Source: Cyanidioschyzon merolae (lineage: Eukaryota). From it: a stretch of 64,000 nt of DNA. Of the stretch, positions 1 to 64,000 are shown in pieces. Under the pieces are notes generated by a model. That model made no database searches. It was not told the DNA's origin and saw only the letters and a list, made by a program, of their open reading frames with translations. The translations under genes and the position numbers were made by a program. The stretch lies in NCBI GenBank assembly GCA_000091205.1, contig AP006485.2; one strand, given 5' to 3'. Numbering within the stretch: the stretch's first letter is position 1; each line of letters begins with the position of its first letter.

Positions 1-964
1 CAACCACTTTCCCGACAGGAACATCCATTAGATCACGTATCTTGACAAAGTCGAACGAGACGCGTTGAATCATATTATCATCCGGAAGCTGGGTGATGAC
101 CGAGTTCTGGTCCAAGATCATCTCAAAAGAATGACCCGTATGATTGAACTGAGCGTTTGCTGGTTTCAAGCTCGCACCTGCAATACTGTAAATCCCGTTC
201 AGCTCAATGCGTTGATGTGCCTCGAGGGCCTTTTCACGAAACGCCGTAACGCGCATATTCCCTGTTTCGTCGGCTATTTCGAAAGAAAAGAGTTTCCCTT
301 CGCCTTTGGCGTTCGAATACGTACGCAGTTCTCCCTTCTGCACCACGCGACCCCTTATGATCACGTTGTTCTGATACGGGTTGGCGGCGCTGATCTTTGT
401 GTAGCCACCCGGCGGTGCTAGAGTTTCCACTGATGATCCCAGACCTTGGTCAAACCGCACTACGGGGCCAGCAGCTGCAGATTTAACAGGTGGCGGTACG
501 GACACTGGAGGCGCGCCGGGTGTTACCCGCGGCGGTGGAGGCTTATGTTCGACACCGGCTGAGACCGCCTGCCTTTTTCTTGCCGTTTCCGTTGAATCAT
601 CATCAAAGCTATGCGAGCTTAATGCGGTATCCGTGCTCGCCCTGGGATCAAACGCTTTCGGGTTGCCAACAGTGGGCGCATTTCGCTCCAAAATCTCCAG
701 GTTGATGATAATGGCAACAACTCGGTCTTGAACTTTGTTCGGTTGATAGTCGACCAACCGAACGATTGATCCTTTATCGAGATCCCCACTCAAAACGAAC
801 GAGTTCAGTTGGGCCATGAGCACGCAGTGTAGCAAGTGCTCGCCATCCGATAGAACCACTCGATAACGATCACCGCTGGTTGTAGCCTGTGCCTGCTGCG
901 CTACACTGGGCTGTAGCTTCCTTACCTCCTGTACCTGAAGCACAGGCCGCGACACGGTGTTCAT
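1..964 (-). CDS. RPA1: Replication protein A 70 kDa subunit (RPA1), N-terminal part; CDS runs off the window start
   Basis: Manual translation of the - strand from the ATG (complement of 962-964) gives MNTVSRPVLQVQEV...RYRVVLSDGEHLLHCVLMAQLNSF..., an RPA70 N-terminal OB fold. After a linker comes ...YQNNVIIRGRVVQKGELRTYSNAKGEGKLFSFEIADETGNMRVTAF..., the DBD-A signature. The frame stays open to coordinate 1. The ORF track does not list it because it is open-ended. Confidence 0.75.
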   Translation of the reverse strand, partial: MNTVSRPVLQVQEVRKLQPSVAQQAQATTSGDRYRVVLSDGEHLLHCVLMAQLNSFVLSGDLDKGSIVRLVDYQPNKVQDRVVAIIINLEILERNAPTVGNPKAFDPRASTDTALSSHSFDDDSTETARKRQAVSAGVEHKPPPPRVTPGAPPVSVPPPVKSAAAGPVVRFDQGLGSSVETLAPPGGYTKISAANPYQNNVIIRGRVVQKGELRTYSNAKGEGKLFSFEIADETGNMRVTAFREKALEAHQRIELNGIYSIAGASLKPANAQFNHTGHSFEMILDQNSVITQLPDDNMIQRVSFDFVKIRDLMDVPVGKVV

Positions 965-1574
965 GCCATAAATGCTTTTCACTGCACCACGACTGAGTGC
1001 TGTGCTCGCCATCCTTGCGCAGCTGTGTTGTGCGTTTCCAGAAGACACCCACCACTCAGTAAAAGGCCACACGAACGTTAAGATGCGTTGGCGCCATTTC
1101 GCAGCGCTGCGCCACAGGGATGGACAGTTTATGGAATTATTGTCCAGTCTTCCGCGGGGCGTTCCCGCTCTTTGAGCAGCACCACGCTCGAGACGGACGC
1201 GCCATGTACTGCACGCACTGCGTGTGCTGTCTCCATGCTGTGCTCTGCGCCGATCATTGCCCGAAAAGTAGCTGCAAACGTCGCAGTAGGTACAAACTAA
1301 TCCACCTCGTGTCTTGTTCTTCCGTCTCTTCGAAATAACCGAATGTATATCAAATTCATGGATGCTCGTTGCAAGCTCCCGGTCGATTGAGCTTTTTTGC
1401 ACAGACGCCAGTAACATTTATTTCCCAAGTTGCTAATCGTTTCGCTTCCTCCGCAGTTCTAATGGCACTCCATATAGCACATCAGAGCTCAGATAGTACT
1501 CCTCATATTCTCCCAGGTTGCAGAGAAGCGCTGAGGAATCTTTTCTCATGGGGCTTCCAGTAACTACACCGGTA

Positions 1575-2135
1575 TCAGATCCAAACTGAACACTGAACTG
1601 TTCACTCACATCCTCTCTACCAGGTTTTCCGAGTATTTTACGTGGACAGCCCCGCCGTGCAACGAGCACCAACAACAGCTTACACATTCATGCACAGCTC
1701 AAGGATTCCCGATCGCCTCTTCAACGATAATTACCCGACGTCATCGCTCGGCGGCATCCTCTCAAGCTTATGCCGAAATTCCACTGATCTTGTCACGCCA
1801 AAGAATAACCCATTCCGTTCTAGAGACAAACCCTCATCCGCTCTTCGCTGCCGTCCACCATACACCGTTCCACTCCAGAATGATGCGCCTCACGGGGTCC
1901 GCGCCCTCGAGCGCAACCCGAACCGTTTAAAGGTCGACGCTAAGGCAGCCATGAGCACCCTTCGACTGCTGCCAGGGTGCCGGAGGGACGCAAGAGCCCA
2001 GCTCATAGAAAGCCGGATTTGGGGGCAGGAACGAGGATTATGAACAGAAGCTGAAAGAGACCGGAAATGCTGGTTAGGATGGTAACGGGAAGCGATCCCA
2101 GCTGTAGAATGTGTGCCCAAGATAGGTGAGTGGAC
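1575..2135 (+). repeat. R1 interspersed repeat, copy 1, variant A. It lies about 140 bp upstream of the Aos1 gene.
   Basis: Near-identical to segments at 5007-5567, 8044-8603 and 11375-11933. It begins at a TGAACtGTTCA palindrome and ends in ...CCCAAGATAG|GTGAGTGGAC. Confidence 0.85.
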
Positions 2136-2275
2136 GTGTTCCATTTTAGTTTGATCTTGGTCTGAAGCTCAGCCAGAGCTTTGTATCGTCTGCGCCGAGT
2201 CTCCGATTCTGATTCGGAATCTGTGTTGGCTAAAGCCTCACCGTTCAAAACTGAAATCTAGCTAGTCTTGCGTCT

Positions 2276-3463
2276 ATGCGCAAGCGTGTTCGGGAGACAT
2301 CCCCCAAGGATGCTCCTAAAGAAGACCCAGAAAGTGCACTCACACGGCACGAAGCAGAGGTTTACGATCGACAGCTTAGGCTCTGGGGACACGGCGCTCA
2401 ATGGCGACTCTCACAGAGCTGTGCCTTGATGGTTGTTCTTTCGAGGGGCACATCCGATCTTCTTTGGTTCGAACTCGCTAAAAACCTTGTGCTTGCCGGT
2501 ATTGGACACCTGACTGTCAGCGCTTGGCTTTCGAACCCTGGAAAGTACGAAGGGACCACCGAGAGCGACTCTTGTGCTGTGTGCGGAGAAGGATTGGCAC
2601 CTATTTCAGAGACGCAGGCTTTTAGAGATATCAAGGAAATGAACCCTTTTGTTACAGTGGAGCCTGGACCAGATGCGGGGTCGCTTCTGAAGAGCGTGGA
2701 AAACCTGGTTAACTTGAACGCGAACTGCGTCTGCATCGTTTCACCCGATTTTGAAGAACCGAACCCGCCTTCATCGAATACATCGGATGACATGACCCCA
2801 TGCACACGCCTTGCGGAATTCTGTGCTGAACTGAACATTCCCTGCTTCATTGCTGCGAGCATTGGATACTGTTGCGGTTTCTTCGTCAGCGAACCGGAAG
2901 AAAACGAACACTCGTGTATCCAAGTGGCAGAGGCCTCAAACAAGAGAACGTCTCCGGGAGGCATGCGTTTTCGTAGAGCCGAACAGCATGCAAAACCTGC
3001 GGCCGTACAGGATCCTTCTCAGAATCATCCGCGATGGAAGTCGACCTATGGGAATATTCTGGCCAAATTACGCGACGTATCGCAGGACGACGCTTCTTTG
3101 AATATCGCGAATGAAGACGCATGGCGTCCGTTTCTCAGGTGGATGACGTTCCGGCGGATGCGGATGCCTCATCCCCTCTATAAGGTAATCGGCGCGACAG
3201 CGAGGAGCGCTCTTTTCGCCGAGAATGATGACTCGATCCCAACAAGTGGAAACGTCGTCGATGCGTTGGGCTGGAACTTTCCGCCACTAGCCAAAGTTAT
3301 CGGTGGAATCTGGTCTCTGGAAGTCATCAAAATGCTTGCTGGTATAGATCATACTCAGTATTTCGGGAATTTCTTTTTCTTCGACGGTATGACCGCATGC
3401 GGTGCATTCACTAAGCTCGTTACGAGCGATATTTCGATCGAACCAAGTCGGGCAGATCCATAA
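2276..3463 (+). CDS. SUMO-activating enzyme subunit 1 (Aos1/SAE1-like E1 regulatory subunit)
   Basis: YDRQLRLWGHGAQWRL...LAKNLVLAGIGHLTV matches the ThiF/E1 N-terminal motif of Aos1. The C-terminal FFFDG and the size of 395 aa also fit. The ATG sits at 2276. Confidence 0.65.
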   Translation: MRKRVRETSPKDAPKEDPESALTRHEAEVYDRQLRLWGHGAQWRLSQSCALMVVLSRGTSDLLWFELAKNLVLAGIGHLTVSAWLSNPGKYEGTTESDSCAVCGEGLAPISETQAFRDIKEMNPFVTVEPGPDAGSLLKSVENLVNLNANCVCIVSPDFEEPNPPSSNTSDDMTPCTRLAEFCAELNIPCFIAASIGYCCGFFVSEPEENEHSCIQVAEASNKRTSPGGMRFRRAEQHAKPAAVQDPSQNHPRWKSTYGNILAKLRDVSQDDASLNIANEDAWRPFLRWMTFRRMRMPHPLYKVIGATARSALFAENDDSIPTSGNVVDALGWNFPPLAKVIGGIWSLEVIKMLAGIDHTQYFGNFFFFDGMTACGAFTKLVTSDISIEPSRADP

Positions 3464-5006
3464 CTCTCCAGCCATGCACGCTCAGTCTGAGGAGAAGACT
3501 GGGATAGCGAATGTTAAAAGCAGTATAATGGTATTCTTTTCGAATCAAGCTCCAACAGGGGCGTCTCATTATGTGATGTTGTCTATTCGTTTCCCGATCG
3601 ATATGCGCCGCGCACAAAACCCACGAGGTTGCTCAGAGCATATGTACCTTTGTCTACATGCCATTCGCAGCTTCCTGATGTTCCTAACAGTTCGCATAAG
3701 GCTAACGGCCGCTCTAACTGCACAGCGGATGAATGCATACGAAGCAGCGGACCGCACTGGGCCGTCTCACGTGTAGAGCAGCGCGAAACTAAGATGCAAA
3801 ATTGGTGTCCAATTCCAGGAACCGGCCTTGAAAACCTGTCCGCTCTGATGTAGGTCGCAAAACGTAACTGAGAGCCCAGCAACCCGTCATATGTCGCCCA
3901 GTTCATGCTGAATAATATTGATTGCCCCTGCGGGTGCAGATGTGTGCATGGTTTGGACAGAGCTTCTATCAGAAACAAATCGTATTGTTTAATCAGGTTG
4001 AACGTCCTTCTTCGTCGCTGACTGTGCAAGCGCATTGTGTGAAAACGAACCAAAAGCATAAAATCTCTCCAAAACCGGAATGTGAATTAAATATTTGTTT
4101 CTGCACAGCACTGTCATGGAGCACTGAGCTTGCTAAGAAATTTTGTGAGAAGTATGGTGCACAGGTTACTTTTTTATTTCGGGACCCATGACGCGCGACG
4201 CTCCCATCCGAATGAATATTTTTAACTCGGGAAGATTGCGACCTCGATGCTTTCCAGCGAGATAACAGTAGACATAGACATTTAAACCAATATAAACGAC
4301 CCCGGGATGTCGCGGATCCGGTGCATTTGAAGATGCAGCGATGTGAATTTGCTTTCCAAGAAAAGTAAATCTAGTTCCACAGATGCGAATACTCTCGGTT
4401 TCATCAGGCTACGAGTATATCTTTTGGATGCGGAGCAAGTCTTGAATAATGCGTTCAGCAGACACAACACAAGTCGGCGCAGCGCCCTTCAGGAATCTTC
4501 ATGGCATGGACCTATTACGTGCTGTGGTAACCTCGCAGAAGCAGCCGGGAGTGGCCGCCACAAGCCCCGGAACTGGAGCTCTTATGGGCTCCTTTCGTTG
4601 CCTCCATGTAGCAAGTAGCATTATGACAACCGCTCTTGTTAAATCTTGCACAACAGAGCATCCATATAAGTAACAGTGAGAAGGAACCAGAGTCTCGAAG
4701 GCACACGGCAAAAGCTGGCCGATATCCAGCAAATTCTTGTGGCTTCTTTAACTGCATCTCGTTACTGAGTGCTAGGGAGCTCCGACATCCTGTTTACGCC
4801 TTCACAGAGACCGAGCAGAAAAAAGTCGTACACGTGCGCATCGAGTGCCGAATGCCCTTGGACCAGGATATTCCACTTGACTCTTTCGCAGTGTGGCTTT
4901 TGATGTAGTTTTTAGAAGGTCCGAGACAAGATGAAGCTATCGAAGCCGTTTGTGCGACTTTCGCGTATGCCAGCTCTGCAAACACGCTGTAACTGCAACA
5001 AACTTA

Positions 5007-5567
5007 TCAGATACAAGCTGAAAACTGAACTGTTCACTCACATCCTTTCTACCAGGTTTTCCGAGTATTTTTCGTGGACAGCCCCGCCGTGCAACGAGCA
5101 CCAACAACAGCTTACACATTCATGCACAGCTCAAGGATTCCCGATCGCCTCTTCAACGATAATTACCCGACGTCATCGCTCGGCGGCATCCTCTCAAGCT
5201 TATGCCGAAACTCCACTGATCTTGTCACGCCAAAGAATAACCCATTCCGTTCTAGAGACAAACCCTCATCCGCTCTTCGCTGCCGTCCACCATACACCGT
5301 TCCACTCCAGAATGATGCGCCTCACGGAGTCCGCGCCCTCGAGCGCAACCCGAACCGTTTAAAGGTCGACGCTAAGGCAGCCATGAGCACCCTTCGACTG
5401 CTGCCAGGGTGCCGGAGGGACGCAAGAGCCCAGCTCATAGAAAGCCGGATTTGGGGGCAGGAACGAGGATTATGAACAGAAGCTGAAAGAGACCGGAAAT
5501 GCTGGTGAGGATGGCAACGGGAAGCGATCCCAGCTGTGGAATGTATGCCCATGATAGGTGAGTGGAC
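5007..5567 (+). repeat. R1 interspersed repeat, copy 2, variant B. It abuts and overlaps the Hsp78 start.
   Basis: Identical to copy 4 at the variant positions (ttttcgtgg, aaactcc, cggagtcc, gtgaggatggcaacgg). It ends GTGAGTGGACATG, and that ATG is the Hsp78 start codon. Confidence 0.85.
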
Positions 5568-7973
5568 ATGTTCCATATTCAGTCTGACAGCCGCTCTGCC
5601 GCTTTCCGAGAAGCTGCGAGCGCGCGCATTCCGGGTGCGTCGAGATTCGCCGCGAGAATTCCGGCAGGCATCTCACCAGATCGCATTGCGCGAATCGAAA
5701 TTGGTTTTGGGATCAAAATTTGCGTTGGACATGTTCATTCTTCGCTACGAGAAATGCAAGGAAACCAGGACTCGCAACAAGAAGATCCCCTTAAGGTTTA
5801 CGGACGAGATCTGGTCGCCGAGGCTGAGGCAGGTCGACTGGATCCGGTGATTGGTCGCGATGCTGAGCTGCGGCGTGTGATTCAGATCCTGTCAAGGAGG
5901 ACCAAAAACAATCCGGTTCTAATCGGCGAGCCCGGTGTGGGCAAGACAGCAATTGTTGAAGCTCTGGCACAGCGTATCGTACGTGGTGACGTCCCGGAAG
6001 CGTTGTCAGGTACCCGAGTAGTCGCTTTGGATATGGCTGCTTTGATTGCTGGAGCAAAGTATCGGGGCGAGTTCGAGGAGCGTCTGAAGGGTATAATTAA
6101 GGCTGTAAAGGAGTCCGCGGGAAAAATCATTCTATTCATCGACGAAATCCATACTGTTCTCGGTGCAGGCTCCACTAGTGGTGAAAGCATGGATGCAGCG
6201 AATATTCTGAAACCGGCACTCGCTCGCGGCGAGCTCAGATGTATCGGTGCAACTACTGTTGACGAGTATAAGAAGCACGTGGAGAAGGACGCAGCGTTTG
6301 AAAGGCGGTTTCAACAAGTCTACGTATCTGAACCCTCCGTTGAAGAGACGATATCAATTCTGCGGGGCCTTCGACCCGTATACGAGAGTTTCCACGGTGT
6401 TCGAGTAACTGACGCGAGCCTCATCGCAGCAGCACAACTGAGCGATCGGTATATTCGCGACCGCTTTCTACCAGACAAAGCAATCGATCTCCTAGATGAG
6501 GCATGCAGCGCTATCCGGGTACAGCTAGACTCGCAACCAGAAATTATCGATCGCCTCGAAAGGCGGAAGCTGCAGCTCGAGATTGAGGAAACAGCGCTGC
6601 AACGGGAGAAAGACAAAGCGAGCAAGCAACGTCTCGAAAGCGTTCGGGAAGAAATAGCGAAAATAGATGAAGAACTTCGACCCCTGAAGAAGAAGTTTGA
6701 GAAGGAGATGCAGAAGGTGAATGAAGTGCGACACATCAGGTCGAAAATTGAGGAGCTGAAACGAAAAGCGGAGCTTGCCGAGCGGCGTCGGGACCTTGCG
6801 CTCGCCTCTGACCTACGATTTGGTGCGATTCCGGAGTTGCAATCACGACTGAGTCAACTTACGCGAGAAATTGATGAAGAGCGATCCCAGCGAGCATTAC
6901 ATGCGAGTTCGCGACTTTCAGGCACAGAGGCAGAAAGTGCTGTTCTGGTTTCAGAAACAGTGGAGCCCGCGCACATTGCCGAAGTAGTCTCGCGCTGGAC
7001 CGGCATACCCGTGTCGAGACTAACGCAAGGAGAACGAGAACGCCTGCTGCATCTCCGAGAGCGCCTCATGTCGCGAATTGTTGGCCAGGCGCAAGCCATA
7101 TCTGCTATAGCGGATGCGATTCTTCGATCCCGTGCTGGATTTGGCCGTGAGCAACAGCCTATTGGCTCTTTTCTGTTCTTAGGACCCACTGGTGTTGGCA
7201 AGACTGAGACGGCCAAAGCGCTCGCCGTGGAGCTTTTTGACACGGAGAAGAACATTGTGCGCATCGATATGAGCGAATACATGGAGAAACATGCGGTCGC
7301 CCGGCTCATTGGATCACCGCCGGGCTATGTCGGCTACGAAGAGGGCGGCCAGCTCACGGAGGCGATTCGGAGACGTCCTTACTCCGTGGTGCTCCTAGAC
7401 GAGGTGGAAAAGGCGCACCCGGAAGTCTTGAATATACTTCTCCAAGTTCTAGATGATGGAAGGCTCACGGATGGGCACGGGAAGGTCGTCGACTTTAGCA
7501 ACTGCGTCATCATCATGACATCGAATATCGGCAGCAAGTATATCCTCGATCTCAACGGCAGCGCAAAAGATGCTGAACCGTTTGTAATGGAAGAGGTTCG
7601 CCGTACTTTCCGCCCAGAGTTCTTGAATCGGCTGGATGCGATTGTGTTGTATAACGCTCTCGGTGAGGTACAACTAGCTGCAATTGTCCGTTTGCAACTT
7701 GCGGACGTGGGCAAGCGCCTTGCGCGTGAGCAGATTATGCTGCAGTGCACCGATGCTGCTGTAATTCGCATCCTGAATGAGGCGAAGGCGAATCCTGCGT
7801 ACGGCGCTCGGCCTATTCGACGCTTCATCGAGCAAGAGCTCGTGACAGAGTTGAGCCGTATGCATATTTCTGGTGAATTGCTCAGCGGTGGCCGTGTCAT
7901 CGTGGATGTTGATCAGCGTGGGGACTGGATATTCCGGGTCGAAAATCCCAGCCTGATGGATGACGACGAATGA
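5562..7973 (+). CDS. Hsp78/ClpB-type AAA+ disaggregase, probably mitochondrial; the N-domain is absent and an R/S/A-rich presequence is present
   Basis: NBD1 begins [63 protein letters not shown]. The second Walker A is GPTGVGKT. A coiled-coil M-domain is present and the protein is 803 aa. The first ~70 aa (…[17 protein letters not shown]…) look like a mitochondrial presequence, as in Hsp78, which lacks the ClpB N-domain. Confidence 0.9.
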
Positions 7974-8043
7974 TCACGCCCTTCTGTTACCGCACTATGC
8001 AGCCGTTTGAAGCAATATTGGCATAATAATACCTAAACCCTCA

Positions 8044-8603
8044 TCAGATACAAGCTGAACACTGAACTGTTCACTCACATCCTCTCTACCAGGTTTTCCG
8101 AGTATTTTACGTGGACAGCCCCGCCGTGCAACGAGCACCAACAACAGCTTACACATTCACGCACAGCTCAAGGATTCCCGATCGCCTCTTCAACGATAAT
8201 TACCCGACGTCATCGCTCGGCGGCATCCTCTCAAGCTTATGCCGAAATTCCACTGATCTTGTCACGCCAAAGAATAACCCATTCCGTTCTAGAGACAAAC
8301 CCTCATCCGCTCTTCGCTGCCGTCCACCATACACCGTTCCACTCCAGAATGATGCGCCTCACGGGGTCCGCGCCCTCGAGCGCAACCCGAACCGTTTAAA
8401 GGTCGACGCTAAGGCAGCCATGAGCACCCTTCGACTGCTGCCAGGGTGCCGGAGGGACGCAAGAGCCCAGCTCATAGAAAGCCGGATTTGGGGGCAGGAA
8501 CGAGGATTATGAACAGAAGCTGAAAGAGACCGGAAATGCTGGTTAGGATGGTAACGGGAAGCGATCCCAGCTGTAGAATGTGTGCCCAAGATAGGTGAGT
8601 GGA
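8044..8603 (+). repeat. R1 interspersed repeat, copy 3, variant A. It lies about 265 bp upstream of the Smr gene.
   Basis: Matches copy 1 at the variant positions. It ends GTGAGTGGACATGATCTATTTTTCTTCTGACACAG. Confidence 0.85.
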
Positions 8604-8868
8604 CATGATCTATTTTTCTTCTGACACAGTTGCAGCTGCTGCGCGAAAACAGCGCGTAAACAGAGTGGCCTCGCTTTCAAAGAGCTACGTCAGACACTGT
8701 GATTTTAGGCGCTCGATATCTTAGCGCATAACTTAAGCTTCATAAACTTAGTGGGTAACTGCACACGAGCGCAGTAGCGTGCCCACGTAGCAGCCTGCTG
8801 CAGGCACGAATAGTTCACGAGAGGCAGCGTTTGCTTCGAGTGCTCGCACAAACGAGGCGTCAGGCCTC

Positions 8869-9501
8869 ATGGGAGGCCGCCAAAGCAAACCGCACAGCAG
8901 CTCTCCGCCTGGAGCCAAGCAGCGACACACGGCACTGGAGCAGAGCTTGGTGCAACCTAGAGCCTACACAGACAATGAGTGGGACGAGGTTATTTCACGC
9001 GTTCGCGCTCACGAGCGGCAGCTATTCTCCAAGAAACAACAGCTCTTTGAGGCGGCAAGTACCGCATACAAAAAAGGACAGGGAGCAGAGGCAAAGCGGC
9101 TCTCTCGAACTGCTCATCAAACCGATGAGAAGTATCGGAGGGCACGTCAGGAAGCCTCGGTAACAATTTTGCACCTAAGGAACCATGGGAAACCTGCGGA
9201 TACTTTAGACCTACATGGCCAATATGTTGAGGAGGCTCTCTCGTTCACCAAACAACGACTCAAGGAGCTGCGGAATATAAACAATGCGCAACGTACATCG
9301 AGTCTGTTGATCATAACAGGTGCCGGACACCATAGCGAAGACGGTCGAGCGAAAATTCGGCCGGCAGTACTGAATTTTCTCCGGAAGAAGGGATATTCCT
9401 TCAAAGAAGAAGGTCCTGGGGCTTTCAGGGTTCATTTGGGCGCGGAAAGCACAGAGGGATGCTTCGCGTCTCTACTTCGGATGCTGGGCCTGAAAAAGTG
9501 A
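8869..9501 (+). CDS. Smr-domain protein (DUF1771 + Smr) with an N-terminal MGxxxS myristoylation-type start
   Basis: ...TLDLHGQYVEEALSFTKQRLKEL...LLIITGAGHHS...IRPAVLNFL is the Smr domain. The upstream helical DUF1771-like region is AYKKGQGAEAKRLS. The protein starts MGGRQSK. Confidence 0.65.
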   Translation: MGGRQSKPHSSSPPGAKQRHTALEQSLVQPRAYTDNEWDEVISRVRAHERQLFSKKQQLFEAASTAYKKGQGAEAKRLSRTAHQTDEKYRRARQEASVTILHLRNHGKPADTLDLHGQYVEEALSFTKQRLKELRNINNAQRTSSLLIITGAGHHSEDGRAKIRPAVLNFLRKKGYSFKEEGPGAFRVHLGAESTEGCFASLLRMLGLKK

Positions 9502-9532
9502 AGCCTATGGCAGTCATCATCAATGGACCTGG

Positions 9533-10282
9533 TCAGTGCATATCCTGGTGAACGGATGGATTCAATGTCAGGTCATATGCCATGTCGGGATCCTCAGACT
9601 CGTGGTCGCCGCAAGGAACGAAAGCAGGTATCGCAGTTAGCTCTTCTCGAGAGCTCGCGTACGAACGCCCTACTGTGAAACCTCTACACACGATGAAACT
9701 CTCAAGGCTTGAATTACGGCTCGAACGGGGTTTTGCGATATACAGTTCCCGAAAATAGGGACGTATACGAGCATAGAGAAGCGCCGACTCATAGCCGCGA
9801 AATATTTTTGCGACGAACTTACCGCCTTCCGCAAGCATGGCTACGCAGAAACGGAGAGCAGCTTGAACAAGTTCGCACTGCACGTATTCGTCAAGATCGT
9901 GCAGACCTGTAACGTCAGGGGCACCGTCGCTAAGTACCAGATCAGCTCTGCGACCACCGAGTGCGCAACGAACACGCTCCAGCGTATCTTCCTGAGTGAT
10001 GTCTCCTTGCAGGGTACAGACTCCTGGAATGGGAGCTATGTCCTGCAGATCAACAGCAACGGCACAGTTTCCCTCCGAAGCGCTCTCTGGCAGACGGAGC
10101 TTCTGACTTACAACCTGCGACCAACTTCCAGGGGCTGCACAAAGATCAGCAACGGTGCGAACACCGGTAAAAATCCCAAACTCATCGTCCAGCTGAAGTA
10201 GCTTGAAAGCGGAACGAGCCCGGAAGCCTTCCTCTTTTGCTTTTCGGTAGTAAACATCCCGCTTATCCTTACTTCTCGTCAT
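9533..10282 (-). CDS. FtsJ/Trm7-type 2'-O-ribose RNA methyltransferase
   Basis: MTRSKDKRDVYYRKAKEEGFRARSAFKLLQLDDEFGIF...VADLCAAPGSWSQV is the FtsJ SAM-binding signature. The track ORF starts at a TTG at 10312, so the start was moved to the ATG whose complement is at 10280-10282. Confidence 0.8.
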   Translation of the reverse strand: MTRSKDKRDVYYRKAKEEGFRARSAFKLLQLDDEFGIFTGVRTVADLCAAPGSWSQVVSQKLRLPESASEGNCAVAVDLQDIAPIPGVCTLQGDITQEDTLERVRCALGGRRADLVLSDGAPDVTGLHDLDEYVQCELVQAALRFCVAMLAEGGKFVAKIFRGYESALLYARIRPYFRELYIAKPRSSRNSSLESFIVCRGFTVGRSYASSREELTAIPAFVPCGDHESEDPDMAYDLTLNPSVHQDMH

Positions 10283-11374
10283 ACTATGAGCTGCGTGTGC
10301 AGGACTCGACAAGTAGGTCTACAACCAGAGCATTTGTTTGAATGTGCTGCGTCGCAGCCTTGCGACAGATGAGAAATTTCAGCTCTTCGTTGCAGGTTCC
10401 GCCGTGTCATGTCGTCTGTTGCATCTGCTATCCGATAAGCAGTGCATCTCATCATCACAGCTGGCCCAACCAGAATCGTTGAAGTTGCGCTACTCACTAG
10501 GAACGAAGTGCTCATACGAGTAGCCACGTCCCAGCTGACAAGCATTTATGGCACAGCCTTCGTGACTCATTCCTTTGTCCCCTACAAGTGCTTGAACATT
10601 ATCGCCTTAAGATGAAAAAAACACAAACGCGCCTGTGAAATACTGGTACCCTTCCTGAACCTGTGAGTTGGACACATATCGAGAGTTAGTCCACTGACGG
10701 TTGGGCACTCTGCCTCTGATACATAGTGGTGAATTGAACGATTCACCGCTCCGCGCCTTGGAACGCAGGAATAGCGCAGTAGCTATCCCTTTCCATCTTA
10801 TTTTTAGGTGCATGGGCGCGTGTTTAGTGCTAGAGCAGCTCAACAGCGTCAATTCGATACGAACAAGGTAGTCGCACTTCAGGGGTCATAAAGGTCTGTA
10901 AGGTTCGCGGTACTGTCGCGACGGCACTCGAGGTACGCTTTGACATCGTAGAGCTGCAAAGCCTAATCGTTGGTTCGAAGGGATAGCTAAATCGGTGTAG
11001 TACTCCATCACGATACGCAGCTCCAAATATACTCGCTAGACGGCTACAGTTGCGTCGTTGTAGCGGCATTGCAGGCCAACACAGGCAGTTCAGCATCAAT
11101 ATACACCGTCTTTGCGAGCAAGGCGGACTTGTCTTACCTACCGGCACGGATGCTTCGAGGCTTTGTGGTAATGCTGGGCGTTTCGGCATCTGCGACGAAG
11201 CGCCGATATGCACCGGGGGGCGTCGCCGCTTAGTAGAACAAATAAAGATTCAAATCTTGCACTCCACAGAACAATGCGTTGCACTAGCAGGTGATAAACT
11301 AGCGGAGTTGCAGGCTGGAACCGAAAGCTTCCATGAAAAATATGCGAATCAGAACGAAACGCTATACCTGTACC

Positions 11375-11933
11375 GGATCCAAACTGAACACTGAACTGTT
11401 CACTCACATCCTCTCTACCAGGTTTTCCGAGTATTTTTCGTGGACAGCCCCGCCGTGCAACGAGCACCAACAACAGCTTACACATTCATGCACAGCTCAA
11501 GGATTCCCGATCGCCTCTTCAACGATAATTACCCGACGTCATCGCTCGGCGGCATCCTCTCAAGCTTATGCCGAAACTCCACTGATCTTGTCACGCCAAA
11601 GAATAACCCATTCCGTTCTAGAGACAAACCCTCATCCGCTCTTCGCTGCCGTCCACCATACACCGTTCCACTCCAGAATGATGCGCCTCACGGAGTCCGC
11701 GCCCTCGAGCGCAACCCGAACCGTTTAAAGGTCGACGCTAAGGCAGCCATGAGCACCCTTCGACTGCTGCCAGGGTGCCGGAGGGACGCAAGAGCCCAGC
11801 TCATAGAAAGCCGGATTTGGGGGCAGGAACGAGGATTATGAACAGAAGCTGAAAGAGACCGGAAATGCTGGTGAGGATGGCAACGGGAAGCGATCCCAGC
11901 TGTAGAATGTGTGCCCAAAATAGGTGAGTGGAC
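11375..11933 (+). repeat. R1 interspersed repeat, copy 4, variant B. It lies about 40 bp upstream of a 93-aa ORF at 11971-12252.
   Basis: Same variant as copy 2. It ends GTGAGTGGACATGATCCTTTTTCTTCTGGCATCAG. Confidence 0.85.
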
Positions 11934-13272
11934 ATGATCCTTTTTCTTCTGGCATCAGAGTAGCCGGCTGATGTATGCGAGTCACCTTCGACCGCAACAA
12001 TTCCGATTTATGCAATGCTGTAAATGGAGCATGCATGAGCGACTGCAGTGGGAGCACCTATCAGTCGAGCAAGCGTTCTTCTTTAGAGCTTTTATGCAGC
12101 ACACGGGGCCTCTTTTGCTGATGACTGCTTCTGTCGGAGATCTTTTGAGCTGGGCTGAACCTGCACAGCGGGAACGTTTAGAGGAATGTTGCGCAGACCA
12201 TTACCCGGATTTTGAGACTAGCGTAGCTGCTCCAAATAGATGCCATTGGTGAATATTGTGTTCCAACTCAATTTCGTTTCAATTCCGCTGCGGAGTATAA
12301 CAGGAAATCGAAATCACTATGCAATGTATGGATTAGAGCGCAGACGAATTTCCTAAAGGATGTATTCTTTATCGAGCAGTGCGATGAGGACTGCACTCCT
12401 TGTTCAGGTTATTCATGCCCCAGTACTCAGATGCCAGGGAACACTGAAAGAAACGAGTAGATGCGCTTCAGGCAGAAAACCGATTCTCTCGAAGACTGCT
12501 TGCAGGTCAATGGTAAGAAAAGACATGTTGATCACGTAATGGTAAGCAAAGCGCGACGACTGCAGACGCCACTGGCGTCTCTTTTTCTCAACAGCCTGTC
12601 CGCGTGGTCCTGCAAACACCGGGATGAAGTCCCAAAAAAGTCCCACTTCACTCACGGCCATCTTCCATCGAAATCGCAAAGACAGATTATCATGATATTC
12701 GCGATCCGCATGGAGCAGAGGAACGTCGATTTGTTTTCTCAGACGATGATAGTTCCTTCGGCAGAGGTAGTCCGAGCGTATACGTTGTTTCTCGGAGATG
12801 TGGCCTTTGTATGTAAGATCGAACTTGAAGTGAACTCCGACATCATCTGTTCTAGCTGCAGTGGATTCTTTTAGAGGCCCCAACTTCGCTCATAGAGAAG
12901 GCTTATACAACAGCGTCCACGTTGTCGAATTATTCAAAACTTGTACTTGACTTCTGGGGACGTCCATCTTTTAGACTACCTGGCAAGTGGCCATTACCCT
13001 TGCGTTCGAGCTATTGCGGATTCTGTCCGTTTTGAACTGCCTTCTTTCTCTCTTTACACTTCGTTTTACAACCCTATCGAAGGAGTATTTTGTATCCAAA
13101 AACGCAATGATCGCTCCGTTGCGCGAACCGGCCAGGCGTTCAGAATGGTGGCACACTAGAGCACATTTCGTCTTCTCCCGCAAGTTCTTCTTGCCCCGGG
13201 GAAGTCCTCACCTGAACATATGAAGAAGTTCGTTCATTTTCAAATGTAATCTGGATAAGGGAAAGTAAGGGT

Positions 13273-15348
13273 ATGGAAGGTGAGGATCCTGGAAGGCTGA
13301 CGTCGACCGCTGCTAGAAAAAGACGAAAAACAGTTTTAAACCCGGAAGAACAAGACAATACGAAGAAGCAAATAGAGAGGTCAGACTTCAAAGGCTGCAC
13401 AAAAGGCGACATTACGACGAGACGGTGGTGGAAGCAAGTCTTATTGGACATATCAAGGGTCTCCACGAGCCAAATTTGCAAGAGGCCATCACGAACTGTT
13501 CTGAGTCGTGCTCCAGTAATATTTGCAACGCTTCTTCAGGTCTGATGCATTTGGTCAGGGAGATGTATCGCGACGTGACGCATGTGGAAGCGGTTGAGAT
13601 TCCGGACGAGTTCTTCGACAAGACCTTTATTCGTCACCTAATATTTGGCACAGGAGGAACCTCGACGTGAGACAATCGCTTGCTCGCCTTCTACGAATAT
13701 CACGCCGAATGCCGCTCCGACGGTACTCGATACAGGGGTTACCGGGATATTTACAGCCATGGAGCGATGGATTACCTCACGAACCTCAAGAACCATTTGA
13801 CAATGAACCTCGAAAGCTTCATGATTCGCTCCACCTTTGCATTCTACCGGGACCTGTCTCGCAAAGGAATATGGGCCATCATCGGTGTCATCACGAACGA
13901 CCCCATCATGAGGATGAGATCGAATTCCTAGACAAGAAGACGCCATTCTGGAGAACTAATGAAGGTTCTGTAATCCGTGTGGCTCTCGACGACCACCGTG
14001 CGGTACTTGGACTGGCGAATCCAGTAGAAAAGGCATCAGATATGCTAAAAGATGAAAAAATATTACCCCCTCATCCTGCACTCTTTCGTGATCCTGAACT
14101 GAGAGCTCGAACGCAAGGCCGGAATGGAGCACGGCCTGAAAGCAGATAGAGACGAAGAAGCGGAAGGGTTTTCTGCACGAGAAGCTTTAACTTCGTCCCA
14201 TTTTTCACAATCAAGTCATACTTTGTGACAATCGACTTGTGAGTCCTTTATGGCACAATGGAATCTGTCCGAAGTTCGATGTAAGCAGGGAGGAATTTAT
14301 AGGCGAGAACAGGGAGCCTTATTGGAAGAATATCTTCGATTTCAAATGTCTCGAAACGAGCAGGAAAACTTATTTGCCGGGACAATCGAACACGATGGAG
14401 TATGCAAACGTGTTCACTGTAGTAGCTTGAAGGTGGATCGTCGTATTTTGTCTTCGTTGTCGCCCATGAAGAGCCATGTAGGAAACAAGGAGGCGGGCTC
14501 TACTACGCAGGAAGTGCAGAAGAACGACTTCATTGTAAGCGTGGACCCAGGGAACACGAATATCGTTACCATCGCGGCATCCAAGTGCCGAAAAGATGGC
14601 GTCGATGGCAACTTATGCCAGAAAGACATGCGTCTTTTAAAGTTCTCGAGAGCGAGAAAACACGGAGAATCGGGAATAATGAATGCAAGGAAGAAAAGTG
14701 AGACGTGGGACACAGGAATGAAAGAGCATCTGGAAGCGATCATCCAGGTGACGAGTCGTGGAGCGGACTTTGAAGTTTTGCGAGAATTCATAAAATTTCA
14801 GAATGCTCATGACGAGGAGCTGTGGAAAGAGGATACAAAGCCGCTATGGGCTCGTCAGCGACTGAATCTGCTCGGAGGGAGGCAGCGTGCATTCGCCAAC
14901 TTTTTTCAATGAGTTGAGCGCCCTCAAGGAGGACAAGAGTCAAAGCTTGGTGATAGCATACGGAGCAGGGCACTGGGTGACCCAAAAGGGGAGCATACCA
15001 GCTCCATCGAAAAGAGCGCACAAGGAGTGCGCACTCCCTTTCGAAGTGATACCGGTGTATAAATTCCGAACCACATACCTGCATCATGAGGTGGGATGCA
15101 CAATTCAGAGGGGCGAAATAGAGAAAAGCAAGCGGAGCGCTGATAGAGCAGGAAATAGCACAAGGGGCACGAGTTCGAGAACCTCTTCCATTAGTCAGGT
15201 CAAGCAGCGGCAGGAAACGAATGGAATTCGTGAATTGAGACTTGAAACTACCTATAATATCAGGAGATGTGCGGTGCTTGAAGGGAGATCTCCGGAGCTG
15301 ACGCGAACGAACTTTGTGGAGCAGCCTCCGGGGCTCAATTTGTATTAG
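13273..15348 (+). mobile_element. Fanzor/TnpB-like RuvC nuclease locus. Several adjacent ORFs in different frames suggest a pseudogene, or unannotated introns.
   Basis: ORF 13273-13545 carries a basic NLS-like RKRRK. ORF 14250-14912 has FIVSVDPGNTNIVTIAA, a RuvC-I of the Fanzor IDPG type. ORF 14887-15348 has LVIAYGAGHW (RuvC-II position) followed by EVIPVYKFRTTYLHHEVGC, which corresponds to the EFRTS…C zinc-finger segment. No clean RDxNAAxNI follows in that frame. Confidence 0.5.
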
Positions 15349-15570
15349 GAGAAGCTGAAGCCGGCAGCACGGCTGCGGACGAAACAGGTAGGGAGGTGCC
15401 TGCAGCTAGATACTAATTTCGCTTCCATGGTTGCGAAACTTTTTCGTTTCGAGAGGAGTTGACTCGCTGCGGTTTTTTCGCCAAAATCGTGGCTGCGAAG
15501 TCTCCGGAGAGCAGGCATTTTCAATAGTAAATTTAACAGCTTCCAAAGGTCCGACAGTTCCTTTCGCGGA

Positions 15571-18027
15571 ATGGAGTCGGACGACGAAGTGATAACTTGC
15601 GATGGACGGAGTGCGCTTCCTTCCTTAGCAGCGTACTCAGACGTTTCGGAGCATGTTGAACCGCTCATCAGATCGAAAGCTCTCCGTTTATACGAAGACC
15701 TGTTTTTGGCCTGCTCGGAGTGTCCGGATAGGTTTCCTTTCAACATCGCGATGGGCCTTCACGACTTGTATGTTTCGATTTTTCGGGCTCTAGCGGAAAC
15801 AGCCTCGGATCCAGGAGACTCTAGCGAACTCGGGAAATTACTTGCAGACCTGAGGTCTCAGCGTAATCTCTGGCTCTTATTGCACATCATGGACAACGCT
15901 GATTGTGAAGCTCGTAGAACAGTTTCTCAAAAACGTATGTCGCCCATGTGCACTCGGAGAGAGCGTCCTGCTGCTATCGACCAGCTCTCACGACAGATCT
16001 CGATTGATGGAAGCGGGTTCCTACCAAATCCGCTCGAAACGCTCCCCATGGTCACTTCCTGTCGTCGAGTGCTGGAGTGGCTGGAGCGTACGTCTGCACT
16101 GGACCTCGACTCCTCCATGGGGGCACACTATGCTGCACTGGCTGAGCTGGGAAGTCTGTGGGATCCGTCATATCGCTGGGGGCTCTCCCTGACCAACGGC
16201 ACTGCATTTGACATGGACGCTCCGTTTCGTGGTGATCTGCGGCTAGCTGATGAGGATTTAGAGGCCGATGAGCGAATCTGCCGGGCTTGCTTTGGCCTTC
16301 TCCGCTGCGGTCGACTAGAGCATGCTCTAGAGCTGCTGCGACGCACTGGTCAGCACTGGAGGGCGGCGCTTTTCCAGGGAGGCCATTCTGCAGCCCTGGA
16401 AGCGGCCGACGGATCAGATGGTTCGCACTGGATTCTTTGGCGAAAGATGGCTCGTGACATCTCGAAGCTGGATGTGCAGAACTTTTGGGAGCGTTCAATA
16501 CTCTGCCTGCTCTCGGGAGGAGCGGTGCCAGTATCTCTGCTTGACGCACCATCCATGGAGGATCGGTTATGGGTTCGACTTTGGAGCCTTTTAGATGAAT
16601 TCATCGGAAGTCGATTGGCCATCCTGTTGCGAGCCAGTACCAACCAAAGCACGTACTTGGAATCTCAGAAGCCGTCGAGCATTACATCATCCGAGGAGAC
16701 AATTTTTTCAACTGCTTCGGACATTCCAAACGAAAGTTTGTTTAAGGCTATCAAGGAAAGTGGGACTCGGGCAGACTCATCAAGGGCCGCGCAGCTTTTC
16801 GCCATTTTGCCACTAATAGTCGATCCGAGCACACGCTCGCAGGAAGAAATCCTTCGCACTTTACTGAAGAATGCCCGTGACACGTCAGAGTCACCGTCAG
16901 ATTTTCCGGATGATTCGAGCGATGAGCGGATTGTAAGCGACCTATCCCATTTTTCGCTCTGCATTGCCACTCATCTCCATTGGTATCTAACCGCTTCGAA
17001 ATCGGATGGTTGCTGCTCGGAGACGCACCTTTTAGGGGACTTACTTCTATGTGCTTTTATTCAACGGTTAAGAGAGTTTAGCGGGAAATGTGAATCATTT
17101 CTCGACTTACTGGCGCGTTATACTTTGGCCATTTCTGCAAAAGAGCTGCGAATTAGGGCAGTTATCCGTCTCTTATGGAACAGTCCCATCGCTGAAATCC
17201 GTGACATAATTTCTGCGGTTGATGAAGTTTCGCGTTCTAATGAAGAGGCCGAAATATTCGCAGATATTGTTCTTGAGTTTTGGAGCTTTGCTTGGACGCA
17301 TGTTCGGGAACAGCTGCGCTCTGGAGTGGGATCCGTCGATGAAAAGGACCTCCACAGGCTAGAGTATTGCCTCGATCTGCTCAAGGAACTTGGTGATAAC
17401 TTTGCTAGCGTCCACGCTTCCAGTTTAATGCAGGTTATAAGAGAATTTTACTCAAAAGATCAAATTTCAGCTACGAAATCGATGATACGGAGAGAGCGCG
17501 AGAGTGGCCATCCAAATATAAGGCTCCAAGAGGACGCAGAGTGGCAGTGCTGGTGCGCGCTTCTTGAAACAGAGGATCTCTACCTGCAGTGGACGGACTA
17601 TATGTTCGACCGAGGCCCCACTCGAAGACCCCGAAGACCGCAGAGTGACGACATCTCCGAGCTTGAATCGTACGAGATATCATTGCGTGAGTGGCTCAAG
17701 GGAGTTGATGATCTTGCTCTCCAAGCACTACACAGCTGCTTGAACTTGCTGCATGCAATTGCCTATCTTATACACGACCGGAATCTCGAATCCAGCTCGT
17801 CCGATCTAAGTTTTTGTGTCCGAATATGGTGCTCAAATCTTCTCTCCAACGTCTACGAAATCTCACAGAACCCAACGGCGTGTCGAGTCTTACCGCGTCG
17901 CGCAGACGTTTTTGTGGACTTGATGAGCTTCATTCCCCCCGAGACGCTTCGCTTATTGACGCAAAGATTAGGTCATGCTTGGACTGTCGTCAGGACGCGA
18001 AAGGAGCTGTCCATGTATGATCAATGA
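15571..18027 (+). CDS. Large alpha-helical protein of unknown function (818 aa). A nucleoporin-like scaffold is possible but unsupported.
   Basis: A single uninterrupted ORF with its ATG at 15571. It is helical and repeat-rich, and I recognised no catalytic motif. Confidence 0.4.
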   Translation: MESDDEVITCDGRSALPSLAAYSDVSEHVEPLIRSKALRLYEDLFLACSECPDRFPFNIAMGLHDLYVSIFRALAETASDPGDSSELGKLLADLRSQRNLWLLLHIMDNADCEARRTVSQKRMSPMCTRRERPAAIDQLSRQISIDGSGFLPNPLETLPMVTSCRRVLEWLERTSALDLDSSMGAHYAALAELGSLWDPSYRWGLSLTNGTAFDMDAPFRGDLRLADEDLEADERICRACFGLLRCGRLEHALELLRRTGQHWRAALFQGGHSAALEAADGSDGSHWILWRKMARDISKLDVQNFWERSILCLLSGGAVPVSLLDAPSMEDRLWVRLWSLLDEFIGSRLAILLRASTNQSTYLESQKPSSITSSEETIFSTASDIPNESLFKAIKESGTRADSSRAAQLFAILPLIVDPSTRSQEEILRTLLKNARDTSESPSDFPDDSSDERIVSDLSHFSLCIATHLHWYLTASKSDGCCSETHLLGDLLLCAFIQRLREFSGKCESFLDLLARYTLAISAKELRIRAVIRLLWNSPIAEIRDIISAVDEVSRSNEEAEIFADIVLEFWSFAWTHVREQLRSGVGSVDEKDLHRLEYCLDLLKELGDNFASVHASSLMQVIREFYSKDQISATKSMIRRERESGHPNIRLQEDAEWQCWCALLETEDLYLQWTDYMFDRGPTRRPRRPQSDDISELESYEISLREWLKGVDDLALQALHSCLNLLHAIAYLIHDRNLESSSSDLSFCVRIWCSNLLSNVYEISQNPTACRVLPRRADVFVDLMSFIPPETLRLLTQRLGHAWTVVRTRKELSMYDQ

Positions 18028-18081
18028 AACGAAAATGTTCTGACCATACAGTGCATAAATACATCCACTTCCAAACGCCTC

Positions 18082-19337
18082 CGAGCCTCGTTTGACGGCC
18101 CCCGGCTACCTGCTTGAGCTTTCCCTTGAGCAAATCGAGCGTGAGAGGCTGCCCTACAAAATTTGACCGCCCCAGCTCCTCGGGGCTCGTATTCTGCACC
18201 ACACGTCGTCTGATATGGATGGACGCAATGAAGTCTCGGCTCTCGAACTCCACACGTTTATTGCCTCTGGTGGAACTCGCAATTGCAAGGATAGGTAGAC
18301 CTCGTGCACTCTGTGCCACTGCGGCTTCGTCATGCTCTCATTGCGCGAACACATTTCCCCACCTATCTCCCCTTTTCTTACCCTTCTTCTTCGTCACTTG
18401 CTCTTCTTCGCTCGATTGCCGGCGAGAAGAGGATTTTTCGTCCATCCCCGACTACCGAAGATAACCGCATTCCGGGGCCCACGAGTTGCGTATCGATACC
18501 GTTCCCTTGGAATTTTCGTTTCTTCAACTGAAGACACTGCTCTATGCCGTTAGGTGAGGACCTTCCCGCACCGAGCAGCACATGCGGAAGAAAGACAAAA
18601 TGCGCCCCGATGTGTCACCGTGCGCTGAATGCTTCAGCGATTCGCCCGGTGGAACGGTCATTAGGTCTCACGATAGAAAACATTCCGCCGATGCAGTTGG
18701 AACACGGAGCGCACGGAGGAATGAAAAGCAGCTTTGCCCCGAGAGAATCAGCAAAAGCTCGACCGCAAGGGTAATAATGAAATGTCACGCTGTCCAAGAG
18801 AAGAATATCGCCAGACGCCAGGGGAAAAGTCTTTTGTGATTTGACGAAGTGGTTGGTGCTGCTGTATGAGCCTTCTCTACGAGCGAAAACCGAGGCATCC
18901 AAATGAATCCACTCTAGCGAGAAGAGATTGGTCCGCGCTCTCTTCGGGTTCGATCGTGGATACATGGGGCTCCCTGCCCCGCGAATACCCATGTACATTC
19001 CGACCGATTCTTCTGGAACAAGTCTCATTGGCTGGAAAAATGAACCGACGTCCCTAAGGATCATACCGATTGAGACGTTCTAGGAACACTGTAGATGCGA
19101 TTTTGGTGCAAGATGGCCGTGACTGACGTTGGAACTTTTCTGCGATTGTACCCATCGTTTTCAGGATCAGACGAATTTGCTGTTAAGAAACAGAGATGCC
19201 CCAGGTGGCTTCGATTGAGGGTTTTACTTTCAGCAAAAGATTATCAATGATCCGTTTTCTACCATTTACAGAAACCAGTCCTTGAGAATGATAGTTTTTG
19301 AGCGCAGCTCGTATACTTGTTTCGTTCAGTGGCCCTC
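18082..19337. repeat. R2 repeat, copy 1 (1.26 kb). It is near-identical to 34093-35353.
   Basis: The ORF translations on both strands are identical apart from a few substitutions (IRSHDRKH/IRFHDRKH, VRPNDRS/VKPNDRS). The flanking sequences differ. Confidence 0.85.
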
Positions 19338-19545
19338 GACCATCTGGTTTCTGTGGTGTGACTGACCTTAATGTGGAAACCAGTCTTTCTTGCATTATTA
19401 TGTAAAGAATCTATTCTACAGGCGATTAATCTAAGATCTATGAGGTACGTTCGATAGTGACTTCGATCTCCCGCTAAATACCGCAGTAATTTGGAAAAGA
19501 ATTGAGCTAGAAGAGTCGAATAATATTACAAAAGCGCGCCACTGG

Positions 19546-20415
19546 ATGACGCCTTTCAAAAACCTCTTGGCAGCTTTTCTTCCAGCGGTAATGGACTTTA
19601 GCGCTGCTTCAGGAGGAGACGACCACTTGAATCATTTATATGAGAAAGGCCTGCTCGTGAGGCCCGGAGATTTGCGTAGAGTTTTGAACGAAACTTCTCA
19701 GTGTACTCCCAACGGTCTCTACCAAGCTGATGGTACGGGCATAGTACGCTCGGCCCGAGTACAGCAGAGAAGGCTTATAGTGTTGTTGCCCGCAATCCTG
19801 CAGATTGAGACAGTAAAGGGAACCGGAAACGATGAGTCGGACAAGTTGCTGACTTTTGGTTGGATAACGGGAATGAAAACAGCCACACCGCACTTGAACT
19901 TTCTCCGCACAGATGGACGTCACGTATGTCTTAGAGGACGTTTTATCCGTCCAAGAAATACAATTTTGATCCTGAAAAATATGAGTGGATTCCAAAGAAA
20001 GCGTCTACTTCGAGTAGAAGATGTCATCGAGGAAGTTCTTGTTTTTGATGGGCAATTGATAGAGACGGATGATCAAGGTCATCCTTCAGATAGACCAGAG
20101 CACATAAGGGCAGTGCGTCGCATAGCGTGCGCTACACCGAAAATTGTGGTGACTGCAGATAATGCAGCACCTGGCCAATCCGGAGGTCCTAGCGTACCAG
20201 AAAATATGCAAGGAAGACATGTGGGGCAGGCGCTTGAGTGTACCTTAGTCTGCGAGGAAATGCGCGCCCGTGGTGAGCTATCACGAATCCCTGCCGGAGG
20301 TTTGACTGGACATCTCTCTGAGGAGGAGCAACTTCAACTGAGTGAACAGCATAAGAGGCTCTATACGGTGATAGAGGAAACGTTTGCTGCCCATGCTATG
20401 ATTGATATGAACTGA
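19546..20415 (+). CDS. Hypothetical protein (289 aa)
   Basis: Uninterrupted ORF with its ATG at 19546. I recognised no motif. Confidence 0.35.
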   Translation: MTPFKNLLAAFLPAVMDFSAASGGDDHLNHLYEKGLLVRPGDLRRVLNETSQCTPNGLYQADGTGIVRSARVQQRRLIVLLPAILQIETVKGTGNDESDKLLTFGWITGMKTATPHLNFLRTDGRHVCLRGRFIRPRNTILILKNMSGFQRKRLLRVEDVIEEVLVFDGQLIETDDQGHPSDRPEHIRAVRRIACATPKIVVTADNAAPGQSGGPSVPENMQGRHVGQALECTLVCEEMRARGELSRIPAGGLTGHLSEEEQLQLSEQHKRLYTVIEETFAAHAMIDMN

Positions 20416-21886
20416 ATTACGCAAGACATTGCTGTCATCGGGATGTCGCATCATATGGCACGGAAGCTTCCCATTAAGGACTCATGAGACAAATCACAAT
20501 TGCTGCTTCATTAACTGGGCCATAACGTGTGCCATTTTCAGCTGTTTGGACATCCGTAAGGCGCAGCAGCAAAAGTGCCTGCCGAGGGAGACGCTTGTCC
20601 AAATACGAGGCAGTAGACCAAACGAGAATTACGTTTCCATCTCGGTCGCATGCCAATTTCGTCCTGAGCGTTTTTTTAAACATGATGCAGACGACGTTTT
20701 GTACTTTCTGGGAGATGGTGGCCGTGGAAAGCTCTGAAACGAGTTTGAGAATCAGGGAGCGTGTATCATTTATTTCGTCGTTCCTCTCATTATCTGGAAT
20801 TGAGTGTCTTATGTGCGCATCTAAGAGCATGAATGTAATATATAAGAATGGGTCGAATCAACTTCGCAAGACCGGAGAACTACTGGGCGACAGCAAATTA
20901 CGATTTCTTTCAGAGTCCGGCGTAGTTGTGGACTAAGTGTGGGACGCCCGCAGATCTTTGTCAAAAGGTGCCTCTACATTTGATTTATGCACAGCTATGC
21001 GGAACTGTTTGCAAACAGTGAAGAATATAGCGGATTATAAGAGGCTGAGAGCAGATAATCTTTTGCTTAAAATGCTTAATCAGAACGGACCACGCGAAAT
21101 TTCAGACAAGCTTTGTGGTTGCAAAGAGAAGTGGACCACCGTGATCGGATCTTACGCAGGCCAAATTCGAGTTCGCAGCAGGGCACGGAAATTTGGCTGT
21201 TTCATTACGTAAAGGTTAGTGAAGGGGATGCACCCCTCTGAGTTACATTCATTCAGACTGTGGGGTTTATAGCTTGACTGTGACAGTAAGAAAGTAAGTC
21301 CGAAAGCTGCGTGTGCGTTTTCGTCGCAGAGAAGGGCGATTCATAAACAAATATGTTTCTTGCCAGATATTGTGACGTATTCGAGATACACAGAAACCGC
21401 GATCTTCTTCCTTCTAAACCAGCTTCCATGAAGCGAGCGAACAACGTGTCCCTCTGAGCCTGGATAGCAGCGTTCATGGTTTGCATCAAGAATCACTCAG
21501 TGCCAAGAGAGCGTGATGAGCAACTCGCACTTCGTGGATTGATGATAATGGAGGCCCTTATTCGATCAAACGCAAAGATGTACATTTGCAAAGTGGAGGA
21601 CTCGTACACCTAAATATTTTTCACTGTTCAGCGAGTATGTTGCGCCAAGTGAGCATACAAATCAAAAAAAATGCGTGAAAAAATTGCCGCATCCATCTTC
21701 AAGGCGACCAACATTGGCGTATAACGATGCGCATAAGTGCAATGGCGGGAAACGCAGAAATCAGCTGTCCCTACAGATATTCCCTTTTAAAGCAAACAGA
21801 ACAGAGGGAGGAAATGGCATGAAATCTGCAAGGGTAACAGTGTAGGGGCAGGACCCTGTGGGTACCATTTGCTCACGCGCTAGGGT

Positions 21887-22489
21887 ACCGAAGTCAGCAC
21901 TAAATGGAAAAGATCTACGCAGACTGACACCGGCGTACATTCTCGTGTTTGGGTTGCTTCCCAATGAAGTCCAAACCAGCCTTTGAAGTATTTTTCTCTA
22001 CATCCGCTTCCTTCTTGCTCGATCCTGGTACCGACTTTAAATACGCTTGTTTCACATACAACTCCAGTTTTGATGGTAGCAGCCGAAAGATGTTGATGGC
22101 AGTGTTAGGGTCCCTGTTTCGGTGCCTCCGCCTGTAGTCCCAGCATTTGATGCTCATATGGCATTTGCCATCTGCGTTGAGCTCGCCAGTTTTATAATCG
22201 CTGTACATTGCCTCGTTGCGCTCTTCGTGGATGTGAAACTATTCTGCGGTTAGGTGTTCCTATGCGTCCACCACAGCTCGCAATCCGTGGGCGGCCCTGT
22301 GGCGCTTGAATGCTTGCGTCAGCGTATGGTCCACGTCGTTGATGGGTACAGAAGGCTCTCCTCGGTGCCGTCCGCCAATTCCGCGCCCGATACCGTACCC
22401 AGCAATCAGGAGCTTTTTCCGCACGACAACCTCAACGAGTGTTCTGTCCGGCGCACACGCAAGTTTATGGTCTTATTTTTCGTAAGGGC
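21887..22489 (-). mobile_element. Fanzor/TnpB-like 3'-terminal fragment (copy b). It is a 5'-truncated duplicate of the element at 26489-27600.
   Basis: ORF 21915-22208 (-) reads ...ELNADGKCHMSIKCWDYRRRHRNRDPNTAINIFRLLPSK, a CxxC zinc finger plus RuvC-III. Just upstream on the - strand, LIAGYGIGRGIGG sits at the RuvC-II position and is separated by a stop codon. Homology with copy c ends at 22489. Confidence 0.55.
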
Positions 22490-22784
22490 ACCATTCGGAA
22501 CGCTGGAGGGGTCCTATTCTCCCCTGACGAGAAGACCGGATCACGTGCTGGGATCAAATTGAAATTGGCGTTGCGATTTTGCGCTTTGCCGACAAATTAA
22601 ATTCGATGGCCGAAACCATTTCCGAAAGTTTGCGCATTGCCCGCTGGTATTCACAGAAATTTACTAGAATATTGTTCGGAGAAAGAGTCATTTTTATTGT
22701 AAAATGCTTTACGTTCGCATCGATATTATTCCCGACGGATAATTTACTTCAGGAAATGTTTGGCACGCCTCTACCGCGCGGTCT

Positions 22785-23699
22785 CTAGATTTCATGGAAG
22801 ACTATATCATGCTTTTCGTGCTTAAATAGATACTTCCGGTCACCTTCTGCTTCATCTGTTGGTTTCAATATTTTTAAAATCCCTGTGGCATGACGAGAAT
22901 GGCCGGATGCAAATCTCTCAACGCAGAATATCCGATCCGCTCGACTTCGTAGTTGCACGAGATTAGCCCTCTTTTCCATATCTTTATGAACCGCCAAAAG
23001 GATCGCAAGCGAGGGAACAGGAATCTCATTCGATTCCCTTCTGACCCAGTCCAAAAAGGAGATAACTGACGTCGTGTCGTCATCGACGAGCCGTTGGACA
23101 CCTGTTACACTGTGAATCACAAGCAGCGTACTACTCGTACGCGAAACGCTTTCTTGTTGGTGATATCCAACAACAAAGTGCAAGAATTCTTCAATACTAC
23201 TCCAGTGTTCTTTCGCATTGCGCACCTCCTCCGTTGTAGTTCTCACTGTGCACAGCTGTGGACCATCCGGCAGGCTTTGCCAGCTGTCAATGACGAGACG
23301 AGGCGTTGACACTGGAGCAGTGGAGGAATCCCTCCCTGAATAGTCGCAGGAAAAGCGGAAGAAACGCAATCTCGAAAGCGGCCTGGAGTTAGAGTCCTGT
23401 ACTTTGACCGCAGCACTTCCGTGTTGCCTTCCTGAATCTCGAGTAAAGAAGCTGGCGATTTCTTCCGTATCCACAACAACTATTTCAAGGTTTGAAAAGC
23501 CCGTGGCTTCTTGCAAAACCTTGACCACAAAAGGGGTTGCCGAACACTGCGCCTCGTCTTCAAGGAGAGTCACAAGTAACCGAGATACGCTTTGATCAGT
23601 GCAGGTTTCGTACTGGCTCCACCAAAAACTTGGAAATCCACAAGCCGCCGCCGTTGTCTTGTCCCAGCCAATCGTACTGGCCAAAAAGTCGCGCTCCAT
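22785..23699 (-). CDS. Hypothetical protein (304 aa)
   Basis: Uninterrupted ORF with an ATG start (complement of 23697-23699). No motif recognised. Confidence 0.35.
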   Translation of the reverse strand: MERDFLASTIGWDKTTAAACGFPSFWWSQYETCTDQSVSRLLVTLLEDEAQCSATPFVVKVLQEATGFSNLEIVVVDTEEIASFFTRDSGRQHGSAAVKVQDSNSRPLSRLRFFRFSCDYSGRDSSTAPVSTPRLVIDSWQSLPDGPQLCTVRTTTEEVRNAKEHWSSIEEFLHFVVGYHQQESVSRTSSTLLVIHSVTGVQRLVDDDTTSVISFLDWVRRESNEIPVPSLAILLAVHKDMEKRANLVQLRSRADRIFCVERFASGHSRHATGILKILKPTDEAEGDRKYLFKHEKHDIVFHEI

Positions 23700-23913
23700 A
23701 TCCAGTACGAGAGTCTGGCACTTTTAAGTGCATTCCCAATCCACGCAGGCGTCGGAATTCGCTCTTCCCCAGGAGGATCGTCACCCCGATTGATGTAGTG
23801 TCCCGTGAGGCAGTTTCCTTACGGCCGCGTTCTCGCTTAACGTGGTTCGCAACGAACGTTGATTCTGCAACACTGAGTCTATTATGATTGCACTGACTTA
23901 GAAAATCTCTAGT

Positions 23914-25149
23914 ATGCAAAGAGCGGCACAGATCCGATCATTGCTTAAGCGAGAGCAACTTACCAACGCAGGAGTTAGTTGCCCTGCCCGTGGCCTGGCA
24001 GAGTGTCTGCTTGGGAGAAACTCAAGCAGTTTTTCCCGGCAAACTGCCGTTATTGTCGGAGCATCTATGCGTTCGTTTTCTACAGAAGATGGCTTTTGTC
24101 GGGACGGGCAGCTCTCCCTGAACAACATTAGAGACCTGCCAGGCGCTCGAAAGCCGAAGAAACGTGTCGGTCGTGGTCGAGGCTCTGACTCCGGAAAGAC
24201 CTGTGGCCGGGGGCACAAGGGGCAGCATGCACGTTCTGGATCTTCTCTTCCCAGCAGGTTCTTTGAAGGCGGTCAGACGCCGCTAGTGCGCCGGATACCA
24301 AAGCGTGGCGGGTTTCCGCTAGTTGCACAAAGGGACCCGCTTCCTCTCAACTTAAGCCTCATCCAAAGTCTACTTGATAAGGGTCGCCTCCGCGTGAGCA
24401 AAGACGGTACTATTACCATGAAGTCGCTTTACGATTCGGGTGGAATCCTTCGATGCAGCAGAGCGAGGTTTAAGCTGTTCAACTATGGAGTCAAGCTGCT
24501 AGGTGGCGGTGCTAGGCAGTTCAGTGCACCTCTTCATTTCGAAGTTACGGACGTGAGTTCTTCTGCTCTCAGAAGGATACATGAATGCGGTGGCAGTGTA
24601 ACACTGGTGTACTACAATAGACTTGGACTACGGGCACTACTGAAACCCGAAAAATTTGACCACTGGACTGTCTTCCGCAGCGATTTGACGCATTTTCAAG
24701 GAGCAAACATCGATCCAAACACAAATCAGGCGATTGTTGTCTACGAGTATGACGATGTGCTCGAAAATGATGCATTATGGCCTCGTGGCGAACCGCTGCC
24801 GATTGAAGAGCAGTTCTCGCTTGATTTTGGAGCAACTTCGACCGATGAGAGCAAAACAGACCGGTTCACGCTGCCTTCCGACGAGCGTTTTTTTCGTATT
24901 TTAAGAAAGCTTTTCCATGATGATGAGAAGCTCATGTCGGAATTTCTCGCCAACACGCCGATGGATTTGGGCTCGATTCCATCGCAATCTACCCGACCGG
25001 TCATCGTGAAACGGCGAGTTCGCCTGCTTCCGAATCATGCGCGACCTCCTCCGAGGCTTCTTCTGCGCTATCCAGAATTCGATGCTTATGGCAGATCAGT
25101 GAATTTCTTGAAGCCGCGAGTGCCACTCGAGCATCAGGGAGCTCAATGA
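23914..25149 (+). CDS. Organellar, probably mitochondrial, ribosomal protein uL15 with long N- and C-terminal extensions
   Basis: [53 protein letters not shown] is the uL15 glycine-rich signature. The N-terminal ~90 aa look like a targeting extension. Confidence 0.75.
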
Positions 25150-26488
25150 AAAGGTATATCTGGTGGAATCAAGCGATACCTTCGCTCGTTATGTTAAAGC
25201 CCAACACAAAATTGACTGGTGCAGTTCTTGCTTGCGCTATTTCATCCAGAATGCGGTTGAAATCCGCAGCTGTGCATCCTTGGCATATCCGAGAGAGCCT
25301 GGCTGGAGACCCGTTTACGGTGCGTGAATTGTGTGGGTCTTATCAGGTGCATCGGTCGGAAGGTTTAGGTTCCCCAAATCAATCTTTCCTTTTTCCAATG
25401 TGAGTCATTGTTGTGTCACATGACTCGATTCTGTATCTTAAACACCTATCCATATTCAACTCTGGGTTGTCATTTCTGGATGCCGACTGATTGCGATAAA
25501 CATCCTCGCCAGGAGAAGGTTCCTGGGTTCCCGTAACAATTCTGTCGTTTGGATTTTCACGTATTCTAAACCGTATATCACTCATGCGAAATCTGGGAAG
25601 ATCGAAACTAAGAGCTCTATGCATTATGAGGCAAAAATTAGGCCATGTTGATCGTCCATAAAGGAAGCCGATGCACTTCTTGTATCATTCGCTGCTTGAA
25701 AATTGGTCGAAGAGTTCAACCTTCATTTTTGAGAGTGCATCATTCAGCGGGCGGTCATTCCGCAGTTTCGTTGCGTCACGGATTCGACGGATCGTTTGCG
25801 ATCCGTCGAATGGTATTCTTAGTGATGGAAACCATGAGCATGCCAGATCGTCTCAACTTGCTGAATGCGGAAGAATCATTTCTCTTTCAGATCAGAGAAC
25901 TTTCGAATTTATTTAACGTCGCCACCTCTAGAATCCCAGAGACTCGTGTGTTCGCGATTGACCTATCTGGCTGCCAGTTTTATTTATTCAGCTCATAAAT
26001 CTATGCAGCTGGCAAATGAGATGCCTTCCAATTGGCGAGATGGTCGCAAGCAATTGAGAATTGCGATGATATCTGTAAGCACTTTTGAGCTCTGTGGGTG
26101 TACGTATGAAATACCTCATTTGACGAGGATAGAGACGCACCACCGCATAACCTTGTGCGCTGTACAAGCCAGCACATTCTGCAGACCGTGATACCATCTG
26201 GCATGCGCTTTCTCATCGGAGTATTTAAGCTTCTGCCTGCAACAAAGTTTCGTTTTTTCTTCTGGGCCGCGTCCGCCAACGAAAGGAGACCACGACGAGA
26301 AATGTTGTCACGTTCGCATAGCGGGGAAGAGATGTTTGAACTCTGCGAAGATGCTTCATCGTGAATGATTTGATAAGTAGGAACTCTCTTAAATATACAC
26401 CTCTCACGGCGAGCGGATTCGACGTCTCTGCCCCAGACACCTGCAGAGCACGCAAGCAGCAGTCGCTGCGAACTGCTCGATCCATCAA

Positions 26489-27600
26489 AGTCAGCACTAA
26501 ATGGAAAAGATCCACGCAGACTGACACCGGCGTACATTCTCGTGTTTGGGTTGCTTCCCAATGAAGTCCAAACCAGCCTTTGAAGTATTTTTCTCTACAT
26601 CCGCTTCCTTCTTGCTCGATCCTGGTACCGACTTTAAATACGCTTGTTTCACATACAACTCCAGTTTTGATGGTAGCAGCCGAAAGATGTTGATGGCAGT
26701 GTTAGGGTCCCTGTTTCGGTGCCTCCGCCTGTAGTCCCAGCATTTGATGCTCATATGGCATTTGCCATCTGCGTTGAGCTCGCCAGTTTTATAATCGCTG
26801 TACATTGCCTCGTTGCGCTCTTCGTGGATGTGAAACTATTCTGCGGTTAGGTGTTCCTATGCGTCCACCACAGCTCGCAATCCGTGGGCGGCCCTGTGGC
26901 GCTTGAATGCTTGCGTCAGCGTATGGTCCACGTCGTTGATGGGTACAGAAGGCTCTCCTCGGTGCCGTCCGCCAATTCCGCGCCCGATACCGTACCCAGC
27001 AATCAGGAGCTTTTTCCGCACGACAACCTCAACGAGTGTTCTGTCCGGCGCACACGCAAGTTTATGGTCTTATTTTTCGTAAGGGCTCTGTGGAAAGCGG
27101 TGTCGTCCTTGATAAAGCGAGTACCGGAAGGAAAATCATCAAATTCGAAGATCAAGTCTGGAAGTTTCGACCCGAGAACGCTCTCTTTATGCAACCTGGC
27201 GACGCATTCTCCTGTGAAAGTGACTGCCACGATGACTGGAGTCCATCTCAAAGACCCTTTTCCAAGCACACGGCAGAGACGAGGGCCCCTTGGGGCATAC
27301 TCCGTGGTGCGTGTCATGCTGCAGGCGAATGCTGTTTCGTCGATGACCGCAAAAGAGTGGCGGGATTTGTCCCTCGAACGGGATCGATTATCAGAAGTGA
27401 CAAGTTCGGTGAACGCTCTGCATGATGTTGTGAGCAAGTCGTCAAAGGACTAGGTTGCGTGCTTTTCCTCACCAATCCAACCGCGCGAATTGCTGCACCC
27501 ACGAGATGACCTGGAACAGAGTGATCAACAACTTGAAGAGCGCCTGGTTTGAGCATGCTGCGCATGAGGAAATGAGAAGAGTGGAGAATTATACGTCTGC
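26489..27600 (-). mobile_element. Fanzor/TnpB-like nuclease pseudogene (copy c). It is more complete than copy b and is frameshifted.
   Basis: ORF 27314-27565 (-) has ...LSLLIIDPVRGTNPATLL, an IDPG-type RuvC-I. ORF 27003-27437 (-) continues in another frame and ends ...ALTKNKTINLRVRRTEHSLRLSCGKSS, as in copy b. ORF 26497-26805 (-) has the same zinc finger plus NRDPNTAINIFRL RuvC-III. Sequence identity with copy b spans 26489-27088. Confidence 0.55.
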
Positions 27601-28054
27601 ACTGAATAATGAGGTTGCTTATGTTCTTTTACGAACCATTGCTCGAGTGCTCTGCGAATCATCTTGATTGCGGCAAGGTAAAGAATTCCAGCGGCAAATA
27701 GTTGATGGAGCCACTTCGGAAAGACGACAGAGAATTCTAGAGCTACTTATGAATCCGTGCATCCTTATGGCTGCACTTTGAATGTCACGGCTGTACATCT
27801 AACAGAGGTTTGGAAAGATATCGAGAGGAAAAAGCTCCATCTAGTTCAGTGCTCCATGTTGATCTGACATGGGCGTCGTCGTCGAATGAACTCGTATCAC
27901 CGCTGTGCGCGTATCGGGGCCCGTGACTACGCGAGCTCGGGTTCCGCGCCGGCGAAGTTCAGACCGCGAGCTCCGTATTGGTTAATCCATCTTCGAGAGC
28001 CGCGACAAAGAAAGCTTTTCCAGGATAACTTTTGAGGCCGAATCTCGTACAGAA

Positions 28055-28708
28055 ATGTTTGTGACTAGCTTCCAACTGCAACCAAAGGGTAAAGGATCGT
28101 TCCTGGCGCGCTCGGCTGGCTCGCGGAGTAGCCTCTCGCATTGTGGCAACTCGGGAGGCACTGTAGCGAAGCTAGAGAACGCCGCATTGGACAGAAGGCA
28201 GTTGTTACAGGGGCTTTTGGTCGCGGCGGTTGCCGTGTTCGCAGGGAAGGCGCAGCCAGCTCATTCAGGCAGTGAGCCTAAAATGAGTTTCTTCGGAGCG
28301 GACGCGCCATCTAGCCCGTTTAGTTACAACGAGTCGCAGAAGGAGCCTCTTTTCAAGGGAATCACCCCCGAGCTCCTCGAGGAATACCGGCTTGCAATCA
28401 GCGAGGCAAAGAAGCGAATCGAAGACTCGGGTGAAGCGATATCGACGAAATCGTGGGAAGACGTGCGAAGTGCGCTAAGACTTGCGCTTGGAACCTTGCG
28501 GAGCGTCTGCAGCAAAGTAAACGCTTATGCAGCGGCCGAGGCGACGAAGCAGGAGAAGAAGAAGATAGAGAAAGCGTATCGTGACTTCTTGAAAACAATC
28601 GAGGATATGGACTATGCAGCTCGTATGAAAGACCCGGATCGTGCAGAACGGCTTCGTACCGCGAGTATTGCTGCGCTCGATAATTGGATGTCCACTGTTG
28701 GCATCTAA
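28055..28708 (+). CDS. psbQ: PsbQ-family oxygen-evolving-complex protein of the thylakoid lumen, with a bipartite transit peptide and a twin-arginine signal
   Basis: The C-terminal EKKKIEKAYRDFLKTIEDMDYAARMKDPDRAERLRTASIAALDNWM matches the conserved PsbQ helix bundle (…LDYAARSK…AEKYY…). The N-terminal S/R-rich stretch is followed by DRRQLLQGLLVAAVAVFAG, an RR-motif plus hydrophobic lumen signal. Confidence 0.7.
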   Translation: MFVTSFQLQPKGKGSFLARSAGSRSSLSHCGNSGGTVAKLENAALDRRQLLQGLLVAAVAVFAGKAQPAHSGSEPKMSFFGADAPSSPFSYNESQKEPLFKGITPELLEEYRLAISEAKKRIEDSGEAISTKSWEDVRSALRLALGTLRSVCSKVNAYAAAEATKQEKKKIEKAYRDFLKTIEDMDYAARMKDPDRAERLRTASIAALDNWMSTVGI

Positions 28709-29875
28709 TTGTGGAATTATTAGAGGGCTGGCGCTCGTCGCAAGAATTTCACCACATTACTCCAGGTTGCGGCCACCGCTTAATGGGAAGTTTCCACAGG
28801 AGCAAGAGAGTTGATAGGTTTTTTCATTCGCATAAAATGAGAGTCGTGTTAAACATTCAACTCTAATGAACGGATATTCGAATTGTCGGAGATGTAGAAC
28901 GTGTTCGTCGATTTCTGTTTGAGGTAGCTTCGCACTCTGCGTGAACCAAGCTTTCAGGGTAGTTCTCCAGAAACGCAGAGCGCACAAAGCTGGGTAGTAA
29001 ATGTCCCGTCAGCGGGCGAGTTGTGGTTTTATGTTGCTCTCATGAGTATCAAAAACCTGGACCGGTTCTGCGATATCTCCTATGCGCTCATAGCGTTAAA
29101 CAAGGCGTTGTGCATTCGAGCGGTGTTAGGTCCCCTGTCAAGGAGCCCTGTGCAGAGTACCGCGGACGCACCACACAAAGGATACTGGCAAGCCGCAGAG
29201 GACGCTACGAGCGGGCAGCGTTTAAGGCGCGAGTCGCCCGCTCACGGACGCTCGAGGCACACTTCCCGAACCGGATACGGCTGCTAGCGAAGTATCGCTC
29301 CGTCGAAGTACTATGTCGTACCGCTGCATGCTCGTTCAGTTTCTCCTTTAGCAGTCTTTGGTGCCTCGGAAATCGGATCGCCTGCCTAGCGTGCCGTTTA
29401 TTGTCTGATCGGGTGGCGGTCGTCGACGACTACGCCCTACTGGAAACTACGGTTGCGGCATCTGTTGTTGTGGTTGTCGACGTAGTCGTCGTCGCTCACG
29501 CTGCTCATTACCGTGGATTACTGCAGTGCACTCTGCTGCATTGCTCTGCAGATCGAGCCGCTGCTGCGCGACGTAGTGCATACCAGGAGGCACGAGGCCG
29601 TCGGCGTGCGCACGAACACGAGGCTGTGCACAGCATAACTGTTTACGTAGGGCGTTGGTGCCAGGAGCGTTGTCTGGTCCAGGTGGTGAGCGGCTGTTCG
29701 CGACACTAGGTCGAACTGGCTTATTCAAGACGGCAGCCTCACTGCCTGATTTGCTGAAGAGTTTCTGGTCGCGTTTCCCACTGGAGCTTTCGCGTGACAA
29801 ATCCAAGTGCGCATCCGCTGGACCTCATAAGAGAGGAGCATCTTACGCTCCGACAGCCTTTAAATACGTTTGAAA

Positions 29876-30670
29876 ATGCCACAGGGAGACTATATAGAAG
29901 AGTTTCGGAGACGTTTTGGTGAGCGGCCCGATCAACGCGAAAAGGAGCGGAAACGCCGCGCCCGGGAACCGCACAAAGTTGCTGTCAGATCTAAGGAGTT
30001 AAGGGGATTGAAGGCAAAGATTTTCCATCGTGAGCGTTTCAAAGAAAAGATACGTCTACGAAAAGAGGAACGGGCCCTCAAACTCAAAGATGCAGTAGCG
30101 AAGAAGAACGACACAGGAGAAGATCGACTCAAGAACGCGATTCCCGCGTACCTGCTCGATCGTGAAGATTCCGTTCGAGCTAAGGCTCTCACGAACACAA
30201 TAAAACAAAAGAGAAAGGAGAAAGGTGGAAAGTGGGATGTACCTCTGCCGAAGGTGCGACCACTTCCAGATGACGAGGTCTTCCGGGTCATAAAGACAGG
30301 AAAAAAGGCAAAGCAGAAGGAATGGAAGCGTATGGTGACCAAAGTGACCTTTGTTGGCGATGGGTTCACGAGACGACCACCGAAATACGAACGTTTCATC
30401 CGACCAATGGCTCTCCGTATGCGCAGGGCCAACGTTACTCATCCCGAACTCAATGTAACTTTTTCTCTAGAGATTCTTGGGGTCAAGAAAAACCCCAGCA
30501 GTCCGCTTTACAGCCAGCTGGGGGTCATTACTCGTGGCACCATTATAGAGGTGAATGTGAGTGAACTAGGACTTGTTACAACTTCTGGGAGAGTTGTTTG
30601 GGGAAAGTATGCCCAGGTGACGAATCAGCCAGAGCTCGATGGAACTATCAACGCGGTAATGCTTGTGTGA
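29876..30670 (+). CDS. NSA2: Ribosome biogenesis protein NSA2 (TINP1)
   Basis: [34 protein letters not shown]... and the C-terminal S8e-like region (…[41 protein letters not shown]...) match NSA2 over the full ~260 aa. The track ORF begins at a TTG at 29870; the ATG is at 29876. Confidence 0.85.
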
Positions 30671-30743
30671 CAGAGGACTCGTACACATTCTCATGCGTAT
30701 TCACATCACATTCGGAGGTGAAGCCCGCCCCGTAGTCTTTTCA

Positions 30744-32125
30744 TCAAGTGCTCTCTTGGAACAAAGTTGTTTCAGTAATAATCATAAGAGATTGAAATTT
30801 TGCGGCACTCCACATCATACGGCTCTGGACGAAAGCCGAGTGTTCCGTGCATTTTGTTTGCATAATCGCAGCATTCCGATGAATCTGAAGCGTGTGCCGA
30901 AAGCTCGCAAAAATGGGTCTTACAGTGATATGGGTCACAATTCGCGAATTCATCGCGACCATGGAGCCGGCCATTTCAGTGGGCGCCACGAATGAATACT
31001 TTGCAGCGTTGGACAGAATACGGAAGCAGTCTCGCTTGGACACGATGAAGCCGACCGAAGACCCTCCTGCGGGCGCTAGCAATGATGGCTACATTTTTTG
31101 GGAGGGAATCGACATACATTCTCAGTAACTTTGTAGAATGGAACAAAAACATCGTTCACCAATGGCCCGGAAATCCGTTGCCGTAGTGCGAATAAGCGCC
31201 CTAGCCACGCTGGATTGCTGTACTCCACCATACTAGTGCCTTGTTCTAGGCAAGTATCCGTCTCCTCTTTTTTAGGCACTGTTTTTTTCATCGTGAGTCT
31301 TCAACGTTTCAGAATAATGTCTAAACTGAGTACCAAACGATTCTCTCGATTGTTTGCGCAAAACGAAGCCGCCATATGCTCTGGAACCACGTAACATCTC
31401 TGCATGTTGATCGACGCGTTCCATTCTCGGTACAGCAAGTGCTTTTACGTATTTCTGTTGGTAGAATCTCACCAAAGCATGCTGTTTACCTTAGATTGCC
31501 TCGCCGTCTGAGGTTGGGCGAGATACGAACCACTTTCTTGCACATCCATTTCTGTTTCAAAATATTCTTCTCTGAAAGTTTCAGCGTGTACCCACGCTCG
31601 CGAAGCGTGCTTGTCGTCTTGAAAGTCTTGACGGGAATCGCACAGAATCAATTCCTGCTTGGGCTGTGTGGTCTCATAGAACGAAGTGATGTGCAGGCAC
31701 TGCGCGCTGCAGCAAGTCTAGTGCCATAGCCTACAGTCAATCAACGAGATTGATAAGCTATTTCTTTTCTAACAACTTTGAAGAACTTTTCGATTGCAAG
31801 CATCATGTCGCCGTACAAACGAAACCGTTGGTGACTGCAGCCTGCTCTCGTGTACTCCGCCATAGGATCGTCTGCATAAGCTATTTTCACACGCACGTAC
31901 TCTCTGAATGAAGCGTGCAGCACATCGCAGTCTCCTCGAATCGGAGCATAGAGCGTGCAGATGGGTCCTGAAACCGGAATTCCCCTCGGTGGTACGCTTC
32001 CTGTCGTCCGTCATGTCCGGCATACAATACTTCCGAGCCTCGCAAATCTTGATCAACTCCAGCTGCTTACCCTTCAGGTCTTTGGCTGCGTCCTCTTGCT
32101 TTGGACTTGCGGCGACCGCCATCAT
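30744..32125 (-). pseudogene. Unresolved locus: a chain of six - strand ORFs in alternating frames. It is either a multi-exon gene or a decayed gene.
   Basis: ORFs 31769-32125, 31741-31923, 31469-31651, 31272-31475, 31076-31291 and 30744-31082 follow one another on the - strand in shifting frames. No family was recognised. Confidence 0.2.
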
Positions 32126-32419
32126 GCGTTTCAGCTCGGACCGATGAACACCTTGGATTCCTTCTCTTCATCCGCCTTGAACGGTTAGAAATGTTTGTCG
32201 CTGCTCAACTGAGGCATACGTTTCATGAAATACATGTAGACTGATATACCATCGTGCTCACTTGTCCGTTTAGTCATCACTTCAGTTCCGCCGCGCGCAC
32301 GAGAATCCTTGAACCAGTGCCGCCAATGTTCACAGCGAAGTTGTATGCATACTGCATACCTGATCGCCGAGACCAGCAGTTGTTCAAAGAGCACGCGATG
32401 ATATACTATACGCAAGTGT

Positions 32420-33119
32420 CTACAGTGACATGTCGAAATGTACCATGGGAATTTGGACAGGTGGCAGCCCTGCGCCCGGCACTCCTACAAACAGTTGCTC
32501 GACGAATTGCTTCAAGTCGAGGAAAGCTACGCGAAACATCCCAAAGCGAAAGGCTACGCGATCCCGAATGACGTTCAGCATCTCACGGTACGGAAGTTTC
32601 TCCCTGCCAGTGTGTTTCAGTGCCCAAACGACGATAACATTTTGAGATGGAATTTTTTGCCAGAACAGTTTCTCGTTCGCCGCCCTTCTTGTCCTCTGTT
32701 CCGGCGGATTTGAACCTTCTTTGTCTTGTGGATTCTTCTCCTTCTCTGCTGCTTGGTGCAGTACCATGTCTACGTTCACTGGGCTCTGCGTGTGCTTTCT
32801 TCCGCGGCAGTGAGAAGGCTTTGGTGGACGGTGGTGCTCGAATACGCATTCTCGATGTATACATCTATTCTGCCTTACGTATCTTCTCGTCATATTCTCC
32901 GTGGTGAGCATGCCCACAGGCCGAGGCGAGCATTCCTTCACCTGTCCGGGCAAGAGCACAAAAGCTACAAAGCAGTTCAGGGCTGGTGAATGTAGAACAA
33001 GATTTGTGGAAAAATGACACGCTGGAGAACGGTGTCATGGATGTGAACGGATCCACGATCGATACGTGAGCGTAAAAATAGTTTTGACGACATAGAATAC
33101 TCCTTCTACTGGACTGCAC
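32420..33119 (-). other. Unresolved - strand coding region. A metallophosphoesterase is possible. It is either frameshifted or interrupted by introns.
   Basis: ORF 32865-33119 (-) ends ...ACGHAHHGEYDEK, a GHxH-like motif. ORF 32420-32959 (-) overlaps it in another frame. The assignment is weak. Confidence 0.15.
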
Positions 33120-34092
33120 AGCGGAGATTACAGTGGAATGAAAAGCAGGCCAACGTCAGAGTCAGCCCCGCAATACTTGACCGTCTTTGAGTGCTGGAAA
33201 GCGACTTTGCCGTTGGGCATGATAGAAGAATGTGCGACAGTGAAGCCACTCAGTAGCTCTACGATGGATGAGGCTTTGAACGATTCGGTCTTTTGGGCGA
33301 TTTGTGGTCGACTAGAGGATCGAATCGCAGCCAGGGCTGATGTTTTCGGAGTTCTCGTGCGTGCCTCCTGTGCGATTCGTATTGTCGACTCTTCGAATGC
33401 CCGTGTACAAGTCCACCATATCTCCCGAACAATGTTCATCAAGTGAGACGAACACAAGTCCGTCCAGCTATAAGCGTTCGCGTCCTATTGGGAAACCCGC
33501 AGTGTGTTGTCGAACGAACGATAGAGACCCATGGAAGCGTGCTCTTTTCTTTGTCCACCCAAGTCTCATCCCCTTCGGTTGTCTCAACAATACGGAAACT
33601 TCACATCCTGGGGATCCGTGGTTGGTACCCCCTGGAGAGCGTACGAAGTGGAATAGATTGACAAGGAGACAGCCCCGTACACGGAGCAGAATAAGTCCTT
33701 TTTCGCGTGCAGGACGCTCATGAAAAGGACGACAGGGAAGGTGGTTCATCCGCCTGCAGAACATAGAATGACAGACATGAACAAATAAGGTGTTTTGGCG
33801 AGCAATCTGCTATAGCGTACTATATTTCTGCGGCCTTTCTTCATCTTACAGAAAAAATTCTTCTCGTTCGATACCTGCGAAAGAAGCTAACCAAAAACAA
33901 AAAGTGTTTGCTCTTCCAAGTGTGCTGCAATTCACTGCTTTAACTGCGGCGCATATCGAGAATCGAGGTCCTATTTCATTGCATGGCATATGACTATATT
34001 TTACAGCACTGAATAGCGCTGTCGTAGATGATCATAAAGAAACGATAAACGTTTCAAGAGGATATAATGTATTCATATATCTATTCATAGGC

Positions 34093-35353
34093 GACTCCGA
34101 GCCTCGTTTGACGGCCCCCGGCTACCTGCTTGAGCTTTCCCTTGAGCAAATCGAGCGTGAGAGGCTGCCCTACAAAATTTGACCGCCCCAGCTCCTCGGG
34201 GCTCGTATTCTGCACCACACGTCGTCTGATATGGATGGACGCAATGAAGTCTCGGCTCTCGAACTCCACACGTTTATTGCCTCTGGTGGAACTCGCAATT
34301 GCAAGGATAGGTAGACCTCGTGCACTCTGTGCCACTGCGGCTTCGTCATGCTCTCATTGCGCGAACACATTTCCCCACCTATCTCCCCTTTTCTTACCCT
34401 TCTTCTTCGTCACTTGCTCTTCTTCGCTCGATTGCCGGCGAGAAGAGGATTTTTCGTCCATCCCCGACTACCGAAGATAACCGCATTCCGGGGCCCACGA
34501 GTTGCGTATCGATACCGTTCCCTTGGAATTTTCGTTTCTTCAACTGAAGACACTGGTCTATGCCGTTAGGTGAGGACCTTCCCGCACCGAGCAGCACATG
34601 CGGAAGAAAGACAAAATGCGCCCCGATGTGTCACCGTGCGCTGAATGCTTCAGCGATTCGCCCGGTGGAACGGTCATTAGGTTTCACGATAGAAAACATT
34701 CCGCCGATGCAGTTGGAACACGGAGCGCACGGAGGAATGAAAAGCAGCTTTGCCCCGAGAGAATCAGCAAAAGCTCGACCGCAAGGGTAATAATGAAATG
34801 TCACGCTGTCCAAGAGAAGAATATCGCCAGACGCCAGGGGAAAAGTCTTTTGTGATTTGACGAAGTGGTTGGTGCTGCTGTATGAGCCTTCTCTACGAGC
34901 GAAAACCGAGGCATCCAAATGAATCCACTCTAGCGAGAAGAGATTGGTCCGCGCTCTCTTCGGGTTCGATCGTGGATACATGGGGCTCCCTGCCCCGCGA
35001 ATACCCATGTACATTCCGACCGATTCTTCTGGAACAAGTCTCATTGGCTGGAAAAATGAACCGACGTCCCTAAGGATCATACCGATTGAGACGTTCTAGG
35101 AACACTGTAGATGCGATTTTGGTGCAAGATGGCCGTGACTGACGTTGGAACTTTTCTGCGATTGTACCCATCGTTTTCAGGATCAGACGAATTTGCTGTT
35201 AAGAAACAGAGATGCCCCAGGTGGCTTCGATTGAGGGTTTTACTTTCAGCAAAAGATGATCAATGATCCGTTTTCTACTATTTACAGAAACCAGTCCTTG
35301 AGAATAATAGTTTTTGAGCGCAGCTCGTATACTTGTTTCGTTCAGTGGCCCTC
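34093..35353. repeat. R2 repeat, copy 2 (1.26 kb). It is near-identical to 18082-19337.
   Basis: See copy 1. The identical ORF set lies at 34130-35080. Confidence 0.85.
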
Positions 35354-35739
35354 AGTTATCTGAGTACTGCGTTATGACTTTCCTGCAGGAGCCATGCAGT
35401 CCTCTATGCACTGTTCATAAAAAATATATGTGCAATAGGCAACTTGTGTACGATCTATGCGGTAAATTGCATAGTAGGTTCGATATCCTGCCATGCACAG
35501 CAGCGCAGGTGAAATATAATCGAGGTGAAAGACCATAACGATCTGGCGTCAAGGACGCGAATGCAGTAGCCCTCACGAACGCTTTAGATTTTCGCTGTGG
35601 ATTTCCAGTGCAAAGTCTGCTGCACATAGCCACCTAAACTTTCACCTGGAGGTGCGACCTTCTCTCGAGGAGCAGGCCTTTAGAGTGCATCCGCAAGCCA
35701 AGCGGGCACCATGGCCGAGTTTCGCTCTGTAGGCCATTC

Positions 35740-36921
35740 TTAGTCTCTTTTCTGCAAATATTTTTGTCTAGGATCATCTATGTCTTCATATCGCGGCACA
35801 AGACGCACAAGAGGGTGCTCCTTGAGAGACGGCGCCACTTCAAGCGCAAACCGTGCCACCGCCGATAGGAATGCCCCAGCCGTTCCAATGGGTACAAAAA
35901 TGTAATGGAGCAGAAAGTTAATCTCTTTTGATGGAATAAACGCCCCAGGACCAGAGTCCCAGAATAAAATAAGCGTGGTGGCTGCTCCAAGCTGGATAAT
36001 ATCAGCTAACGCATAGGCCACCCAGTTTGGAAATGCTAGCTCGGCATCCATTTTCGCTCGTGCAGCATTGCCAGGCTCTCTATCAGCATTTTTGAGCGAG
36101 GACTTCGCGCCTCTGTTCCGGCGAGTCGCTTTCTTCGAAGAAGAATTGGTGATCTTATTTGCAAACTCCCCTCCAGCCTGATGAGCGAGGGGTTCAATTG
36201 TCGGTCTTGTGGTTTCGGAAGATGTGGCACCTGGTTTGGTCCCATATTTCGATCGGCCTGGCAAGACGTCTGCATCAGCAGCTTGTGCGGGACGCCCTTC
36301 AAGCGTTTCGGTGATGGCTCGCCTAAGAGACGCTTCCCACTCATCTGGGGAGCAAAAAACAAAGCGGCGGCGTAAGTTCTCTGTTACGCGGCCGTCTCCG
36401 TGAACACCATCGGAGAACTCTGCCAAGTCTCCCGCTTGGAGAATGAGTGGCTCGTCTCGGCCGACACACTGGAGTTTCATACAGCCGCTTTCATAGTACA
36501 CAACCTCATAATTTTCATATGTCACCGGATAGTCTTCAGCGGCTTCTTCAGTGACGGCGTCCCAGGACGTGATACCAAGTGGTTCGAGCAGCTCGGCGTT
36601 AAAGTCTCGGTAAACACGAATACGCACAGGCTCTTGTGTGTAGACAGACTTCACCTCATAGGTCTCAACCTCTCGACAAAGGTCAGCGGCGAGCGATAGT
36701 CCTCTATCAGAACGCGAATCCTTGCTGTGGACTTGCACTGCCCGGAGCGTTGCGACTGCGTGCTGTGAAACATCTCGGAGGCCACGTCGTGGTGCTTGCG
36801 CCCTCCTTGCCTGCTGACCACGAAGCAGCGGGTGCGTCGCCTTGGCCAAAGAGCCTGTTGCCAGCGGCTTTTTAGCTTTAACTAAAGCTGTAGGTATGAA
36901 CGCACTTGTACTTAGTGGCAT
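35740..36921 (-). CDS. Hypothetical membrane protein with an N-terminal transit-peptide-like region and a cupin-like middle domain
   Basis: From the ATG (complement of 36919-36921) the protein starts MPLSTSAFIPTALVKAKKPLATGS…, which is S/T/A/K/R-rich. ...YYESGCMKLQCVGRDEPLILQAGDLAEFSDGVHGDGRV resembles a small cupin (DUF861-like). The C-terminus has 2-3 hydrophobic helices (LGAATTLILFW..., FLLHYIFVPIGTAGAFLSAV). The track ORF starts earlier, at a TTG. Confidence 0.4.
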   Translation of the reverse strand: MPLSTSAFIPTALVKAKKPLATGSLAKATHPLLRGQQARRAQAPRRGLRDVSQHAVATLRAVQVHSKDSRSDRGLSLAADLCREVETYEVKSVYTQEPVRIRVYRDFNAELLEPLGITSWDAVTEEAAEDYPVTYENYEVVYYESGCMKLQCVGRDEPLILQAGDLAEFSDGVHGDGRVTENLRRRFVFCSPDEWEASLRRAITETLEGRPAQAADADVLPGRSKYGTKPGATSSETTRPTIEPLAHQAGGEFANKITNSSSKKATRRNRGAKSSLKNADREPGNAARAKMDAELAFPNWVAYALADIIQLGAATTLILFWDSGPGAFIPSKEINFLLHYIFVPIGTAGAFLSAVARFALEVAPSLKEHPLVRLVPRYEDIDDPRQKYLQKRD

Positions 36922-37145
36922 CCGGGCCACGCAACGCTGTAGTCTTTGCGATTGATAACCTGCAAATGCCCTCACGTGAATGATCACAAAACCGCATCGG
37001 TTCGGCGGAAACGCCTCCTCGCGGAACAAAAATTATCTGGATAAATACGTACATAATTGTACGTCCATCCGGCGCTCGAGCGTTCAGCGTCGCTCGAGCT
37101 CTTCCCTGGAAATTTTGGGTCAACGTTGTCAGTACTCTTTGCGTC

Positions 37146-38132
37146 ATGACGGAAACTTCAGTTCCAGTGAGCTGCCCTGGAACAGAGTCGGAACAGGCCG
37201 GCAGAGCCGCGGCTTGCTATGGCTGCCCAAACCAAACGGCTTGTGCCGCTGGGAAGAACACAACTGTGGACCCAGATCGCGTGGCTATAGCGAACCGACT
37301 GGCTGGTGTTCAGAGAGTCCTCTTTGTCGTAGCGAACAAAGGGGGTTGCGGTAAGTCTTCTGTTGCTGCGCAGCTAGCGTTTGCTTTTGCTTCCGGCGTT
37401 GCCTGTGAAGCGGTTGACAGGGAGCTTGAAGTTGGACTTCTCGATGCTGATGTGACGGGACCGTCGATTCCGCACTTACTTTCTATCGCAGAGGAAGAAG
37501 TGCACCAATCGGCCACTGGCTGGCAGCCTGTGTACGTCCGGGGCAATCTAGCTGCCATGTCAATTGGTTTTATGCTTCCGTCAAAGGATGACGCGGTTGC
37601 TTGGCGAGGAGCGCGGAAAACGGGTCTTTTAAAACAGTTCCTGAGAGATGTCGACTGGGGCGATTATCTCGACTGGCTCATTATCGATATGCCGCCGGGG
37701 ACATCGGACGAGCACATTACGCTAACGCAAGCCTTAGCAGGGATTGCGAACACTGCAGCGCTCATTGTTGCTACTCCTCAAGAGGTCGCCCTCTTGGATG
37801 TACGTAAGCAGGTACGCTTTTGCGAGCGTGCCGGCGTTCCCATTGTGGGTATCGTCGAGAATATGTCGTACTATACGTGCCGCCATTGCGGTCATCAGGA
37901 GGAAATTTTTACGCCAACAACTGGTGGAGTGCAAGCCCTTTGCAACGACAGTGGCGTTCGCTTCCTAGGTAGGATTCCTTTGGATCCGGCACTGATGCGA
38001 GCCTCTGACCTCGGGGAGGCGATCCTAAATTACGATTGTCCCGCCCGCGATGCAATTTTCGAGCTTGCCCGACACATTGGAAAAGCTTTCTCTCCAAAGA
38101 CGATAGCAAGCCTCGAAGTGGAGAGCTCATGA
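37146..38132 (+). CDS. NBP35: Cytosolic Fe-S cluster assembly P-loop NTPase NBP35
   Basis: The N-terminal four-cysteine ferredoxin-like motif is CPGTESEQAGRAAACYGCPNQTAC. The Mrp/MinD deviant Walker A is VANKGGCGKSS. The C-terminal motif is CRHCGH (CPxC-type). It lies divergent to the preceding - strand gene, about 225 bp away. Confidence 0.85.
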   Translation: MTETSVPVSCPGTESEQAGRAAACYGCPNQTACAAGKNTTVDPDRVAIANRLAGVQRVLFVVANKGGCGKSSVAAQLAFAFASGVACEAVDRELEVGLLDADVTGPSIPHLLSIAEEEVHQSATGWQPVYVRGNLAAMSIGFMLPSKDDAVAWRGARKTGLLKQFLRDVDWGDYLDWLIIDMPPGTSDEHITLTQALAGIANTAALIVATPQEVALLDVRKQVRFCERAGVPIVGIVENMSYYTCRHCGHQEEIFTPTTGGVQALCNDSGVRFLGRIPLDPALMRASDLGEAILNYDCPARDAIFELARHIGKAFSPKTIASLEVESS

Positions 38133-38845
38133 TCGTTGCATGTTGTTTCCTGGTTTTGTACGGCTTGCTGGAAAGCGTCTCGGGCCGCTTGTGTCCAGTT
38201 GTGATGATGTAAATAGAATCGAATTCATCACGTTCTATACCGAGGCCGCTGCAGAGCTCGTGAATAACTCTCAGACCGAAATGATGAGCAAATGTGAATG
38301 GAGCTTTGTGATGCCGCTAAAATATCTGCATTATAAGCTAGGAGCGGATGCTGAAGTGGCTATGTCCTTATCTTCTAAATGCATCGAACCTGGCGGGTAG
38401 CGCACCTCTGTAAGCTGATGTTCAACACTCGAGCGGTCCGGGTTCCGGCTCCAAAGAGACCCCTATTTGGGTCCAGTGATTGCGAAAAGTCTTTTTCGAA
38501 GCAGAGCATTTTCGTCAGCAGGAGTGAAGCTTGTTTTCCTGCTCTGAACAAACATGCTGCGCATCCAAACAACCATGATGAAGCGCACGTCGGTGAGTTC
38601 CTGGTCGATGAGGATGCCACGAACGAATATTTTTCAAAGTCTGTCTCGATATAACATTCTTTACAAGATCTGGCTGTACGCTCGCTCACGGAATGCGATG
38701 TTTCTCATTTGGTTCTCTTGGTTAAATTCACAATTCGAATCATACACTCATTTGAGAATAAATGTTAGAATGCCTCTTTGAAGGGATTACATTCTCAAGT
38801 TCGAGTCTGTTCCCAATGTCATCAGAATTAGCCTTTGCGGCCTTA

Positions 38846-39100
38846 TCTGCGACCGCTCCTATTATTCTTTGTTATCTTTGACTTGGAATACGACGGTCTC
38901 TCGTTTCCTCTTAGTCCCGCTGTCAGTGGTCGAAAGATGTTGATGGCAGCATTGAATTCCCGATTTCTGAGTTTCCAGCCGCTGGCGACGCATTTGATGC
39001 AAAAACAGTAGTTGCCATCGACGCACGGCTTGCCATTTTCATCTTTTTTGTATGCAGCCTCTTTGCGCCCTCTCGCAGCGGTGACACTTGGTTGTCCTCA
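38846..39100 (-). mobile_element. Fanzor/TnpB-like C-terminal remnant (copy d)
   Basis: Manual - strand translation gives ...KKDENGKPCVDGNYCFCIKCVASGWKLRNREFNAAINIFRPLTAGLRGNERPSYSKSKITKNNRSGRR*. This is a CxC…CxxC zinc finger plus RuvC-III. A stop codon lies immediately upstream. Confidence 0.5.
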
Positions 39101-39324
39101 GGTGTTCCTAAATATCACCCACAGCCTCTCATCCGTGGACCGCCTCGTGCTCCGTGAACGCTTGGTTTAGCGCTCGGCACATACACTTGACGGATACAGA
39201 TGGCTACTTTCGATATCCTCCACCGATTCCAGCTGCGGTGCTGTGCCCTACGATCACGTGCCTCTTACAGGTGATCTCCTCCATGAGTACCGATTCTGCT
39301 GGAGGCGCGAGTCCGCAGTTTTCC

Positions 39325-39440
39325 ATTCTATTGACAATTAGTGTAACGCTATGCTGTCCATGATGAATCGTGAATTGGAACCATCCTATTGACAAGTAGT
39401 GTAACGCGATGCTCTCTATGATGAATATTGATTTGGAAGG
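39325..39440. repeat. Two-unit tandem repeat of about 58 bp
   Basis: TTCTATTGACAATTAGTGTAACGCTATGCTGTCCATGATGAATCGTGAATTGGAACCATCC is followed by TATTGACAAGTAGTGTAACGCGATGCTCTCTATGATGAATATTGATTTGGAAGG. Confidence 0.7.
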
Positions 39441-40168
39441 TTAATTCTACTGATGCAGCATATGTCGACACATTTTAATGTGACCATGCCACTTTCGCGC
39501 AAGGCGATAAAGTGCACTCCAAACGAGAACATCTCTTTGGTGACTTAAGTCAGAGTCTATGATTCTTTTCAATGTAAACAGTACATGGAGGCCCCTGTGA
39601 GCATGTCCAGTGAGACGCATCATCTCGTTCTCGCATCTCTTTCCGCCGAGGACCACCAAGAGGGCAGGAAGTGTCTTCAGAACGGAATCGATGATTTGAG
39701 AAAGAAATATTCAGCGAAGTTGAGCTATAAGTCAATAAAGAAGTCGCCTCTGGGCTTCGCTGAATTTTCATGCTCGTTAACTCAGCAGCGCTAATTGCTC
39801 TGCTAGTGAGTTACCTTGAATCAGAAAGATCGAATACACAAAGAATGCAAGATTTGAGCATGCGACACGTTATTAACGGAGAATCTTGGAGGCTTCCATT
39901 CATGAACTTGATGATACTGTCGTTTATTCTACGAATTCTTGTTCGAGAACTTCCCGTATCATCTTGTTAACGTCAGAGGAACGAATTCCAGCGAAACAGC
40001 ATCTGAGGAGGCACACCGAAAAGGCGATCGAGAATCCTAAAGCTACGTATGAATCTTTAAACCCTTATTGCTGCCTTTCGAATGTCAAGATTATACGTCG
40101 AAATTTATTCTCAAAAACCCGAAAGCCAGGAACAGAACAAGCAGTTCAGTGTCCCATTTTTATCCACC

Positions 40169-40939
40169 CTAGTCATAGGTGTAAAAACCTCTTTTAGTCT
40201 TGCGCCCGAGCCAACCAGCATCAACATATTTGACCAGCAGTGGGGATGCTCTATACTTTACAGAACCCCCGGGGAGCCCTTGTTCAAGCACACGCAAAAT
40301 ATTGAGGCAAGTATCGAGGCCGATAAAGTCGGCTAGTGCCAACGGACCCATGGGCACGTTCGTTCCGAGCTTCATAATTCGATCGATATCCTTCGCATCT
40401 GCGGTCCCTTCACGTAGCGTTTCAATCGCTTCGTTGATGTAAGGCATGAGTATTCGATTCGAGACGAAACCTGGGCTATCAGACACACACCGCGCGCACT
40501 CTTTTCCCATTTTACGAGCAAGTGACTCCGTGACTTCAACAGTATTTTCCGACGTTCGTAACCCACAGACGATCTCTACGATATTCATTCGTTGTACGGG
40601 GTAAAAGAAATGCATGCCAATGAAGTTTTCCGGAAACTTCGAAGTAGCCGCGAGTCTCGTAATCGATAACGACGACGTGTTACTCGCCAAGACGACATGT
40701 TCCGTCCAGACTCGGGCTTCTTCGAGAGCTTTGTAAACAGCAACTTTTGTCTCGAACACTTCTGGTACGGCCTCGATAAGGAATTCGGCACCTCGAAGGA
40801 CGTTAATGTCCTTTTCGGGTTCTTTTACGGGATCGTACCGTAGGACGGTGCAACCAGACCTCTGGCCGAGGACTTCAGCAATACCGGAGCCCATCTGACC
40901 CGCAGCGCCCAGTACGCCGACAATCCTAGGAACCTGCAT
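40169..40939 (-). CDS. 3-hydroxyacyl-CoA (3-hydroxybutyryl-CoA) dehydrogenase
   Basis: The N-terminal Rossmann fold is VGVLGAAGQMGSGIAEV. ...FFYPVQRMNIVEIV..., ...SPGFVSNRILMPYINEA... and ...MKLGTNVPMGPLALADFIGLD... are typical HADH/Hbd motifs. The protein is 256 aa. Confidence 0.85.
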   Translation of the reverse strand: MQVPRIVGVLGAAGQMGSGIAEVLGQRSGCTVLRYDPVKEPEKDINVLRGAEFLIEAVPEVFETKVAVYKALEEARVWTEHVVLASNTSSLSITRLAATSKFPENFIGMHFFYPVQRMNIVEIVCGLRTSENTVEVTESLARKMGKECARCVSDSPGFVSNRILMPYINEAIETLREGTADAKDIDRIMKLGTNVPMGPLALADFIGLDTCLNILRVLEQGLPGGSVKYRASPLLVKYVDAGWLGRKTKRGFYTYD

Positions 40940-40991
40940 CTCTTACGAGGGGCGTGCAGCGCTTGCGGGAAGCAGTTCCCAAGGCGTGTGC

Positions 40992-41129
40992 TCAGCGCGC
41001 CTCCAGCTGGATGGGTTTCTTCGTTCGCAGCTTGTAGACGTAGCGACACGAACAGAAGTTGCACCGGACGGTTTCGTTCACGTCGAGTTCAAAAATCTGT
41101 CCACACTCACCACAAATATACCGAGTCAT
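40992..41129 (-). CDS. RNA polymerase I/II/III common subunit RPABC4 (Rpb12). The ORF is 45 aa, below the track's length cutoff.
   Basis: Manual - strand translation gives MTRYICGECGQIFELDVNETVRCNFCSCRYVYKLRTKKPIQLEAR*, with CxxC…CxxC and the Rpb12 C-terminal tail. It lies only ~50 bp from the HADH start on the same strand. Confidence 0.6.
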   Translation of the reverse strand: MTRYICGECGQIFELDVNETVRCNFCSCRYVYKLRTKKPIQLEAR

Positions 41130-41253
41130 GGGAGTCCCAAAACCTGTTTAGGATCAACGTCCCGCGTTCGAGGCTGCCTCGAAAGCAATCCGCGCGTGCA
41201 CGCAGTCACAGGAACACATACTATCGCAGCAGCTGCGTGCGTGCGAGCATCTG

Positions 41254-41658
41254 TCACGCGGCCAGCAGCAGGTCACGCAATGCTGGCCCGATGCAGCGAT
41301 CTTGCGCGTCACGCAATGGAGCACGATGCACCCGCAGGCCAGAATCGCTGCCTCGCTGACCTGCCCAAGGAGCGTCGCTCTGAACATAGCTTTGTTTCTT
41401 CATGTGCGGGTTAAAAGACACTGGCTCATATTTATCGATTGCATGGACGCATATGATGGCGAGGGCAAGAACTTCGGCGCCTCTACCGAATCTTTCAAAC
41501 ATCCTCAACTTGTGTCCATTGGTCCGGTAGCAAAGCACATCTGAATATTTCAGCGACGCAGCGGTGTCGAGCATGCGGCGGGCCGTTCTTCTGGCGCGGG
41601 CTGCGCTACCACGGGAGCAATGCGTGGAGAGGACGACTCTGATGTACCCCTGCGACAA
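41254..41658 (-). CDS. Hypothetical protein (134 aa); may be one exon of a larger gene
   Basis: The ORF contains ...VVLSTHCSRGSAARARR. This superficially resembles a phosphatase P-loop but does not fit CX5R exactly. Confidence 0.2.
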   Translation of the reverse strand: MSQGYIRVVLSTHCSRGSAARARRTARRMLDTAASLKYSDVLCYRTNGHKLRMFERFGRGAEVLALAIICVHAIDKYEPVSFNPHMKKQSYVQSDAPWAGQRGSDSGLRVHRAPLRDAQDRCIGPALRDLLLAA

Positions 41659-42535
41659 ATCCTGTTCTTTCGGTCAATATTCATTACGGTAATACATGTG
41701 CGCCTGAATTCCTCAATACGGACTAGATGTAGTGCATTGTCCCGGAAAAACACCAGTGTCTATCCGAAAATACATGCCGGTGACGATAATCTACATGCAG
41801 CCTGCTGGCACAGTAGCCCACTAGATCCAGTGTATGAATCTCAAAATCGCCGACTGTGTTGCTGAAGTCGCGAAGTTAGACTTCCGCCCACTGGAGCACA
41901 GACAGACAGAAACGATTACGAGCCTCCATCTGCGACAGAGTCGGTAAGCACAAGCTCTTTCAGCGAATAATCCTCAGAGGGTTTTGCTCTTTCTCGGGAT
42001 GAAACTCGTATATCCGATACGCTCCCTGGCACGGCTCTATTTTTGGCAGGTGCCGGGATAAACACAACCGCTATATATCGGGACAGATGCAAGGTAGCGA
42101 AGCAGGCTATATCCGCGTCGTTTCGAGCGATCGGCAGGTTTGATACATTCGCTCTACATTACGGAAACTGCGTAGAACACGCACGAGATTCAAGAGCATC
42201 GCTTCGGATGCAGCATTACCTGCATTTCTCCGAAACGAATTGTAATCAGGCAGCAGAGTGGACCAACTGGAATGATGGGATGTGATCGCTGCCATGATAT
42301 TCTTTTCAGAGGATATCCTACTCTCATTTGTGGGACTATGTGCTCCAGGATGACCAATAGTCAGAGACAGCTTTCTTGAAATACAGCTGGAAATTTCAGC
42401 CGGATGAACAGCAAGGCTGTCCTGGCCTCTTTTAGAGCGGCGGGCGCGTTCACTTAAGTCAGGACTTCAAGTGCTGTTGTGTCACAAGTTTAGCCACAGC
42501 GTAAATCGGCACTTCTTGAGACAAACGGCAATACA

Positions 42536-44194
42536 CTAGGGTGGGAACCCCATTCGGCAGGTCGAGTACGCAAATCGCAAAGTTTCTTTCTCGCAGAACG
42601 CCCAAGAACTGCTTGCCTCATCTAAAACAGAGGCAATCATGAGCGCGTGTCCATCGTAGCTGTTGACTTCGAGCAGATCTTCCTCGAGATGAAGCTGGCC
42701 TTGGATGCATCCCTGCCGCAGGAGCCACTCGAGATCACGCTCAAAGCTATCATCGCTACTTGCATCGAATGAATCCGATCCGAGAAGTTCAAACTTCATC
42801 CGGGAGAGTCGGATTCTGCGAAAGGGCCGGACATATGCAACGTAGCATCTATGGCGAATCAGGCGCGTCAAACCTTCGGTGTGCGAATGCATATACAAGT
42901 CCATGCTCAGATCGTGTTGCAAAGCCCGCAAACTTCGTAACAGATCAGGGAATTTTCTATTGAAAAAGCTATTCAGCAATTCTTTGGAAATCGGGTTTTG
43001 ATCAAGTATGGGCAAGAACGATCTGTTCTGCAGGATCCACTCCAGAATTTCCTCCCGATTCAAGGTGGCGATTGCACACAGGACCGCGTGCAACGCGATG
43101 TCGTCACTCGATATCATATCCGTGAACCCACTATCACGAAAGGCTGTGGTTACGGCAAGAAAGTGCTTCACTGCTCGACGGTATTGACCATTATGAAGTG
43201 CGACCAAAGCAAGACCAGCTTGCAACGCTGTGGCTTCAGCGATGTCTTTCTCTTCCAGCGATGTTTCGGCTATATGTGCCAGCTGCTCTATACGTGAAGT
43301 ATCCCCTCTGAGATCGATCTGCAATGGAATACGCGCTAGAGCCGTGCTTTCGTGACCATGACATGCATCGAGATCGAATTGTGGATATTGTGCAGCGAAA
43401 TCGTGCCGCGGACCTCGATTTTCCTGGGCATGAACCCTGGAGGACAATTTCTCCAGATGAATACGCAATATATCTAGGATCCAACAGAGAAGTTCATGTT
43501 TCTGCATACCGCGAGCTTCCATCATCTGTAAATATCTCAGGGACTCATCCAGGTATCCATGTTCATAGTAGAAGTGGGCCAGTTCGTTGTATGAAGAGCG
43601 AACGGCCTGATCGATTCCCTTTTGCTGGCTGATCTCCAGCCCTCGCAGTAGCGAATTCCGATACTTGGCGAAGGCATCTTTGCATTCACATGTGAACGCT
43701 ACGTCGATGGGTTCGTCTAGAATTCTTTTGAATTCTGCGTAGAGCCCCAGATCAACGGGCTCCTGACGGACCATATCCAACAACGATGATTCGCCCCGCA
43801 CAGCGCATGAACGACCACTACGACCCGGCGAGAGTAGCGGAGGGGAATCACCCCATCTACGAACCTCAAGTGCCGAGCCACTCGCGCATGGCTTTGTTGC
43901 ACAAGGTGCCATCAAGGCAAGACCAGCTGCTTCGGAAAAGTTGTTCGTAAGAATCTGCAGGCCTAGACGCGCAGCCTCCTTTCGCAGTTCCTCTCTGGGT
44001 GCGTTTGTGGCAATGTGGAGGAGCCGTGTCAAAGCTCCACGTTTCAAGCACCGCCCGTCGCTACCCTGCCACCATATATATCTCAAAGCATATGCTTCAA
44101 GGTCGAAGGCTATCCGCGATAGCGGGAAGCTCTCCGTGTCCTTTTCAGGCTCTGAGATGTCTGGTTGCTGCGACTGCCGCTCAGCTTTCTCCAT
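42536..44194 (-). CDS. COP9 signalosome subunit 1 (CSN1/GPS1-like PCI-domain protein)
   Basis: The N-terminal ...FDLEAYALRYIWWQGSDGRCLKRGALTRLLHIATNAPREELRKEAARLGLQIL parallels CSN1 ...[38 protein letters not shown].... The TPR-like/PCI region contains ...LAHFYYEHGYLDESLRYLQMMEARG.... The track start is a GTG at 44200; the ATG used here is two codons downstream. Confidence 0.7.
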   Translation of the reverse strand: MEKAERQSQQPDISEPEKDTESFPLSRIAFDLEAYALRYIWWQGSDGRCLKRGALTRLLHIATNAPREELRKEAARLGLQILTNNFSEAAGLALMAPCATKPCASGSALEVRRWGDSPPLLSPGRSGRSCAVRGESSLLDMVRQEPVDLGLYAEFKRILDEPIDVAFTCECKDAFAKYRNSLLRGLEISQQKGIDQAVRSSYNELAHFYYEHGYLDESLRYLQMMEARGMQKHELLCWILDILRIHLEKLSSRVHAQENRGPRHDFAAQYPQFDLDACHGHESTALARIPLQIDLRGDTSRIEQLAHIAETSLEEKDIAEATALQAGLALVALHNGQYRRAVKHFLAVTTAFRDSGFTDMISSDDIALHAVLCAIATLNREEILEWILQNRSFLPILDQNPISKELLNSFFNRKFPDLLRSLRALQHDLSMDLYMHSHTEGLTRLIRHRCYVAYVRPFRRIRLSRMKFELLGSDSFDASSDDSFERDLEWLLRQGCIQGQLHLEEDLLEVNSYDGHALMIASVLDEASSSWAFCEKETLRFAYSTCRMGFPP

Positions 44195-45508
44195 ATCCAC
44201 AGCAAGAAGCTTGCGTTTCTCAGGATCTCATAGAAACGCCAGTCGTCTCGTATAAAATTGAGGTTCAACGACTTGCTAGCAAAATGGTAACCTGGGGTCC
44301 ACTCGCACGCTCCAACAACGAGTGATGCTCCGTTCACGGAGTCGCGCGACTTTCTCAAGCTTGACAAACGCAGCGATCGAAAACCTGGATTGGCTTTCCG
44401 CCAAAGGCTGTTTGCGGGTTGTTTCCAGTCTCGCTCCGTTCAAATACACTCCCATACAATGCACAGACAGGTACCTTACGTGCTCTCCGGCGCCGAGCGA
44501 GCACGAAGCGTAGTCCACTGTGCACGGTAAGATGTGCTCCGGACGATGGTCAGTTTATAACCTCGGATTCGGATCATCAGATACACACCATTTGGTGTCG
44601 ATCGTGCACCGTTACACTTATACGATTTGCCGTTCTGCCGTCAATCGACTACGACTGGTTCACACAGCAACGCATATCGCAGATGAGTGCCGCTATGGCA
44701 GTCTATATACTAGCCTCCAGCATCCGGTACACTATCGTGGAGAGTGAGTGCTCATTGAGAAACTCAGGTTCATAGGGAGAACGGCTGCTATAGAGATTGC
44801 GTAAACTTCTCCAAATCACCCGAGACATGCAGCTCTACATCAAGTGGCCCCATTAAATCGCATTCGCGTGACAGAGCTTGCAACGGAAAGACTGTCGAGC
44901 AGGCATATCGTTCGTGCGGGCTTCGGTGTGACGCAATGTGATGAGGCACTCGTTTATGAAAGGAGTGCAGGTTGTGCAAGCCCGAGCTACACATTCTTCA
45001 ACATGCGCCACGCATGTTGTGGGATCATCGAAGGTTCTTCGCTTTGGAAAGCTTTCGAACAAAGTAACTCTAGAGAGTAGAGAACGACGAGTGTTGATCC
45101 TCGCAAACGCCTCCGCAACACGATGGAACTGTTTTCATGAGTCAGCGTTCGCATGCTCTCAACATTGCAGGCATCTTCATGACAAGCTGTTACCATTGGA
45201 GGCGTCTTCGCCAATGTATATGATGCGGACATCAGATCCCATCTTAACACGACACTTGTATTGGTACTGCATGACAGTTCTGCTTTCGTGCAAAGACCGG
45301 AGCGGCACATCCGGCATTGCAGCAGGCATTAAGATTACGCTCTGCAACCAGGCGCGCTTTTAATCTATCCAGCGTCTAGCTCTCCGAGTGAAACTGCCTA
45401 GCGATTTCAGGTGCCCTGGTGCAATTTTGAAAAGGGCCTCATCGTATCGGAATAAAATGGATTTGGCCCTCTGACTCTCGCGTAGATACGGGAAGCAATA
45501 CCACCTCT

Positions 45509-46556
45509 TCCGGTCTCTTCCAGCTTCTCTTCATCATCCTCGTTCCTGCCCCCAAATCCGGCTTTCTATGAGCTGGGCTCTTGCGTCCCTCCGGCACCCT
45601 GGCAGCAGTCGAAGGATGCTCGTGGCTGCTTTAGCGTCGACCTTTAAACGGTTCGAATCGTGCTCGATGCATCCCATACACGGATGGCAGTCGGAAACGG
45701 CAACGCGCTCGCCGCTGCCTCTTCTCCGTCAACATCCCCGATGCGCTCTTCGCACCAGTGGCACATGGCTCAGGTCAGGTGTCCCTGTACGCCACCCGCT
45801 CCGAGCACATCATCCGCGGAGCGGCTGTGGCGCCTCCACGCTCACGCCAGTGTATCGTGCATGCCGTCGGCGGGCACGGAAGCCTCACCTCGATGCCGTC
45901 CGCGAGTGCTGCCCCCGCCGCGGTCCCCGACAATCACGAGCTTCTCCTGGGCCATCAGCTCGGCGAGTACGCTGTACACTGGGCGTGCAGGCACACGCTC
46001 TTCGATTCCTTCCGGGGGATCCGCGCAAGGCGGTGCTGCGCCTCACGAAACAAGCACCCGTGATGTGGCATCCGGGGCGGACGCCATGTCGGACTGTTTC
46101 GGTCTGTGTGCGCTCCCTTCGTGCCGAGCGGTAACGCATGCTCGGCTCGGAGCGAACGCTGCGATGACTAGAGTCGCAGCTGAGGGCGCATGCCGATGCA
46201 GACAGACGAGAGGGGAGCGCTGGAGCACGCGCACCCCGTGGGGCGCATCATTCTGGTGTGGAACGGTGCATCGCTGACGGCAGCGAAGAGCGGATGAGGG
46301 TTTGTCTCTAGAACGGAGTGGGTTATTCTTTGGCGTGACAAGATCAGTGGAATTTCGGCATAAGCTTGAGAGGATGCCGCCGAGCGATGACGTCGGGTAA
46401 TTATCGTTGAAGAGGCGATCGGGGATCCTTGAGCTGTGCATGAATGTGTAAGCTGTTGTTGGTGCTCGTTGCACGGCGGGGCTGTCCACGTAAAATACTC
46501 GGAAATCCTGGTAGAAAGGATGTGAGTGAACAGTTCAATGTTCAGTTTGGATCTGA
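45509..46556 (-). repeat. R1 repeat, copy 5, inverted. It carries a ~570-bp GC-rich insertion/replacement at 45656-46225.
   Basis: 45509-45655 and 46226-46556 are the reverse complement of the R1 consensus. Between them, 14 bp of R1 are replaced by 570 bp of ~68% GC sequence with no clean ORF. Confidence 0.8.
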
Positions 46557-47008
46557 TGAGGGGCTGGGGTCTCCCATCTGGCGTCCGGCAATATTTGCGC
46601 TTCTGGGAGCTTCAGGTTCCATGCAGTGCTCTCGCACCATCCATAAATCGGTGCATATGCGCTTGGCACGGCTCTGCAGCGTGCCTGCAGGCGCAAGCGA
46701 CCGCGATACTGCATGACTCTAGACGCCCTCAGCTGGTACGAGAAAACATATTGGAAATTTTTAACTGTGGAAGCATGAAATTCCTCCCGGAGAGCATACA
46801 CGAGGATTGGATATCACAGCGTGAATTTTCGCCCTGATACCGGCTATTGCAGCAAGATGTATTCGATCATCAACACAATGCATCAGTGACGATAATGCGC
46901 CTTCACTTAGACGATGCACCCAATGTTTCTCACCAGCTCCGCTAGACGATAAGAAGACGCTTCGAATGCAACGATCCAAGCCAGCGTGCTATAGCTCGAA
47001 TAATCGAC

Positions 47009-49003
47009 TTACTCCCCAGTGTCTAACGCTTGCTTTGTTGGATGATTCGGGTCTTGGATACCACCACTGTGCGTGTCCGTGAAATTCTTCTGTGTATCAT
47101 TGCTTAAATATACACGTTCGCTTGTTTGTATGCCTAAGCCATCCTTGTCTTCGTCCATGTATTGGGATGCTATCGACGAGGACGTTCGAAGCTCTGTGTC
47201 CTGGTCACTTGCGATAGTGTTGAGCTGTACTTCGGACGTGAAGCTTGGATGCTGCCCCAGCAACGATTCATTGCTTGGCGTCATTCTGACCATTTCGTCG
47301 CCCTCCAGGGATTCTGGCGAAATCTGATGCTTCACAGAGGTAGCTGATTTGCCCATTCTATAGCTCGGACGGGTCATCATCACCGTATTCTCGACTGGTA
47401 ATGGTACCGCTGGCGTCTCAATCGCTTGGGTCGCATCGGATGAGTGCTGCGTCTCCAGCTCCGATCCAGGATCTTTTCGTTCTAACACAGACAGAGTTGT
47501 CGTTTTTGCAGAGGCTCTCGGACCGACGCGGAGAGTCGCCGTAGATTCCATGGACGTCGCTGGATTGCGTCCGTTAGAGTCGTCCTTTTGCGTAGTATAT
47601 GATTGCAAAAGAGTAAATTCTTTCTTCACGTGCGCCGGATCATGTGGAGGCATTGCCTCATGTGTGACGGCAACCCGAGTGCTGTTCTGAGCGTATTCTG
47701 TAGTGTTCACAACCACGGAACTGCAAGCTCGCGAAGCCTCATACGCTTCCCGGTCGACACTAGGTGTTGTTTCCGGGCTAGCAATCCCCTCAGGTGGTGC
47801 ATCAGAACTGCCGGCCTCGACTGATTTCTCTTGAGCAGCTTCCGGGCTCTCGTTGGAGGTTCCTAGTTCAACATCCTGGCTGCCAGAGTGCAATGACTGT
47901 TCTGTCGAGTCCTGGATACAATCAAGTGGCCATGTGTGGTTCTCTTCCGGACCGCTGTTTTCAAATGGATGTTTCAGCTGCTGAATTTGCATCTGTCGAT
48001 GTGGATGACGAGTTTGAGGATCCCAATGCGTGTCCGGGGTACTCCGATGAAATCCTAAGTCCACGTGATCGTCAGCAACGAAACGAGTATCCGCATCGAT
48101 CGGTGGAATTTGCTTCTGCATTAGTTTCTGGATTAAGCGCCATAGTCTTCCGGCAGCACCAATCAGAAAGTTCGTAACCTTGAGCATGGTCCACAGCGCG
48201 AATCTCATAGCAACGGAGAGCAAGCCCAAGGTTTTCGCGGTTCCAAGGCGACGAAGAACAATAAAGCACACGCTGGCTAGGAGAGCAAGAAACGCCAGTG
48301 CAACATACCGCCGCCTTCGGCGCTCTGCACGGCGAAGTTGCTCGATGCGTCGGTTCCCGAGTGCCATTTGGCCCTGGTACTCATCATACTTCTGATCCAT
48401 TCGTCGAATATTTGCCGATGACTCGGTAATGCTATCGGAGATTGCTTTCGATCGCTCCAATTCCTGATTTGCTAATAAAGTTGTACGGTGGATGCGGCGA
48501 GTAATCTGGCTCGCCACCGCAGAGAGTTCTGTCGTGCCAAGAGCCGTTTGGTCGGATGCAGCGGAGCGAGTGGTTGCCGCTTCCCCATAGGCAGGCTTCG
48601 ATGGTCGCACGTCATGGGTTGTTATCGATTGGGGTTCGATTAGGAGTTCCCGTTCTAGAGCTAGACGCTCCTCTCCTGAGACGGGAGCGGCACTAGGTTG
48701 CGCTCCGGCAGTGGTGGCCAAACGCCGTCGACGCAGTTGCGTTGATACCGCAGAGAGGGCTCGTTGCATCTGGAATAGAAGATTCCGTTGAGCATCAAGC
48801 CCGGGCAAGCCGAGAGCCTCACCTTCCTCGACTTTTTGCTGCCATGTTGCGAGAAGTGTACGTGCTTTACGCTCCACCGCTGCCGTTTCCAGTGATGCAA
48901 CAGGCGCCCTTCGAAGCTGTGCTAGAAGCCCTGCAATCTCGGTTCGCTGCTGATCACAAAGCTGGATCAGCTGTGTTTCATGCGCAGCGTCACCCATAGA
49001 CAT
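47009..49003 (-). CDS. SNARE-like membrane protein with a long S/T-rich region C-terminal to the transmembrane helix
   Basis: The N-terminal helical region has a heptad/SNARE-like stretch, ...SITESSANIRRMDQKYDEYQGQMALGNRRIEQLRRAERRRRRY. It is followed directly by the transmembrane helix VALAFLALLASVCFIVL. About 400 aa of low-complexity, S/T/P-rich sequence then follow. The ATG (complement of 49001-49003) starts MSMGDAAHE.... Confidence 0.45.
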   Translation of the reverse strand: MSMGDAAHETQLIQLCDQQRTEIAGLLAQLRRAPVASLETAAVERKARTLLATWQQKVEEGEALGLPGLDAQRNLLFQMQRALSAVSTQLRRRRLATTAGAQPSAAPVSGEERLALERELLIEPQSITTHDVRPSKPAYGEAATTRSAASDQTALGTTELSAVASQITRRIHRTTLLANQELERSKAISDSITESSANIRRMDQKYDEYQGQMALGNRRIEQLRRAERRRRRYVALAFLALLASVCFIVLRRLGTAKTLGLLSVAMRFALWTMLKVTNFLIGAAGRLWRLIQKLMQKQIPPIDADTRFVADDHVDLGFHRSTPDTHWDPQTRHPHRQMQIQQLKHPFENSGPEENHTWPLDCIQDSTEQSLHSGSQDVELGTSNESPEAAQEKSVEAGSSDAPPEGIASPETTPSVDREAYEASRACSSVVVNTTEYAQNSTRVAVTHEAMPPHDPAHVKKEFTLLQSYTTQKDDSNGRNPATSMESTATLRVGPRASAKTTTLSVLERKDPGSELETQHSSDATQAIETPAVPLPVENTVMMTRPSYRMGKSATSVKHQISPESLEGDEMVRMTPSNESLLGQHPSFTSEVQLNTIASDQDTELRTSSSIASQYMDEDKDGLGIQTSERVYLSNDTQKNFTDTHSGGIQDPNHPTKQALDTGE

Positions 49004-49308
49004 CGGTCTGAGGTGCCTTCGTACGGCCTTTAACACAGGATACGTCCGATTTCTGGACTAGTCCCCGCTTGAACTCCCCTCCGGTCCAGGTTGCCAGTCT
49101 ACAATGGTTCAGGTCTTCCAAACAACTCAAGAAAGTGTTCTGTTTGGCAATTGAAACTCCGGCGATCCTGAAACGGGCACCAATAAAGAAACCAGAAGCC
49201 TTCGCTAATGACACAAGCGGTCTCTGGTCGCCATCAAAGCAGTTGCTAAGGAACAGGCGGCTGTTTCTTCTGCGGTTGTAGTGGCGAAACGTTCTGATCC
49301 CTGTATCT

Positions 49309-49791
49309 ATGCTGTACCCTTTTGGCCCGTATTACATTTCAAGAGCTGTGGAAGTGTTTTATTCAACGAAGCTCACACTTGCAGTCGTGAACCTGCGTCC
49401 AGTGGCTCACCACCATGTTCTCGTCTTTCCAAGACGTCCTGTGGCGAGGTTTGCGGACCTTGTAGAAGCCGAAGTTGCAGACCTGTGGCTCAGTGCTCAA
49501 CGAATAGGTTCCAGAATTGAGGCTCATGGGCGTAAGAGGGGCGTCAGCGGCTTGCAGTTTGTGATACAGGATGGCGTTGGTTCCGGCCAGACGGTACCCC
49601 ACGTTCACGTTCACATCGTGCCGCGTACTCCAGGGGACTTTACCCCGAACGACGCCATTTACGGCGCTCTCGAGAAGCGGGGTTTTCATGCTGACGAAAC
49701 CGAACGCCCGGATCGAAGTCGGGACGAGATGCGAGAGGAACGGGACGAACTTGCAGCACTTTTCCCTGAGGCAGAGTACCAAGTGCCGTAG
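49309..49791 (+). CDS. FHIT: FHIT-type histidine-triad bis(5'-adenosyl)-triphosphatase
   Basis: FGPYYISRAVEVFYSTKLTLAVVNLRPVAHHHVLVFPRRPVARFADL...QDGVGSGQTVPHVHVHIVPR. The HxHxHxx triad and overall FHIT layout are present. Confidence 0.8.
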   Translation: MLYPFGPYYISRAVEVFYSTKLTLAVVNLRPVAHHHVLVFPRRPVARFADLVEAEVADLWLSAQRIGSRIEAHGRKRGVSGLQFVIQDGVGSGQTVPHVHVHIVPRTPGDFTPNDAIYGALEKRGFHADETERPDRSRDEMREERDELAALFPEAEYQVP

Positions 49792-51017
49792 ATCCGGTGG
49801 GTTTGGAAACCTGCCATGCCTAGCTATGCTGGTGGAATGATACAGAATAAGGTCACAGAATGGTACGGATACACTCAGTTTACACGGGCTTATTGTCACG
49901 AGCTCTAGCACGTTGCGAATGTATATTTTGGAATATCGTCGAAAAGCGTGCGAATATCAGCTTTCTAGGAGAACTGCGCTTTTATGTGAGTGCAGCGCTC
50001 CGAGAAACCGCGTCATCAACCGTGCCGAGCACAGGAGCCTGCGGCGGTATGTTGGATGGCGAGTAGCGCGCCCTAGGAACTAGGGGCAACTTCCAGCTGC
50101 CAGGTATAGGTGGGAATGACTTCTCCAGCAGGGCCCAGGCGTACGAGTGCAGGTGACGCGAGGTCTCGACAATTCACCGTCCCAAAGATCTGTAGTCTAT
50201 TGCGAAAACTCGCTTGTCCTAGATTTGCTCCGCATACTCCTAGACATATAGACAGTTGCCTAGACTCTTGGGATCAGAGCGGAGACAAGTGTTCAGAGAA
50301 TGTGTACCCTTCGGAACGCCTCTACGTAGGACGTTCGCGTCGCCATTGCGTCCTCCGCACGGGACCGCTGTACATTATCCACGGTGCAGTTTGCATGAAT
50401 CAAACGAGAATCCTCATGGATGCGCAAGTGCCAAGAGCCGGCATCCAGGGAGCCACCATCGCTTCGCCTTAGACGCTCACAGGTCCGTGAACCACAAACC
50501 GGAATTTCCCTCGGGAAGCAAGATTCCTTCAAGCGATCCTTTGGGTACCGAGTCTGCCGTGTGCGCGTCCACTGCGTAAGCGAAAGCACTCCGATGCGAA
50601 CGCCGCATTGGTACAACACAACTCTGCTATAGCTGTGCAGGCGTCGGCTCGAGGATCCTCATGAACACGTACCCATTGCAAGGCCGCCACAGCATGGATT
50701 TTTTGAAGAGTAGGCGCTGTGCGAATGCCGTTTTTGCGCAAATTGCAGACTGGACCCGACGCGTCCGCCTTCGCTTACGATAGCCATCATCCTTACCTCC
50801 TTGAAGATCGTTATCGTGTCGATAATGGAGCAGTGTTTTCTAAGACAGACTCTATCTGAATCGGACGTTTTATATGATCGGGGCATCGGACGTTCGAACG
50901 TTCAAACGTGAAGCGAACCATCTTTAACTAATCTGGACAATGCTCTGGCTCGGAGTCTGACCACCAGAGCTAGGCGACAGCGGATGCGATCAGATAGCAT
51001 CAAATGTAACCGATGCT

Positions 51018-52013
51018 TCAGGGCTGCAGAGCATCGCATTGCTCGATGCCGATCCCAGCGCTCTCTTCGTTTCGTGTTTGCGTTTCGAGTTGCTTGCGTT
51101 TCTCACAACCATCGTAGCACAGGTAGAAAAAGTACTCCTGTGGGTTCGACCTTAGTGTCATTCCGATTTTGGGGTTCGCGGGGTCTGATGACACAGGATC
51201 ATTCACAAAAGCGATACTAAGATGTTTGACGCTGGATCGACGGCCTGAGGCGTCTCGCATCAGGCGTCGGATGGATTTTCGTCCCATACTGAAAACGTGG
51301 AATCTAAGAGCGATAGAGTCCGATTGCGCGGTGCTGTCCAAACAGTCGCTCGTGTCCTCGTTGATTATGAGCGATATCTCCGAGTTGTCCGGAGCGATGA
51401 CAGCCCGCGTCGAAGGCGCGACTCGGAATTGAGCTCGCTTTGAGCGTTCCCTCTGTTCAAGATGGGTCCTCGCTTTCTCTTGAGGGGAAAGTGCCGGGAC
51501 TTGGAGCGCAGCAGAGAGTGCGTTCTTCGCATCATGTCTCTTCGTGCCATAGTCGAGACCTTCCATCCAATCTAAAAAGGCGCCTTCACGGACAGCTCGA
51601 ATACCCGGAGCTGGCAGCTGCGACCGATACTTGTCTCGGTGCCGCCCAAGGGCCCCAGTGAAGCCAAAATTATGAGTATCTCGAATCTCCTGGAAAATCT
51701 GTAAAGCAGACCAGCCTTGACGGTTGAGCTCGTCGCAACGCGCGAGCACAGACTCACTCTCTCTTTTCCAAGCTTGCAGTACTCGATCGATAAACTCTGC
51801 CTCGAGAGGGTCAGCTGCTGCAACACGAATCTTCAAAGTTCGCTCAAGAGTTTCTGTTCTCGGCTCGTCTTTGCCTTGAGGCGTATCGCACATACGAGCG
51901 TGACCCACTAACGGTTGGCCCGGCGCCTGTGCCACGAAGAACTGCTGCTTTTCCGGTGTGTTCAAGCTGCACGCTTCGCCGAAAACGAGTCGATGGTTGA
52001 AGAGTGAATACAT
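51018..52013 (-). CDS. Hypothetical protein (331 aa)
   Basis: An uninterrupted ORF. Its conserved-looking core is ...IRDTHNFGFTGALGRHRDKYRSQLPAPGIRAVREGAFLDWMEGLDYGTKRHD.... I could not assign a family. The start is the ATG whose complement is at 52011-52013. Confidence 0.35.
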   Translation of the reverse strand: MYSLFNHRLVFGEACSLNTPEKQQFFVAQAPGQPLVGHARMCDTPQGKDEPRTETLERTLKIRVAAADPLEAEFIDRVLQAWKRESESVLARCDELNRQGWSALQIFQEIRDTHNFGFTGALGRHRDKYRSQLPAPGIRAVREGAFLDWMEGLDYGTKRHDAKNALSAALQVPALSPQEKARTHLEQRERSKRAQFRVAPSTRAVIAPDNSEISLIINEDTSDCLDSTAQSDSIALRFHVFSMGRKSIRRLMRDASGRRSSVKHLSIAFVNDPVSSDPANPKIGMTLRSNPQEYFFYLCYDGCEKRKQLETQTRNEESAGIGIEQCDALQP

Positions 52014-54624
52014 CACAAGAATCTTATCGTTGTTCAGACTGACATTCTTCCACCGTTAAGCTGGTTGATCAGAGGGCACCTTGAGATACCACCGGGGGCA
52101 GCGGGGATTCAAAGTTGGAGGGAAATCGAACGCTGCGTGTCGCAACCGCCAATGTCTTTTTATACACATATGTACATTATCGAATAAAAATTGCATTTTT
52201 TGATCTACACATTTGTCCATCAGCGTCGCATCGCGCCGCATGGAGCAAGCGCTTTTTTTGAGGGCTCCCTGCTTAGATACATCGACCGTTCTCTATCAAA
52301 AATATTGTCGCTTTTAATGGAAAACAGATGCGCCTGGTTGCGTTTTTCCGGATGCACGGAGACGGGCAGTAATCGTGGAAGATATTCCAGCTGATCTGCT
52401 AACGCTTCCGCAAGTGGGAACCTCAATCCAGTGCGGCTCTGAACAGATGCGGATAGAGATATTCAGCTCTTCATTAGAATGTTTTAGGTACATGAATTAC
52501 TGTCCGGTGTTCCTCTATGGAAATACGGCTGGATCCAGCGATCCTTCCGGTTCCAGGCCGACTACATTTGATAATCATTTCTAGCATTTGTTGAATGTCT
52601 ATATGCAAATTTTGACTCACGGCATGAGTGATGTGGCATGGAGCGGCGCGCTGAACAGTCCTGGCATCCAGCAACAAGTCAACGGGCTGGCCGCCTCCTT
52701 AGCAGCCAAAAAGGGGCTATGTCATAGTGAAAGTGCGTGGACCCCGTTGTGGCGTCCGCCACTGCAGGGGCGGCCGCACCACCAGCCCTGCGAGCGCACG
52801 TGTTCTGCTAATTTGTAAGCTTACAGAGCATCGAGCCTTTGGCGTTTATTCTGAATCTAACGGTTTTTGCGGAGCACATCGATACCGGCACTGCCTTTCC
52901 AGGGGCGCACCTGGAATGCCACCGTAGGTGCGAAGAAATGCGGAGGACCTTGTTTCTGGGCATGCATGCTCATGCTGCACATCCTTGAGCAACACCAGAA
53001 AGAGACGCGGATGCCAACAGGAACCGAGCCCATTTGTCTCGAGGTCTGTGACTCTGATAAAATGATCCAGGTTTCTAACGTAGTGCGTGACTAAACTCTC
53101 TGAATCACGCAAAGCTGCTCTCTCAAGTTGATACAAAGGAAGCAGTTTCTTCACGATTCAGTGGTGCTAAGAGATTTCGTGAAAGGCGGTTATGAAAATC
53201 TCTTCGGCAGGCAACCTCGATCTGTCATTCATCACCGGTACGTACAGGATATCCAAGGCCTTGCATTGGGAGCTATCTGAACCACCATGTAGCACTACAT
53301 GAAGTAGTTATGCCAGGCTTCGAGTTGAGAACGATACAATCCACCACGGCGCGCTAAACACGCTGAAGCGCACGAGGGCATTGCACAGATGCCCAGCCCA
53401 TGCTGAGCCTATGCGGCACCAGGAATGAGCTGTTGGGAATCCAGCAAGCATGCTTCCCAGAGTCTACGCCCGAACAAGACCGTGCTTGTCCATGATCCTT
53501 AGTCCCTGTTCCAGCCATTATGATAACAGTTTAGAAATGAAATTTTCGGAATGGAAGTGGACACCGACTGCAGAACGCTCTGGAGAGCGGCTTCCGTACG
53601 CGTCTGCACTGCATGCGCGACCAGCCCTGGACTACAGGCATTGCAACCAAGCGGCGCTTCCGTGTGAGCATGTGTGAGAACCTAGAAAGCGTTGCAGCCA
53701 TATGCTCAGCTACGAGACTCTTCTAGACAAGCTTTCCATGAGAGCTTATATGGATCGATCTGGGCGCCTGTCGAAAGCGGGATCGCTGGGCGCTGTTCAA
53801 GCACAGTGGATACAGGCCTGCGGACCAGTTGCTTGATCTGACCGTGCACTGAAATGAACCTGTGGCACGCACCAAACATTTGTCCACCGCCCCCTTCTTC
53901 TGATTCAGGCAAGTTATTTTAGATGTACGGGGAACTTAATCGGGTCTCCGGTGCGAGCTCAGAGAGCGCGACTAGCGCAACGGTGGGCTTTCGAGTGAAT
54001 CATGCCAGCGCGCCCTGTAGCACCCGGAGGGTAAACACACGTTGCCTGCGCAAGCGCACTGAGTGACACGAACACAGACCATCATCACTGCGCACTTGCA
54101 GGTTTTGCACGCTATATCTTTCAAAACATAAGTGTTTCATGGCTCTACCAGGTCGTCGAGAATGCCGTCTGGTGTTCTCCCTGAGCTTCTCCGAAAAATA
54201 CAGCAACCCGGAACTAAGGCGACGCAAAGAAACAATAGTGTCTGTATCGACTACGAGAGCGCCTCTTCGAACACGATCAGCGGTTACAAGTCGGTAGCGG
54301 CGCGTCGCTAAAGGTTTGCCTCCGTACAAGGCAACCAGAGTTCGTCTCCGAACAGCCTCTATCGCTGCCGTTGCCCATCTACGAAGAACTGGGAATTCTT
54401 TTCGCACAGCAGCACACTGGGCACTAAACCCTGGCAGTCTCGCAGCCCCATAGACGACTCTTTATCGAGCTCATATTCCGAATGACAACACATGCTGCAC
54501 AGCACAACAATGCGACCTATTGCCGACTCTGGAACGCACAGTCGCCGTCCCCGTCGCTTTGCAGATTCGTTTCGAAGCGGAGCTCGACGCTGAGTGTTTT
54601 CGTTTTCCGCTACGAACAGTGAAT

Positions 54625-55476
54625 ATGTTTCTGGCTCCGAATCCTGTAGTTTGGTTGCGTAGGAAGGGAACGTATACGCTTCATGAGACATACTGTAGCC
54701 TAACATCAGGTCGTCATAGGGCTGACAGCAAGCGAGACCCTTTTCTGTACGTAGAGGTAAGTGGCGACGGCGACGACGTTTGGCGACTACAGAATGTTTT
54801 CGAACTGCTGAGAGATCCTTCCAGAGGAGTAGTAGGCATTTTACCAACCGACACATCGTATGCGTTTGTTTGTAACTTGCACTCGAGAACTGGCGTGGAG
54901 AGAATTTACTCGCTGAAGAAGACGCCTCCGAGCGTTCGCAAGCCACTGTCTTTGCTCTGTCGAAATCACGCAGCTATTCAGCGATACGCGCTTGTGCTCG
55001 ACAAGCGTACCTTCAAAGTTCTCAAGGCGCTGCTTCCTGGTCCGTACACGTTTATTTTACCGGCGACTCATGAGGTACCTCGCGTCATGATCGAAAACCG
55101 GGTCCATAGGAAAATGTGGAAACGGCGGGAGATAGGTGTTCGATGGCCCCGTGATCCATATTGCCAGGCTGCCATGGATGCTCTCGATGGTGTCGCGCTC
55201 CTAGCAAGCTCTGTTCCAGACGATGAAGTAGAGGAGGACGGTGTAGATAGGGATTATTTGCGAATGCTGGAGCACTGGGAACACGAAGTGGACTTTATGA
55301 TCAACGCAGGCGCTCGAACGATCGGATTGAAATCCACCGTTGTGGATGTAACGCGAGGCTGGCGTGTCTTACGAGAAGGCCTAGGGTACGAGGAACTGCG
55401 GCAAGTTCTTGGGCGCGAACTGGGCGCGGAAATTCTCATGGATGCACCAGAGGATCGACCACCGATTCCAGAGTAG
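54625..55476 (+). CDS. YrdC/Sua5-domain protein (threonylcarbamoyl-AMP synthase family)
   Basis: ...VVGILPTDTSYAFVCNL...IYSLKKTPPSVRKPLSLLC...LPGPYTFILPAT...IGVRWPRDPYCQAAMDAL...LKSTVVDVTRGWRVLREG match the YrdC fold motifs. The track ORF starts at a TTG at 54520; the first ATG is at 54625. Confidence 0.75.
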   Translation: MFLAPNPVVWLRRKGTYTLHETYCSLTSGRHRADSKRDPFLYVEVSGDGDDVWRLQNVFELLRDPSRGVVGILPTDTSYAFVCNLHSRTGVERIYSLKKTPPSVRKPLSLLCRNHAAIQRYALVLDKRTFKVLKALLPGPYTFILPATHEVPRVMIENRVHRKMWKRREIGVRWPRDPYCQAAMDALDGVALLASSVPDDEVEEDGVDRDYLRMLEHWEHEVDFMINAGARTIGLKSTVVDVTRGWRVLREGLGYEELRQVLGRELGAEILMDAPEDRPPIPE

Positions 55477-56353
55477 GTACCAGTCGAGAGACACATCTAT
55501 CTACACTGCTGAGACGTAGCGCACCGAGCAAGACACTCACAGGAGCGCTCCCTCTATGCAGTGGAAGCTCTTGACTCACCTTTAAATAACTGACAAATCA
55601 CCGACATTGCCTTGTTGAGTACTTTGGAAGAGTTCATTATGGCGCATTCGCCGCGAGGCTGGGCAGCGGATTCGTTCGCCGAGGTGGCCTAGAGATCAGA
55701 AGCTCGGGCAAGTTCCGTTTAGTGCACCAGCAGCTATTTCTGAGACTGGACATTACTGTAAGTCATGCAGGGTGCGGGTGCCATGAAGCAGGAGTGGCAC
55801 TGTGGTAATTACCCACACGCCCTCTGGAGCGTGATGCCGAACATCAGGAGCGAGTCGCGATTTCGTGCCGCTAGAGCATAGCAAGTGCAGCAAGTGCCCG
55901 GGAATTCGCCGGCCTAACGGTCGCGGCCATCTCTGGAATGAGATGCTACAAAGTCGCATACATGAAGTAACTTTTGAACGTCTGATCATGGGTGTTCGGA
56001 AAAGACCACAGCGGAATCGTTTATCTGCAGGGCAGGTATCTGCCACGAGGGAGCAGCCACGCCTGGAATCCAACGCTCTCAAATCTGGACGCAACGTCGT
56101 TCCCAACGCTGCAAAAGTTCTGCAGCGAGGCTTTGTCGTCTCATCAACTGGGAGCGCTGCACTTTACCCGGTACTGCGCTCTGGGCAGGGTGCGGCCGCG
56201 TAGGTCGATTTTTCGCTCGCTGGATCCGCTCTCGAAGGAGATGCGCCGAATGCCGTTACAAACCTCAAACAACGACGCAGAACTTGACCTAAACTAGGCG
56301 CACAAGCCACTGACTCAGGAAAGAATGCTAGAATGCGATCCTCGCTGTGCATC

Positions 56354-56956
56354 TCAGCATTTGTGCGTTGCAGTGACCGCCACGCCGTCGTCATCTACGG
56401 CATTCGTCCGTGCACTCACATAAATCCCATCCAAAAACTTACGAATATCTTTGTTTTTCACAAGGCATGTTTCGTGGATGAGAGCAGCAGACTGTGAAAC
56501 TTCGTTGATATCGTTTCCAACGACGAGCAAGCAATCCTTCACAGTGTTCGAACGGTAGACCTTCGCGCCACCGAGCATTCGCACTCGACGGACTCGCTTC
56601 TCTCCCAGAAAGTTGCGCACTTCTAGAACTGTATCGTTCTCGGATATCGTCATGTTCAGCGGGAAGTGCGCGTATACGGCTCTAAGCTCGTAACAGTAAC
56701 CCTTGATGACGCCGGTAAACATGTTCTTAAAAACGGAGGCCGCCGTCATAATAGTTGCCAGATCCTTTCGGCGTCCTTGCCACACCTGGATGCGCACTTT
56801 GCGCCCCTTTTCCAAAAGCGTAAAGTCAGCAGGTATATGTTTAAGGCTCTTCCGGAGTTCGCCCCGGGGCCCTTTAACGAAAACCTCCCGCTTCTTAACG
56901 CGTACCGTCACGCCTTCAGGCACCTTCAAGGTTTCGCTCGCAAGGATGGCCCTCAT
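56354..56956 (-). CDS. RPL9: 60S ribosomal protein L9 (uL6)
   Basis: MRAILASETLKVPEGVTVRVKKREVFVKGPRGELRKSLKHIPADF...IQVWQGRRKDLA... matches eukaryotic RPL9 over its full length of 200 aa. It reads as a single exon. Confidence 0.9.
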   Translation of the reverse strand: MRAILASETLKVPEGVTVRVKKREVFVKGPRGELRKSLKHIPADFTLLEKGRKVRIQVWQGRRKDLATIMTAASVFKNMFTGVIKGYCYELRAVYAHFPLNMTISENDTVLEVRNFLGEKRVRRVRMLGGAKVYRSNTVKDCLLVVGNDINEVSQSAALIHETCLVKNKDIRKFLDGIYVSARTNAVDDDGVAVTATHKC

Positions 56957-57639
56957 TTTTCGTTGTAAATCTTGATAATGCCGCGAATCGCCAAATAACT
57001 TTCACAGGAACCACCCTATGAACCACCCGAGCAGTGGAGAAGCTGACTTGCGAAAAAACGGGGTACGCGACGGATGTACAGCCGAGAGTCGTGGCTGCTT
57101 CGCAGGACGGCGAAAATCCGGACGTGGCTAAACGGGACAAAAATACCCTCAGCTGCGCTGCCTGTACGATAATGTATAAAAAGGACAAAACACCCACGGG
57201 TGCGCTGCCGATTTTGATGCTGAACATGGTAACCAATATCCTACGACCATGAAGTTTAAATTATTACCACATGCAGAGGTCTGCCAGCCTTTTCAACCGG
57301 ACCCCTGCCGCCGGTTTCAGCCTTACCTCGTATACTTCGATCCTGAGAGGTTCCCCACAAAGCTGGCTCGCGCCAGCTCCACGAGTGTCATATAAAGCAA
57401 CGCATATCGTCTGATATTGATGGCGGCGTCAAAGTACCGGCTCATGGACCCCATGCGTTTGTTGCGTCTGATGGGACTCGGCTCTACAAAGATTCCTTGA
57501 ATTCGTGCCGTCTTTGCCATCTGGTGCTCTGTCAGCTCTCCGTACTCATATATCACGGAAGCGCTCCGCTGCGTTTTGTCCGTCTGGACCTTCTGAAGTG
57601 TGCGCCCTAGGATATCCCTCGGATTTTTTAAAGTGAATG

Positions 57640-58250
57640 CACTTCTTTATAGCCTCAGGTGAGGACCTTCGCAGGGGAGAAGGACTTGCTGAAGAACGAC
57701 GAAATGTGCCCCAGTGTGTCACCGTGTGCTGAGCGCTTCAGCGAATCGCCCAGAGCAGCGATCCTTACGTTTCATGATAGAAAACATCCGTTCGATGGAA
57801 ATGAACCATGGAGTGTACGCAGGAATGAAAAGCAGCTCTACCCCGGTGGAATCAGCACAATGCTCGAAAGCAAGGGGAATGTTCAAGTGCTATGTAGTGC
57901 AACAGAACGAAGTCGCCAGACGTCAGGAGCAACATCTTCAGTGATTCTACAAAAAGGTGCTGTTGTATTAGGCTTCAATGCGGGCGAACCCGAGGCCGCT
58001 ACATGAATCCACTGCAGGTAGAACAGATGATGTCGTCTTTCTTTTCCAAATCGATCGCACGTACAATGGGCTCTCTACCCGGCGAGTGGCCATGTACGCT
58101 CCGACCGTTTCGTCCAAAGCAAGTCTCATCGACTGAGAAATCAAACGGATATCCCTGTGCTTCTTACCGATTGCAACGTTCCATGAACGCTGTACGTGCG
58201 TTTCGGTTCATGATGGCCGTGTGTGAACTAGGGCTCTGTTTTTTGTGACT
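57640..58250. repeat. R2-related repeat, a diverged third copy
   Basis: It aligns to 18541-19100 and 34557-35116, sharing ggtgaggacctt…gtgtcaccgtg.gctga..gcttcagcga.tcgccc…atgatagaaaacat…ggaatgaaaagcagct…catgaatccact…. Identity is roughly 70%. Confidence 0.6.
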
Positions 58251-58789
58251 GTATCCGGGTATTTGCAGGACCACACAGACAAGGTGTTGAGCAACAGAGA
58301 CGCCCGTGATGGCTGCGATCCTCGCTTTTGCCTTCCGTGAGATGCTCAACGTGTCGTTTTCAACCATTGAATGCAAGCAGTTTTGAGGATTCGGTTTTTG
58401 GCTTGGATCGCATTTACTTTTCTGTGTTCCTCTCGCATCTGAGTACTGGGATATGACAGACCTGAAGGGGGAATGGAGTCCACCTTGCACTGTTCAGTGA
58501 AGAATATACATCCTGCAAGCAACTCATCTGTGCTCAATACGATAAATTGCATCCTGATTTCGATCTTCTGCTTTAAGCTACAAAAACAGCATTCGAATGC
58601 TTTCAGCGGTGGTCAAACAAAATTGAGTTGAAAGACTATAAAATGGAACAGTGAACATTTTATGCTGTTCCTGCTCTACAATCCTTTCCGAAATTTTTTC
58701 AGGTCGACGAACTCGACCTTCGAAGTGCGACAACAAAGAGTTACGAATCCACACCTAATTTAACGATTCTCGATTGTCTCTTCAGCGTG

Positions 58790-59893
58790 ACTCCTTTGAT
58801 GTTTTTCAGTTGGAATTCGCCAGGTCACCGGAATGAAATTGAGTTGCCACGCAATCGAGCAAGAATTCATAAAAAGCAGAAGTCATTACAAAATCTATGC
58901 AAACAATTCTCCACTCCGCTCCTTTTTTTCATTCCGGACGCTCGAATCATGCCCAGTTCCGATCTTTCTGTTTCAAGGCAATTTGCTGGTGCAGCAAGAA
59001 TTGCAGCTGGATTGACATTGAAAACAAACTTCGATGTCATCCCTTCAAGACTTTTTCACAACCTCAAGCCGAAAGCTCACTGAACTTAGTACGCAAAATA
59101 ATCGATGCCGTTCGAGAGCCAAGTCGCACTCTTTTCATCGAAATCGGCGAAACGGCGTTCTACAGCAGCTAGATACCTCTCACAGGACTTGCTCACACAG
59201 GCTCCTGTCTCTTCTGTTTTCTTAGAGAAGCATCATGGCCTCGGGCTTTAGCTATTACCGCAATCGTCTCGAGGAAACACTGCCTCATCGTTTTCCAACA
59301 ACGGAGCGCCGACAGTTTGAAACTTCTCGACTTGTTCTTGACCTGAATAATCGTACGGGTACTTGTTTCATCATGGATAATATCGCGTTCCACAAATCCT
59401 GTATTGAACAGAACAGCGTGCGCCTGCTTGTACAGCGGACACAGTACTTGCCAAGGGGATCGCCAGGAGGATGCCCATGCTCTTATGGGACGGCTCCGAG
59501 CGCGGAAACGGAAGCGAGCATCGAGAGCTCTCTTCCGTCTCCGTCGAGGGCACGAACCGAATTCTGGAGCAAGCTGTCACGCGCCATAGTGCAGTTATCC
59601 AGGGAAAGGTTGGGTATTCTGTGGGAATATCTGACTACAGCAAACAGTCACCGCCGCGAAACGCCCACCTAGGCTTCACAAAAAATGCGAATGCCAAGCG
59701 AGGCGTAGATTGCAAATGCCACGTGTGTATCACATGCTCCGATAGCAGCAAGAAACCGAGAGATAGGGATTTTAATGGTGCCATCAACATCTTTCGACTA
59801 CAGACAACGGAGCTGGAGGGAAGCGAGACACGAGCATATTTCATGCTGGAGATGAGTGGCACGAAAAACGGAAAAAATCGAAGAACACATTAG
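58790..59893 (+). mobile_element. Fanzor/TnpB-like nuclease, C-terminal half (copy e). It is frameshifted and probably a pseudogene.
   Basis: ORF 59471-59893 reads ...AVIQGKVGYSVGISDYSKQSPPRNAHLGF...KRGVDCKCHVCITCSDSSKKPRDRDFNGAINIFRLQT. This gives a RuvC-II-like stretch, a CxC…CxxC zinc finger and a canonical RDxNGAINI RuvC-III. The overlapping ORF 59235-59672, in another frame, has ...RLVLDLNNRTGTC..., a possible RuvC-I. Confidence 0.55.
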
Positions 59894-61047
59894 CAGAAAT
59901 GCTACTAATGATGACAATTGGAAAGCCCAAAACTTTAATGCATACACTCGCGATAGACAAGTGGACTCGTTCCATTTTATTCAGGCATGAGTATATGCGC
60001 CATATCCTGCGGCCGTGCGTTTTGCTTAGAAAGACTGCGGGCGATTAAATTATTATTAAAGGTCATCCTTCAACAAAAGAGAACTGGATGAGCAACCTGC
60101 CTCGTCACTTGGGCCTCTCTGCTCGCTTAGTCGCCTCTTCAAATGGAGCGCGTCACCAGAACATATTATGGTCGAAGATCGCGGTGCTTGCCGACGTCCA
60201 GTCGGAGCGTGTACATTTGTACGAGAGGCTCAGCATGTGCCTTTTGGGGCCCTTGCGCTTTCGGCGCAGGATATTTGCAGAGCAGCGCCATTCTGAAGCA
60301 GCCCTGACGTACTTCGGAGCGCGAGCCCAGCGATGAACGCCCCCAAGCGAGGCATCTGATAACTGTCGTATATATATTCAACATGCCACGAAACAATGAA
60401 TAGATGATGGACGTCTCCGAGCGATACATCTCACAATTGCCGCATGTAAGTTTGAGCTGCGAATGAGGTTCGCCGGCGAGCGCAAGCGGCGCTCGTCCAC
60501 GAGAACGTCCCCGTCCGTAGCGGAAGAAGCAGCGCGCCTCTTTCTGAGCTGGTCGGACGCATACAGCTTCAATACACCGGCAGGTTGCATCGCAAAAGCG
60601 GCCCTCTTCCCGCTCGAGTACTGCTGAGGCGCCTGAAACGCCCGAGAAACCGGATGCTCGATGTTCCGCGTCGCAGGAAAATGTGTCGTTCTTTAGATTG
60701 AGCCGCTATTCCTAATCAGGATGCAGGATCGGGTCTCGTGGAACGTGACGACCTCTATAAAGGAGCAGAGGTATCTTACTTGCTTATTGTCTCCGTTTAT
60801 GCATCCAGAGTAAGCGCTTTTCAGAGTCGATGGCTCGTGGTAGATCCGGCAAATTCGCTGTCGGCACTTGACACGGCGTTTCTGAACTACGGCAGACAGT
60901 GGCAGGTCAGATGTTGTTTGGATTCGGATTGACCAGTCTGATCGAAACTAGGGCATACGAGCGCTAACGTACTGGATCCTCTCACTTTGGATAGCGTCTA
61001 GTTTATGCTGAGATCCACCAGTGGGTTGAAAGACTAGAGAGCACGTC

Positions 61048-63273
61048 ATGGATGCTGAACAACGTTCAGGCGTCGGCGACAGTTCTCCGCACGCGGCTAC
61101 GTACCGTTTGTCCCGAACGCTTGCCGGGCATGCGGCTGACGTTCGAGCCGTTGCTGCCATGTCGCGAGAACTATTGATAACAGGTTCACGGGACGGCTGC
61201 GTGCGACTTTGGCGCGGTAACGAACTGAACAGCTATGGTATTCGGGTACACGCTCCCCATTATGTTCAGGCGCTCGCGGTTTTGAGCAACGAAATGATAG
61301 TAAGCGGTTCCTCGGACAAAACTGTTGCCTGGATTGACGTCAATACAGAGCAGATGACGCATTTAGGCAAAGGGCACGGAGACGTCGTGAGCGCGCTGGC
61401 GGTAGCCCCAACGTCGACACTGGTGGCCTCTGGCTCCTGGGACCGAACGGTGCGCCTGTGGCGGGACGGCGAGAGTCTCATGAGCCTCACTGGACACGAC
61501 GCAGCGGTTTGGGCTCTTTTATTTCTAAGCGATACCGAAGTCCTCAGCGCTTCGGCGGACTGCAGCATTCGTCTCTGGGATGTTCGCAAAGGAGAGTGCG
61601 CCCAGGTGCTGTACGGCCACGACGAAGCCGTACGGGCCCTCTGCCGACTCGAGTTGAGCGCGCATTCTAGAGGCAGTTTCGCATCTGCTGGGAACGATGG
61701 CTCAGTTATTCTTTGGTCCATGCATGGTGAGCAAATTCGTCGCTATCCGAATGTACATGGCAGCTTCATTTATGCCCTTGCTGCTTTTCAAGATATGCTC
61801 ATCTCGGCTAGCGAAGATCGAACCGTGCGCATCCTGGACCTCCAGCAGCAGGATGTCGTTCAAACGATACCACATCCCAATACCGTCTGGAGTGTTACCA
61901 TGATTCCTAATGCTGACGGCGATTTTCTAACCGGCTGTGCTGACAGTTGTGCGCGCGTTTGGACCCGCATTCCGGAGAGGTCCGCGCCGGCAGAGCACGT
62001 TGCGGAATACGAGATGGCGCTGGCAGCGCAAAAAACGAGCATGCACCATCAGCATCAGATAGATCCTTCCCAAGTGCCTGATGCAGAAACGGCGCTAGCG
62101 CAGCCGGGCTTTCGGGACGGACAAACGCGGCTCGTGCGCAAGTCCGGAACCCTGGACGGCATCGAAGTATACATGTGGTCGATGTCAGCAGGTCGCTGGA
62201 TGAAGATAGGTGACGTGACGGATCCTCCTGGATCGCCCGAGCGGCCTCTCAAGACAGGTTTTGACTACGTCTTCGATGTTGATGTTGATGTCGACGGCAG
62301 TGCGCATCGATATCGTCAGCTAGGGTATCGACGTGGAGAGAATCCGTACGTCGCTGCCGAGCGTTTTCTGGAAGAAGAACATTTGCCGCGTACATATCTG
62401 GAACAGATTGTACAGTTTCTTATCACGCATGTTCCCGCCAGCGACATGCGTGCCGATGCGGGCGCGCTGACGGATCCGCTCACCGGCGCTGATCGCTATG
62501 TGCCACCCGCTGCGTCTTCTCTACCGCAAGGTCATTCGGCGGGGAATCTGCCGGACTGGATACTGTTTCCTGGGACGGATTCGTATGAACGCATCTTGGA
62601 ACATTTGCCGGAAAACGATCGGTGTCGGTCGTTATTCCAGACTTTGAAACCGCTTACAGCAGAGAAGGTGCGCATGCTCAGTGCGCTCCTCGAGCGGACA
62701 CCGCCCGCGCAGGCGGTAGCTGTTATAGATCTGGCGAGACTCGTCGTCCTAGAAAATGATGCGATACAGATACTTTTTGGAAATGGTCAGCCGACAGTAC
62801 TCGACAGTGTCCTACGTCATGCATCCAGTGCAGAAGCTTCTTTTGGAATACACGTTTCTTCCTGTCGCTTCATATGCAACAGTTTCGTCCATTGGCAGCG
62901 AGCCCCGGTGCGTGAGGCCTTGCTACGATGTGCGGATCTTATTTTAGATACGTTTACGATCATCGTGCATAGCGATACACCTGAGAAGCTCTGGCGGGCT
63001 TTCGCCGCAGTGTTGTATAATTACGCCGTTCTTGAGAGTCGATGTGATGCAGGGCGTCAATCTGTCCGGTCGTGCGCCGATCGAGTGCTGCAGAGTGCCT
63101 GTCTGCTCGGTTTTGCACGACCAGCTGGTGTCCAGGAGGCGTCTGAACTCACCGACGCCCTCTGGATGCTCATTCACGACGCTTCGCGGGCGCAGCTTGC
63201 GATATCCGCAGGTCTGTTGGAGTGGGAAGAGGTACCCTCTAAAATCGCAGAGCGTATCCGCATGTTTGTCTAG
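61048..63273 (+). CDS. Phospholipase A2-activating protein / Doa1-Ufd3 family (WD40 + PFU + PUL)
   Basis: Seven WD40 repeats lie at the N-terminus (…GSRDGCVRLW…, …GSWDRTVRLW…, …ASADCSIRLWD…). The PFU domain follows (...YMWSMSAGRWMKIGDVTDPPG...FDYVFDVDVDVDGSAHRYRQLGYRRGENPYVAAERFLEEEHLP). The C-terminal region is a helical PUL domain. The protein is 741 aa. Confidence 0.8.
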   Translation: MDAEQRSGVGDSSPHAATYRLSRTLAGHAADVRAVAAMSRELLITGSRDGCVRLWRGNELNSYGIRVHAPHYVQALAVLSNEMIVSGSSDKTVAWIDVNTEQMTHLGKGHGDVVSALAVAPTSTLVASGSWDRTVRLWRDGESLMSLTGHDAAVWALLFLSDTEVLSASADCSIRLWDVRKGECAQVLYGHDEAVRALCRLELSAHSRGSFASAGNDGSVILWSMHGEQIRRYPNVHGSFIYALAAFQDMLISASEDRTVRILDLQQQDVVQTIPHPNTVWSVTMIPNADGDFLTGCADSCARVWTRIPERSAPAEHVAEYEMALAAQKTSMHHQHQIDPSQVPDAETALAQPGFRDGQTRLVRKSGTLDGIEVYMWSMSAGRWMKIGDVTDPPGSPERPLKTGFDYVFDVDVDVDGSAHRYRQLGYRRGENPYVAAERFLEEEHLPRTYLEQIVQFLITHVPASDMRADAGALTDPLTGADRYVPPAASSLPQGHSAGNLPDWILFPGTDSYERILEHLPENDRCRSLFQTLKPLTAEKVRMLSALLERTPPAQAVAVIDLARLVVLENDAIQILFGNGQPTVLDSVLRHASSAEASFGIHVSSCRFICNSFVHWQRAPVREALLRCADLILDTFTIIVHSDTPEKLWRAFAAVLYNYAVLESRCDAGRQSVRSCADRVLQSACLLGFARPAGVQEASELTDALWMLIHDASRAQLAISAGLLEWEEVPSKIAERIRMFV

Positions 63274-63439
63274 GGAAAACGGATCTGGGCTGCCTCTATC
63301 CAAATCGGGATATTGCGGCCCGATAAAGTTTCTGCCTCTGCATTCTATGTAGCGCGCGGCTATTGTACTACTGACCAGTGCGTGAAGAAGAAGATTTGGG
63401 TGTCATGGAAGTGTTTTTGCATGAAGCGATGCAAGTCTC

Positions 63440-63446
63440 CAAAGGA

Positions 63447-63483
<37 letters not shown>

Positions 63484-63660
63484 AACTTTGCGAATTCTAA
63501 TGCTTTTCTGCGTTGGAAACACCCACTGCGCGCGTTTCGATGATCGGTTTTGCTTATGTACTACAGTGCTGTTCCGTACGTTGCCGCTGCTGCTTCTAAA
63601 GTGGGCGAATCCAAATGCTGTTCTCTGTAGGAAACGCTCACTGTGCGCGTCTCTGTGCTC
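63440..63660. repeat. A (GCT)n microsatellite of about 12 units, followed by two imperfect tandem units of ~100 bp that each begin with GCT repeats
   Basis: The run GCTGCTGCT… lies at 63440-63483. The units at 63484-63597 and 63598-63660 share …GCGAAT.C.AATGCT.TTCT..G..GGAAAC.C.CACTG.GCGCGT.TC…. This sits in the 3' intergenic region shared by the convergent PLAA and EF1A-like genes. Confidence 0.6.
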
Positions 63661-64000
63661 TAAACTGATGACGAGGCGATTTTCGCTCCACTTTCCGTCG
63701 TTGACTGAAGCTCCTCTGAGCGTTGCTTGGCAGTCGGAATGCGTACCACCACCCCGGCTCCTATGGTGGTGCCCTCATCCCGCAGCATGAAACGACCCAG
63801 AGGCGCAAACTCTTTGAACGCGGTAACGCAGACGGGCTGCGCGACGCTTAACCGCGCAATAAAGGTACTTCCGGGTCGCACAAACTTGGGATGTTTCTTG
63901 ACGATCTGGTTTGTGCGGCGATCAACCTCAGCGAGGAGACGCTCGAAAACAACCTCAACGGCCGCTGCTTGAATATGCGCAATACAGCGGTACCCCGCAG
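63660..64000 (-). CDS. EF1A-family translational GTPase, C-terminal beta-barrel domains (eRF3/HBS1/EF1A-like). Partial; the CDS runs off the window end.
   Basis: Manual translation gives ...[87 protein letters not shown].... This parallels EF1A ...[96 protein letters not shown] is closest to the eRF3/HBS1 tails. Confidence 0.6.
   Translation of the reverse strand, partial: [112 protein letters not shown]

Follow-up and report, generated by a model that had tools for sequence, protein, structure and literature searches.

The window analysed here, a 64,000-nucleotide stretch of contig AP006485.2 of the Cyanidioschyzon merolae genome, contains four ORFs whose products match C. merolae 10D proteins at every residue (BAM79050.1, BAM79054.1, BAM79057.1 and BAM79070.1). 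Just upstream of one of these, a NUP107-like gene, lies a run of ORFs on the + strand which together read as the remains of a Fanzor1 gene, and directly before that run, in the same orientation, are the remains of a DDE_3 transposase gene (Table 1). The preliminary description of this DNA, made from the letters alone, had pointed to ORFs in different frames between 13273 and 15348 on the + strand, had suggested that laid end to end they resemble a Fanzor1-sized protein, and had called this the longest Fanzor-like locus of the window. All of this was borne out: the ORFs were found in three + frames, the longest encoding 220 aa (14250-14912), and the other Fanzor-like stretches in the window measure 1 kb or less. 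The motifs that had been quoted, namely RKRRK, FIVSVDPGNTNIVT, VIAYGAGHW and VIPVYKFRTTYLHHEVGC (starting at 15046), were all located in the sequence.

Table 1. Features of the Fanzor1 locus and its immediate neighbours (positions in the window).
Feature	Position	Strand	Remarks
Decayed DDE_3 (Tc1/mariner/IS630-type) transposase relic	12304-13244	+	Directly upstream, same orientation as the Fanzor relic
CMe-1A copy	13257-15497	+	Consensus positions 895-3169
Fanzor1 pseudogene	13273-15408	+	Corresponds to aa 1-728 of the 734-aa CMe-1
Fanzor-frame ORFs	13273-13545, 13425-13670, 13667-14149, 14250-14912, 14887-15348	+	Three frames
Basic patch RKRRK	13315-13329	+	Putative, NLS-like; from sequence and alignment
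RuvC-I DPG (VSVDPGNTN, in FIVSVDPGNTNIVT)	14544-14552	+	Predicted catalytic Asp codon GAC kept
VIAYGAGHW, canonical RuvC-II position	14950-14976	+	Gly-containing family-wide
Predicted alternative catalytic Glu, lost	15058-15063	+	Family VDEFRTS to VYKFRTT (Asp to Tyr, Glu to Lys)
RuvC-III remnant	15236-15246	+	Family NRDFNAAINI to N-TGA-GAC-TTG-AA, then 1-nt deletion
Degenerate 3' terminal non-coding part	15409-15497	+	Approximate end from MAFFT alignment of copies; 73 nt before the NUP107-like ATG
NUP107-like gene, Nup84_Nup100 ORF	15571-18027		ATG at 15571; identical to BAM79054.1

The reference protein for the locus is CMe-1, the product of the CMe-1A transposon family. In a frameshift-aware protein-to-DNA alignment, aa 1-728 of the 734 of CMe-1 extend over 13273-15408, with 64.4% identity over 706 aligned residues; the protein-to-genome alignment that the preliminary description had proposed as a check thus chains the ORFs collinearly onto a Fanzor1 protein. 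With the published CMe-1 sequence as the query, tblastn gave E = 2.9e-178 at the locus, in segments of alternating frames, and a broad profile of the family (55 sequences, introduced below) matched the six-frame translation of the window at 13356-14927 (i-E 3.7e-85) and 14899-15333 (1e-20). A match of this strength is far beyond chance.

CMe-1A is the one Fanzor1 family described for the C. merolae genome by Bao & Jurka (2013, Mobile DNA 4:12; PMC3627910). Its copies number about 150 and agree, at about 80% identity each, with a 3169-bp consensus that encodes a 734-aa protein; some have kept intact ORFs. The family has no TIRs, its TSD was left undetermined, and its 5' 635 bp correspond to TE-N2_CMe; Bao & Jurka classed CMe-1 as Fanzor1 and left CMe-1A, which has no transposase, unclassified (PMC3627910). 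Using the consensus and the CMe-1 protein sequence from the supplements of that paper, we aligned consensus positions 895-2794 to 13257-15143 (78.2% identity) and 2849-3009 to 15172-15328 (77.9%) by blastn, and a global alignment of the copy to the consensus gave 77% identity. Since the genome is the same, the DNA identity to the consensus is 78%, and CMe-1 matches as strongly as given above, the locus is one of the published CMe-1A copies. The likeness extends from the first Met to the C-terminus of the protein, probably to the 3' end, and to the lack of TIRs. The copy differs from the consensus in having no counterpart of the first 894 bp, to which the TE-N2_CMe-like 635 bp belong, and in carrying the DDE_3 relic there instead; consensus positions 1-894 have no blastn match anywhere in the window. 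Aligning the copy with 20 others that end in ...CGTTTTTCTTTTGAAAGGCG put its 3' terminus at about 15497. In this MAFFT alignment the window sequence CTGCGGTTTTTTCGCCAAAATCG at 15475-15497 is matched to the family terminus, but the 70 nt before it align poorly.

Decay of the copy

We consider it almost certain that a DNA transposon carrying Fanzor1 inserted here long ago and has since died, leaving one of about 150 diverged CMe-1A copies of C. merolae 10D. Its reading frame is interrupted by ten frameshifts (at about 13372, 13902, 14063, 14148, 14185, 14267, 14368, 14901 in a T6 run, 15133 and 15236) and four in-frame stops (13668, 14100, 14240 and 15346). These lesions are not assembly errors, because an independent JGI metagenome contig (L001; 3300052694) has the same breaks: over the 6397 bp that it shares with 11810-18205 it is 99.56% identical, ORF calling on it gave the same fragments, and its only indel, in the T-run at 14904, leaves the frame broken. 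The lesions are thereby shown in a second strain too. When the five Fanzor-frame ORFs were looked up in the protein collection, four were absent, and the fifth (90 aa) appeared only as JGI/ENA metagenome calls without NCBI accession.

Comparison with the metagenome allele also bears on how the relic is evolving. Over the 2241 bp of the relic the two alleles differ 17 times, as against three times in the 2457 bp of the adjacent NUP107 CDS (Fisher p = 0.001); the relic evolves as unconstrained DNA does. Its differences are clustered, with 13 falling in 14409-14947 (539 bp) and none in 13273-14061 (about 790 bp), which is at odds with uniform neutral decay. A test for conversion of the SNPs to the consensus was mixed, the metagenome allele agreeing with the consensus at 9 of 15 sites and the 10D allele at 4 of 15.

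The invariance of the first 790 bp, together with the 73 nt that separate the element's 3' end from the NUP107-like start, is what speaks for a relic that is dead as a coding sequence and has been co-opted, either as promoter or other 5' regulatory DNA of NUP107 or as the source of a non-coding RNA. Against this stand the small SNP counts, whose clustering could be explained equally well by ectopic conversion between paralogous copies, and the properties of the 3' end itself. No part of the copy is harder to recognise than the 90 nt at its 3' terminus. RNAalifold applied to the last 195 nt of 15 copies detected no conserved structure (-7.5 kcal/mol, covariation term +0.63, a single compensatory pair), an Rfam scan of the whole window returned no match, and a conservation profile along the consensus shows no advantage of the 3' end (0.82-0.87) over the ORF (0.83-0.89). 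We therefore regard co-option of the relic as very unlikely.

The preliminary description had weighed a pseudogene against a real gene with short introns, and the first of these is the reading that our results uphold. For a live gene, with frame changes bridged by short introns or by programmed ribosomal frameshifts, one may cite the collinear arrangement of the ORFs of the three frames, the longest reaching 220 aa. The junctions leave no room for introns, however: homology to intact relatives runs unbroken and with no extra sequence across all ten frame changes, the homologous residues of the relatives abutting or overlapping there, and the four stops fall inside conserved blocks (for example GTGGTST*DNRLLAFYEY vs GTGETSRRNERVHALHEN, and TIDL*VLYG vs TIDSRVLHG). 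Short introns are excluded on these grounds, and the locus is a pseudogene, not an intron-containing gene. The intact relatives are, moreover, single uninterrupted ORFs; the predicted catalytic Glu and the RuvC-III motif of this copy are destroyed; and C. merolae reportedly has only a few dozen introns genome-wide. A live gene at this locus is thus hardly conceivable. With ten frameshifts, four stops and two catalytic positions destroyed, the dead CMe-1A insertion named above, a pseudogene where some published copies keep intact ORFs, is the reading that we carry forward.

Catalytic positions and Fanzor1 affiliation

The N-terminal patch RKRRK is NLS-like and may have served as a nuclear localisation signal. 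The corresponding position of the family consensus reads GKKRK, within an N-terminus of the form GKKRK...KKQKREARRQR, and many Fanzors carry an N-terminal NLS, a feature that experiments have validated (PMC10530073). The DPG of RuvC-I, described as a hallmark of Fanzors (PMC10711439), is likewise present, and in profile-to-PDB alignment it falls opposite DPGR of PpFz1 and DPNK of SpuFz1.

At the canonical RuvC-II position, the lack of an acidic residue in AYGAGH had been taken as a sign that the copy was catalytically altered even before its frame was broken. This does not stand. The family consensus at the position is VVAYGAGRW or V.AYG.AKF, and every relative reads AYGAG or AYGSA, so that a Gly is present throughout. 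In Fanzors the canonical RuvC-II Glu is replaced by Gly or Pro, and its role falls to an alternative Glu that precedes the zinc finger by six residues (PMC10530073, PMC10711439). The window sequence therefore has the normal Fanzor arrangement at this position.

The catalytic lesions proper to this copy are, as far as alignment can tell, those of the alternative Glu and of RuvC-III. At the former, the consensus DNA GATGAG has become TATAAA, turning DEF into YKF. At the latter, the family sequence EFVN-RD-FNAAINI is represented at 15224-15265 by EFVN-TGA-GAC-TTG-AA and then a 1-nt deletion: a TGA stop has replaced the Arg codon (15236-15238), and the Asp codon GAC is kept (15239-15241) outside any open frame. 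The earlier statement that no clean RuvC-III survives was thus essentially right, with the qualification that a recognisable remnant remains. The frame-1 reading that had been given for 15100-15235 is out of the ancestral frame; 15133-15235 makes sense in frame 2 only, which carries ...GALIEQEIAQGARVREPLPLVRSSSGRKRMEFVN.

The CCCC zinc finger, conserved in solved Fanzor1 and TnpB proteins (PMC10432273), is absent both here (YLHHEVGC...) and in CMe-1 (YTHHELGC...RGLLALVSTT), and the CxxC after DEFRT is missing in 38 of 40 relatives. Its absence is a deviation of the whole clade, which is a mildly new point.

Intact relatives were gathered with the repaired translation of the C-terminal half as the query. 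The search returned 130 relatives (best E-value 1e-132), almost exclusively metagenome proteins, some of them labelled with Pfam PF26935 (DUF8286); their motifs read ...VGADPGNTNIITIA..., ...VVAYGAGRW..., ...VDEFRTSYTHHELGC... and ...FVNRDFNAAINIRRCA..., and more than 430 related loci are present in metagenomes. An exhaustive profile search yielded 2327 clusters at 50% identity (E ≤ 1e-3), mostly of 600-700 aa, and 55 members of these clusters, CMe-1-type proteins included, make up the broad family profile. It matches the solved Fanzor1 proteins of Parasitella parasitica (PpFz1, 9CF0; E = 2.8e-22), Spizellomyces punctatus (SpuFz1, 8GKH; 1.5e-17) and Guillardia theta (GtFz1, 9CER; 6.5e-12), and DPG, DEFRTS and NRD line up in the alignments, matching three features that these enzymes have in common: DPG in RuvC-I, an alternative Glu within D-E-F/Y-R/K-T-S, and N-R-D in RuvC-III. 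By these alignments the CMe-1A family is Fanzor1, and DUF8286 corresponds to Fanzor1, the latter again a mildly new point. Unlike the three solved proteins, the CMe-1 clade has no CCCC zinc finger, with HH.../RGLLWC.ST in its place, and the window copy is inactive.

Narrower tools were less informative. A profile of 15 sequences found no match among PDB sequences, Pfam scans gave nothing relevant for the individual window ORFs and, for intact relatives, Cas12f1-like_TNB as the sole match (E = 0.11), and an AlphaFold2 model of one relative (P0118), built on a shallow alignment of 15 sequences, was unusable (mean pLDDT 35.5, pTM 0.23). A reading in which the ORFs are part of an unrelated host gene, and resemble Fanzors by coincidence at the level of motifs, could draw on the lack of Pfam matches for the individual ORFs and on DUF8286 being the only precomputed Pfam label of the relatives. 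It has practically no probability left, being refuted by the tblastn match to CMe-1 with its collinear full-length similarity and by the profile matches to three solved Fanzor1 structures and to the window. The metagenome loci, the roughly 150 genomic copies (PMC3627910) and the antisense ORFs, which show no family matches, speak against it as well.

As a Fanzor1 of the CMe-1A family, the intact ancestor of this copy would have been a 734-aa TnpB-like RuvC nuclease with a triad of Asp (DPG), alternative Glu (DEF) and Asp (RD). Judged by its homology to characterised Fanzor1 enzymes, such a nuclease would bind RNA transcribed from the 3' end of the element and cut matching DNA, and we infer an RNA-guided mechanism of this kind for the intact ancestor. 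Bacterial TnpB proteins (of IS200/IS605 and IS607; ISDra2 TnpB) share the ancestral RuvC RNA-guided fold and a guide RNA from the right end of the transposon, and differ in keeping the canonical RuvC-II Glu, in their size of about 400 aa, in being paired with TnpA and not with DDE_3, and in having no N-terminal basic extension. The copy in the window, with its frame broken fourteen times and two of three catalytic positions gone, is unable to act in this way. The family, its genome, its copy number and its divergence having been published in 2013, the locus is of an already known type and the copy inactive; the present analysis disposes of a false lead, the locus holding neither a Fanzor with introns nor a catalytically "altered" one; it also puts right how the RuvC-II position is read and connects Pfam DUF8286 with Fanzor1.

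The DDE_3 relic upstream

The relic at 12304-13244 has stops in all frames. Within it, LLDYLASGHYPC...FYNPIEGVF is what remains of the "DNa.fH...lPpYSP.lNPIE" block, and by blastn the relic shares 71.6% identity over 966 bp with another one at 58568-57626. When the intact DDE_3 ORF of a distant relative (L010) served as the query, tblastn matched aa 205-263 to 12932-13108 (E = 1.8e-6), and a sister relic at 18615-19064 on the - strand gave a Pfam DDE_3 match of E = 6e-4, below the gathering score. This transposase relic is absent from the preliminary description.

Five further places in the window show a DDE relic followed by a Fanzor relic of like orientation (19447-18076, 35460-34092, 58568-57288 and 33800-31295 on the - strand, and 59235-59893 on the + strand), several of them with internal deletions that have differing breakpoints. 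In other metagenomes, two distant relatives have kept intact pairs of DDE_3 and Fanzor1 genes, one encoding proteins of 348 and 642 aa (L007) and the other of 301 and 702 aa (L010; Pfam DDE_3 E = 1e-27). An imperfect inverted repeat of 28 nt, ending in TA, flanks the L010 pair. The recurrent pairing of DDE_3 with Fanzor1 is a mildly new point. From the recurrence of this gene order we infer that the two relics at our locus once belonged to one element, in which the adjoining decayed DDE_3 gene was probably the transposase that moved the two-gene unit.

The known system closest to such a unit is PUl-1, the mariner-type Fanzor1 element of Pythium ultimum, in which a Tc1/mariner-like DDE gene stands before a Fanzor1 gene of the same orientation (PMC3627910); the TIRs of about 28 nt with TA ends in L010 are comparable to its 24-nt TIR and TA TSD (PMC3627910). 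In contrast to PUl-1, both genes of the window are decayed, the proteins are only distantly related, and no TIR or TSD accompanies them. The preliminary description had proposed to define the host transposon by a search for TIRs and TSDs. Among the candidate ends of the main copy and of three deleted copies in the window this search gave 7-13-nt chance matches, with no TIR or TSD recoverable, and it leaves the left boundary of the element undefined.

The 5' region of the CMe-1A consensus was considered as a possible decayed DDE gene, with a negative outcome. Since this published 5' region differs from the DDE gene and is unrelated to it, most CMe-1A copies are not DDE-linked. A composite proposal can be made, which we hold, taken as a whole, to be evenly balanced between right and wrong: the DDE_3 and Fanzor1 relics would be the halves of one ancestral Tc1/mariner-type transposon, which would supply CMe-1A with its transposase and its superfamily; the TE-N2-headed CMe-1A would be a later chimeric, non-autonomous derivative; and the large Fanzor1 clade that lacks the zinc finger (more than 2,300 clusters at 50% identity, in part DUF8286) would habitually be carried by DDE_3 elements. 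The order of DDE_3 followed by Fanzor1 may thereby serve to classify a transposon family that had been left unclassified until now.

The zinc-finger position and the repeat before RuvC-I

[quoted passage not shown] The CxxC that would follow DEFRT, the family motif carrying the alternative catalytic Glu, was absent in 38 of 40 relatives (P0118, P0121-P0269 and CMe-1 among the clade examined), and the second half of the zinc-finger region is instead a conserved RGLLWC.ST. The clade comprises 2327 clusters at 50% identity (E ≤ 1e-3), and part of its proteins carry the Pfam label DUF8286. Immediately N-terminal of the RuvC-I Asp, the family has a tandemly repeated 22-aa unit, KHEDEKEADPATQEVxDNDFVV, the number of which differs between copies, relatives P0002, P0003, P0013 and P0016 among them, and goes up to about 7.

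Features of the main-locus pseudogene, related relics and repeats (window coordinates unless stated)
Feature	Position	Strand	Remarks
Zinc-finger position, main-locus copy	15064-15100	+	CCCC zinc finger missing, as across clade
22-aa repeat region	CMe-1A consensus 2117-2196
22-aa unit, main-locus copy	about 14470-14540		single
~584-bp repeat, four direct copies	1564-2147, 5005-5587, 8043-8616, 11362-11945	+	97-99% identity
~584-bp repeat, fifth copy	46557-46217 and 45655-45508	-	split in two
1262-bp segment pair	18076-19337 and 34092-35353	-	99.5% identical to each other
Second DDE_3-relic and Fanzor1-relic pair	33800-31295	-	more divergent; tblastn and Fanzor profile
Deleted DDE_3-Fanzor pair	57288-58568	-	72% identity to main-locus DDE relic
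Deleted DDE_3-Fanzor pair	59235-59893	+	ORF motifs

Allelic differences and the 3' flank

Differences between strain 10D and the metagenomic second allele, L001, within 13273-15199 are strongly clustered, with 13 falling in 14409-14947 and none in 13273-14061, and the derived state at the differing sites, judged against the family consensus, is mixed. Ectopic conversion among paralogous copies could account for this clustering, as could a chimeric metagenome assembly.

Right after the CMe-1A 3' terminus (...GAAAGGCG), many independent insertions have in common a T-rich, GTTTGTT-like flank (columns 334-345 of A5, the alignment of the 3' ends of related loci). This flank suggests a preference at the insertion site or one of a TAM-like kind.

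Repeats and further relic pairs

The four direct copies of the ~584-bp repeat are spaced 3.0-3.4 kb apart. The repeat is non-coding, containing no ORF, and Rfam returned no match to it; the idea that it is TE-N2_CMe, the 5' 635 bp of CMe-1A, was rejected on comparison with CMe-1A. Each 1262-bp segment consists of a DDE_3 relic followed by a Fanzor1 relic reduced to its C-terminal ~75 codons, and the pair represents either a recent duplication or an internally deleted element that moved recently.

In the more divergent pair, the DDE part matches aa 22-299 of an intact transposase (tblastn, E = 7e-12), and the Fanzor part, recovered by the Fanzor profile (i-E 9e-10 and 1e-6), is ~29% identical to CMe-1. 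Among the deleted pairs, the minus-strand DDE relic jumps straight to the Fanzor C-terminus, and the plus-strand ORFs read ...FIMDNIAFHK...LP..SP and ...CKCHVCITC...RDRDFNGAINI, the visible CxxC motifs of which indicate that the Fanzor type there retains CxxC.

What the first reader, a model, noticed from the sequence alone, without database searches (positions are those of the whole stretch)
26489..27600. TnpB/Fanzor-like RuvC nuclease pseudogene with a 5'-truncated duplicate at 21887-22489
Three adjacent - strand ORFs in shifting frames give an IDPG-type RuvC-I (LLIIDPVRGTN), a RuvC-II-position segment (LIAGYGIGRG), a CxxC zinc finger and a canonical RuvC-III (NRDPNTAINIFRL). This is the hallmark architecture of IS200/605 TnpB and its eukaryotic descendants, the Fanzor RNA-guided nucleases. 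A 600-bp copy at 21887-22489 is nearly identical and ends abruptly at both edges. Its 3' edge lies only 28 bp after the stop codon, which fits the transposon right end, where a TnpB-type omega RNA would terminate and a flank-derived guide would begin. The frameshifts and stops imply decay, so intact family members may exist elsewhere in the genome.
Basis: partly seen in the sequence, partly recalled or inferred. Interest (0 to 1): 0.8.

Follow-up and report, generated by a model that had tools for sequence, protein, structure and literature searches.

The report
Decayed mariner–Fanzor transposon remnant
This is a dead, internally deleted copy of a mariner-type jumping gene of the red alga Cyanidioschyzon merolae that once carried a Fanzor RNA-guided nuclease; only the last quarter of the nuclease gene survives, joined to the front of the transposase gene, so it is an ordinary transposon relic and not a complete nuclease pseudogene.

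Summary
The window is Cyanidioschyzon merolae 10D nuclear DNA. The ORFs, the motifs and the 599-bp duplicate (26488-27086 = 21891-22489, 1 mismatch) are real.

The locus is not a collinear RuvC-I/II/III nuclease gene. It is a ~1.4-kb "short form" (26483-27876, - strand) with two parts:
- The first ~230 codons come from an IS630/Tc1-mariner DDE_3 transposase (hhalign E 5e-20).
- The last ~175 codons come from a Fanzor1 (hhalign E 4.5e-26). They are joined out of frame.

The GYG/GE segment and RuvC-III are true Fanzor1 residues. The zinc finger has lost most of its cysteines.

Intact 3.5-kb relatives occur in hot-spring metagenome contigs. They carry TIRs, a TA duplication, a 317-aa transposase and a 765-aa Fanzor1. 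The Fanzor1 model matches solved Fanzor1 structures (Foldseek E 1.7e-16).

At least three more diverged short forms and four 585-bp MITE-like derivatives lie in the window.

Its near-identity is best explained by gene conversion.

Fanzor1 in this alga was reported in 2013 (CMe-1A). This is a second lineage, now tied to a mariner-type transposase. Interest is modest.

The parts
26483..27876 (-). Copy c1: whole 'short-form' non-autonomous element, about 1.39 kb. This is the finding.
   Evidence: The ends were placed by aligning to the intact elements and to the MITE copies. The interior matches the intact transposase and Fanzor1 profiles.
27081..27798 (-). Transposase-derived part. It holds two helix-turn-helix motifs, the first catalytic Asp (FAVIDETAF) and the second (FIKDDTAFH). 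It is read through three frames. The third catalytic residue is deleted.
   Evidence: hhalign of A1 columns 2-259 against the intact transposase (residues 3-260 of 326) gives prob 99.3%, E 5.3e-20. NCBIfam IS630 E 0.013 and Pfam DDE_3 E 0.068 are weak on their own.
26497..27075 (-). Fanzor1 C-terminal remnant. Segments in order: LACAPDRTLVE, KKLLIAGYGIGRGIGGRHRGEPSVP, EHLTAE*FHIH (zinc knuckle 1, lost), CHMSIKC (knuckle 2, degenerate), NRDPNTAINIF (RuvC-III). Two in-frame stops.
   Evidence: hhalign of A1 columns 255-386 against Fanzor family A6 columns 629-771 of 797 gives prob 99.7%, E 4.5e-26. tblastn of L019 Fanzor residues 543-759 hits 27060-26545.
26483..26560 (-). 3' subterminal blocks and right terminal-repeat remnant: AACCCAAACAC .. 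GAATGTACGCC .. TTTTCCATTT .. TTGATG.
   Evidence: The same blocks (GAxCCCxACxC, GAATACGCC, GTTCCATT, GGTGTA) are present in the nine intact or near-intact family members examined, whether they fall before or after the stop codon.
27845..27876 (-). Left terminal-repeat remnant (ACGCCCATGTCAGATCAACATGGAGCAC).
   Evidence: Alignment with copies c2-c4, the MITEs and the L024 terminal repeat TACAACCGTGAAAATTAAAATGGAACAC.
21886..22489 (-). c1dup: a solo copy of the Fanzor-derived 3' part only. It is 99.8% identical to c1 over 21891-22489. It starts within about 15 nt of the transposase/Fanzor junction.
   Evidence: There is no homology to the transposase part upstream of it.
38745..40181 (-). Copy c2: a diverged short form with TA on both sides, a 58-bp internal tandem duplication, and EHLRTTKCHRCE and NREFNAAINIF retained.
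58625..59993 (+). Copy c3: a diverged short form (FIMDNIAFHKS; CKCHVCITC; RDRDFNGAINIF).
45435..46566 (-). Copy c4: a G+C-richer short form and the closest relative of the MITE-like copies. The 3' end is approximate.
1561..2163 (+). MITE-like 585-bp derivative M1, made of the 5' 344 bp plus the 3' ~240 bp of a c4-like element. Sister copies lie at 5003-5589, 8030-8626 and 11362-11954.
   Evidence: The copies are 97-98% identical to one another and 92-95% identical to c4.

Best explanation
The locus is a dead, non-autonomous 'short form' of a Tc1/mariner-IS630-type DNA transposon. The autonomous form carries two genes in tandem: a DDE_3 transposase of about 320 aa and a Fanzor1 RNA-guided nuclease of about 765 aa.

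Origin (inferred). An internal deletion of about 2 kb removed the transposase C-terminus, including the third catalytic residue, and the first ~520 codons of Fanzor, including RuvC-I. The two remnants were joined out of frame. This short form kept both terminal repeats. It was multiplied by a transposase supplied in trans and then decayed neutrally; copies are now 65-72% identical. A further deletion gave 585-bp MITE-like copies.

What is shown:
- the two-part homology;
- the shared junction across the window copies and many related loci;
- the termini;
- the absence of any open frame.

The duplicate. The 599-bp copy at 21891-22489 is a solo 3' fragment of such an element, lying as a direct repeat 4.6 kb from c1. 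Its near-identity to c1 is maintained by ectopic gene conversion, not by recent transposition. This is inferred from paralogues being closer to each other than to their orthologues in another strain.

Function. The relic encodes no functional nuclease or transposase. In the intact relatives, the transposase presumably moves the element by cut-and-paste into TA sites. The Fanzor1, with an RNA made from the 3' end, presumably cuts DNA in the way shown for solved Fanzor1 proteins. That step is inferred from family membership only.
For: - Organism: two window proteins are exact matches to C. merolae 10D BAM79062 and BAM79057.
- Two-part homology: hhalign to the intact transposase gives E 5.3e-20 and to the intact Fanzor family E 4.5e-26.
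- Intact two-ORF elements: L019/L020 and L023/L024. Their transposases match Pfam DDE_3 at E 1.6e-25 and 4.1e-28.
- The Fanzor family profile hits solved Fanzor1 proteins 9cf0 (E 1.5e-7) and 8gkh (E 1e-3).
- The AF2 model of P0024 (pLDDT 81.5) has SpuFz, PpFz and GtFz as top Foldseek hits (E 1.7e-16 to 3.6e-9), followed by Cas12f.
- The P0024 element is identical in at least 5 different flanks. It ends ...GGTG|TA and begins TA|CAAT....
- The same junction (transposase residue ~227, Fanzor residue ~520) recurs in the window copies and in a dozen or more related loci. The same -1 frame change is seen in c1, c2 and c3.
- Gene conversion: 10D c1 differs from c1dup at 1 position. The contigs carrying the c1 junction (L004) and the c1dup junction (L005) of another strain are identical to each other in the repeat. 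Both differ from 10D c1 at the same 7 of 599 positions, while the flanks differ at only 4 of 2988 and 2 of 303.
Against: - Direct Pfam and NCBIfam scans of the window peptides alone give only weak DDE_3/IS630 hits and no TnpB hit. The assignment therefore rests on profile comparison with relatives found here.
- The exact deletion breakpoint is ambiguous over about 15-60 nt, because both frames show some similarity there.
- L004 and L005 come from short-read metagenome assemblies. These may collapse the two repeat copies, which weakens the gene-conversion argument.
- The start of c1dup coincides with the transposase/Fanzor junction to within about 15 nt, and this is not explained.
- No intact copy was found in C. 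merolae-like contigs, so the transposase source for the amplification is unknown.
Confidence: 0.88

Rival explanations
1. One reading: one decayed TnpB/Fanzor gene holding RuvC-I, RuvC-II, zinc finger and RuvC-III in order, of IS200/605 ancestry.
For: The peptide LLIIDPVRGTN resembles the Fanzor 'DPG' motif. The C-terminal motifs are truly Fanzor-like.
Against: - The 27081-27798 region aligns end to end with a DDE_3 transposase.
- The LLIIDPVRGTN peptide aligns to FLSEFMEARRSH, upstream of the IDET motif.
- In copy c3 the equivalent reads KIIDAVREPS, in the same frame as the DDE motif.
- The true RuvC-I (GLDPGR, residue 433 of P0024) lies in the segment with no counterpart here.
- The ends are TIR/TA mariner-type.
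Confidence: 0.04
2. The short form arose not by internal deletion of a two-gene element. Instead a Fanzor 3' fragment, as a separately mobile or recombining '3' module', was inserted into or recombined with a transposase-only element. c1dup would be a free copy of that module.
For: c1dup begins within about 15 nt of the junction and ends at the element terminus. That is an odd coincidence for a random truncation, roughly a 2% chance.
Against: - Intact relatives already have transposase then Fanzor in the same order and orientation. One deletion therefore suffices.
- The other loci whose tblastn match to the query covered only the Fanzor part (L026, L049, L068) were not examined for a terminus at the junction.
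- The MITE copies have a different internal breakpoint.
Confidence: 0.08
3. c1dup is a very recent 5'-truncated transposition or duplication product of c1, which would explain the 99.8% identity. It is not an old copy homogenised by gene conversion.
For: There is only one mismatch in 599 bp. Both edges of the identity are sharp.
Against: - The c1dup upstream junction is present in another strain's contig (L005). The repeat there carries the same 7 differences as the c1-junction contig L004.
- The identity stops 5-7 nt short of the terminus, and the last nucleotides differ (TGATG vs CGGTA).
- The MITE copies show the same pattern, a homogeneous interior with diverged outermost ~12 nt.
Confidence: 0.2
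4. The short form is a working gene: a transposase-Fanzor fusion made by programmed -1 frameshifting.
For: The same -1 frame change at the junction is seen in c1, c2 and c3.
Against: - Every copy examined has several additional stops and frameshifts.
- Among the roughly 60 related loci first fetched (L004-L069), no short-form copy has an ORF longer than 175 aa carrying a family motif.
- A fusion would lack the third transposase catalytic residue and the Fanzor RuvC-I.
Confidence: 0.02

Closest known systems
Fanzor1-carrying Tc1/mariner elements such as PUl-1 of Pythium ultimum (Bao & Jurka 2013, PMC3627910)
   Same: The intact relatives have the same plan: about 3.5 kb, short terminal inverted repeats, a TA target duplication, and a mariner-type transposase gene followed in the same orientation by a Fanzor1 gene of about 765-800 aa. 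The PUl-1 transposase is homologous to the one here (blastp E 5e-14).
   Different: It is a different host lineage (Cyanidiophyceae and hot-spring metagenomes). The proteins share only 22-29% identity. The window copy itself is a deletion derivative without either complete gene.
CMe-1A / CMe-1 Fanzor1 of C. merolae (Bao & Jurka 2013)
   Same: It is in the same genome and the same protein class (Fanzor1). It is likewise old, with many decayed copies.
   Different: It is a distinct lineage. CMe-1 against the intact Fanzor here gives only 26% identity, E 5.5e-7. The 5' 905 bp of the CMe-1A consensus has no match in the window. CMe-1A was described as lacking terminal repeats and as unclassified. 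Here both this lineage and CMe-1-like copies sit next to DDE_3 transposase relics.
Solved Fanzor1 nucleases SpuFz1 (8GKH), PpFz (9CF0) and GtFz (9CER)
   Same: The intact relative P0024 has the same fold (Foldseek E 1.7e-16, TM 0.49-0.61). It also has the same conserved D (DPGR), E and RD motifs.
   Different: Sequence identity is only 13-16%. RNA guide and cleavage activity are untested. The window copy keeps only the region from the GYG/GE segment to the C-terminus.
Bacterial IS200/IS605 and IS607 TnpB
   Same: They share the RuvC-III 'RDxNAAxNI' box and the zinc-ribbon region (Pfam PF07282, E 1.7e-5 for the intact relative, just under the curated cut-off).
   Different: There is no Y1 or serine recombinase partner and no subterminal hairpin ends. 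The carrier is a DDE TIR transposon. TnpB structures rank far below Fanzor1 in the fold search.
MITEs and internally deleted non-autonomous Tc1/mariner elements
   Same: Both termini are retained while coding capacity is lost, a uniform deletion junction is shared by many copies, and there are shorter 585-bp derivatives.
   Different: Long 3' stretches are retained (about 600 bp in the short form, about 240 bp in the MITE-like copies). These cover the region where a Fanzor guide RNA would be encoded. The outermost ~12 nt are more diverged than the interior.

Membership tests
Fanzor1 (eukaryotic TnpB-like RNA-guided nuclease) | RuvC-I aspartate in a DPG-type motif | tested here: not met
   The window copy has no counterpart of Fanzor residues before ~520. 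The 'IDPV' peptide belongs to the transposase part. Intact relatives have an invariant GLDPGR.
Fanzor1 (eukaryotic TnpB-like RNA-guided nuclease) | Conserved G...GE segment before the zinc finger (the Fanzor1-specific Gly/Glu noted by Bao & Jurka) | tested here: met
   LLIAGYGIGRGIGGRHRGEPSVP aligns with PVIIGYGTGRGNGGGHKGEASVP. G566, G574, G577 and E578 are invariant or nearly so in the family.
Fanzor1 (eukaryotic TnpB-like RNA-guided nuclease) | [TS][TS]-x-x-C4 zinc finger | tested here: not met
   c1 reads EHLTAE*FHIH in place of EHxTTQKCHRC, and CHMSIKC in place of CEHC. One Cys is in register. Copy c2 still has EHLRTTKCHRCE.
Fanzor1 (eukaryotic TnpB-like RNA-guided nuclease) | RuvC-III 'RD' box (RDxNAAxNI) | tested here: met
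   NRDPNTAINIF in c1, RDRDFNGAINIF in c3 and NREFNAAINIF in c2 align with RNRDFNAAINI.
Fanzor1 (eukaryotic TnpB-like RNA-guided nuclease) | Fold like solved Fanzor1 | tested here: met
   Tested for the intact relative P0024 only. Foldseek top hits are SpuFz, PpFz and GtFz. The window fragment was not modelled.
Fanzor1 (eukaryotic TnpB-like RNA-guided nuclease) | Open reading frame capable of giving the protein | tested here: not met
   There are stops and frame changes in every window copy.
Fanzor1 (eukaryotic TnpB-like RNA-guided nuclease) | Guide (omega) RNA encoded at the 3' end, reaching the transposon right end | tested here: inconclusive
   Conserved 3'-specific non-coding blocks exist. 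Folding gives z = 0.01 for c1 and -1.44 for L024. The only consensus stem is invariant, with no covariation. There are no RNA data.
Tc1/mariner-IS630 (DDE_3) transposon | HTH plus DDE_3 transposase | tested here: met
   The N-terminal ~230 residues are present (hhalign E 5.3e-20 to intact transposases, which hit Pfam DDE_3 at E 1.6e-25 and 4.1e-28).
Tc1/mariner-IS630 (DDE_3) transposon | Complete DD(E/D) catalytic triad | tested here: not met
   IDET and KDDTAFH are present. The PPYSPxxxPIE region with the third residue is deleted.
Tc1/mariner-IS630 (DDE_3) transposon | Terminal inverted repeats | tested here: met
   Degenerate repeats are present: AACATGGAGCAC at the 5' end and TTTCCATTT..GATG at the 3' end. 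They correspond to the L024 repeat TACAACCGTGAAAATTAAAATGGAACAC and its inverted partner.
Tc1/mariner-IS630 (DDE_3) transposon | TA target-site duplication | tested here: inconclusive
   It is clear for the intact P0024 element (5 flanks), for L023/L024 and for c2 (TA on both sides). c1 has CG and GA at the predicted ends.
IS200/IS605 or IS607 TnpB element | TnpA (Y1 or serine recombinase) partner and hairpin ends, no terminal inverted repeats | tested here: not met
   The partner gene is a DDE_3 transposase and the ends are TIR/TA.
CMe-1A family of C. merolae (Repbase / Bao & Jurka) | About 80% nucleotide identity to the CMe-1A consensus, or close protein identity to CMe-1 | tested here: not met
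   The only CMe-1 match inside any copy of this family is a 41-residue RuvC-III stretch in c3 (E 0.44). The strong CMe-1 hits lie at other loci. The consensus 5' region has no hit.

The most novel reading that the evidence does not exclude
The non-autonomous derivatives keep unusually long 3' stretches: about 600 bp in the short form, the same stretch alone in c1dup, and about 240 bp in the MITE-like copies. These stretches hold 3'-specific blocks that are conserved across the whole intact family.

The most novel reading not excluded is that this 3' module encodes the Fanzor guide RNA. On this reading the defective copies are, or were, guide-RNA carriers. A Fanzor supplied in trans would cut their empty or variant sites, and repair from another copy would follow. 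That would produce the homogeneous interiors and diverged outermost nucleotides seen here, that is, Fanzor-driven homing acting on non-autonomous elements in a eukaryote.
Probability: 0.06. Interest if true: 0.7.

Novelty: new member of a known kind. Interest (0 to 1): 0.3.

Why it matters
For the scan, this finding can be filed as a transposon relic, and the 'complete RuvC nuclease pseudogene' reading should be dropped.

There are three modest gains for the field:
- C. merolae holds a second Fanzor1 lineage besides CMe-1.
- Both lineages are physically linked to IS630/Tc1-mariner transposase remnants. This gives a classification to elements left unclassified in 2013.
- An apparently active, intact 3.5-kb mariner-Fanzor1 element of this lineage (P0024 and its transposase) occurs in several contexts in hot-spring metagenomes. 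Its 40-nt 3' tail and conserved blocks make it a compact candidate for testing Fanzor1 guide-RNA biology from a thermoacidophilic setting.

The paralogue-versus-orthologue pattern also gives a small, clean example of ectopic gene conversion in a genome known for efficient homologous recombination (my own background knowledge, not tested here).

Tried and rejected
- Pfam and NCBIfam scans of the raw and stitched window peptides gave no TnpB/OrfB hit. They gave only weak DDE_3 (E 0.068) and IS630 (E 0.013) hits.
- The large protein search with the stitched window copies returned only the window's own 102-aa ORF. The PDB profile search with them returned nothing.
- phmmer of one intact Fanzor against the PDB returned nothing. 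The family profile was needed.
- The IMG/VR viral contig scan with the Fanzor profile found no relatives.
- Rfam (gathering threshold) and tRNA scans of the window found nothing.
- Single-sequence folding of the 3' 251 nt showed no excess stability. RNAalifold on the 3' ends gave only an invariant 6-bp stem and no covariation.
- I looked for transposase-part homology upstream of c1dup. There is none above shuffled controls, so my by-eye resemblance there was dropped.
- I tested whether the window copies belong to CMe-1A or TE-N2_CMe using the published consensus. They do not.
- I tried to hand the stitched alignment to the exhaustive representative search, to look for intact ~430-aa fusion proteins.
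- I tried to name the host of the intact elements from neighbouring genes. The neighbours have only metagenomic records, mostly without family matches.
Full report
**Source of the window**

The window is nuclear DNA of the red alga Cyanidioschyzon merolae 10D. Two window ORFs are exact matches to BAM79062 (3-hydroxybutyryl-CoA dehydrogenase, 40169-40939) and BAM79057 (mitochondrial ribosomal protein L15, 23914-25149). Both lie on a 481,791-bp record.

**Checking the observation**

- The three - strand ORFs and the quoted peptides exist.
- The duplicate is real: 26488-27086 equals 21891-22489 at 99.83% over 599 bp, with a single mismatch.
- tblastn of the locus's own peptides against the window showed it is not unique. 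Collinear, much more diverged copies lie at about 38745-40181 (-), 58625-59993 (+) and 45435-46566 (-).
- Reading all three frames of these copies side by side showed a common order:
  - an N-terminal helix-turn-helix;
  - a second helix-turn-helix;
  - 'IDETAF';
  - about 86 residues later, 'F-I-x-D-x-x-A-F-H';
  - the same -1 frame change;
  - 'LLIAGYGxGRGxGG..GE..VP';
  - 'EHLxTxKCHRC';
  - a second Cys knuckle;
  - 'RDRDFNxAINIF'.
- The first half reads like an IS630/Tc1 DDE transposase and the second half like Fanzor/TnpB.
- Library scans of these decayed peptides alone were almost silent: DDE_3 E 0.068, IS630 E 0.013, and no TnpB model.

**Finding intact relatives**

A pattern scan of JGI metagenome contigs with the alignment of the window copies returned 66 loci.

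- Most are further short, decayed copies in contigs that are C. merolae-like. For example, L004 and L005 are 99.7% identical to the window.
- Four loci (L019/L020, L023/L024) hold two intact ORFs in tandem:
  - A 317-326-aa protein with IDETGF, LMDNIAFHK and PPYSPWFxPIEN. It matches Pfam DDE_3 at E 1.6e-25 and 4.1e-28.
  - A 763-780-aa protein with GLDPGRVNLYT, RPVIIGYGxGRGNGGGHKGE, WEHxTTxKCHRC, CEHC and RNRDFNAAINI.
- A protein search with the second ORF gave 23 relatives, all metagenomic.
- Their profile hits the solved Fanzor1 proteins of Parasitella (9cf0, E 1.5e-7) and Spizellomyces (8gkh, E 1e-3) collinearly.
- An AlphaFold model of P0024 (pLDDT 81.5) has SpuFz, PpFz and GtFz as its best structural matches (E 1.7e-16 to 3.6e-9), well ahead of Cas12f and TnpB.
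- The same element (P0024 plus its transposase) is found, sequence-identical, in at least five different flanking contexts. Identity stops exactly at ...AACATAGGTG|TA on the right. On the left, the 115 nt upstream of the transposase start, beginning TA|CAATCTTG..., are shared by all five.
- L023 and L024 likewise diverge right after ...CTGGTG|TA, and carry 26-28-nt imperfect terminal inverted repeats.

The autonomous form is therefore a Tc1/mariner-type element of about 3.5 kb with a TA duplication that carries a Fanzor1. This is the arrangement Bao & Jurka described for PUl-1 and others (PMC3627910). The PUl-1 transposase is detectably homologous to ours (E 5e-14).

**What the window copy is**

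- Columns 2-259 of the window-copy alignment match residues 3-260 of the intact transposase (prob 99.3%, E 5.3e-20).
- Columns 255-386 match columns 629-771 of the Fanzor family (prob 99.7%, E 4.5e-26).
- tblastn of the intact proteins against the window gives the same picture: transposase residues about 1-228, then Fanzor residues about 520-760.
- The same junction recurs in a dozen or more related loci.
- The locus is thus an internally deleted, out-of-frame 'short form', about 1.39 kb (26483-27876).
- The true Fanzor RuvC-I lies in the deleted segment.
- The GYG/GE segment, the E-x-x-T box and RuvC-III are authentic. The zinc finger has lost most of its cysteines in this copy.
- Every copy has stops and frame changes. 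Among the related loci first fetched (L004-L069), no short form has a motif-bearing ORF longer than 175 aa.

**Ends, and the 3'-edge claim**

- The window copies keep the inner part of the terminal repeat: AAAATGGAACAC(TGAAC) on the left and GTTCCATTT on the right.
- The nine intact or near-intact members examined share, on the 3' side only, the blocks GA(T/A)CCC(C/A)AC(G/A)C, (G)AATACGCC, GTTCCATT and the terminal GGTGTA. This holds whether the blocks lie inside or beyond the Fanzor stop codon.
- c1 has degenerate versions: AACCCAAACAC, GAATGTACGCC, TTTTCCATTT, TTGATG|GA.
- The identity between c1 and its duplicate ends at ...GCTGACTT, 5-7 nt before the predicted terminus. The remaining nucleotides differ: TGATG versus CGGTA.

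**The omega-RNA idea**

Whether an omega-type RNA is or was made there cannot be decided here.

- The 3' 251 nt of c1 fold no better than shuffles (z = 0.01).
- L024 gives z = -1.44.
- The only consensus helix (UACGCC with GGUGUA) never varies, so it gives no evidence either way.

**The duplicate**

- Upstream of 22489 there is no homology to the transposase part. c1dup is therefore a solo 3' fragment.
- It starts within about 15 nt of the transposase/Fanzor junction. I cannot explain that coincidence.
- Its near-identity to c1 contrasts with 65-72% identity among the other copies.
- Contigs from another strain carry the c1 upstream junction (L004) and the c1dup upstream junction (L005).
- Their repeats are identical to each other and differ from 10D c1 at the same 7 of 599 positions. 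The unique flanks differ at only 4 of 2988 and 2 of 303 positions.
- Paralogues being closer than orthologues indicates concerted evolution by ectopic gene conversion between two old direct repeats, not a recent transposition.
- The caveat is that short-read assemblies can collapse repeats.
- Four 585-bp MITE-like copies (1561-2147, 5003-5589, 8030-8626, 11362-11954) show the same pattern. Their interiors are 97-98% identical, yet the outermost ~12 nt at both ends are recognisably terminal-repeat-like but much more diverged.

**Relation to what is known**

- Fanzor1 in C. merolae was reported in 2013. CMe-1A has about 150 copies and a 3169-bp consensus, with no terminal repeats found and its class unknown (PMC3627910).
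- The lineage here is different. CMe-1 against the intact Fanzor gives 26% identity, E 5.5e-7.
- The window also holds CMe-1-like relics, each downstream of a DDE_3 transposase relic. Both lineages therefore appear to be mariner-type two-gene elements.
- This is an incremental addition, not a new kind of system.

**Verdict**

This is a real feature, but an ordinary one: a decayed, non-autonomous mariner-Fanzor1 remnant. It is a new member of a known kind, and interest is about 0.3.

Noticed in passing
window 12254-15408 (+): A heavily decayed, near full-length CMe-1-like Fanzor1 copy. tblastn of CMe-1 residues 4-728 gives ~51% identity in two frames at 13276-15408. It is preceded by a ~1-kb region that is repeated elsewhere and carries a weak transposase relic at 12935-13114 (E 0.021 in a small search). 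It looks like a dead two-gene element of the CMe-1 lineage.
   Followed up: partly
window 18076-19474 and 34092-35491 (-); also 57288-58572 (-): These are CMe-1-type 'short forms': a DDE_3 transposase relic (residues ~160-265, still including the PPYSP/PIE region) followed by the CMe-1 Fanzor C-terminus (residues ~613-723). The first two copies are 95.9% identical over 1400 bp and lie 16 kb apart. The same architecture is seen in loci L015, L031 and L050.
   Followed up: partly
window 33074-33376 (-) and 31570-31911 (-): Further isolated relics: transposase residues ~167-267 and CMe-1 Fanzor residues ~508-621. The whole window is unusually rich in remains of these two element families.
   Followed up: no
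window 1561-2147, 5003-5589, 8030-8626, 11362-11954 (+): Four 585-bp MITE-like copies, 97-98% identical, in the same orientation and spaced 3.0-3.4 kb apart with unrelated DNA between them. Their outermost ~12 nt at both ends are far more diverged than the interior. They are not TE-N2_CMe, since there is no match to the CMe-1A 5' consensus.
   Followed up: partly
window 40169-40183: The predicted left end of copy c2 (TA|CACCTATGACTAG...) overlaps the last four codons and the stop codon (T-Y-D-stop) of the 3-hydroxybutyryl-CoA dehydrogenase gene. The transposon end may supply the gene's C-terminus and stop. The end assignment rests on an ~11-nt similarity and could be chance.
   Followed up: no
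window 39323-39438: A 58-bp tandem duplication (86% identical) inside copy c2. It duplicates the 'FIxDSIALH' second-Asp region of the transposase part.
   Followed up: no
L071-L076 (P0024 element), L070 (P0031): The intact mariner-Fanzor1 element sits in at least five different gene-dense contexts. L071 holds a second tandem gene pair (a 320-aa DDE_3 protein and an 803-aa protein) in the opposite orientation. Neighbours are mostly ORFans, plus a 2625-aa Peptidase_S74 protein, a UvrD helicase, an ATG8-like protein, ankyrin repeats and a lipase. This mix is reminiscent of giant viruses, but no hallmark gene was seen and IMG/VR had no match.
   Followed up: partly
L005 versus window 21891-27086: Contig L005 joins the upstream flank of c1dup (22792-22490) through the repeat to the downstream flank of c1 (26487-23500). 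This is either an assembly path error across a 599-bp repeat, or evidence of a circle or tandem variant formed by recombination between the two direct repeats.
   Followed up: no
L004/L005 versus window 26488-27086: Between strains the repeat differs at 7 of 599 positions (1.2%), while adjacent unique DNA differs at 4 of 2988 (0.13%). The repeat changes about nine times faster, which would fit sequence imported by conversion from other family members.
   Followed up: partly
3' ends of L017, L024, L071, L077-L082: Sequence blocks GA(T/A)CCC(C/A)AC(G/A)C and (G)AATACGCC, 35-75 nt inside the right end, are conserved across Fanzor proteins only ~40% identical. They have no mirror image at the left end. 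UACGCC can pair with the terminal GGUGUA.
   Followed up: partly

Follow-up and report, generated by a model that had tools for sequence, protein, structure and literature searches.

A GC-rich block in a family of decayed DNA elements is most likely the remnant core of a Fanzor1-type gene

Diverse DNA transposons have captured Fanzor1 genes, internal deletions being frequent among them, and the Fanzor1 families CRe-1, 2 and 3 were described as 'coupled with internal deletions' (Bao & Jurka 2013, PMC3627910). The single red-algal Fanzor1 family in that study is CMe-1A of Cyanidioschyzon merolae, a family of ~3-kb elements with about 150 copies that are ~80% identical to their consensus; some of these copies have intact ORFs, and the family was reported to be without terminal inverted repeats (PMC3627910). 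The 5′ 635 bp of CMe-1A also form a separate element of ~70 copies, TE-N2_CMe (PMC3627910).

To judge from the published descriptions, CMe-1A with TE-N2_CMe is the closest precedent for the repeat family analyzed here, which occupies several positions in a stretch of 64,000 nucleotides (the window). Both are multi-copy, old and diverged, carry Fanzor1 sequences and have no recognisable transposase, and each is accompanied by a short element of ~0.6 kb that is a part of the longer one and was amplified alone. The differences, compared by description, are in size and organization. The window elements are ~1.4 kb long and hold only the C-terminal ~155 Fanzor residues, whereas CMe-1A is ~3 kb. The short window element, R1, has both ends and no middle, in contrast to TE-N2_CMe, which corresponds to the 5′ 635 bp of CMe-1A. 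Finally, one long window copy has 12-bp terminal inverted repeats, a feature reported to be lacking in CMe-1A. Decay of a Fanzor-bearing transposon by internal deletion is an already known kind of process (PMC3627910), and the nested deletion series proposed below would add to the red-algal case of CMe-1A.

The window contains long intron-less eukaryotic genes in same-strand clusters, among them genes for ClpB/HSP100, Nup84/107, RPN7, Sec20 and a PLAA-like WD40 protein. The RPN7 protein encoded next to the element of interest has 100% matches only in JGI and Logan environmental contigs, and its best named relative, from Cyanidiococcus yangmingshanensis, is 49% identical. The host is accordingly most likely a cyanidiophyte-like red alga, present in JGI samples Ga0078972, Ga0080006 and Ga0506614. 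A trypanosomatid host with R1 as SIRE/VIPER, suggested by the gene clusters and the 51% GC content, was discarded on the strength of this RPN7 match. Exact-protein look-ups of three neighbouring ORFs gave no match, perhaps owing to a misplaced start codon or to differences between strains.

R1 is present as four direct plus-strand copies of about 587 bp that are 97-98% identical to one another. A single inverted copy, here called the composite element, is interrupted by a GC-rich block. The block, its host element and the other family members are as follows.

45668-46211, minus strand: GC-rich block, 544 bp, 66% GC, an internal segment absent from the R1 copies.
45420-46568, minus strand: composite element, which holds the block; it lacks a 245-nt 5′ segment and has kept the block.
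45420-45667, minus strand: 3′ arm of the composite; 45500-45667 is 92% identical to the 3′ part of R1.
46212-46568, minus strand: 5′ arm of the composite, 94-96% identical to the 5′ part of R1.
1561-2147, plus strand: R1a, a 587-bp putative internal-deletion derivative without the 245-nt segment and the 544-nt block; junction at 1899-1918.
4993-5589, plus strand: R1b, the same putative deletion derivative as R1a; junction at 5331-5350.
8030-8626, plus strand: R1c, the same putative deletion derivative as R1a; junction at 8368-8387.
11359-11954, plus strand: R1d, the same putative deletion derivative as R1a; junction at 11697-11716.
26484-27876, minus strand: c26, a long-form copy of ~1.39 kb with a block homologue (53% GC) and the 245-nt segment.
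21889-22488, minus strand: c21, a partial copy without a 5′ arm; it duplicates 599 bp of c26 at its 3′ side (segmental duplication, 99.8% identity).
38777-40166, minus strand: c38, the most decayed long-form copy, with a block homologue (47.5% GC) and a 58-nt internal tandem duplication.
58638-59980, plus strand: c59, a long-form copy of 1343 bp with a block homologue (52% GC) and 12-bp terminal inverted repeats.
Metagenome contigs, outside the window: a long-form locus termed L020-type (L016, L020, L021 and L024), with a block homologue (62% GC).

The first-pass annotation had described a 570-bp segment of ~68% GC at 45656-46225, set in the only inverted R1 copy and replacing 14 bp of the repeat. 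The segment is real and so is its placement: the composite arm 45500-45667 is the reverse complement of R1c 8376-8543 (92% identity), and the arm 46212-46562 that of R1c 8038-8388 (94-96%). The part that does not belong to R1 is shorter than proposed, at 544 bp, and the GC content was overestimated, being 66% for the block and 65.6% for the 570-bp interval. Nor is any R1 sequence replaced: a stretch of 8-13 nt from R1 (8376-8388) can be aligned at either side of the block. The sharp compositional break is borne out. Across the 64 kb, 570-nt stretches have a mean GC content of 51.0% (sd 3.5%); the richest of all (45681-46250) reaches 66.8% and the second-richest 59.6%, and the GC content of the block lies ~4.5 sd above the window mean. 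As the annotation also held, no convincing ORF is present: none of the six frames of the block contains an intact ORF, and the long stop-free runs in all of them are expected at such a GC content. Neither terminal inverted repeats nor any other ends of its own mark the block.

The arrangement of block and R1 is real and recurs in independent environmental assemblies. Contig L025 (Ga0078972) is colinear with window positions 54937-45169 at 99.3% identity and crosses both block junctions, and the left junction is also spanned by contigs L001 and L002 (99.7-99.8% identity); the structure is therefore not an assembly artefact.

Searching the window with the block alone (nhmmer), along the lines of the same-genome check for repetitiveness that the annotation had proposed, returned four full-length but diverged homologues, at 26741-27274 (E 1e-38), 59209-59736 (E 1.6e-27), 22144-22488 and 38996-39373 (the weakest match having E 3e-15). 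The block is not unique, and its composition is not ordinary, contrary to the null explanation offered with the original observation. All block homologues found lie within elements of the R1/composite family. When each R1 arm was searched alone, it matched the sequences that directly flank the block homologues of c26, c38 and c59. In the multiple alignment, the 544-nt block is present in the composite, c26, c38, c59 and L020 and is missing from the four R1 copies only, and the 245-nt segment is present in c26, c38 and c59 and missing from the composite and all R1 copies. Because the block has a counterpart in four other independent copies, there too enclosed by sequences homologous to the two arms, we conclude with good confidence that the block represents the ancestral state and that R1 is an internal-deletion derivative. 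The shared loss of the 245-nt segment suggests that the composite and R1 are sister lineages, with a second deletion, of 544 nt, giving rise to R1.

The family's relationship to Fanzor1 emerges from the strand on which R1 reads directly (the window minus strand at the block). On this strand, the copies have decayed peptides in common, such as C..C....RD.N.AINIFRL. In tblastx comparisons among the copies, all frames score alike and the coding frame is not selectable by conservation, which indicates neutral decay. Single decayed fragments matched nothing relevant in Pfam, NCBIfam or the PDB. An unedited plurality DNA consensus of four copies, by comparison, restores a single nearly open frame of ~450 codons that runs unbroken from one arm through the block into the other. 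The sole Pfam match of this consensus is PF07282, the Cas12f1-like/TnpB zinc-ribbon (TNB) domain, at E 0.031; a protein-level consensus, one residue of which was guessed, scores 27.5 bits against a cut-off of 26.3. PF07282 is also the sole Pfam match of c38 and of P0006, the intact C-terminal half of a real protein that was retrieved by the consensus search at E 1.1e-24 together with P0007, another decayed copy.

P0006 has 200 relatives at E<=1e-3, many of them 550-900 aa long and matching it at their C-terminal part. In nine of ten long relatives PF07282 is the only Pfam family, and in six it exceeds the curated cut-off. The alignment of intact relatives contains three invariant acidic residues, D in G.DPGR, E in VWE..TTK.C..C and D in RNRD.NAA.NIL. 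A profile of the relatives matches the solved structures 8GKH (S. punctatus; E 3.7e-18), 9CF0 (P. parasitica Fanzor1; E 5e-18) and 9CER (G. theta Fanzor1; E 6.6e-11), followed by weaker matches to a TnpB-like protein and Cas12f; P0007, P0009 and P0033 searched against the PDB returned nothing. In hhalign comparisons, this profile (A4, composed of 25 relatives) aligns with the last ~155 residues of the unedited consensus (probability 99.6%, E 3e-24) and also with the block's own unedited single-frame minus-strand translation (probability 94.4%, E 9.4e-8). The Fanzor assignment rests on the consensus and on the chain through P0006. It makes it highly probable that the block is the remnant C-terminal core of a dead Fanzor1-type gene (TnpB-like, with RuvC and zinc-ribbon elements). 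By the same token, the family very probably consists of DNA elements that lack a transposase and have a decayed Fanzor1-type nuclease gene as their 3′ third.

The individual motifs of this gene can be located in the composite.

45845-45943, minus strand: remnant peptide KLVIVGDRGGGSTRGRHRGEASVPADGMHDTLA (also given as KLVIVGDRGGGSTRGRHRGEASVP), corresponding to the family motif GYG.G....KGE.sVPVK upstream of RuvC-II; columns 531-575 of profile A4.
45743-45796, minus strand: remnant GGVQGHLT*AMCHWCEER, the counterpart of V.VWE..TTK.C..C in the family (RuvC-II Glu and first zinc-ribbon CxxC).
45669-45689, minus strand: remnant CHPCMGC of the second zinc-ribbon CxxC, in a shifted frame at the 3′ edge of the block.
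45603-45650, minus strand: RuvC-III remnant RLKVDAKAATSILRLL, against RNRDFNAAINIFRLL in other copies, in the 3′ arm common to R1.

The motifs GYG..KGE..P.K, V.E..TSK.C..C and C..C..RD.NAA.NI of the solved Fanzor1 structures (8GKH, 9CF0, 9CER) are common to the family of the window consensus. In contrast to those proteins, the window copies are pseudogenes that lack the N-terminal two thirds, including RuvC-I. Every window copy has stops or frameshifts, and none combines an intact D-E-D triad with an open frame. In the composite, VWEH of RuvC-II has become VQGH, so that Gly stands in place of the catalytic Glu, which all aligned intact relatives have; the same remnant also contains a stop. Three in-frame stops fall within the block (46043-46045, 45842-45844 and 45770-45772). 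With these stops, a frameshift and the loss of the Glu, the composite gene is a non-functional pseudogene.

No same-strand frame of the element's 5′ ~750 nt resembles the Fanzor profile, and neither the N-terminal WED/REC domains nor RuvC-I (G.DPGR in the relatives) were found there; the 5′ arm of the composite likewise has no detectable Fanzor similarity. The long forms would therefore be either truncated derivatives of something larger or composed in part of unrelated sequence.

The family members can be arranged in a nested deletion series, in which the long form (~1.35-1.4 kb) would have given rise to the composite by loss of 245 nt and to R1 by loss of a further 544 nt. In the composite, a short and imperfect direct repeat brackets the block (GCTCCAGCGC at one end, CATCGAGCAC at the other), and R1 reads CCTCGAGCGC at the deletion junction. 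We infer that R1 originated in one deletion, with these repeats, of the form (C)TC(C/G)AGC(G/A)C, as its end points. The repeats and the R1 junction fit a slippage or microhomology deletion with an approximate breakpoint, and such a deletion would also be the reason why the R1 arms overlap at the block. In the bases adjacent to the junction, R1 and the composite differ more than the 5-8% by which they diverge elsewhere.

Alternatively, the 8-13 nt of R1 that align on either side might be a degenerate target-site duplication, in which case the block would be an unrelated transposable element that had jumped into an uninterrupted inverted R1. We consider this very improbable. The four other independent copies, which are roughly equidistant, carry a homologue at the same position, and repeated insertion at one site is not credible; the block, moreover, lacks termini of its own, and the consensus reading frame is continuous across arm, block and arm.

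Following the deletion that we favor as the origin of R1, the shortened form would have multiplied as a MITE-like element, small and non-autonomous, with its mobilisation presumably provided in trans. R1 has both ends of the longer element and lacks the internal segment of its longer relatives. In this it resembles MITE-type derivatives such as those of CRe-1, 2 and 3, being likewise short (587 bp), with both ends kept, the middle gone and several copies present. Copy c59 begins and ends with a perfect terminal inverted repeat of 12 bp (58638-58649 and 59969-59980; ATAAAATGGAAC / GTTCCATTTTAT), and the 3′ end of R1 coincides with this repeat; unlike in MITE-type derivatives, the 5′ terminal inverted repeat of R1 is degenerate, and no clear target-site duplication is readable from the R1 flanks. 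No intact or autonomous copy from the host organism was found. The repeat R2, which encodes a DDE_3 transposase, was considered as an autonomous partner and rejected, as it lacks the terminal inverted-repeat motif of the c59/R1 family.

Did the composite retain its block, or did it regain it? The composite might be a deleted R1 copy that recovered the 544-nt core when a relative with a block served as donor in ectopic gene conversion; the block would then have been put in by homologous recombination and not by transposition. We regard this scenario as unlikely. A scan of metagenomes with a block-specific degenerate 26-mer recovered only the composite, c59 and L020-type loci and one further contig, L019; a hit in L023 was discarded as a chance match from a GC-rich organism. 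In L019, a block 98% identical to that of the composite is joined to the unique flank of the R1a locus, and the diagnostic bases form a mosaic, R1-type in the distal arms and composite-type beside both junctions. If real, this mosaic is just the kind of conversion proposed, at a different R1 locus. Between strains, moreover, the composite arms differ by 2.6% and 1.8%, the block by 0.55% and the unique flanks by 0-0.2%, and this greater variation of the arms fits ongoing exchange with R1 paralogues. L019 may, however, be a real conversion, a deletion polymorphism or an assembler chimera formed through shared repeat k-mers; the chimera explains it equally well, and the divergence of its block from that of the composite (1.84%) equals the neutral divergence of the flanks (1.68%). 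Conversion also has no known donor, the nearest other blocks being 53-60% identical. Furthermore, the 3′ tail of the composite differs from that of R1, its last ~80 nt being divergent and including a 22-nt deletion, and the overall divergence of 5-8% between the composite and R1 fits a sister lineage better.

A further reading, which we consider distinctly unlikely, would have R1 and the composite not as inert remains but as non-autonomous Fanzor1-derived elements that an intact Fanzor1 or a transposase encoded elsewhere in the genome still moves or maintains in trans, with the 3′ arm serving as a guide-RNA module and with frequent ectopic gene conversion, of which the L019 mosaic, if real, would be an instance, driving strand-symmetric GC enrichment of the core. 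RNAalifold applied to six 3′ arms, which are few and decayed sequences, predicted no persuasive helix, the energy being -4.9 kcal/mol and the covariation term 0.17; in contrast to Fanzor1 systems, no omega-RNA-like structure is detectable in the 3′ arms of the window copies.

We next consider the base composition of the block, taking it as an ancestral segment retained by the composite. Its GC fraction is 0.66 in the composite, 0.62 in the L020-type locus, 0.53 in c26, 0.52 in c59 and 0.475 in c38, and the arms of the composite and R1 have values of 0.50-0.56. As a proxy for the ancestor, we used the majority base (at least three of five) of five roughly equidistant copies, which assumes a star-like tree. 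The GC content of this proxy is 57.7% in the block region against 39.5%, 51.3% and 50.0% in three arm segments. On this reconstruction, the high GC content of the block is shown to be partly inherited, because the block would already have been the GC-richest part of the ancestral element.

The remainder of the excess arose in particular lineages. In the composite block, A/T-to-G/C substitutions number 58 (0.29 per A/T site) against 17 in the opposite direction (0.06 per G/C site). The L020-type lineage also moved GC-ward (0.22 vs 0.11), and the lineages of c26, c59 and c38, which are old and solitary copies, acquired AT-ward substitutions. Strand-specific editing of the ADAR or APOBEC type is rejected, as A>G and T>C changes are equally frequent in the composite block (23 each). 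Substitutions in the composite are distributed over the codon positions as 41/31/33 (p = 0.55), and no lineage has a codon-position bias, which disposes of the idea that the composite stayed coding longer; the shift therefore reflects a neutral bias and not prolonged coding constraint. Taken together, the substitution counts show the remaining GC excess as what appears to be a lineage-specific, strand-symmetric and neutral drift towards GC. Polarising the GC changes with L016 gave no clear direction. As to the cause of the drift, our guess, and the leading candidate, is GC-biased gene conversion between members of a subfamily that was active until recently.

Nothing but the difference in composition between block and flanks speaks for an origin of the block in rDNA, in an organelle or in a recent transfer from a bacterium or virus, an option that had been raised at first pass and that we judge practically untenable. 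Rfam has nothing in the region, either at the gathering score or at E<=1, and nucleotide homologues of the block occur at four other places in the same window. The GC content is raised at all three codon positions (0.735/0.591/0.646 vs ~0.60/0.45/0.52 in host genes) with the rank order of host genes, and the observed/expected CpG ratio is host-like (1.13 in the block vs 1.09 in the host). Among the origins suggested in the first-pass annotation, then, neither a nested element nor rDNA, organellar or foreign DNA is borne out, and a 'variable cargo region of R1' came closest. We regard the GC island as explained by ordinary transposon decay, and it should not be followed up as foreign or horizontally acquired DNA.

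Two dead lineages of the family have thus drifted GC-ward and three AT-ward within the same genome, a pattern that bears on the small question of GC-biased gene conversion among repeats.

The R1-type arms of the composite element (45420-46568, minus strand) differ more between strains than the GC-rich block that they enclose. Against the environmental contig L025, the arms differ by 2.6% (46212-46562) and 1.8% (45500-45667), compared with 0.55% for the block and 0-0.2% for the unique intergenic flanks. This excess divergence suggests either exchange between the arms and R1 paralogues or the mixing of repeat reads during assembly. A second environmental contig, L019 (Ga0080006_1144272), shows a mosaic pattern of diagnostic bases: its positions 1-2368 align with both 45508-46457 and 1907-3484 of the window, joining a block-bearing, composite-type element to unique sequence beside the R1a locus. 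L019 represents either a between-strain polymorphism, generated by ectopic gene conversion or deletion, or an assembler chimera.

All members of the R1 subfamily (five of five; within 1561-11954, and at 45420-46568) are intergenic and share the orientation of the neighbouring genes, although with n = 5 the pattern is not statistically compelling. Four consecutive intergenic regions hold four of the five, at a spacing of 3.0-3.4 kb. Among the long copies, orientation follows no such rule.

The 3' arm of c26, together with ~345 nt of its block homologue, makes up a 599-bp segmental duplication of 99.8% identity (21891-22489 and 26488-27086, 4.6 kb apart), which arose long after the element did. 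A 58-nt tandem duplication (86% identity) lies at 39323-39438 within c38, the copy in which decay has gone furthest. One more long-form copy of the family, located outside the window, was found in four samples at 99% identity (L016; L020, 11732-13104; L021, 118-1566; L024). A 25-nt tandem repeat in the 5' arm differs in unit number among these four versions, with the peptide reading ...GARLLPVHGCSAPARPW...

The window also contains another dispersed repeat family, R2, with copies of ~1-1.4 kb that are 66-96% identical:

12254-13244, R2 copy
18076-19475, R2 copy
34092-35537, R2 copy
57298-58572, R2 copy

The sole Pfam match of the R2 ORF at 34631-35080 (minus strand) is PF13358 DDE_3 (E 1.6e-4, below the cut-off), a Tc1/mariner-IS630-type transposase. 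The R2 copies are DDE transposons in decay. The Fanzor-derived elements R1d and c59 are each adjoined by an R2 copy; the R2 copies lack the terminal inverted-repeat motif of the Fanzor-derived element.

The genes of the window have no introns and are arranged in same-strand clusters. RPN7, the neighbour of the composite, is matched at 100% identity only in JGI and Logan environmental contigs, and its closest named relative is from the red alga Cyanidiococcus yangmingshanensis (49% identity).

Follow-up and report, generated by a model that had tools for sequence, protein, structure and literature searches.

Element A1 of Cyanidioschyzon merolae, a probable internal-deletion relic of a composite DDE_3 transposase–Fanzor1 transposon

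Composite transposons that pair a Mariner transposase with a Fanzor1 protein have known precedents (PMC3627910; PMC10530073). In PUl-1 from Pythium ultimum and PGv-1 from Phaeocystis globosa virus, an inverted repeat, the transposase, Fanzor1, and a second inverted repeat follow one another on one strand (PMC3627910). The red alga Cyanidioschyzon merolae, whose 16.5-Mb genome is regarded as nearly devoid of mobile DNA and was reported to lack MITEs (PMC3964958), harbors the Fanzor1 family CMe-1A, described in 2013 with approximately 150 copies, a 3169-bp consensus, and the 734-aa protein CMe-1, and reported as unclassified and without inverted repeats (PMC3627910). Here, we describe element A1, a transposon copy in a 64-kb stretch of C. 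merolae DNA (hereafter, the window), which resembles PUl-1 and PGv-1 in the order of its parts and their placement on one strand (Table 1). Four proteins encoded in the window match proteins of C. merolae 10D exactly. A1 is very probably an old, inert, non-autonomous DNA transposon copy, derived by internal deletion from a composite in which terminal inverted repeats (TIRs) enclosed a DDE_3 transposase and a Fanzor1 nuclease, copied by a transposase supplied in trans, and then subject to neutral decay. It is an inert relic and ordinary genomic debris of an already known type; unlike PUl-1 and PGv-1, it retains no more than ~70% of the transposase and ~22% of the Fanzor, joined out of frame. 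A preliminary description, made from the letters alone, placed the locus at 58790-59893, and the element reaches beyond this interval at both ends.

Table 1 Positions of element A1, its parts, and related segments in the 64-kb window
Feature	Position	Strand	Remarks
Element A1	58631-59986 (1.36 kb)	+	Terminal inverted repeats; outer coordinates approximate
5' terminal inverted repeat of A1	58631-58656; core AAAATGGAACAGTGAAC at 58640-58656	+	Outermost few bases uncertain
Putative DDE_3 transposase remnant, decayed	58703-59393	+	Residues ~1-225 of ~310
ORF containing VLDLNNRTG	59235-59672	+	
VLDLNNRTG	59334-59360	+	Just before the second DDE motif of the transposase remnant
Internal-deletion junction, transposase remnant / Fanzor remnant	59394-59410	+	Reading frame shifts -1
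Fanzor1 C-terminal remnant	59411-59890	+	Corresponds to the C-terminal ~150 aa of a 682-aa relative
140-aa ORF	59471-59893	+	Used in the preliminary description; reads ...GVDCKCHVCITCSDSSKKPRDRDFNGAINIFRLQTTELEGSETRAYF...
GxG stretch MLLWDGSERGNG	59477-59512	+	Fanzor1 remnant of A1
RuvC-II region GILWEYLTT	59613-59639; Glu at 59625-59627	+	Frame shifted
First zinc knuckle	59646-59657	+	Mutated to SHRR; other frame
Second zinc knuckle CITC	59726-59737	+	Aligns with the second CxxC of relatives
RuvC-III RDRDFNGAINIFRL	59759-59800; Asp at 59768-59770	+	Fanzor1 remnant of A1
Tail GSETRAYF	59819-59842	+	Fanzor1 remnant of A1
3' subterminal non-coding region of A1	59894-59968	+	Homologous in family A copies, 587-bp repeats, L006, and L007
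3' terminal inverted repeat of A1	59969-59986; GTTCCATTTTA at 59969-59979	+	Outer end approximate
Family A copy A2	38745-40168	-	Architecture as A1; tblastn E 4e-12 and 8e-9
Family A copy A3	26486-27868	-	P0058 residues 523-679, E 5e-14
Partial duplicate of A3, 99.8% identical	21891-22489 (599 bp)	-	Deletion junction to 3' terminus
R5, long copy (1.06 kb) of the 587-bp repeat family	45500-46560	-	P0047 residues 579-685, E 8.6e-5
CMe-1A-family matches	13226-15408; tails 18072-18304, 34096-34320, 57269-57610		blastn/tblastn with the published consensus and protein
Further match of the CMe-1A consensus/protein	31570-31911		blastn/tblastn

The right-hand part of A1 derives from a Fanzor1 (eukaryotic TnpB-like) nuclease, judging from its similarity to intact relatives outside the window. 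These relatives were reached by an exhaustive HMMER search seeded with P0043; family A profiles run in a word-indexed protein search yielded nothing beyond near-identical or sister fragments (tails, P0041-P0043; transposase part, P0044-P0045). The intact relatives are encoded on metagenomic contigs, two of which have virus-like neighbors, are 680-800 aa long, and carry DPGR..., GYGxG, WEHxTTxKCxxC, CxxC, and NRDFNAAINI. P0058 and P0065 pass the gathering score of PF07282, which is also matched by P0043 (E 0.0012) and copy A2 (E 0.068), and P0047, P0058, and P0060 match the Fanzor1 references CMe-1, CRe-1, and VCa-1 (E 1e-9 to 1e-3). Against ACa-1, the sole Fanzor2 reference used, the relatives gave no match at E<=0.01.

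A1 matches residues ~527-745 of intact relatives that are 680-760 aa long. In tblastn of the intact relatives against the whole window, P0047 residues 546-745 matched 59381-59842 at E 4e-8 and P0058 matched A1 at E 5.5e-8, and blastp of the A1 Fanzor part to P0047 gave E 4e-9. Frameshift-tolerant alignment to P0058, performed with strict penalties and a shuffle control, scored 130 with two frameshifts, compared with 35 ± 5.5 for shuffled DNA. An HMM of the Fanzor1 C-terminus, built without any C. merolae sequence, ranked the A1 ORF first of 1620 six-frame segments (E 0.0017). The C-terminal motifs seen in the preliminary description are thus real and belong to a Fanzor-type relic; moreover, the copies of family A (A1, A2, and A3) align to each other at the nucleotide level outside the motifs, a comparison that had been set beforehand as the refutation test. 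A Pfam scan of the 140-aa ORF alone gave no match at E<=1, as would be expected if non-coding DNA resembled a Fanzor by chance, through short strings rich in Cys or similar to RDxN. Such a coincidence is exceedingly improbable in view of the E-value of 4e-8 over approximately 150-200 aligned residues, a z of approximately 17 against shuffles, and the collinear homologous copies.

The Fanzor frame of A1 is recognizable from EQRAPACTADTVLA (59411-59452), which matches QKALAKAADDVVM of P0058. YLPRGSP (~59440) was considered as a transposase LPPYSP motif with the junction after it and was rejected as an out-of-frame reading of Fanzor DNA; the Fanzor frame at this site reads QRAPACTADTVLA, again matching QKALAKAADDVVM of P0058. 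We applied the published Fanzor1 motif, D-X(125,275)-[TS][TS]-X-X-C4 zinc finger-X(5,50)-RD (PMC3627910). A1 retains the conserved Glu that immediately precedes the zinc finger (WEHxTT/VDEFRTS), as well as the [TS][TS] pair, although its GILWEYLTT can be aligned with VDVWEYNTT of P0058 only if a shift from the surrounding Fanzor frame is allowed. The RuvC-III RD motif (xRDxNAAxNI) is present as RDRDFNGAINI (59759-59791), aligning to RNRDFNAAINI of P0043, P0047, and P0058. The C4 zinc finger (CxxC ... CxxC) is incomplete, with the second knuckle only. An RDxNGAINI motif and a four-cysteine zinc ribbon, both regarded as the best preserved among the copies, had been attributed to this copy: the RDxN motif stands, whereas the ribbon reduces to the last two Cys of CKCHVCITC, with SHRR at the first knuckle, and it is copy A2 (~39100) that keeps both knuckles. 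The RuvC-I aspartate, found in GLDPGRVNLY in the relatives, has no match anywhere in A1; the DPGR of the relatives lies at residues ~436-447, and the Fanzor homology of A1 begins only at ~527-546. An intact nuclease ORF (~600-800 aa) is absent from A1, in which ~150 codons with two internal frameshifts are left. The 140-aa ORF is open by chance, since the ancestral Fanzor path needs two frameshifts inside it; between ~59600 and ~59690 the ORF is out of the ancestral frame.

The left-hand part of A1 is probably a decayed DDE_3 transposase of the Tc1/mariner/IS630 type. The putative DDE_3 identity in family A is based on the order of motifs together with pairwise similarity to a single DDE_3 gene. 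In Pfam, DDE_3 was the sole match to the transposase part, below threshold (E 0.07-0.12). Blastp to the DDE_3 protein of the metagenomic contig L008 gave E 1.7e-6 for A1, E 5.9e-5 for A3, and E 6.3e-5 for P0045, and the frameshift-tolerant score of the A1 part was 74 versus a null of 42 ± 4.8. An HMM built from two Mariner transposases, those of PUl-1 and PUl-2, gave no meaningful match in the window. The transposase N-terminus MYSDDFKTAV...STVSRWLKAP matches copy A3 at 27798-27676, and the N-terminal HTH stretch matches at E 0.001, with the remnant FFSWNSP at 58802-58822 in A1. The start codon is lost in A1. The first catalytic motif reads IEIGETAF (59137-59160), with Asp changed to Gly; A3, which has the best-preserved transposase part (MYSRDIQ..., AVIDETAF, FIKDDTAFH), retains this Asp. 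The second motif, FIMDNIAFH (59367-59393), retains its Asp in A1, and the third catalytic residue is gone through deletion, leaving the DDE triad incomplete.

VLDLNNRTG, previously assigned to RuvC-I, is located within this transposase remnant and aligns to residues ~200-216 of the L008 transposase. In the DNA alignment of the copies, A3 reads KLPDLIFEFDDFPSGTRFIKDD at this site, the ancestral frame of A1 reads SLKLLDLFLT-stop and then shifts, and "VLDL" is an out-of-frame reading of an ancestral K-L-L-D-L-F. Given this reading, DDE_3 as the sole Pfam match, and the similarity (E 1.7e-6) to an L008 DDE_3 gene that adjoins the Fanzor gene of an intact relative, VLDLNNRTG is not RuvC-I, and the assignment was a false positive from a neighboring transposase fossil. 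The same evidence bears on whether A1 is a degraded but otherwise complete Fanzor gene, with VLDLNNRTG as its RuvC-I and an N-terminal half scrambled by local rearrangement. Although RuvC-II, one zinc knuckle, and RuvC-III occur in the correct order and VLDLNNRTG lies ~140 codons upstream of RDxN, within the published motif spacing (PMC3627910), we consider this very unlikely: the stretch is part of the DDE_3 remnant with "VLDL" out of the ancestral frame, RuvC-I of the relatives is situated ~130-150 residues upstream of the start of A1 homology and finds no match in A1, and the 1.36 kb between the inverted repeats are too short for a Fanzor gene.

TIRs are present in A1; the 5' core AAAATGGAACAGTGAAC (58640) is found again, as its reverse complement, at the 3' end as GTTCCATTTTA (59969). 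The alignability of the three family A copies begins exactly at the 5' TIR, and the terminal core also occurs in A2, A3, and the 587-bp repeats, at the 3' end of the better-preserved L004 and L007, and within the 34-nt inverted repeats of L008. The termini of the window copies were defined by aligning copy ends; a generic inverted-repeat finder did not reveal them in these decayed copies. The exact 3' end of family A was set in A3 by its 99.8% identical duplicate, as the common sequence stops at ...CCATTTAGTGCTGACTT. A TA target-site duplication is a possible reading in A1 (TA/AAATGG...CCATTT/TA), the other family A copies being too decayed to be read, and the 587-bp copies have TA or CA flanking one or both sides. 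Neither tandem repeats nor telomere repeats were found.

Between the termini, the transposase frame stops after FIMDNIAFH, and the Fanzor frame then starts at a -1 offset. The same junction and the same offset are found in A1, A2, A3, and the independent metagenomic copy L006, from which the master copy appears to have been a non-coding deletion derivative already. An in-frame transposase–Fanzor fusion protein was also considered and is ruled out by the -1 offset in all four copies and by many stops. Of the N-terminal half of the Fanzor, described earlier as missing or scrambled, only the former is correct: one clean internal deletion is common to all copies. L008, a virus-like metagenomic contig, may represent the intact parent-type architecture. 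The last 8 bp of its DDE_3 gene (4076-5008) are also the first of the Fanzor gene P0060 (5001-7061), and both genes are enclosed by a 34-nt inverted repeat (4013-4046 / 7125-7158), the longest in the region.

The observed architecture, homology, common junction, termini, and decay of family A suggest the following origin, with the parent architecture modeled on the metagenomic relatives. The ancestor would have comprised an inverted repeat, a DDE_3 transposase, a Fanzor1 nuclease, and an inverted repeat. One internal deletion would have removed ~85 C-terminal transposase residues, including the third catalytic residue, together with the first ~530 Fanzor residues (the REC/WED-type N-terminal part and RuvC-I), and the two remnants would have become joined out of frame. 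Because the deleted element could encode nothing, its copying presumably relied on a trans-acting transposase able to recognize its termini, and the copies would afterwards have decayed neutrally. Global alignment of the copies now gives ~56-59% identity, and local blastn segments reach 65-72%. The 3' end (51-53%) is as poorly conserved as the transposase and Fanzor parts. A full-length parent of the family A lineage was not found in C. merolae. An origin by nested insertion, in which Tc1/mariner and Fanzor elements inserted into each other, both became truncated, and the resulting mosaic was amplified, would fit the fact that transposon relics do adjoin here (A1 and B1, head to head) and that Fanzor elements are often chimeric according to Bao and Jurka (PMC3627910). 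It is nonetheless quite unlikely, since the orientation and order of the remnants are as in the intact L008 composite, a single junction suffices for the structure, the enclosing inverted repeats match each other, and no internal terminus of a second element is present at the junction. As an internal-deletion derivative, A1 is predicted to have no nuclease, transposase, or guide-RNA activity today, because its transposase has neither a start codon nor the first catalytic Asp, both remnants are broken by stops and frameshifts, and RuvC-I is absent.

The window had been described as holding five relics of one family and as a sink for it. Recurrence is confirmed and a sink is plausible, whereas a single family is not what we found: approximately ten Fanzor-derived segments fall into at least two families without DNA-level alignment to each other, namely family A and the published CMe-1A family with its short derivatives. 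A2 keeps both zinc knuckles (CHRC ... CIKC) and NREFNAAINIF...GNERPSY, and contains a 58-bp tandem duplication at 39323-39438. R5 has both termini in common with family A and retains a Fanzor segment (…VIVGDRGGGSTRGRHRGEASVP…CHWCEE). The 587-bp repeats, which are 97-98% identical to each other and end as family A does, are a shorter and younger derivative; their ORFs were not found in cluster look-ups. A1 and a CMe-1A-type relic, B1, lie head to head at ~58630-58640. The CMe-1-type Fanzor copies in the window are also located directly behind DDE_3 remnants, which suggests a Tc1/mariner-type carrier for the CMe-1 family, left unclassified in 2013.

The 3' module, from the junction to the 3' terminus, is retained in all non-autonomous derivatives: the A copies, R5, the 587-bp repeats, and the solo 599-bp fragment near 22 kb (21891-22489). 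The guide RNA of a Fanzor (fRNA) overlaps both the inverted repeat and the ORF 3' end (PMC10530073), and the module might accordingly be kept as a functional RNA, an fRNA scaffold by which non-autonomous copies exploit a Fanzor in trans. Over the last ~55 nt, the repeat family and L007 share ~70% identity, whereas the L007 Fanzor, P0049, has only 53% protein identity to P0043, the closest better-preserved relative of family A; such identity between very distant relatives could reflect a functional role. On the other hand, RNAalifold on the terminal 90 nt gave no conserved fold (-0.29 kcal/mol) and no covariation, Rfam yielded one sub-threshold chance match only, and the 3' end is no better conserved among the A copies than the rest. 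Protein searches found no intact Fanzor of the family A lineage for C. merolae, and transposase binding sites explain conservation of transposon ends equally well. Retention as a functional RNA is unlikely on this evidence. The broader proposal that the module acts in cis, as an fRNA scaffold or as a site recognized by the nuclease or transposase, letting derivatives hitch-hike on a Fanzor and a transposase acting in trans, is likewise improbable; if true, the system could have been active recently in C. merolae, given the 97-98% identity among the 587-bp repeats.

For annotation, the 140-aa and 145-aa ORFs at this locus are not genes. The position of intact relatives beside virus-like genes fits the view that Fanzor transposons are carried from one eukaryote to another by large DNA viruses. 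Nothing here alters knowledge of how Fanzors work. C. merolae carries at least a second Fanzor1 lineage beside CMe-1A, with recognizable TIRs and a DDE_3 partner. Among Fanzor1a-d, this lineage is expected to belong to 1c, the clade for which an association with Mariner/Tc1 has been reported.

CMe-1A and family A occur in the same genome, belong to the same protein superfamily, and are similarly old, with CMe-1A copies at ~80% identity to the family consensus. Neither the CMe-1A consensus (blastn) nor CMe-1 (tblastn, E<=0.01) matched A1 (58631-59986), A2, or A3. Identity between CMe-1 and the intact family-A-type relatives is only 22-25%, and CMe-1 lacks the CxxC...CxxC finger that these relatives possess. 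Family A is a second Fanzor1 lineage of C. merolae, distinct from CMe-1A and not described for the alga in PMC3627910. The zinc-ribbon and RuvC-III region is homologous to that of TnpB/Cas12f-type RuvC nucleases (PF07282, Cas12f1-like TNB domain). Unlike prokaryotic TnpB, family A is eukaryotic/viral Fanzor1-like and has no IS200/605 or IS607 TnpA, and its catalytic Glu precedes the zinc finger, at the WEHxTT position, which is the Fanzor1 arrangement. With Mariner/Tc1-Fanzor1 composites, the type represented by the intact relatives shares a full length of ~3.1-3.6 kb, viral association, and non-autonomous derivatives; A1 differs from these composites in being an internal-deletion derivative and in being missed by the PUl-1/PUl-2 transposase profile. 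Like MITE-like or internally deleted Tc1/mariner elements, A1 retains its termini, has no coding capacity, and presumably depended on a transposase in trans, whereas, unlike them, it carries the fossil of a passenger nuclease besides its transposase remnants.

The Fanzor-like copy is a real Fanzor1 relic within an internally deleted element of the DDE_3 (Tc1/mariner) type (A1). The C-terminal string quoted in the preliminary description is present in ORF 59471–59893 (+), which reads ...GVDCKCHVCITCSDSSKKPRDRDFNGAINIFRLQTTELEGSETRAYF.... With an HMM of the Fanzor1 C-terminus trained on nine published sequences, C. merolae excluded, this ORF ranked first among 1620 six-frame segments (E 0.0017), followed by a known copy of the C. 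merolae protein CMe-1 and the other tails of the same repeat group (family A). A profile of three family A tails found P0043, a better-preserved 165-aa metagenome fragment that reads ...WEHLTTKKCHRC...RVCEHC...RNRDFNGAINIL...GEERPTY, and an exhaustive HMMER search with P0043 gave 65 relatives, including full-length proteins of 680–800 aa. The full-length relatives carry GLDPGRVNLY (RuvC-I), then GYGTGKGNGGGHKGEPAVPVK, as well as WEHLTTKKCxxC, a second CxxC and RNRDFNAAINI...G.ERPEY. Two of the relatives, P0058 and P0065, score above the Pfam gathering threshold of PF07282 (Cas12f1-like TNB, former OrfB zinc ribbon). P0047, P0058 and P0060 matched the Fanzor1 references CMe-1, CRe-1, and VCa-1, and showed no match at E ≤ 0.01 to ACa-1, the one Fanzor2 reference used.

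Searched against the window, intact relatives matched A1 at 59381–59842 (E 4e-8 and 5.5e-8), A2 (4e-12), A3 (5e-14), the A3 duplicate, and 45683–45949. Frameshift-tolerant alignment of A1 with P0058 scored 130 (shuffled DNA, 35 ± 5.5), and two frameshifts were needed for the ancestral Fanzor path inside the 140-aa ORF. The RuvC-II region GILWEYLTT (59613–59639) follows the other ORF's frame, and the first zinc knuckle now reads SHRR. Because only CITC (59726–59737) aligns with the second knuckle of the relatives, two cysteines of the supposed four-cysteine ribbon are not zinc ligands there, and that ribbon is not retained. The canonical RuvC-III motif stands (RDRDFNGAINI), as does the tail GSETRAYF, matching G.ERPEY.

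The only Pfam family matched by the ORFs of the left half was DDE_3, weakly (profile positions 78–117 in A1, E 0.12; positions 4–96 in A3, E 0.06). The decisive evidence for its transposase identity is the genomic context on L008, a 46.5-kb metagenomic contig in which a 310-aa DDE_3 gene lies before the Fanzor gene P0060 in the same orientation and overlaps it by 8 bp. This transposase matched the left halves of A1 (E 1.7e-6), A3 (5.9e-5), and a further copy, P0045 (6.3e-5), and its N-terminus, MYSDDFKTAV...STVSRWLKAP, aligns with A3 27798–27676. VLDLNNRTG, previously taken for RuvC-I, is present in ORF 59235–59672 (+) at 59334–59360 and lies in the DDE_3 remnant, between the catalytic aspartate motifs IEIGETAF (59137–59160) and FIMDNIAFH (59367–59393) in the alignment with the L008 transposase. 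At the DNA level, A3 KLPDLIFEFDDFPSGTRFIKDD aligns to the A1 two-frame reading SLKLLDLFLT* then NNRTGTCFIMDN; 'VLDL' is therefore read out of frame, and the RuvC-I assignment was rejected. The RuvC-I and zinc-ribbon details had thus been misread.

Features in the window (approximate positions marked ~)
Feature	Position	Strand	Remark
A1	~58631–59986	+	family A, self-comparison
A2	~38745–40168	-	family A, self-comparison
A3	~26486–27868	-	family A, self-comparison
A3 partial duplicate	21891–22489		family A type; 99.8% identity to 26488–27086, 599 bp
R5, 1.06-kb version of 587-bp repeat	45500–46560	-	family A type; still contains Fanzor segment
587-bp repeat, four copies	1561–2147, 5003–5589, 8030–8626, 11362–11954	all +	97–98% identical
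Nearly full-length CMe-1A copy	13226–15408	+	CMe-1 type; 76% DNA identity; with transposase, 12254–15408
CMe-1A 3' tails	18072–18304, 34096–34320, 57269–57610		CMe-1 type
Short 1.4-kb CMe-1A-type elements	18072–19520, 34092–35540, 57269–58630 (B1)	all -	contain the 3' tails
Diverged composite	~31300–33300	-	CMe-1 type; CMe-1A-matching relic at 31570–31911
RPL9 gene	56354–56956	-	flanks spacer holding A1
Phospholipase-A2-activating-protein gene	61048–63273	+	flanks spacer holding A1

Family A was defined by self-comparison of the window. Its three copies are collinear across the entire 1.36 kb, and blastn aligned them significantly in stretches beyond the motifs (A1 58712–58819 with A2 40089–39982; A1 59040–59169 with A3 27449–27318; A3 27624–27787 with A2 39924–40087). 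Their global identity of 56–59%, even over all parts, points to old copies. A2 contains a 58-bp tandem duplication (39323–39438, 86% identical) doubling the second DDE motif region (FIIESIALH/FIMDSIALH).

The transposase frame of A1 is unrecognisable just past FIMDNIAFH, and from ~59411 a Fanzor frame, one base out of phase, reads EQRAPACTADTVLA, matching P0058 QKALAKAADDVVM at about residue 527. Breakpoint and −1 offset are identical in A2, A3, and an independent copy on the C. merolae-like metagenomic contig L006, and R5 retains a transposase motif trace, GACFVRRSTALR. The junction is therefore older than the amplification of family A, and it at no time coded for a fusion protein. The simplest history would be one internal deletion in a composite transposase–Fanzor transposon, removing transposase residues ~226–310 and Fanzor residues ~1–526. 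The A3 duplicate starts at most ~3 codons from this junction, and its other end is precisely the 3' terminus of the element; one boundary of a recent duplication thus coincides with an ancient junction.

Bao and Jurka (2013), who named the Fanzor proteins, listed one C. merolae Fanzor1 family, CMe-1A (PMC3627910). Its ~150 copies are ~80% identical to their 3169-bp consensus and its protein has 734 aa; the authors found neither inverted repeats nor target duplications and gave the classification as unknown. Fanzor relics in this genome are thus already known. A search of the window with the published CMe-1A consensus and CMe-1 protein found one nearly full-length copy, three short 3' tails and a distant relic, and missed A1, which is therefore not CMe-1A. 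A decayed DDE_3 transposase lies directly before the nearly full-length copy on the same strand and takes the place of ~870 bp at the start of the published consensus. The three 1.4-kb elements comprise a remnant of that transposase and, of CMe-1A, only the last 230–350 bp. A family that was left unclassified on publication may therefore have had a Tc1/mariner-type carrier. In the diverged composite, a DDE_3 C-terminus (...LLFIPL*SPLCSPVEGVF motif, 33080–33223) is followed downstream by a CMe-1-like Fanzor with 29% identity to CMe-1 residues 508–621.

Family A copies are alignable from AAAATGGAACAGTGAAC (58640), with the reverse complement GTTCCATTTTA at 59969. This terminal core also occurs ~40 nt past the stop codon of P0043 (contig L004), ~50 nt past that of the Fanzor P0049 (contig L007), and in the L008 repeat, towards its inner side. 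The exact 3' end of A3 is fixed where its duplicate stops (...CCATTTAGTGCTGACTT). A putative TA duplication is readable at A1; the other family A copies gave no reliable reading. Next to the 3' terminus, a block of ~55 nt is ~70% identical between C. merolae repeats (R1, a 587-bp copy, 2097–2149; A1, 59930–59986) and L007 (~6640–6700). The L007 Fanzor P0049, by comparison, shares just 53% identity with P0043, which is the nearest to family A among the better-preserved relatives. The 5' end mirrors only ~17 nt of this block, which showed no conserved fold and could represent transposase binding sites or a Fanzor guide RNA end.

Both termini are common to family A and the 587-bp repeat (5' ...CAAACTGAACACTGAAC, 3' ...GAGTGGACGTGTTCCATTTTAG). 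The repeat appears to be a young, MITE-like element derived from this transposon lineage. Its four short copies are spaced ~3.0–3.4 kb apart, three of them 0–250 bp upstream of a + strand ORF. The abstract of the P-MITE database paper reports no MITEs for C. merolae (PMC3964958).

Four long window ORFs exactly match the proteins BAM79061, 79062, 79069, and 79070 of strain 10D, encoded on a chromosome of 481,791 bp, and A1 occupies a 4.1-kb spacer between RPL9 and the phospholipase-A2-activating-protein gene. A1 and B1 abut head to head at 58620–58645, their 5' ends at most a few bases apart (…GAAAGAC TATA AAATGG…), consistent with insertion beside or within a TA site on the margin of an older element. 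In A1 the transposase start codon and the first catalytic Asp are gone, and neither the third catalytic residue nor RuvC-I is present; both remnants contain stops and frameshifts, and conservation is low and uniform across parts. Searches of A1 detected neither an RNA family nor a conserved fold, and no tandem repeats. From these sequence features we conclude that A1 is probably a fossilised, inert non-autonomous element, whose inverted repeats presumably once served its mobilisation in trans.

The preliminary description counted five relics of one family. Several relics do exist, and the window holds about ten Fanzor-derived segments of at least two lineages; the copies are alignable at the DNA level outside the motifs within family A, but not between family A and CMe-1A. 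Including the 587-bp repeats, all elements cover about one quarter of the 64 kb (summed lengths, approximate boundaries), and the region is therefore transposon-rich. It may be a sink for such elements, as the preliminary description proposed.

An apparently intact composite transposon lies at 4013–7158 of L008 (ENA metagenome contig ctg27810_9x_l), its Fanzor1-like protein having 686 aa. A 34-nt inverted repeat (76% complementary, 4013–4046/7125–7158), the longest of that region, flanks precisely these two genes, DDE_3 and Fanzor, giving a 3.1-kb element. Genes for a D5-type primase-helicase, PriCT_2, and Endonuclease VII surround it, which makes a large DNA virus the probable context; virus-like neighbours also occur on L007 (RNA ligase, Peptidase_S74). 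With the A1 lineage, C. merolae has a second Fanzor lineage, which is of a known kind. The L008 element resembles PUl-1 and other Mariner–Fanzor1 composites in plan and size (Bao and Jurka, PMC3627910) and agrees with the association with Mariner/Tc1 that Jiang et al. 2023 reported (PMC10530073).
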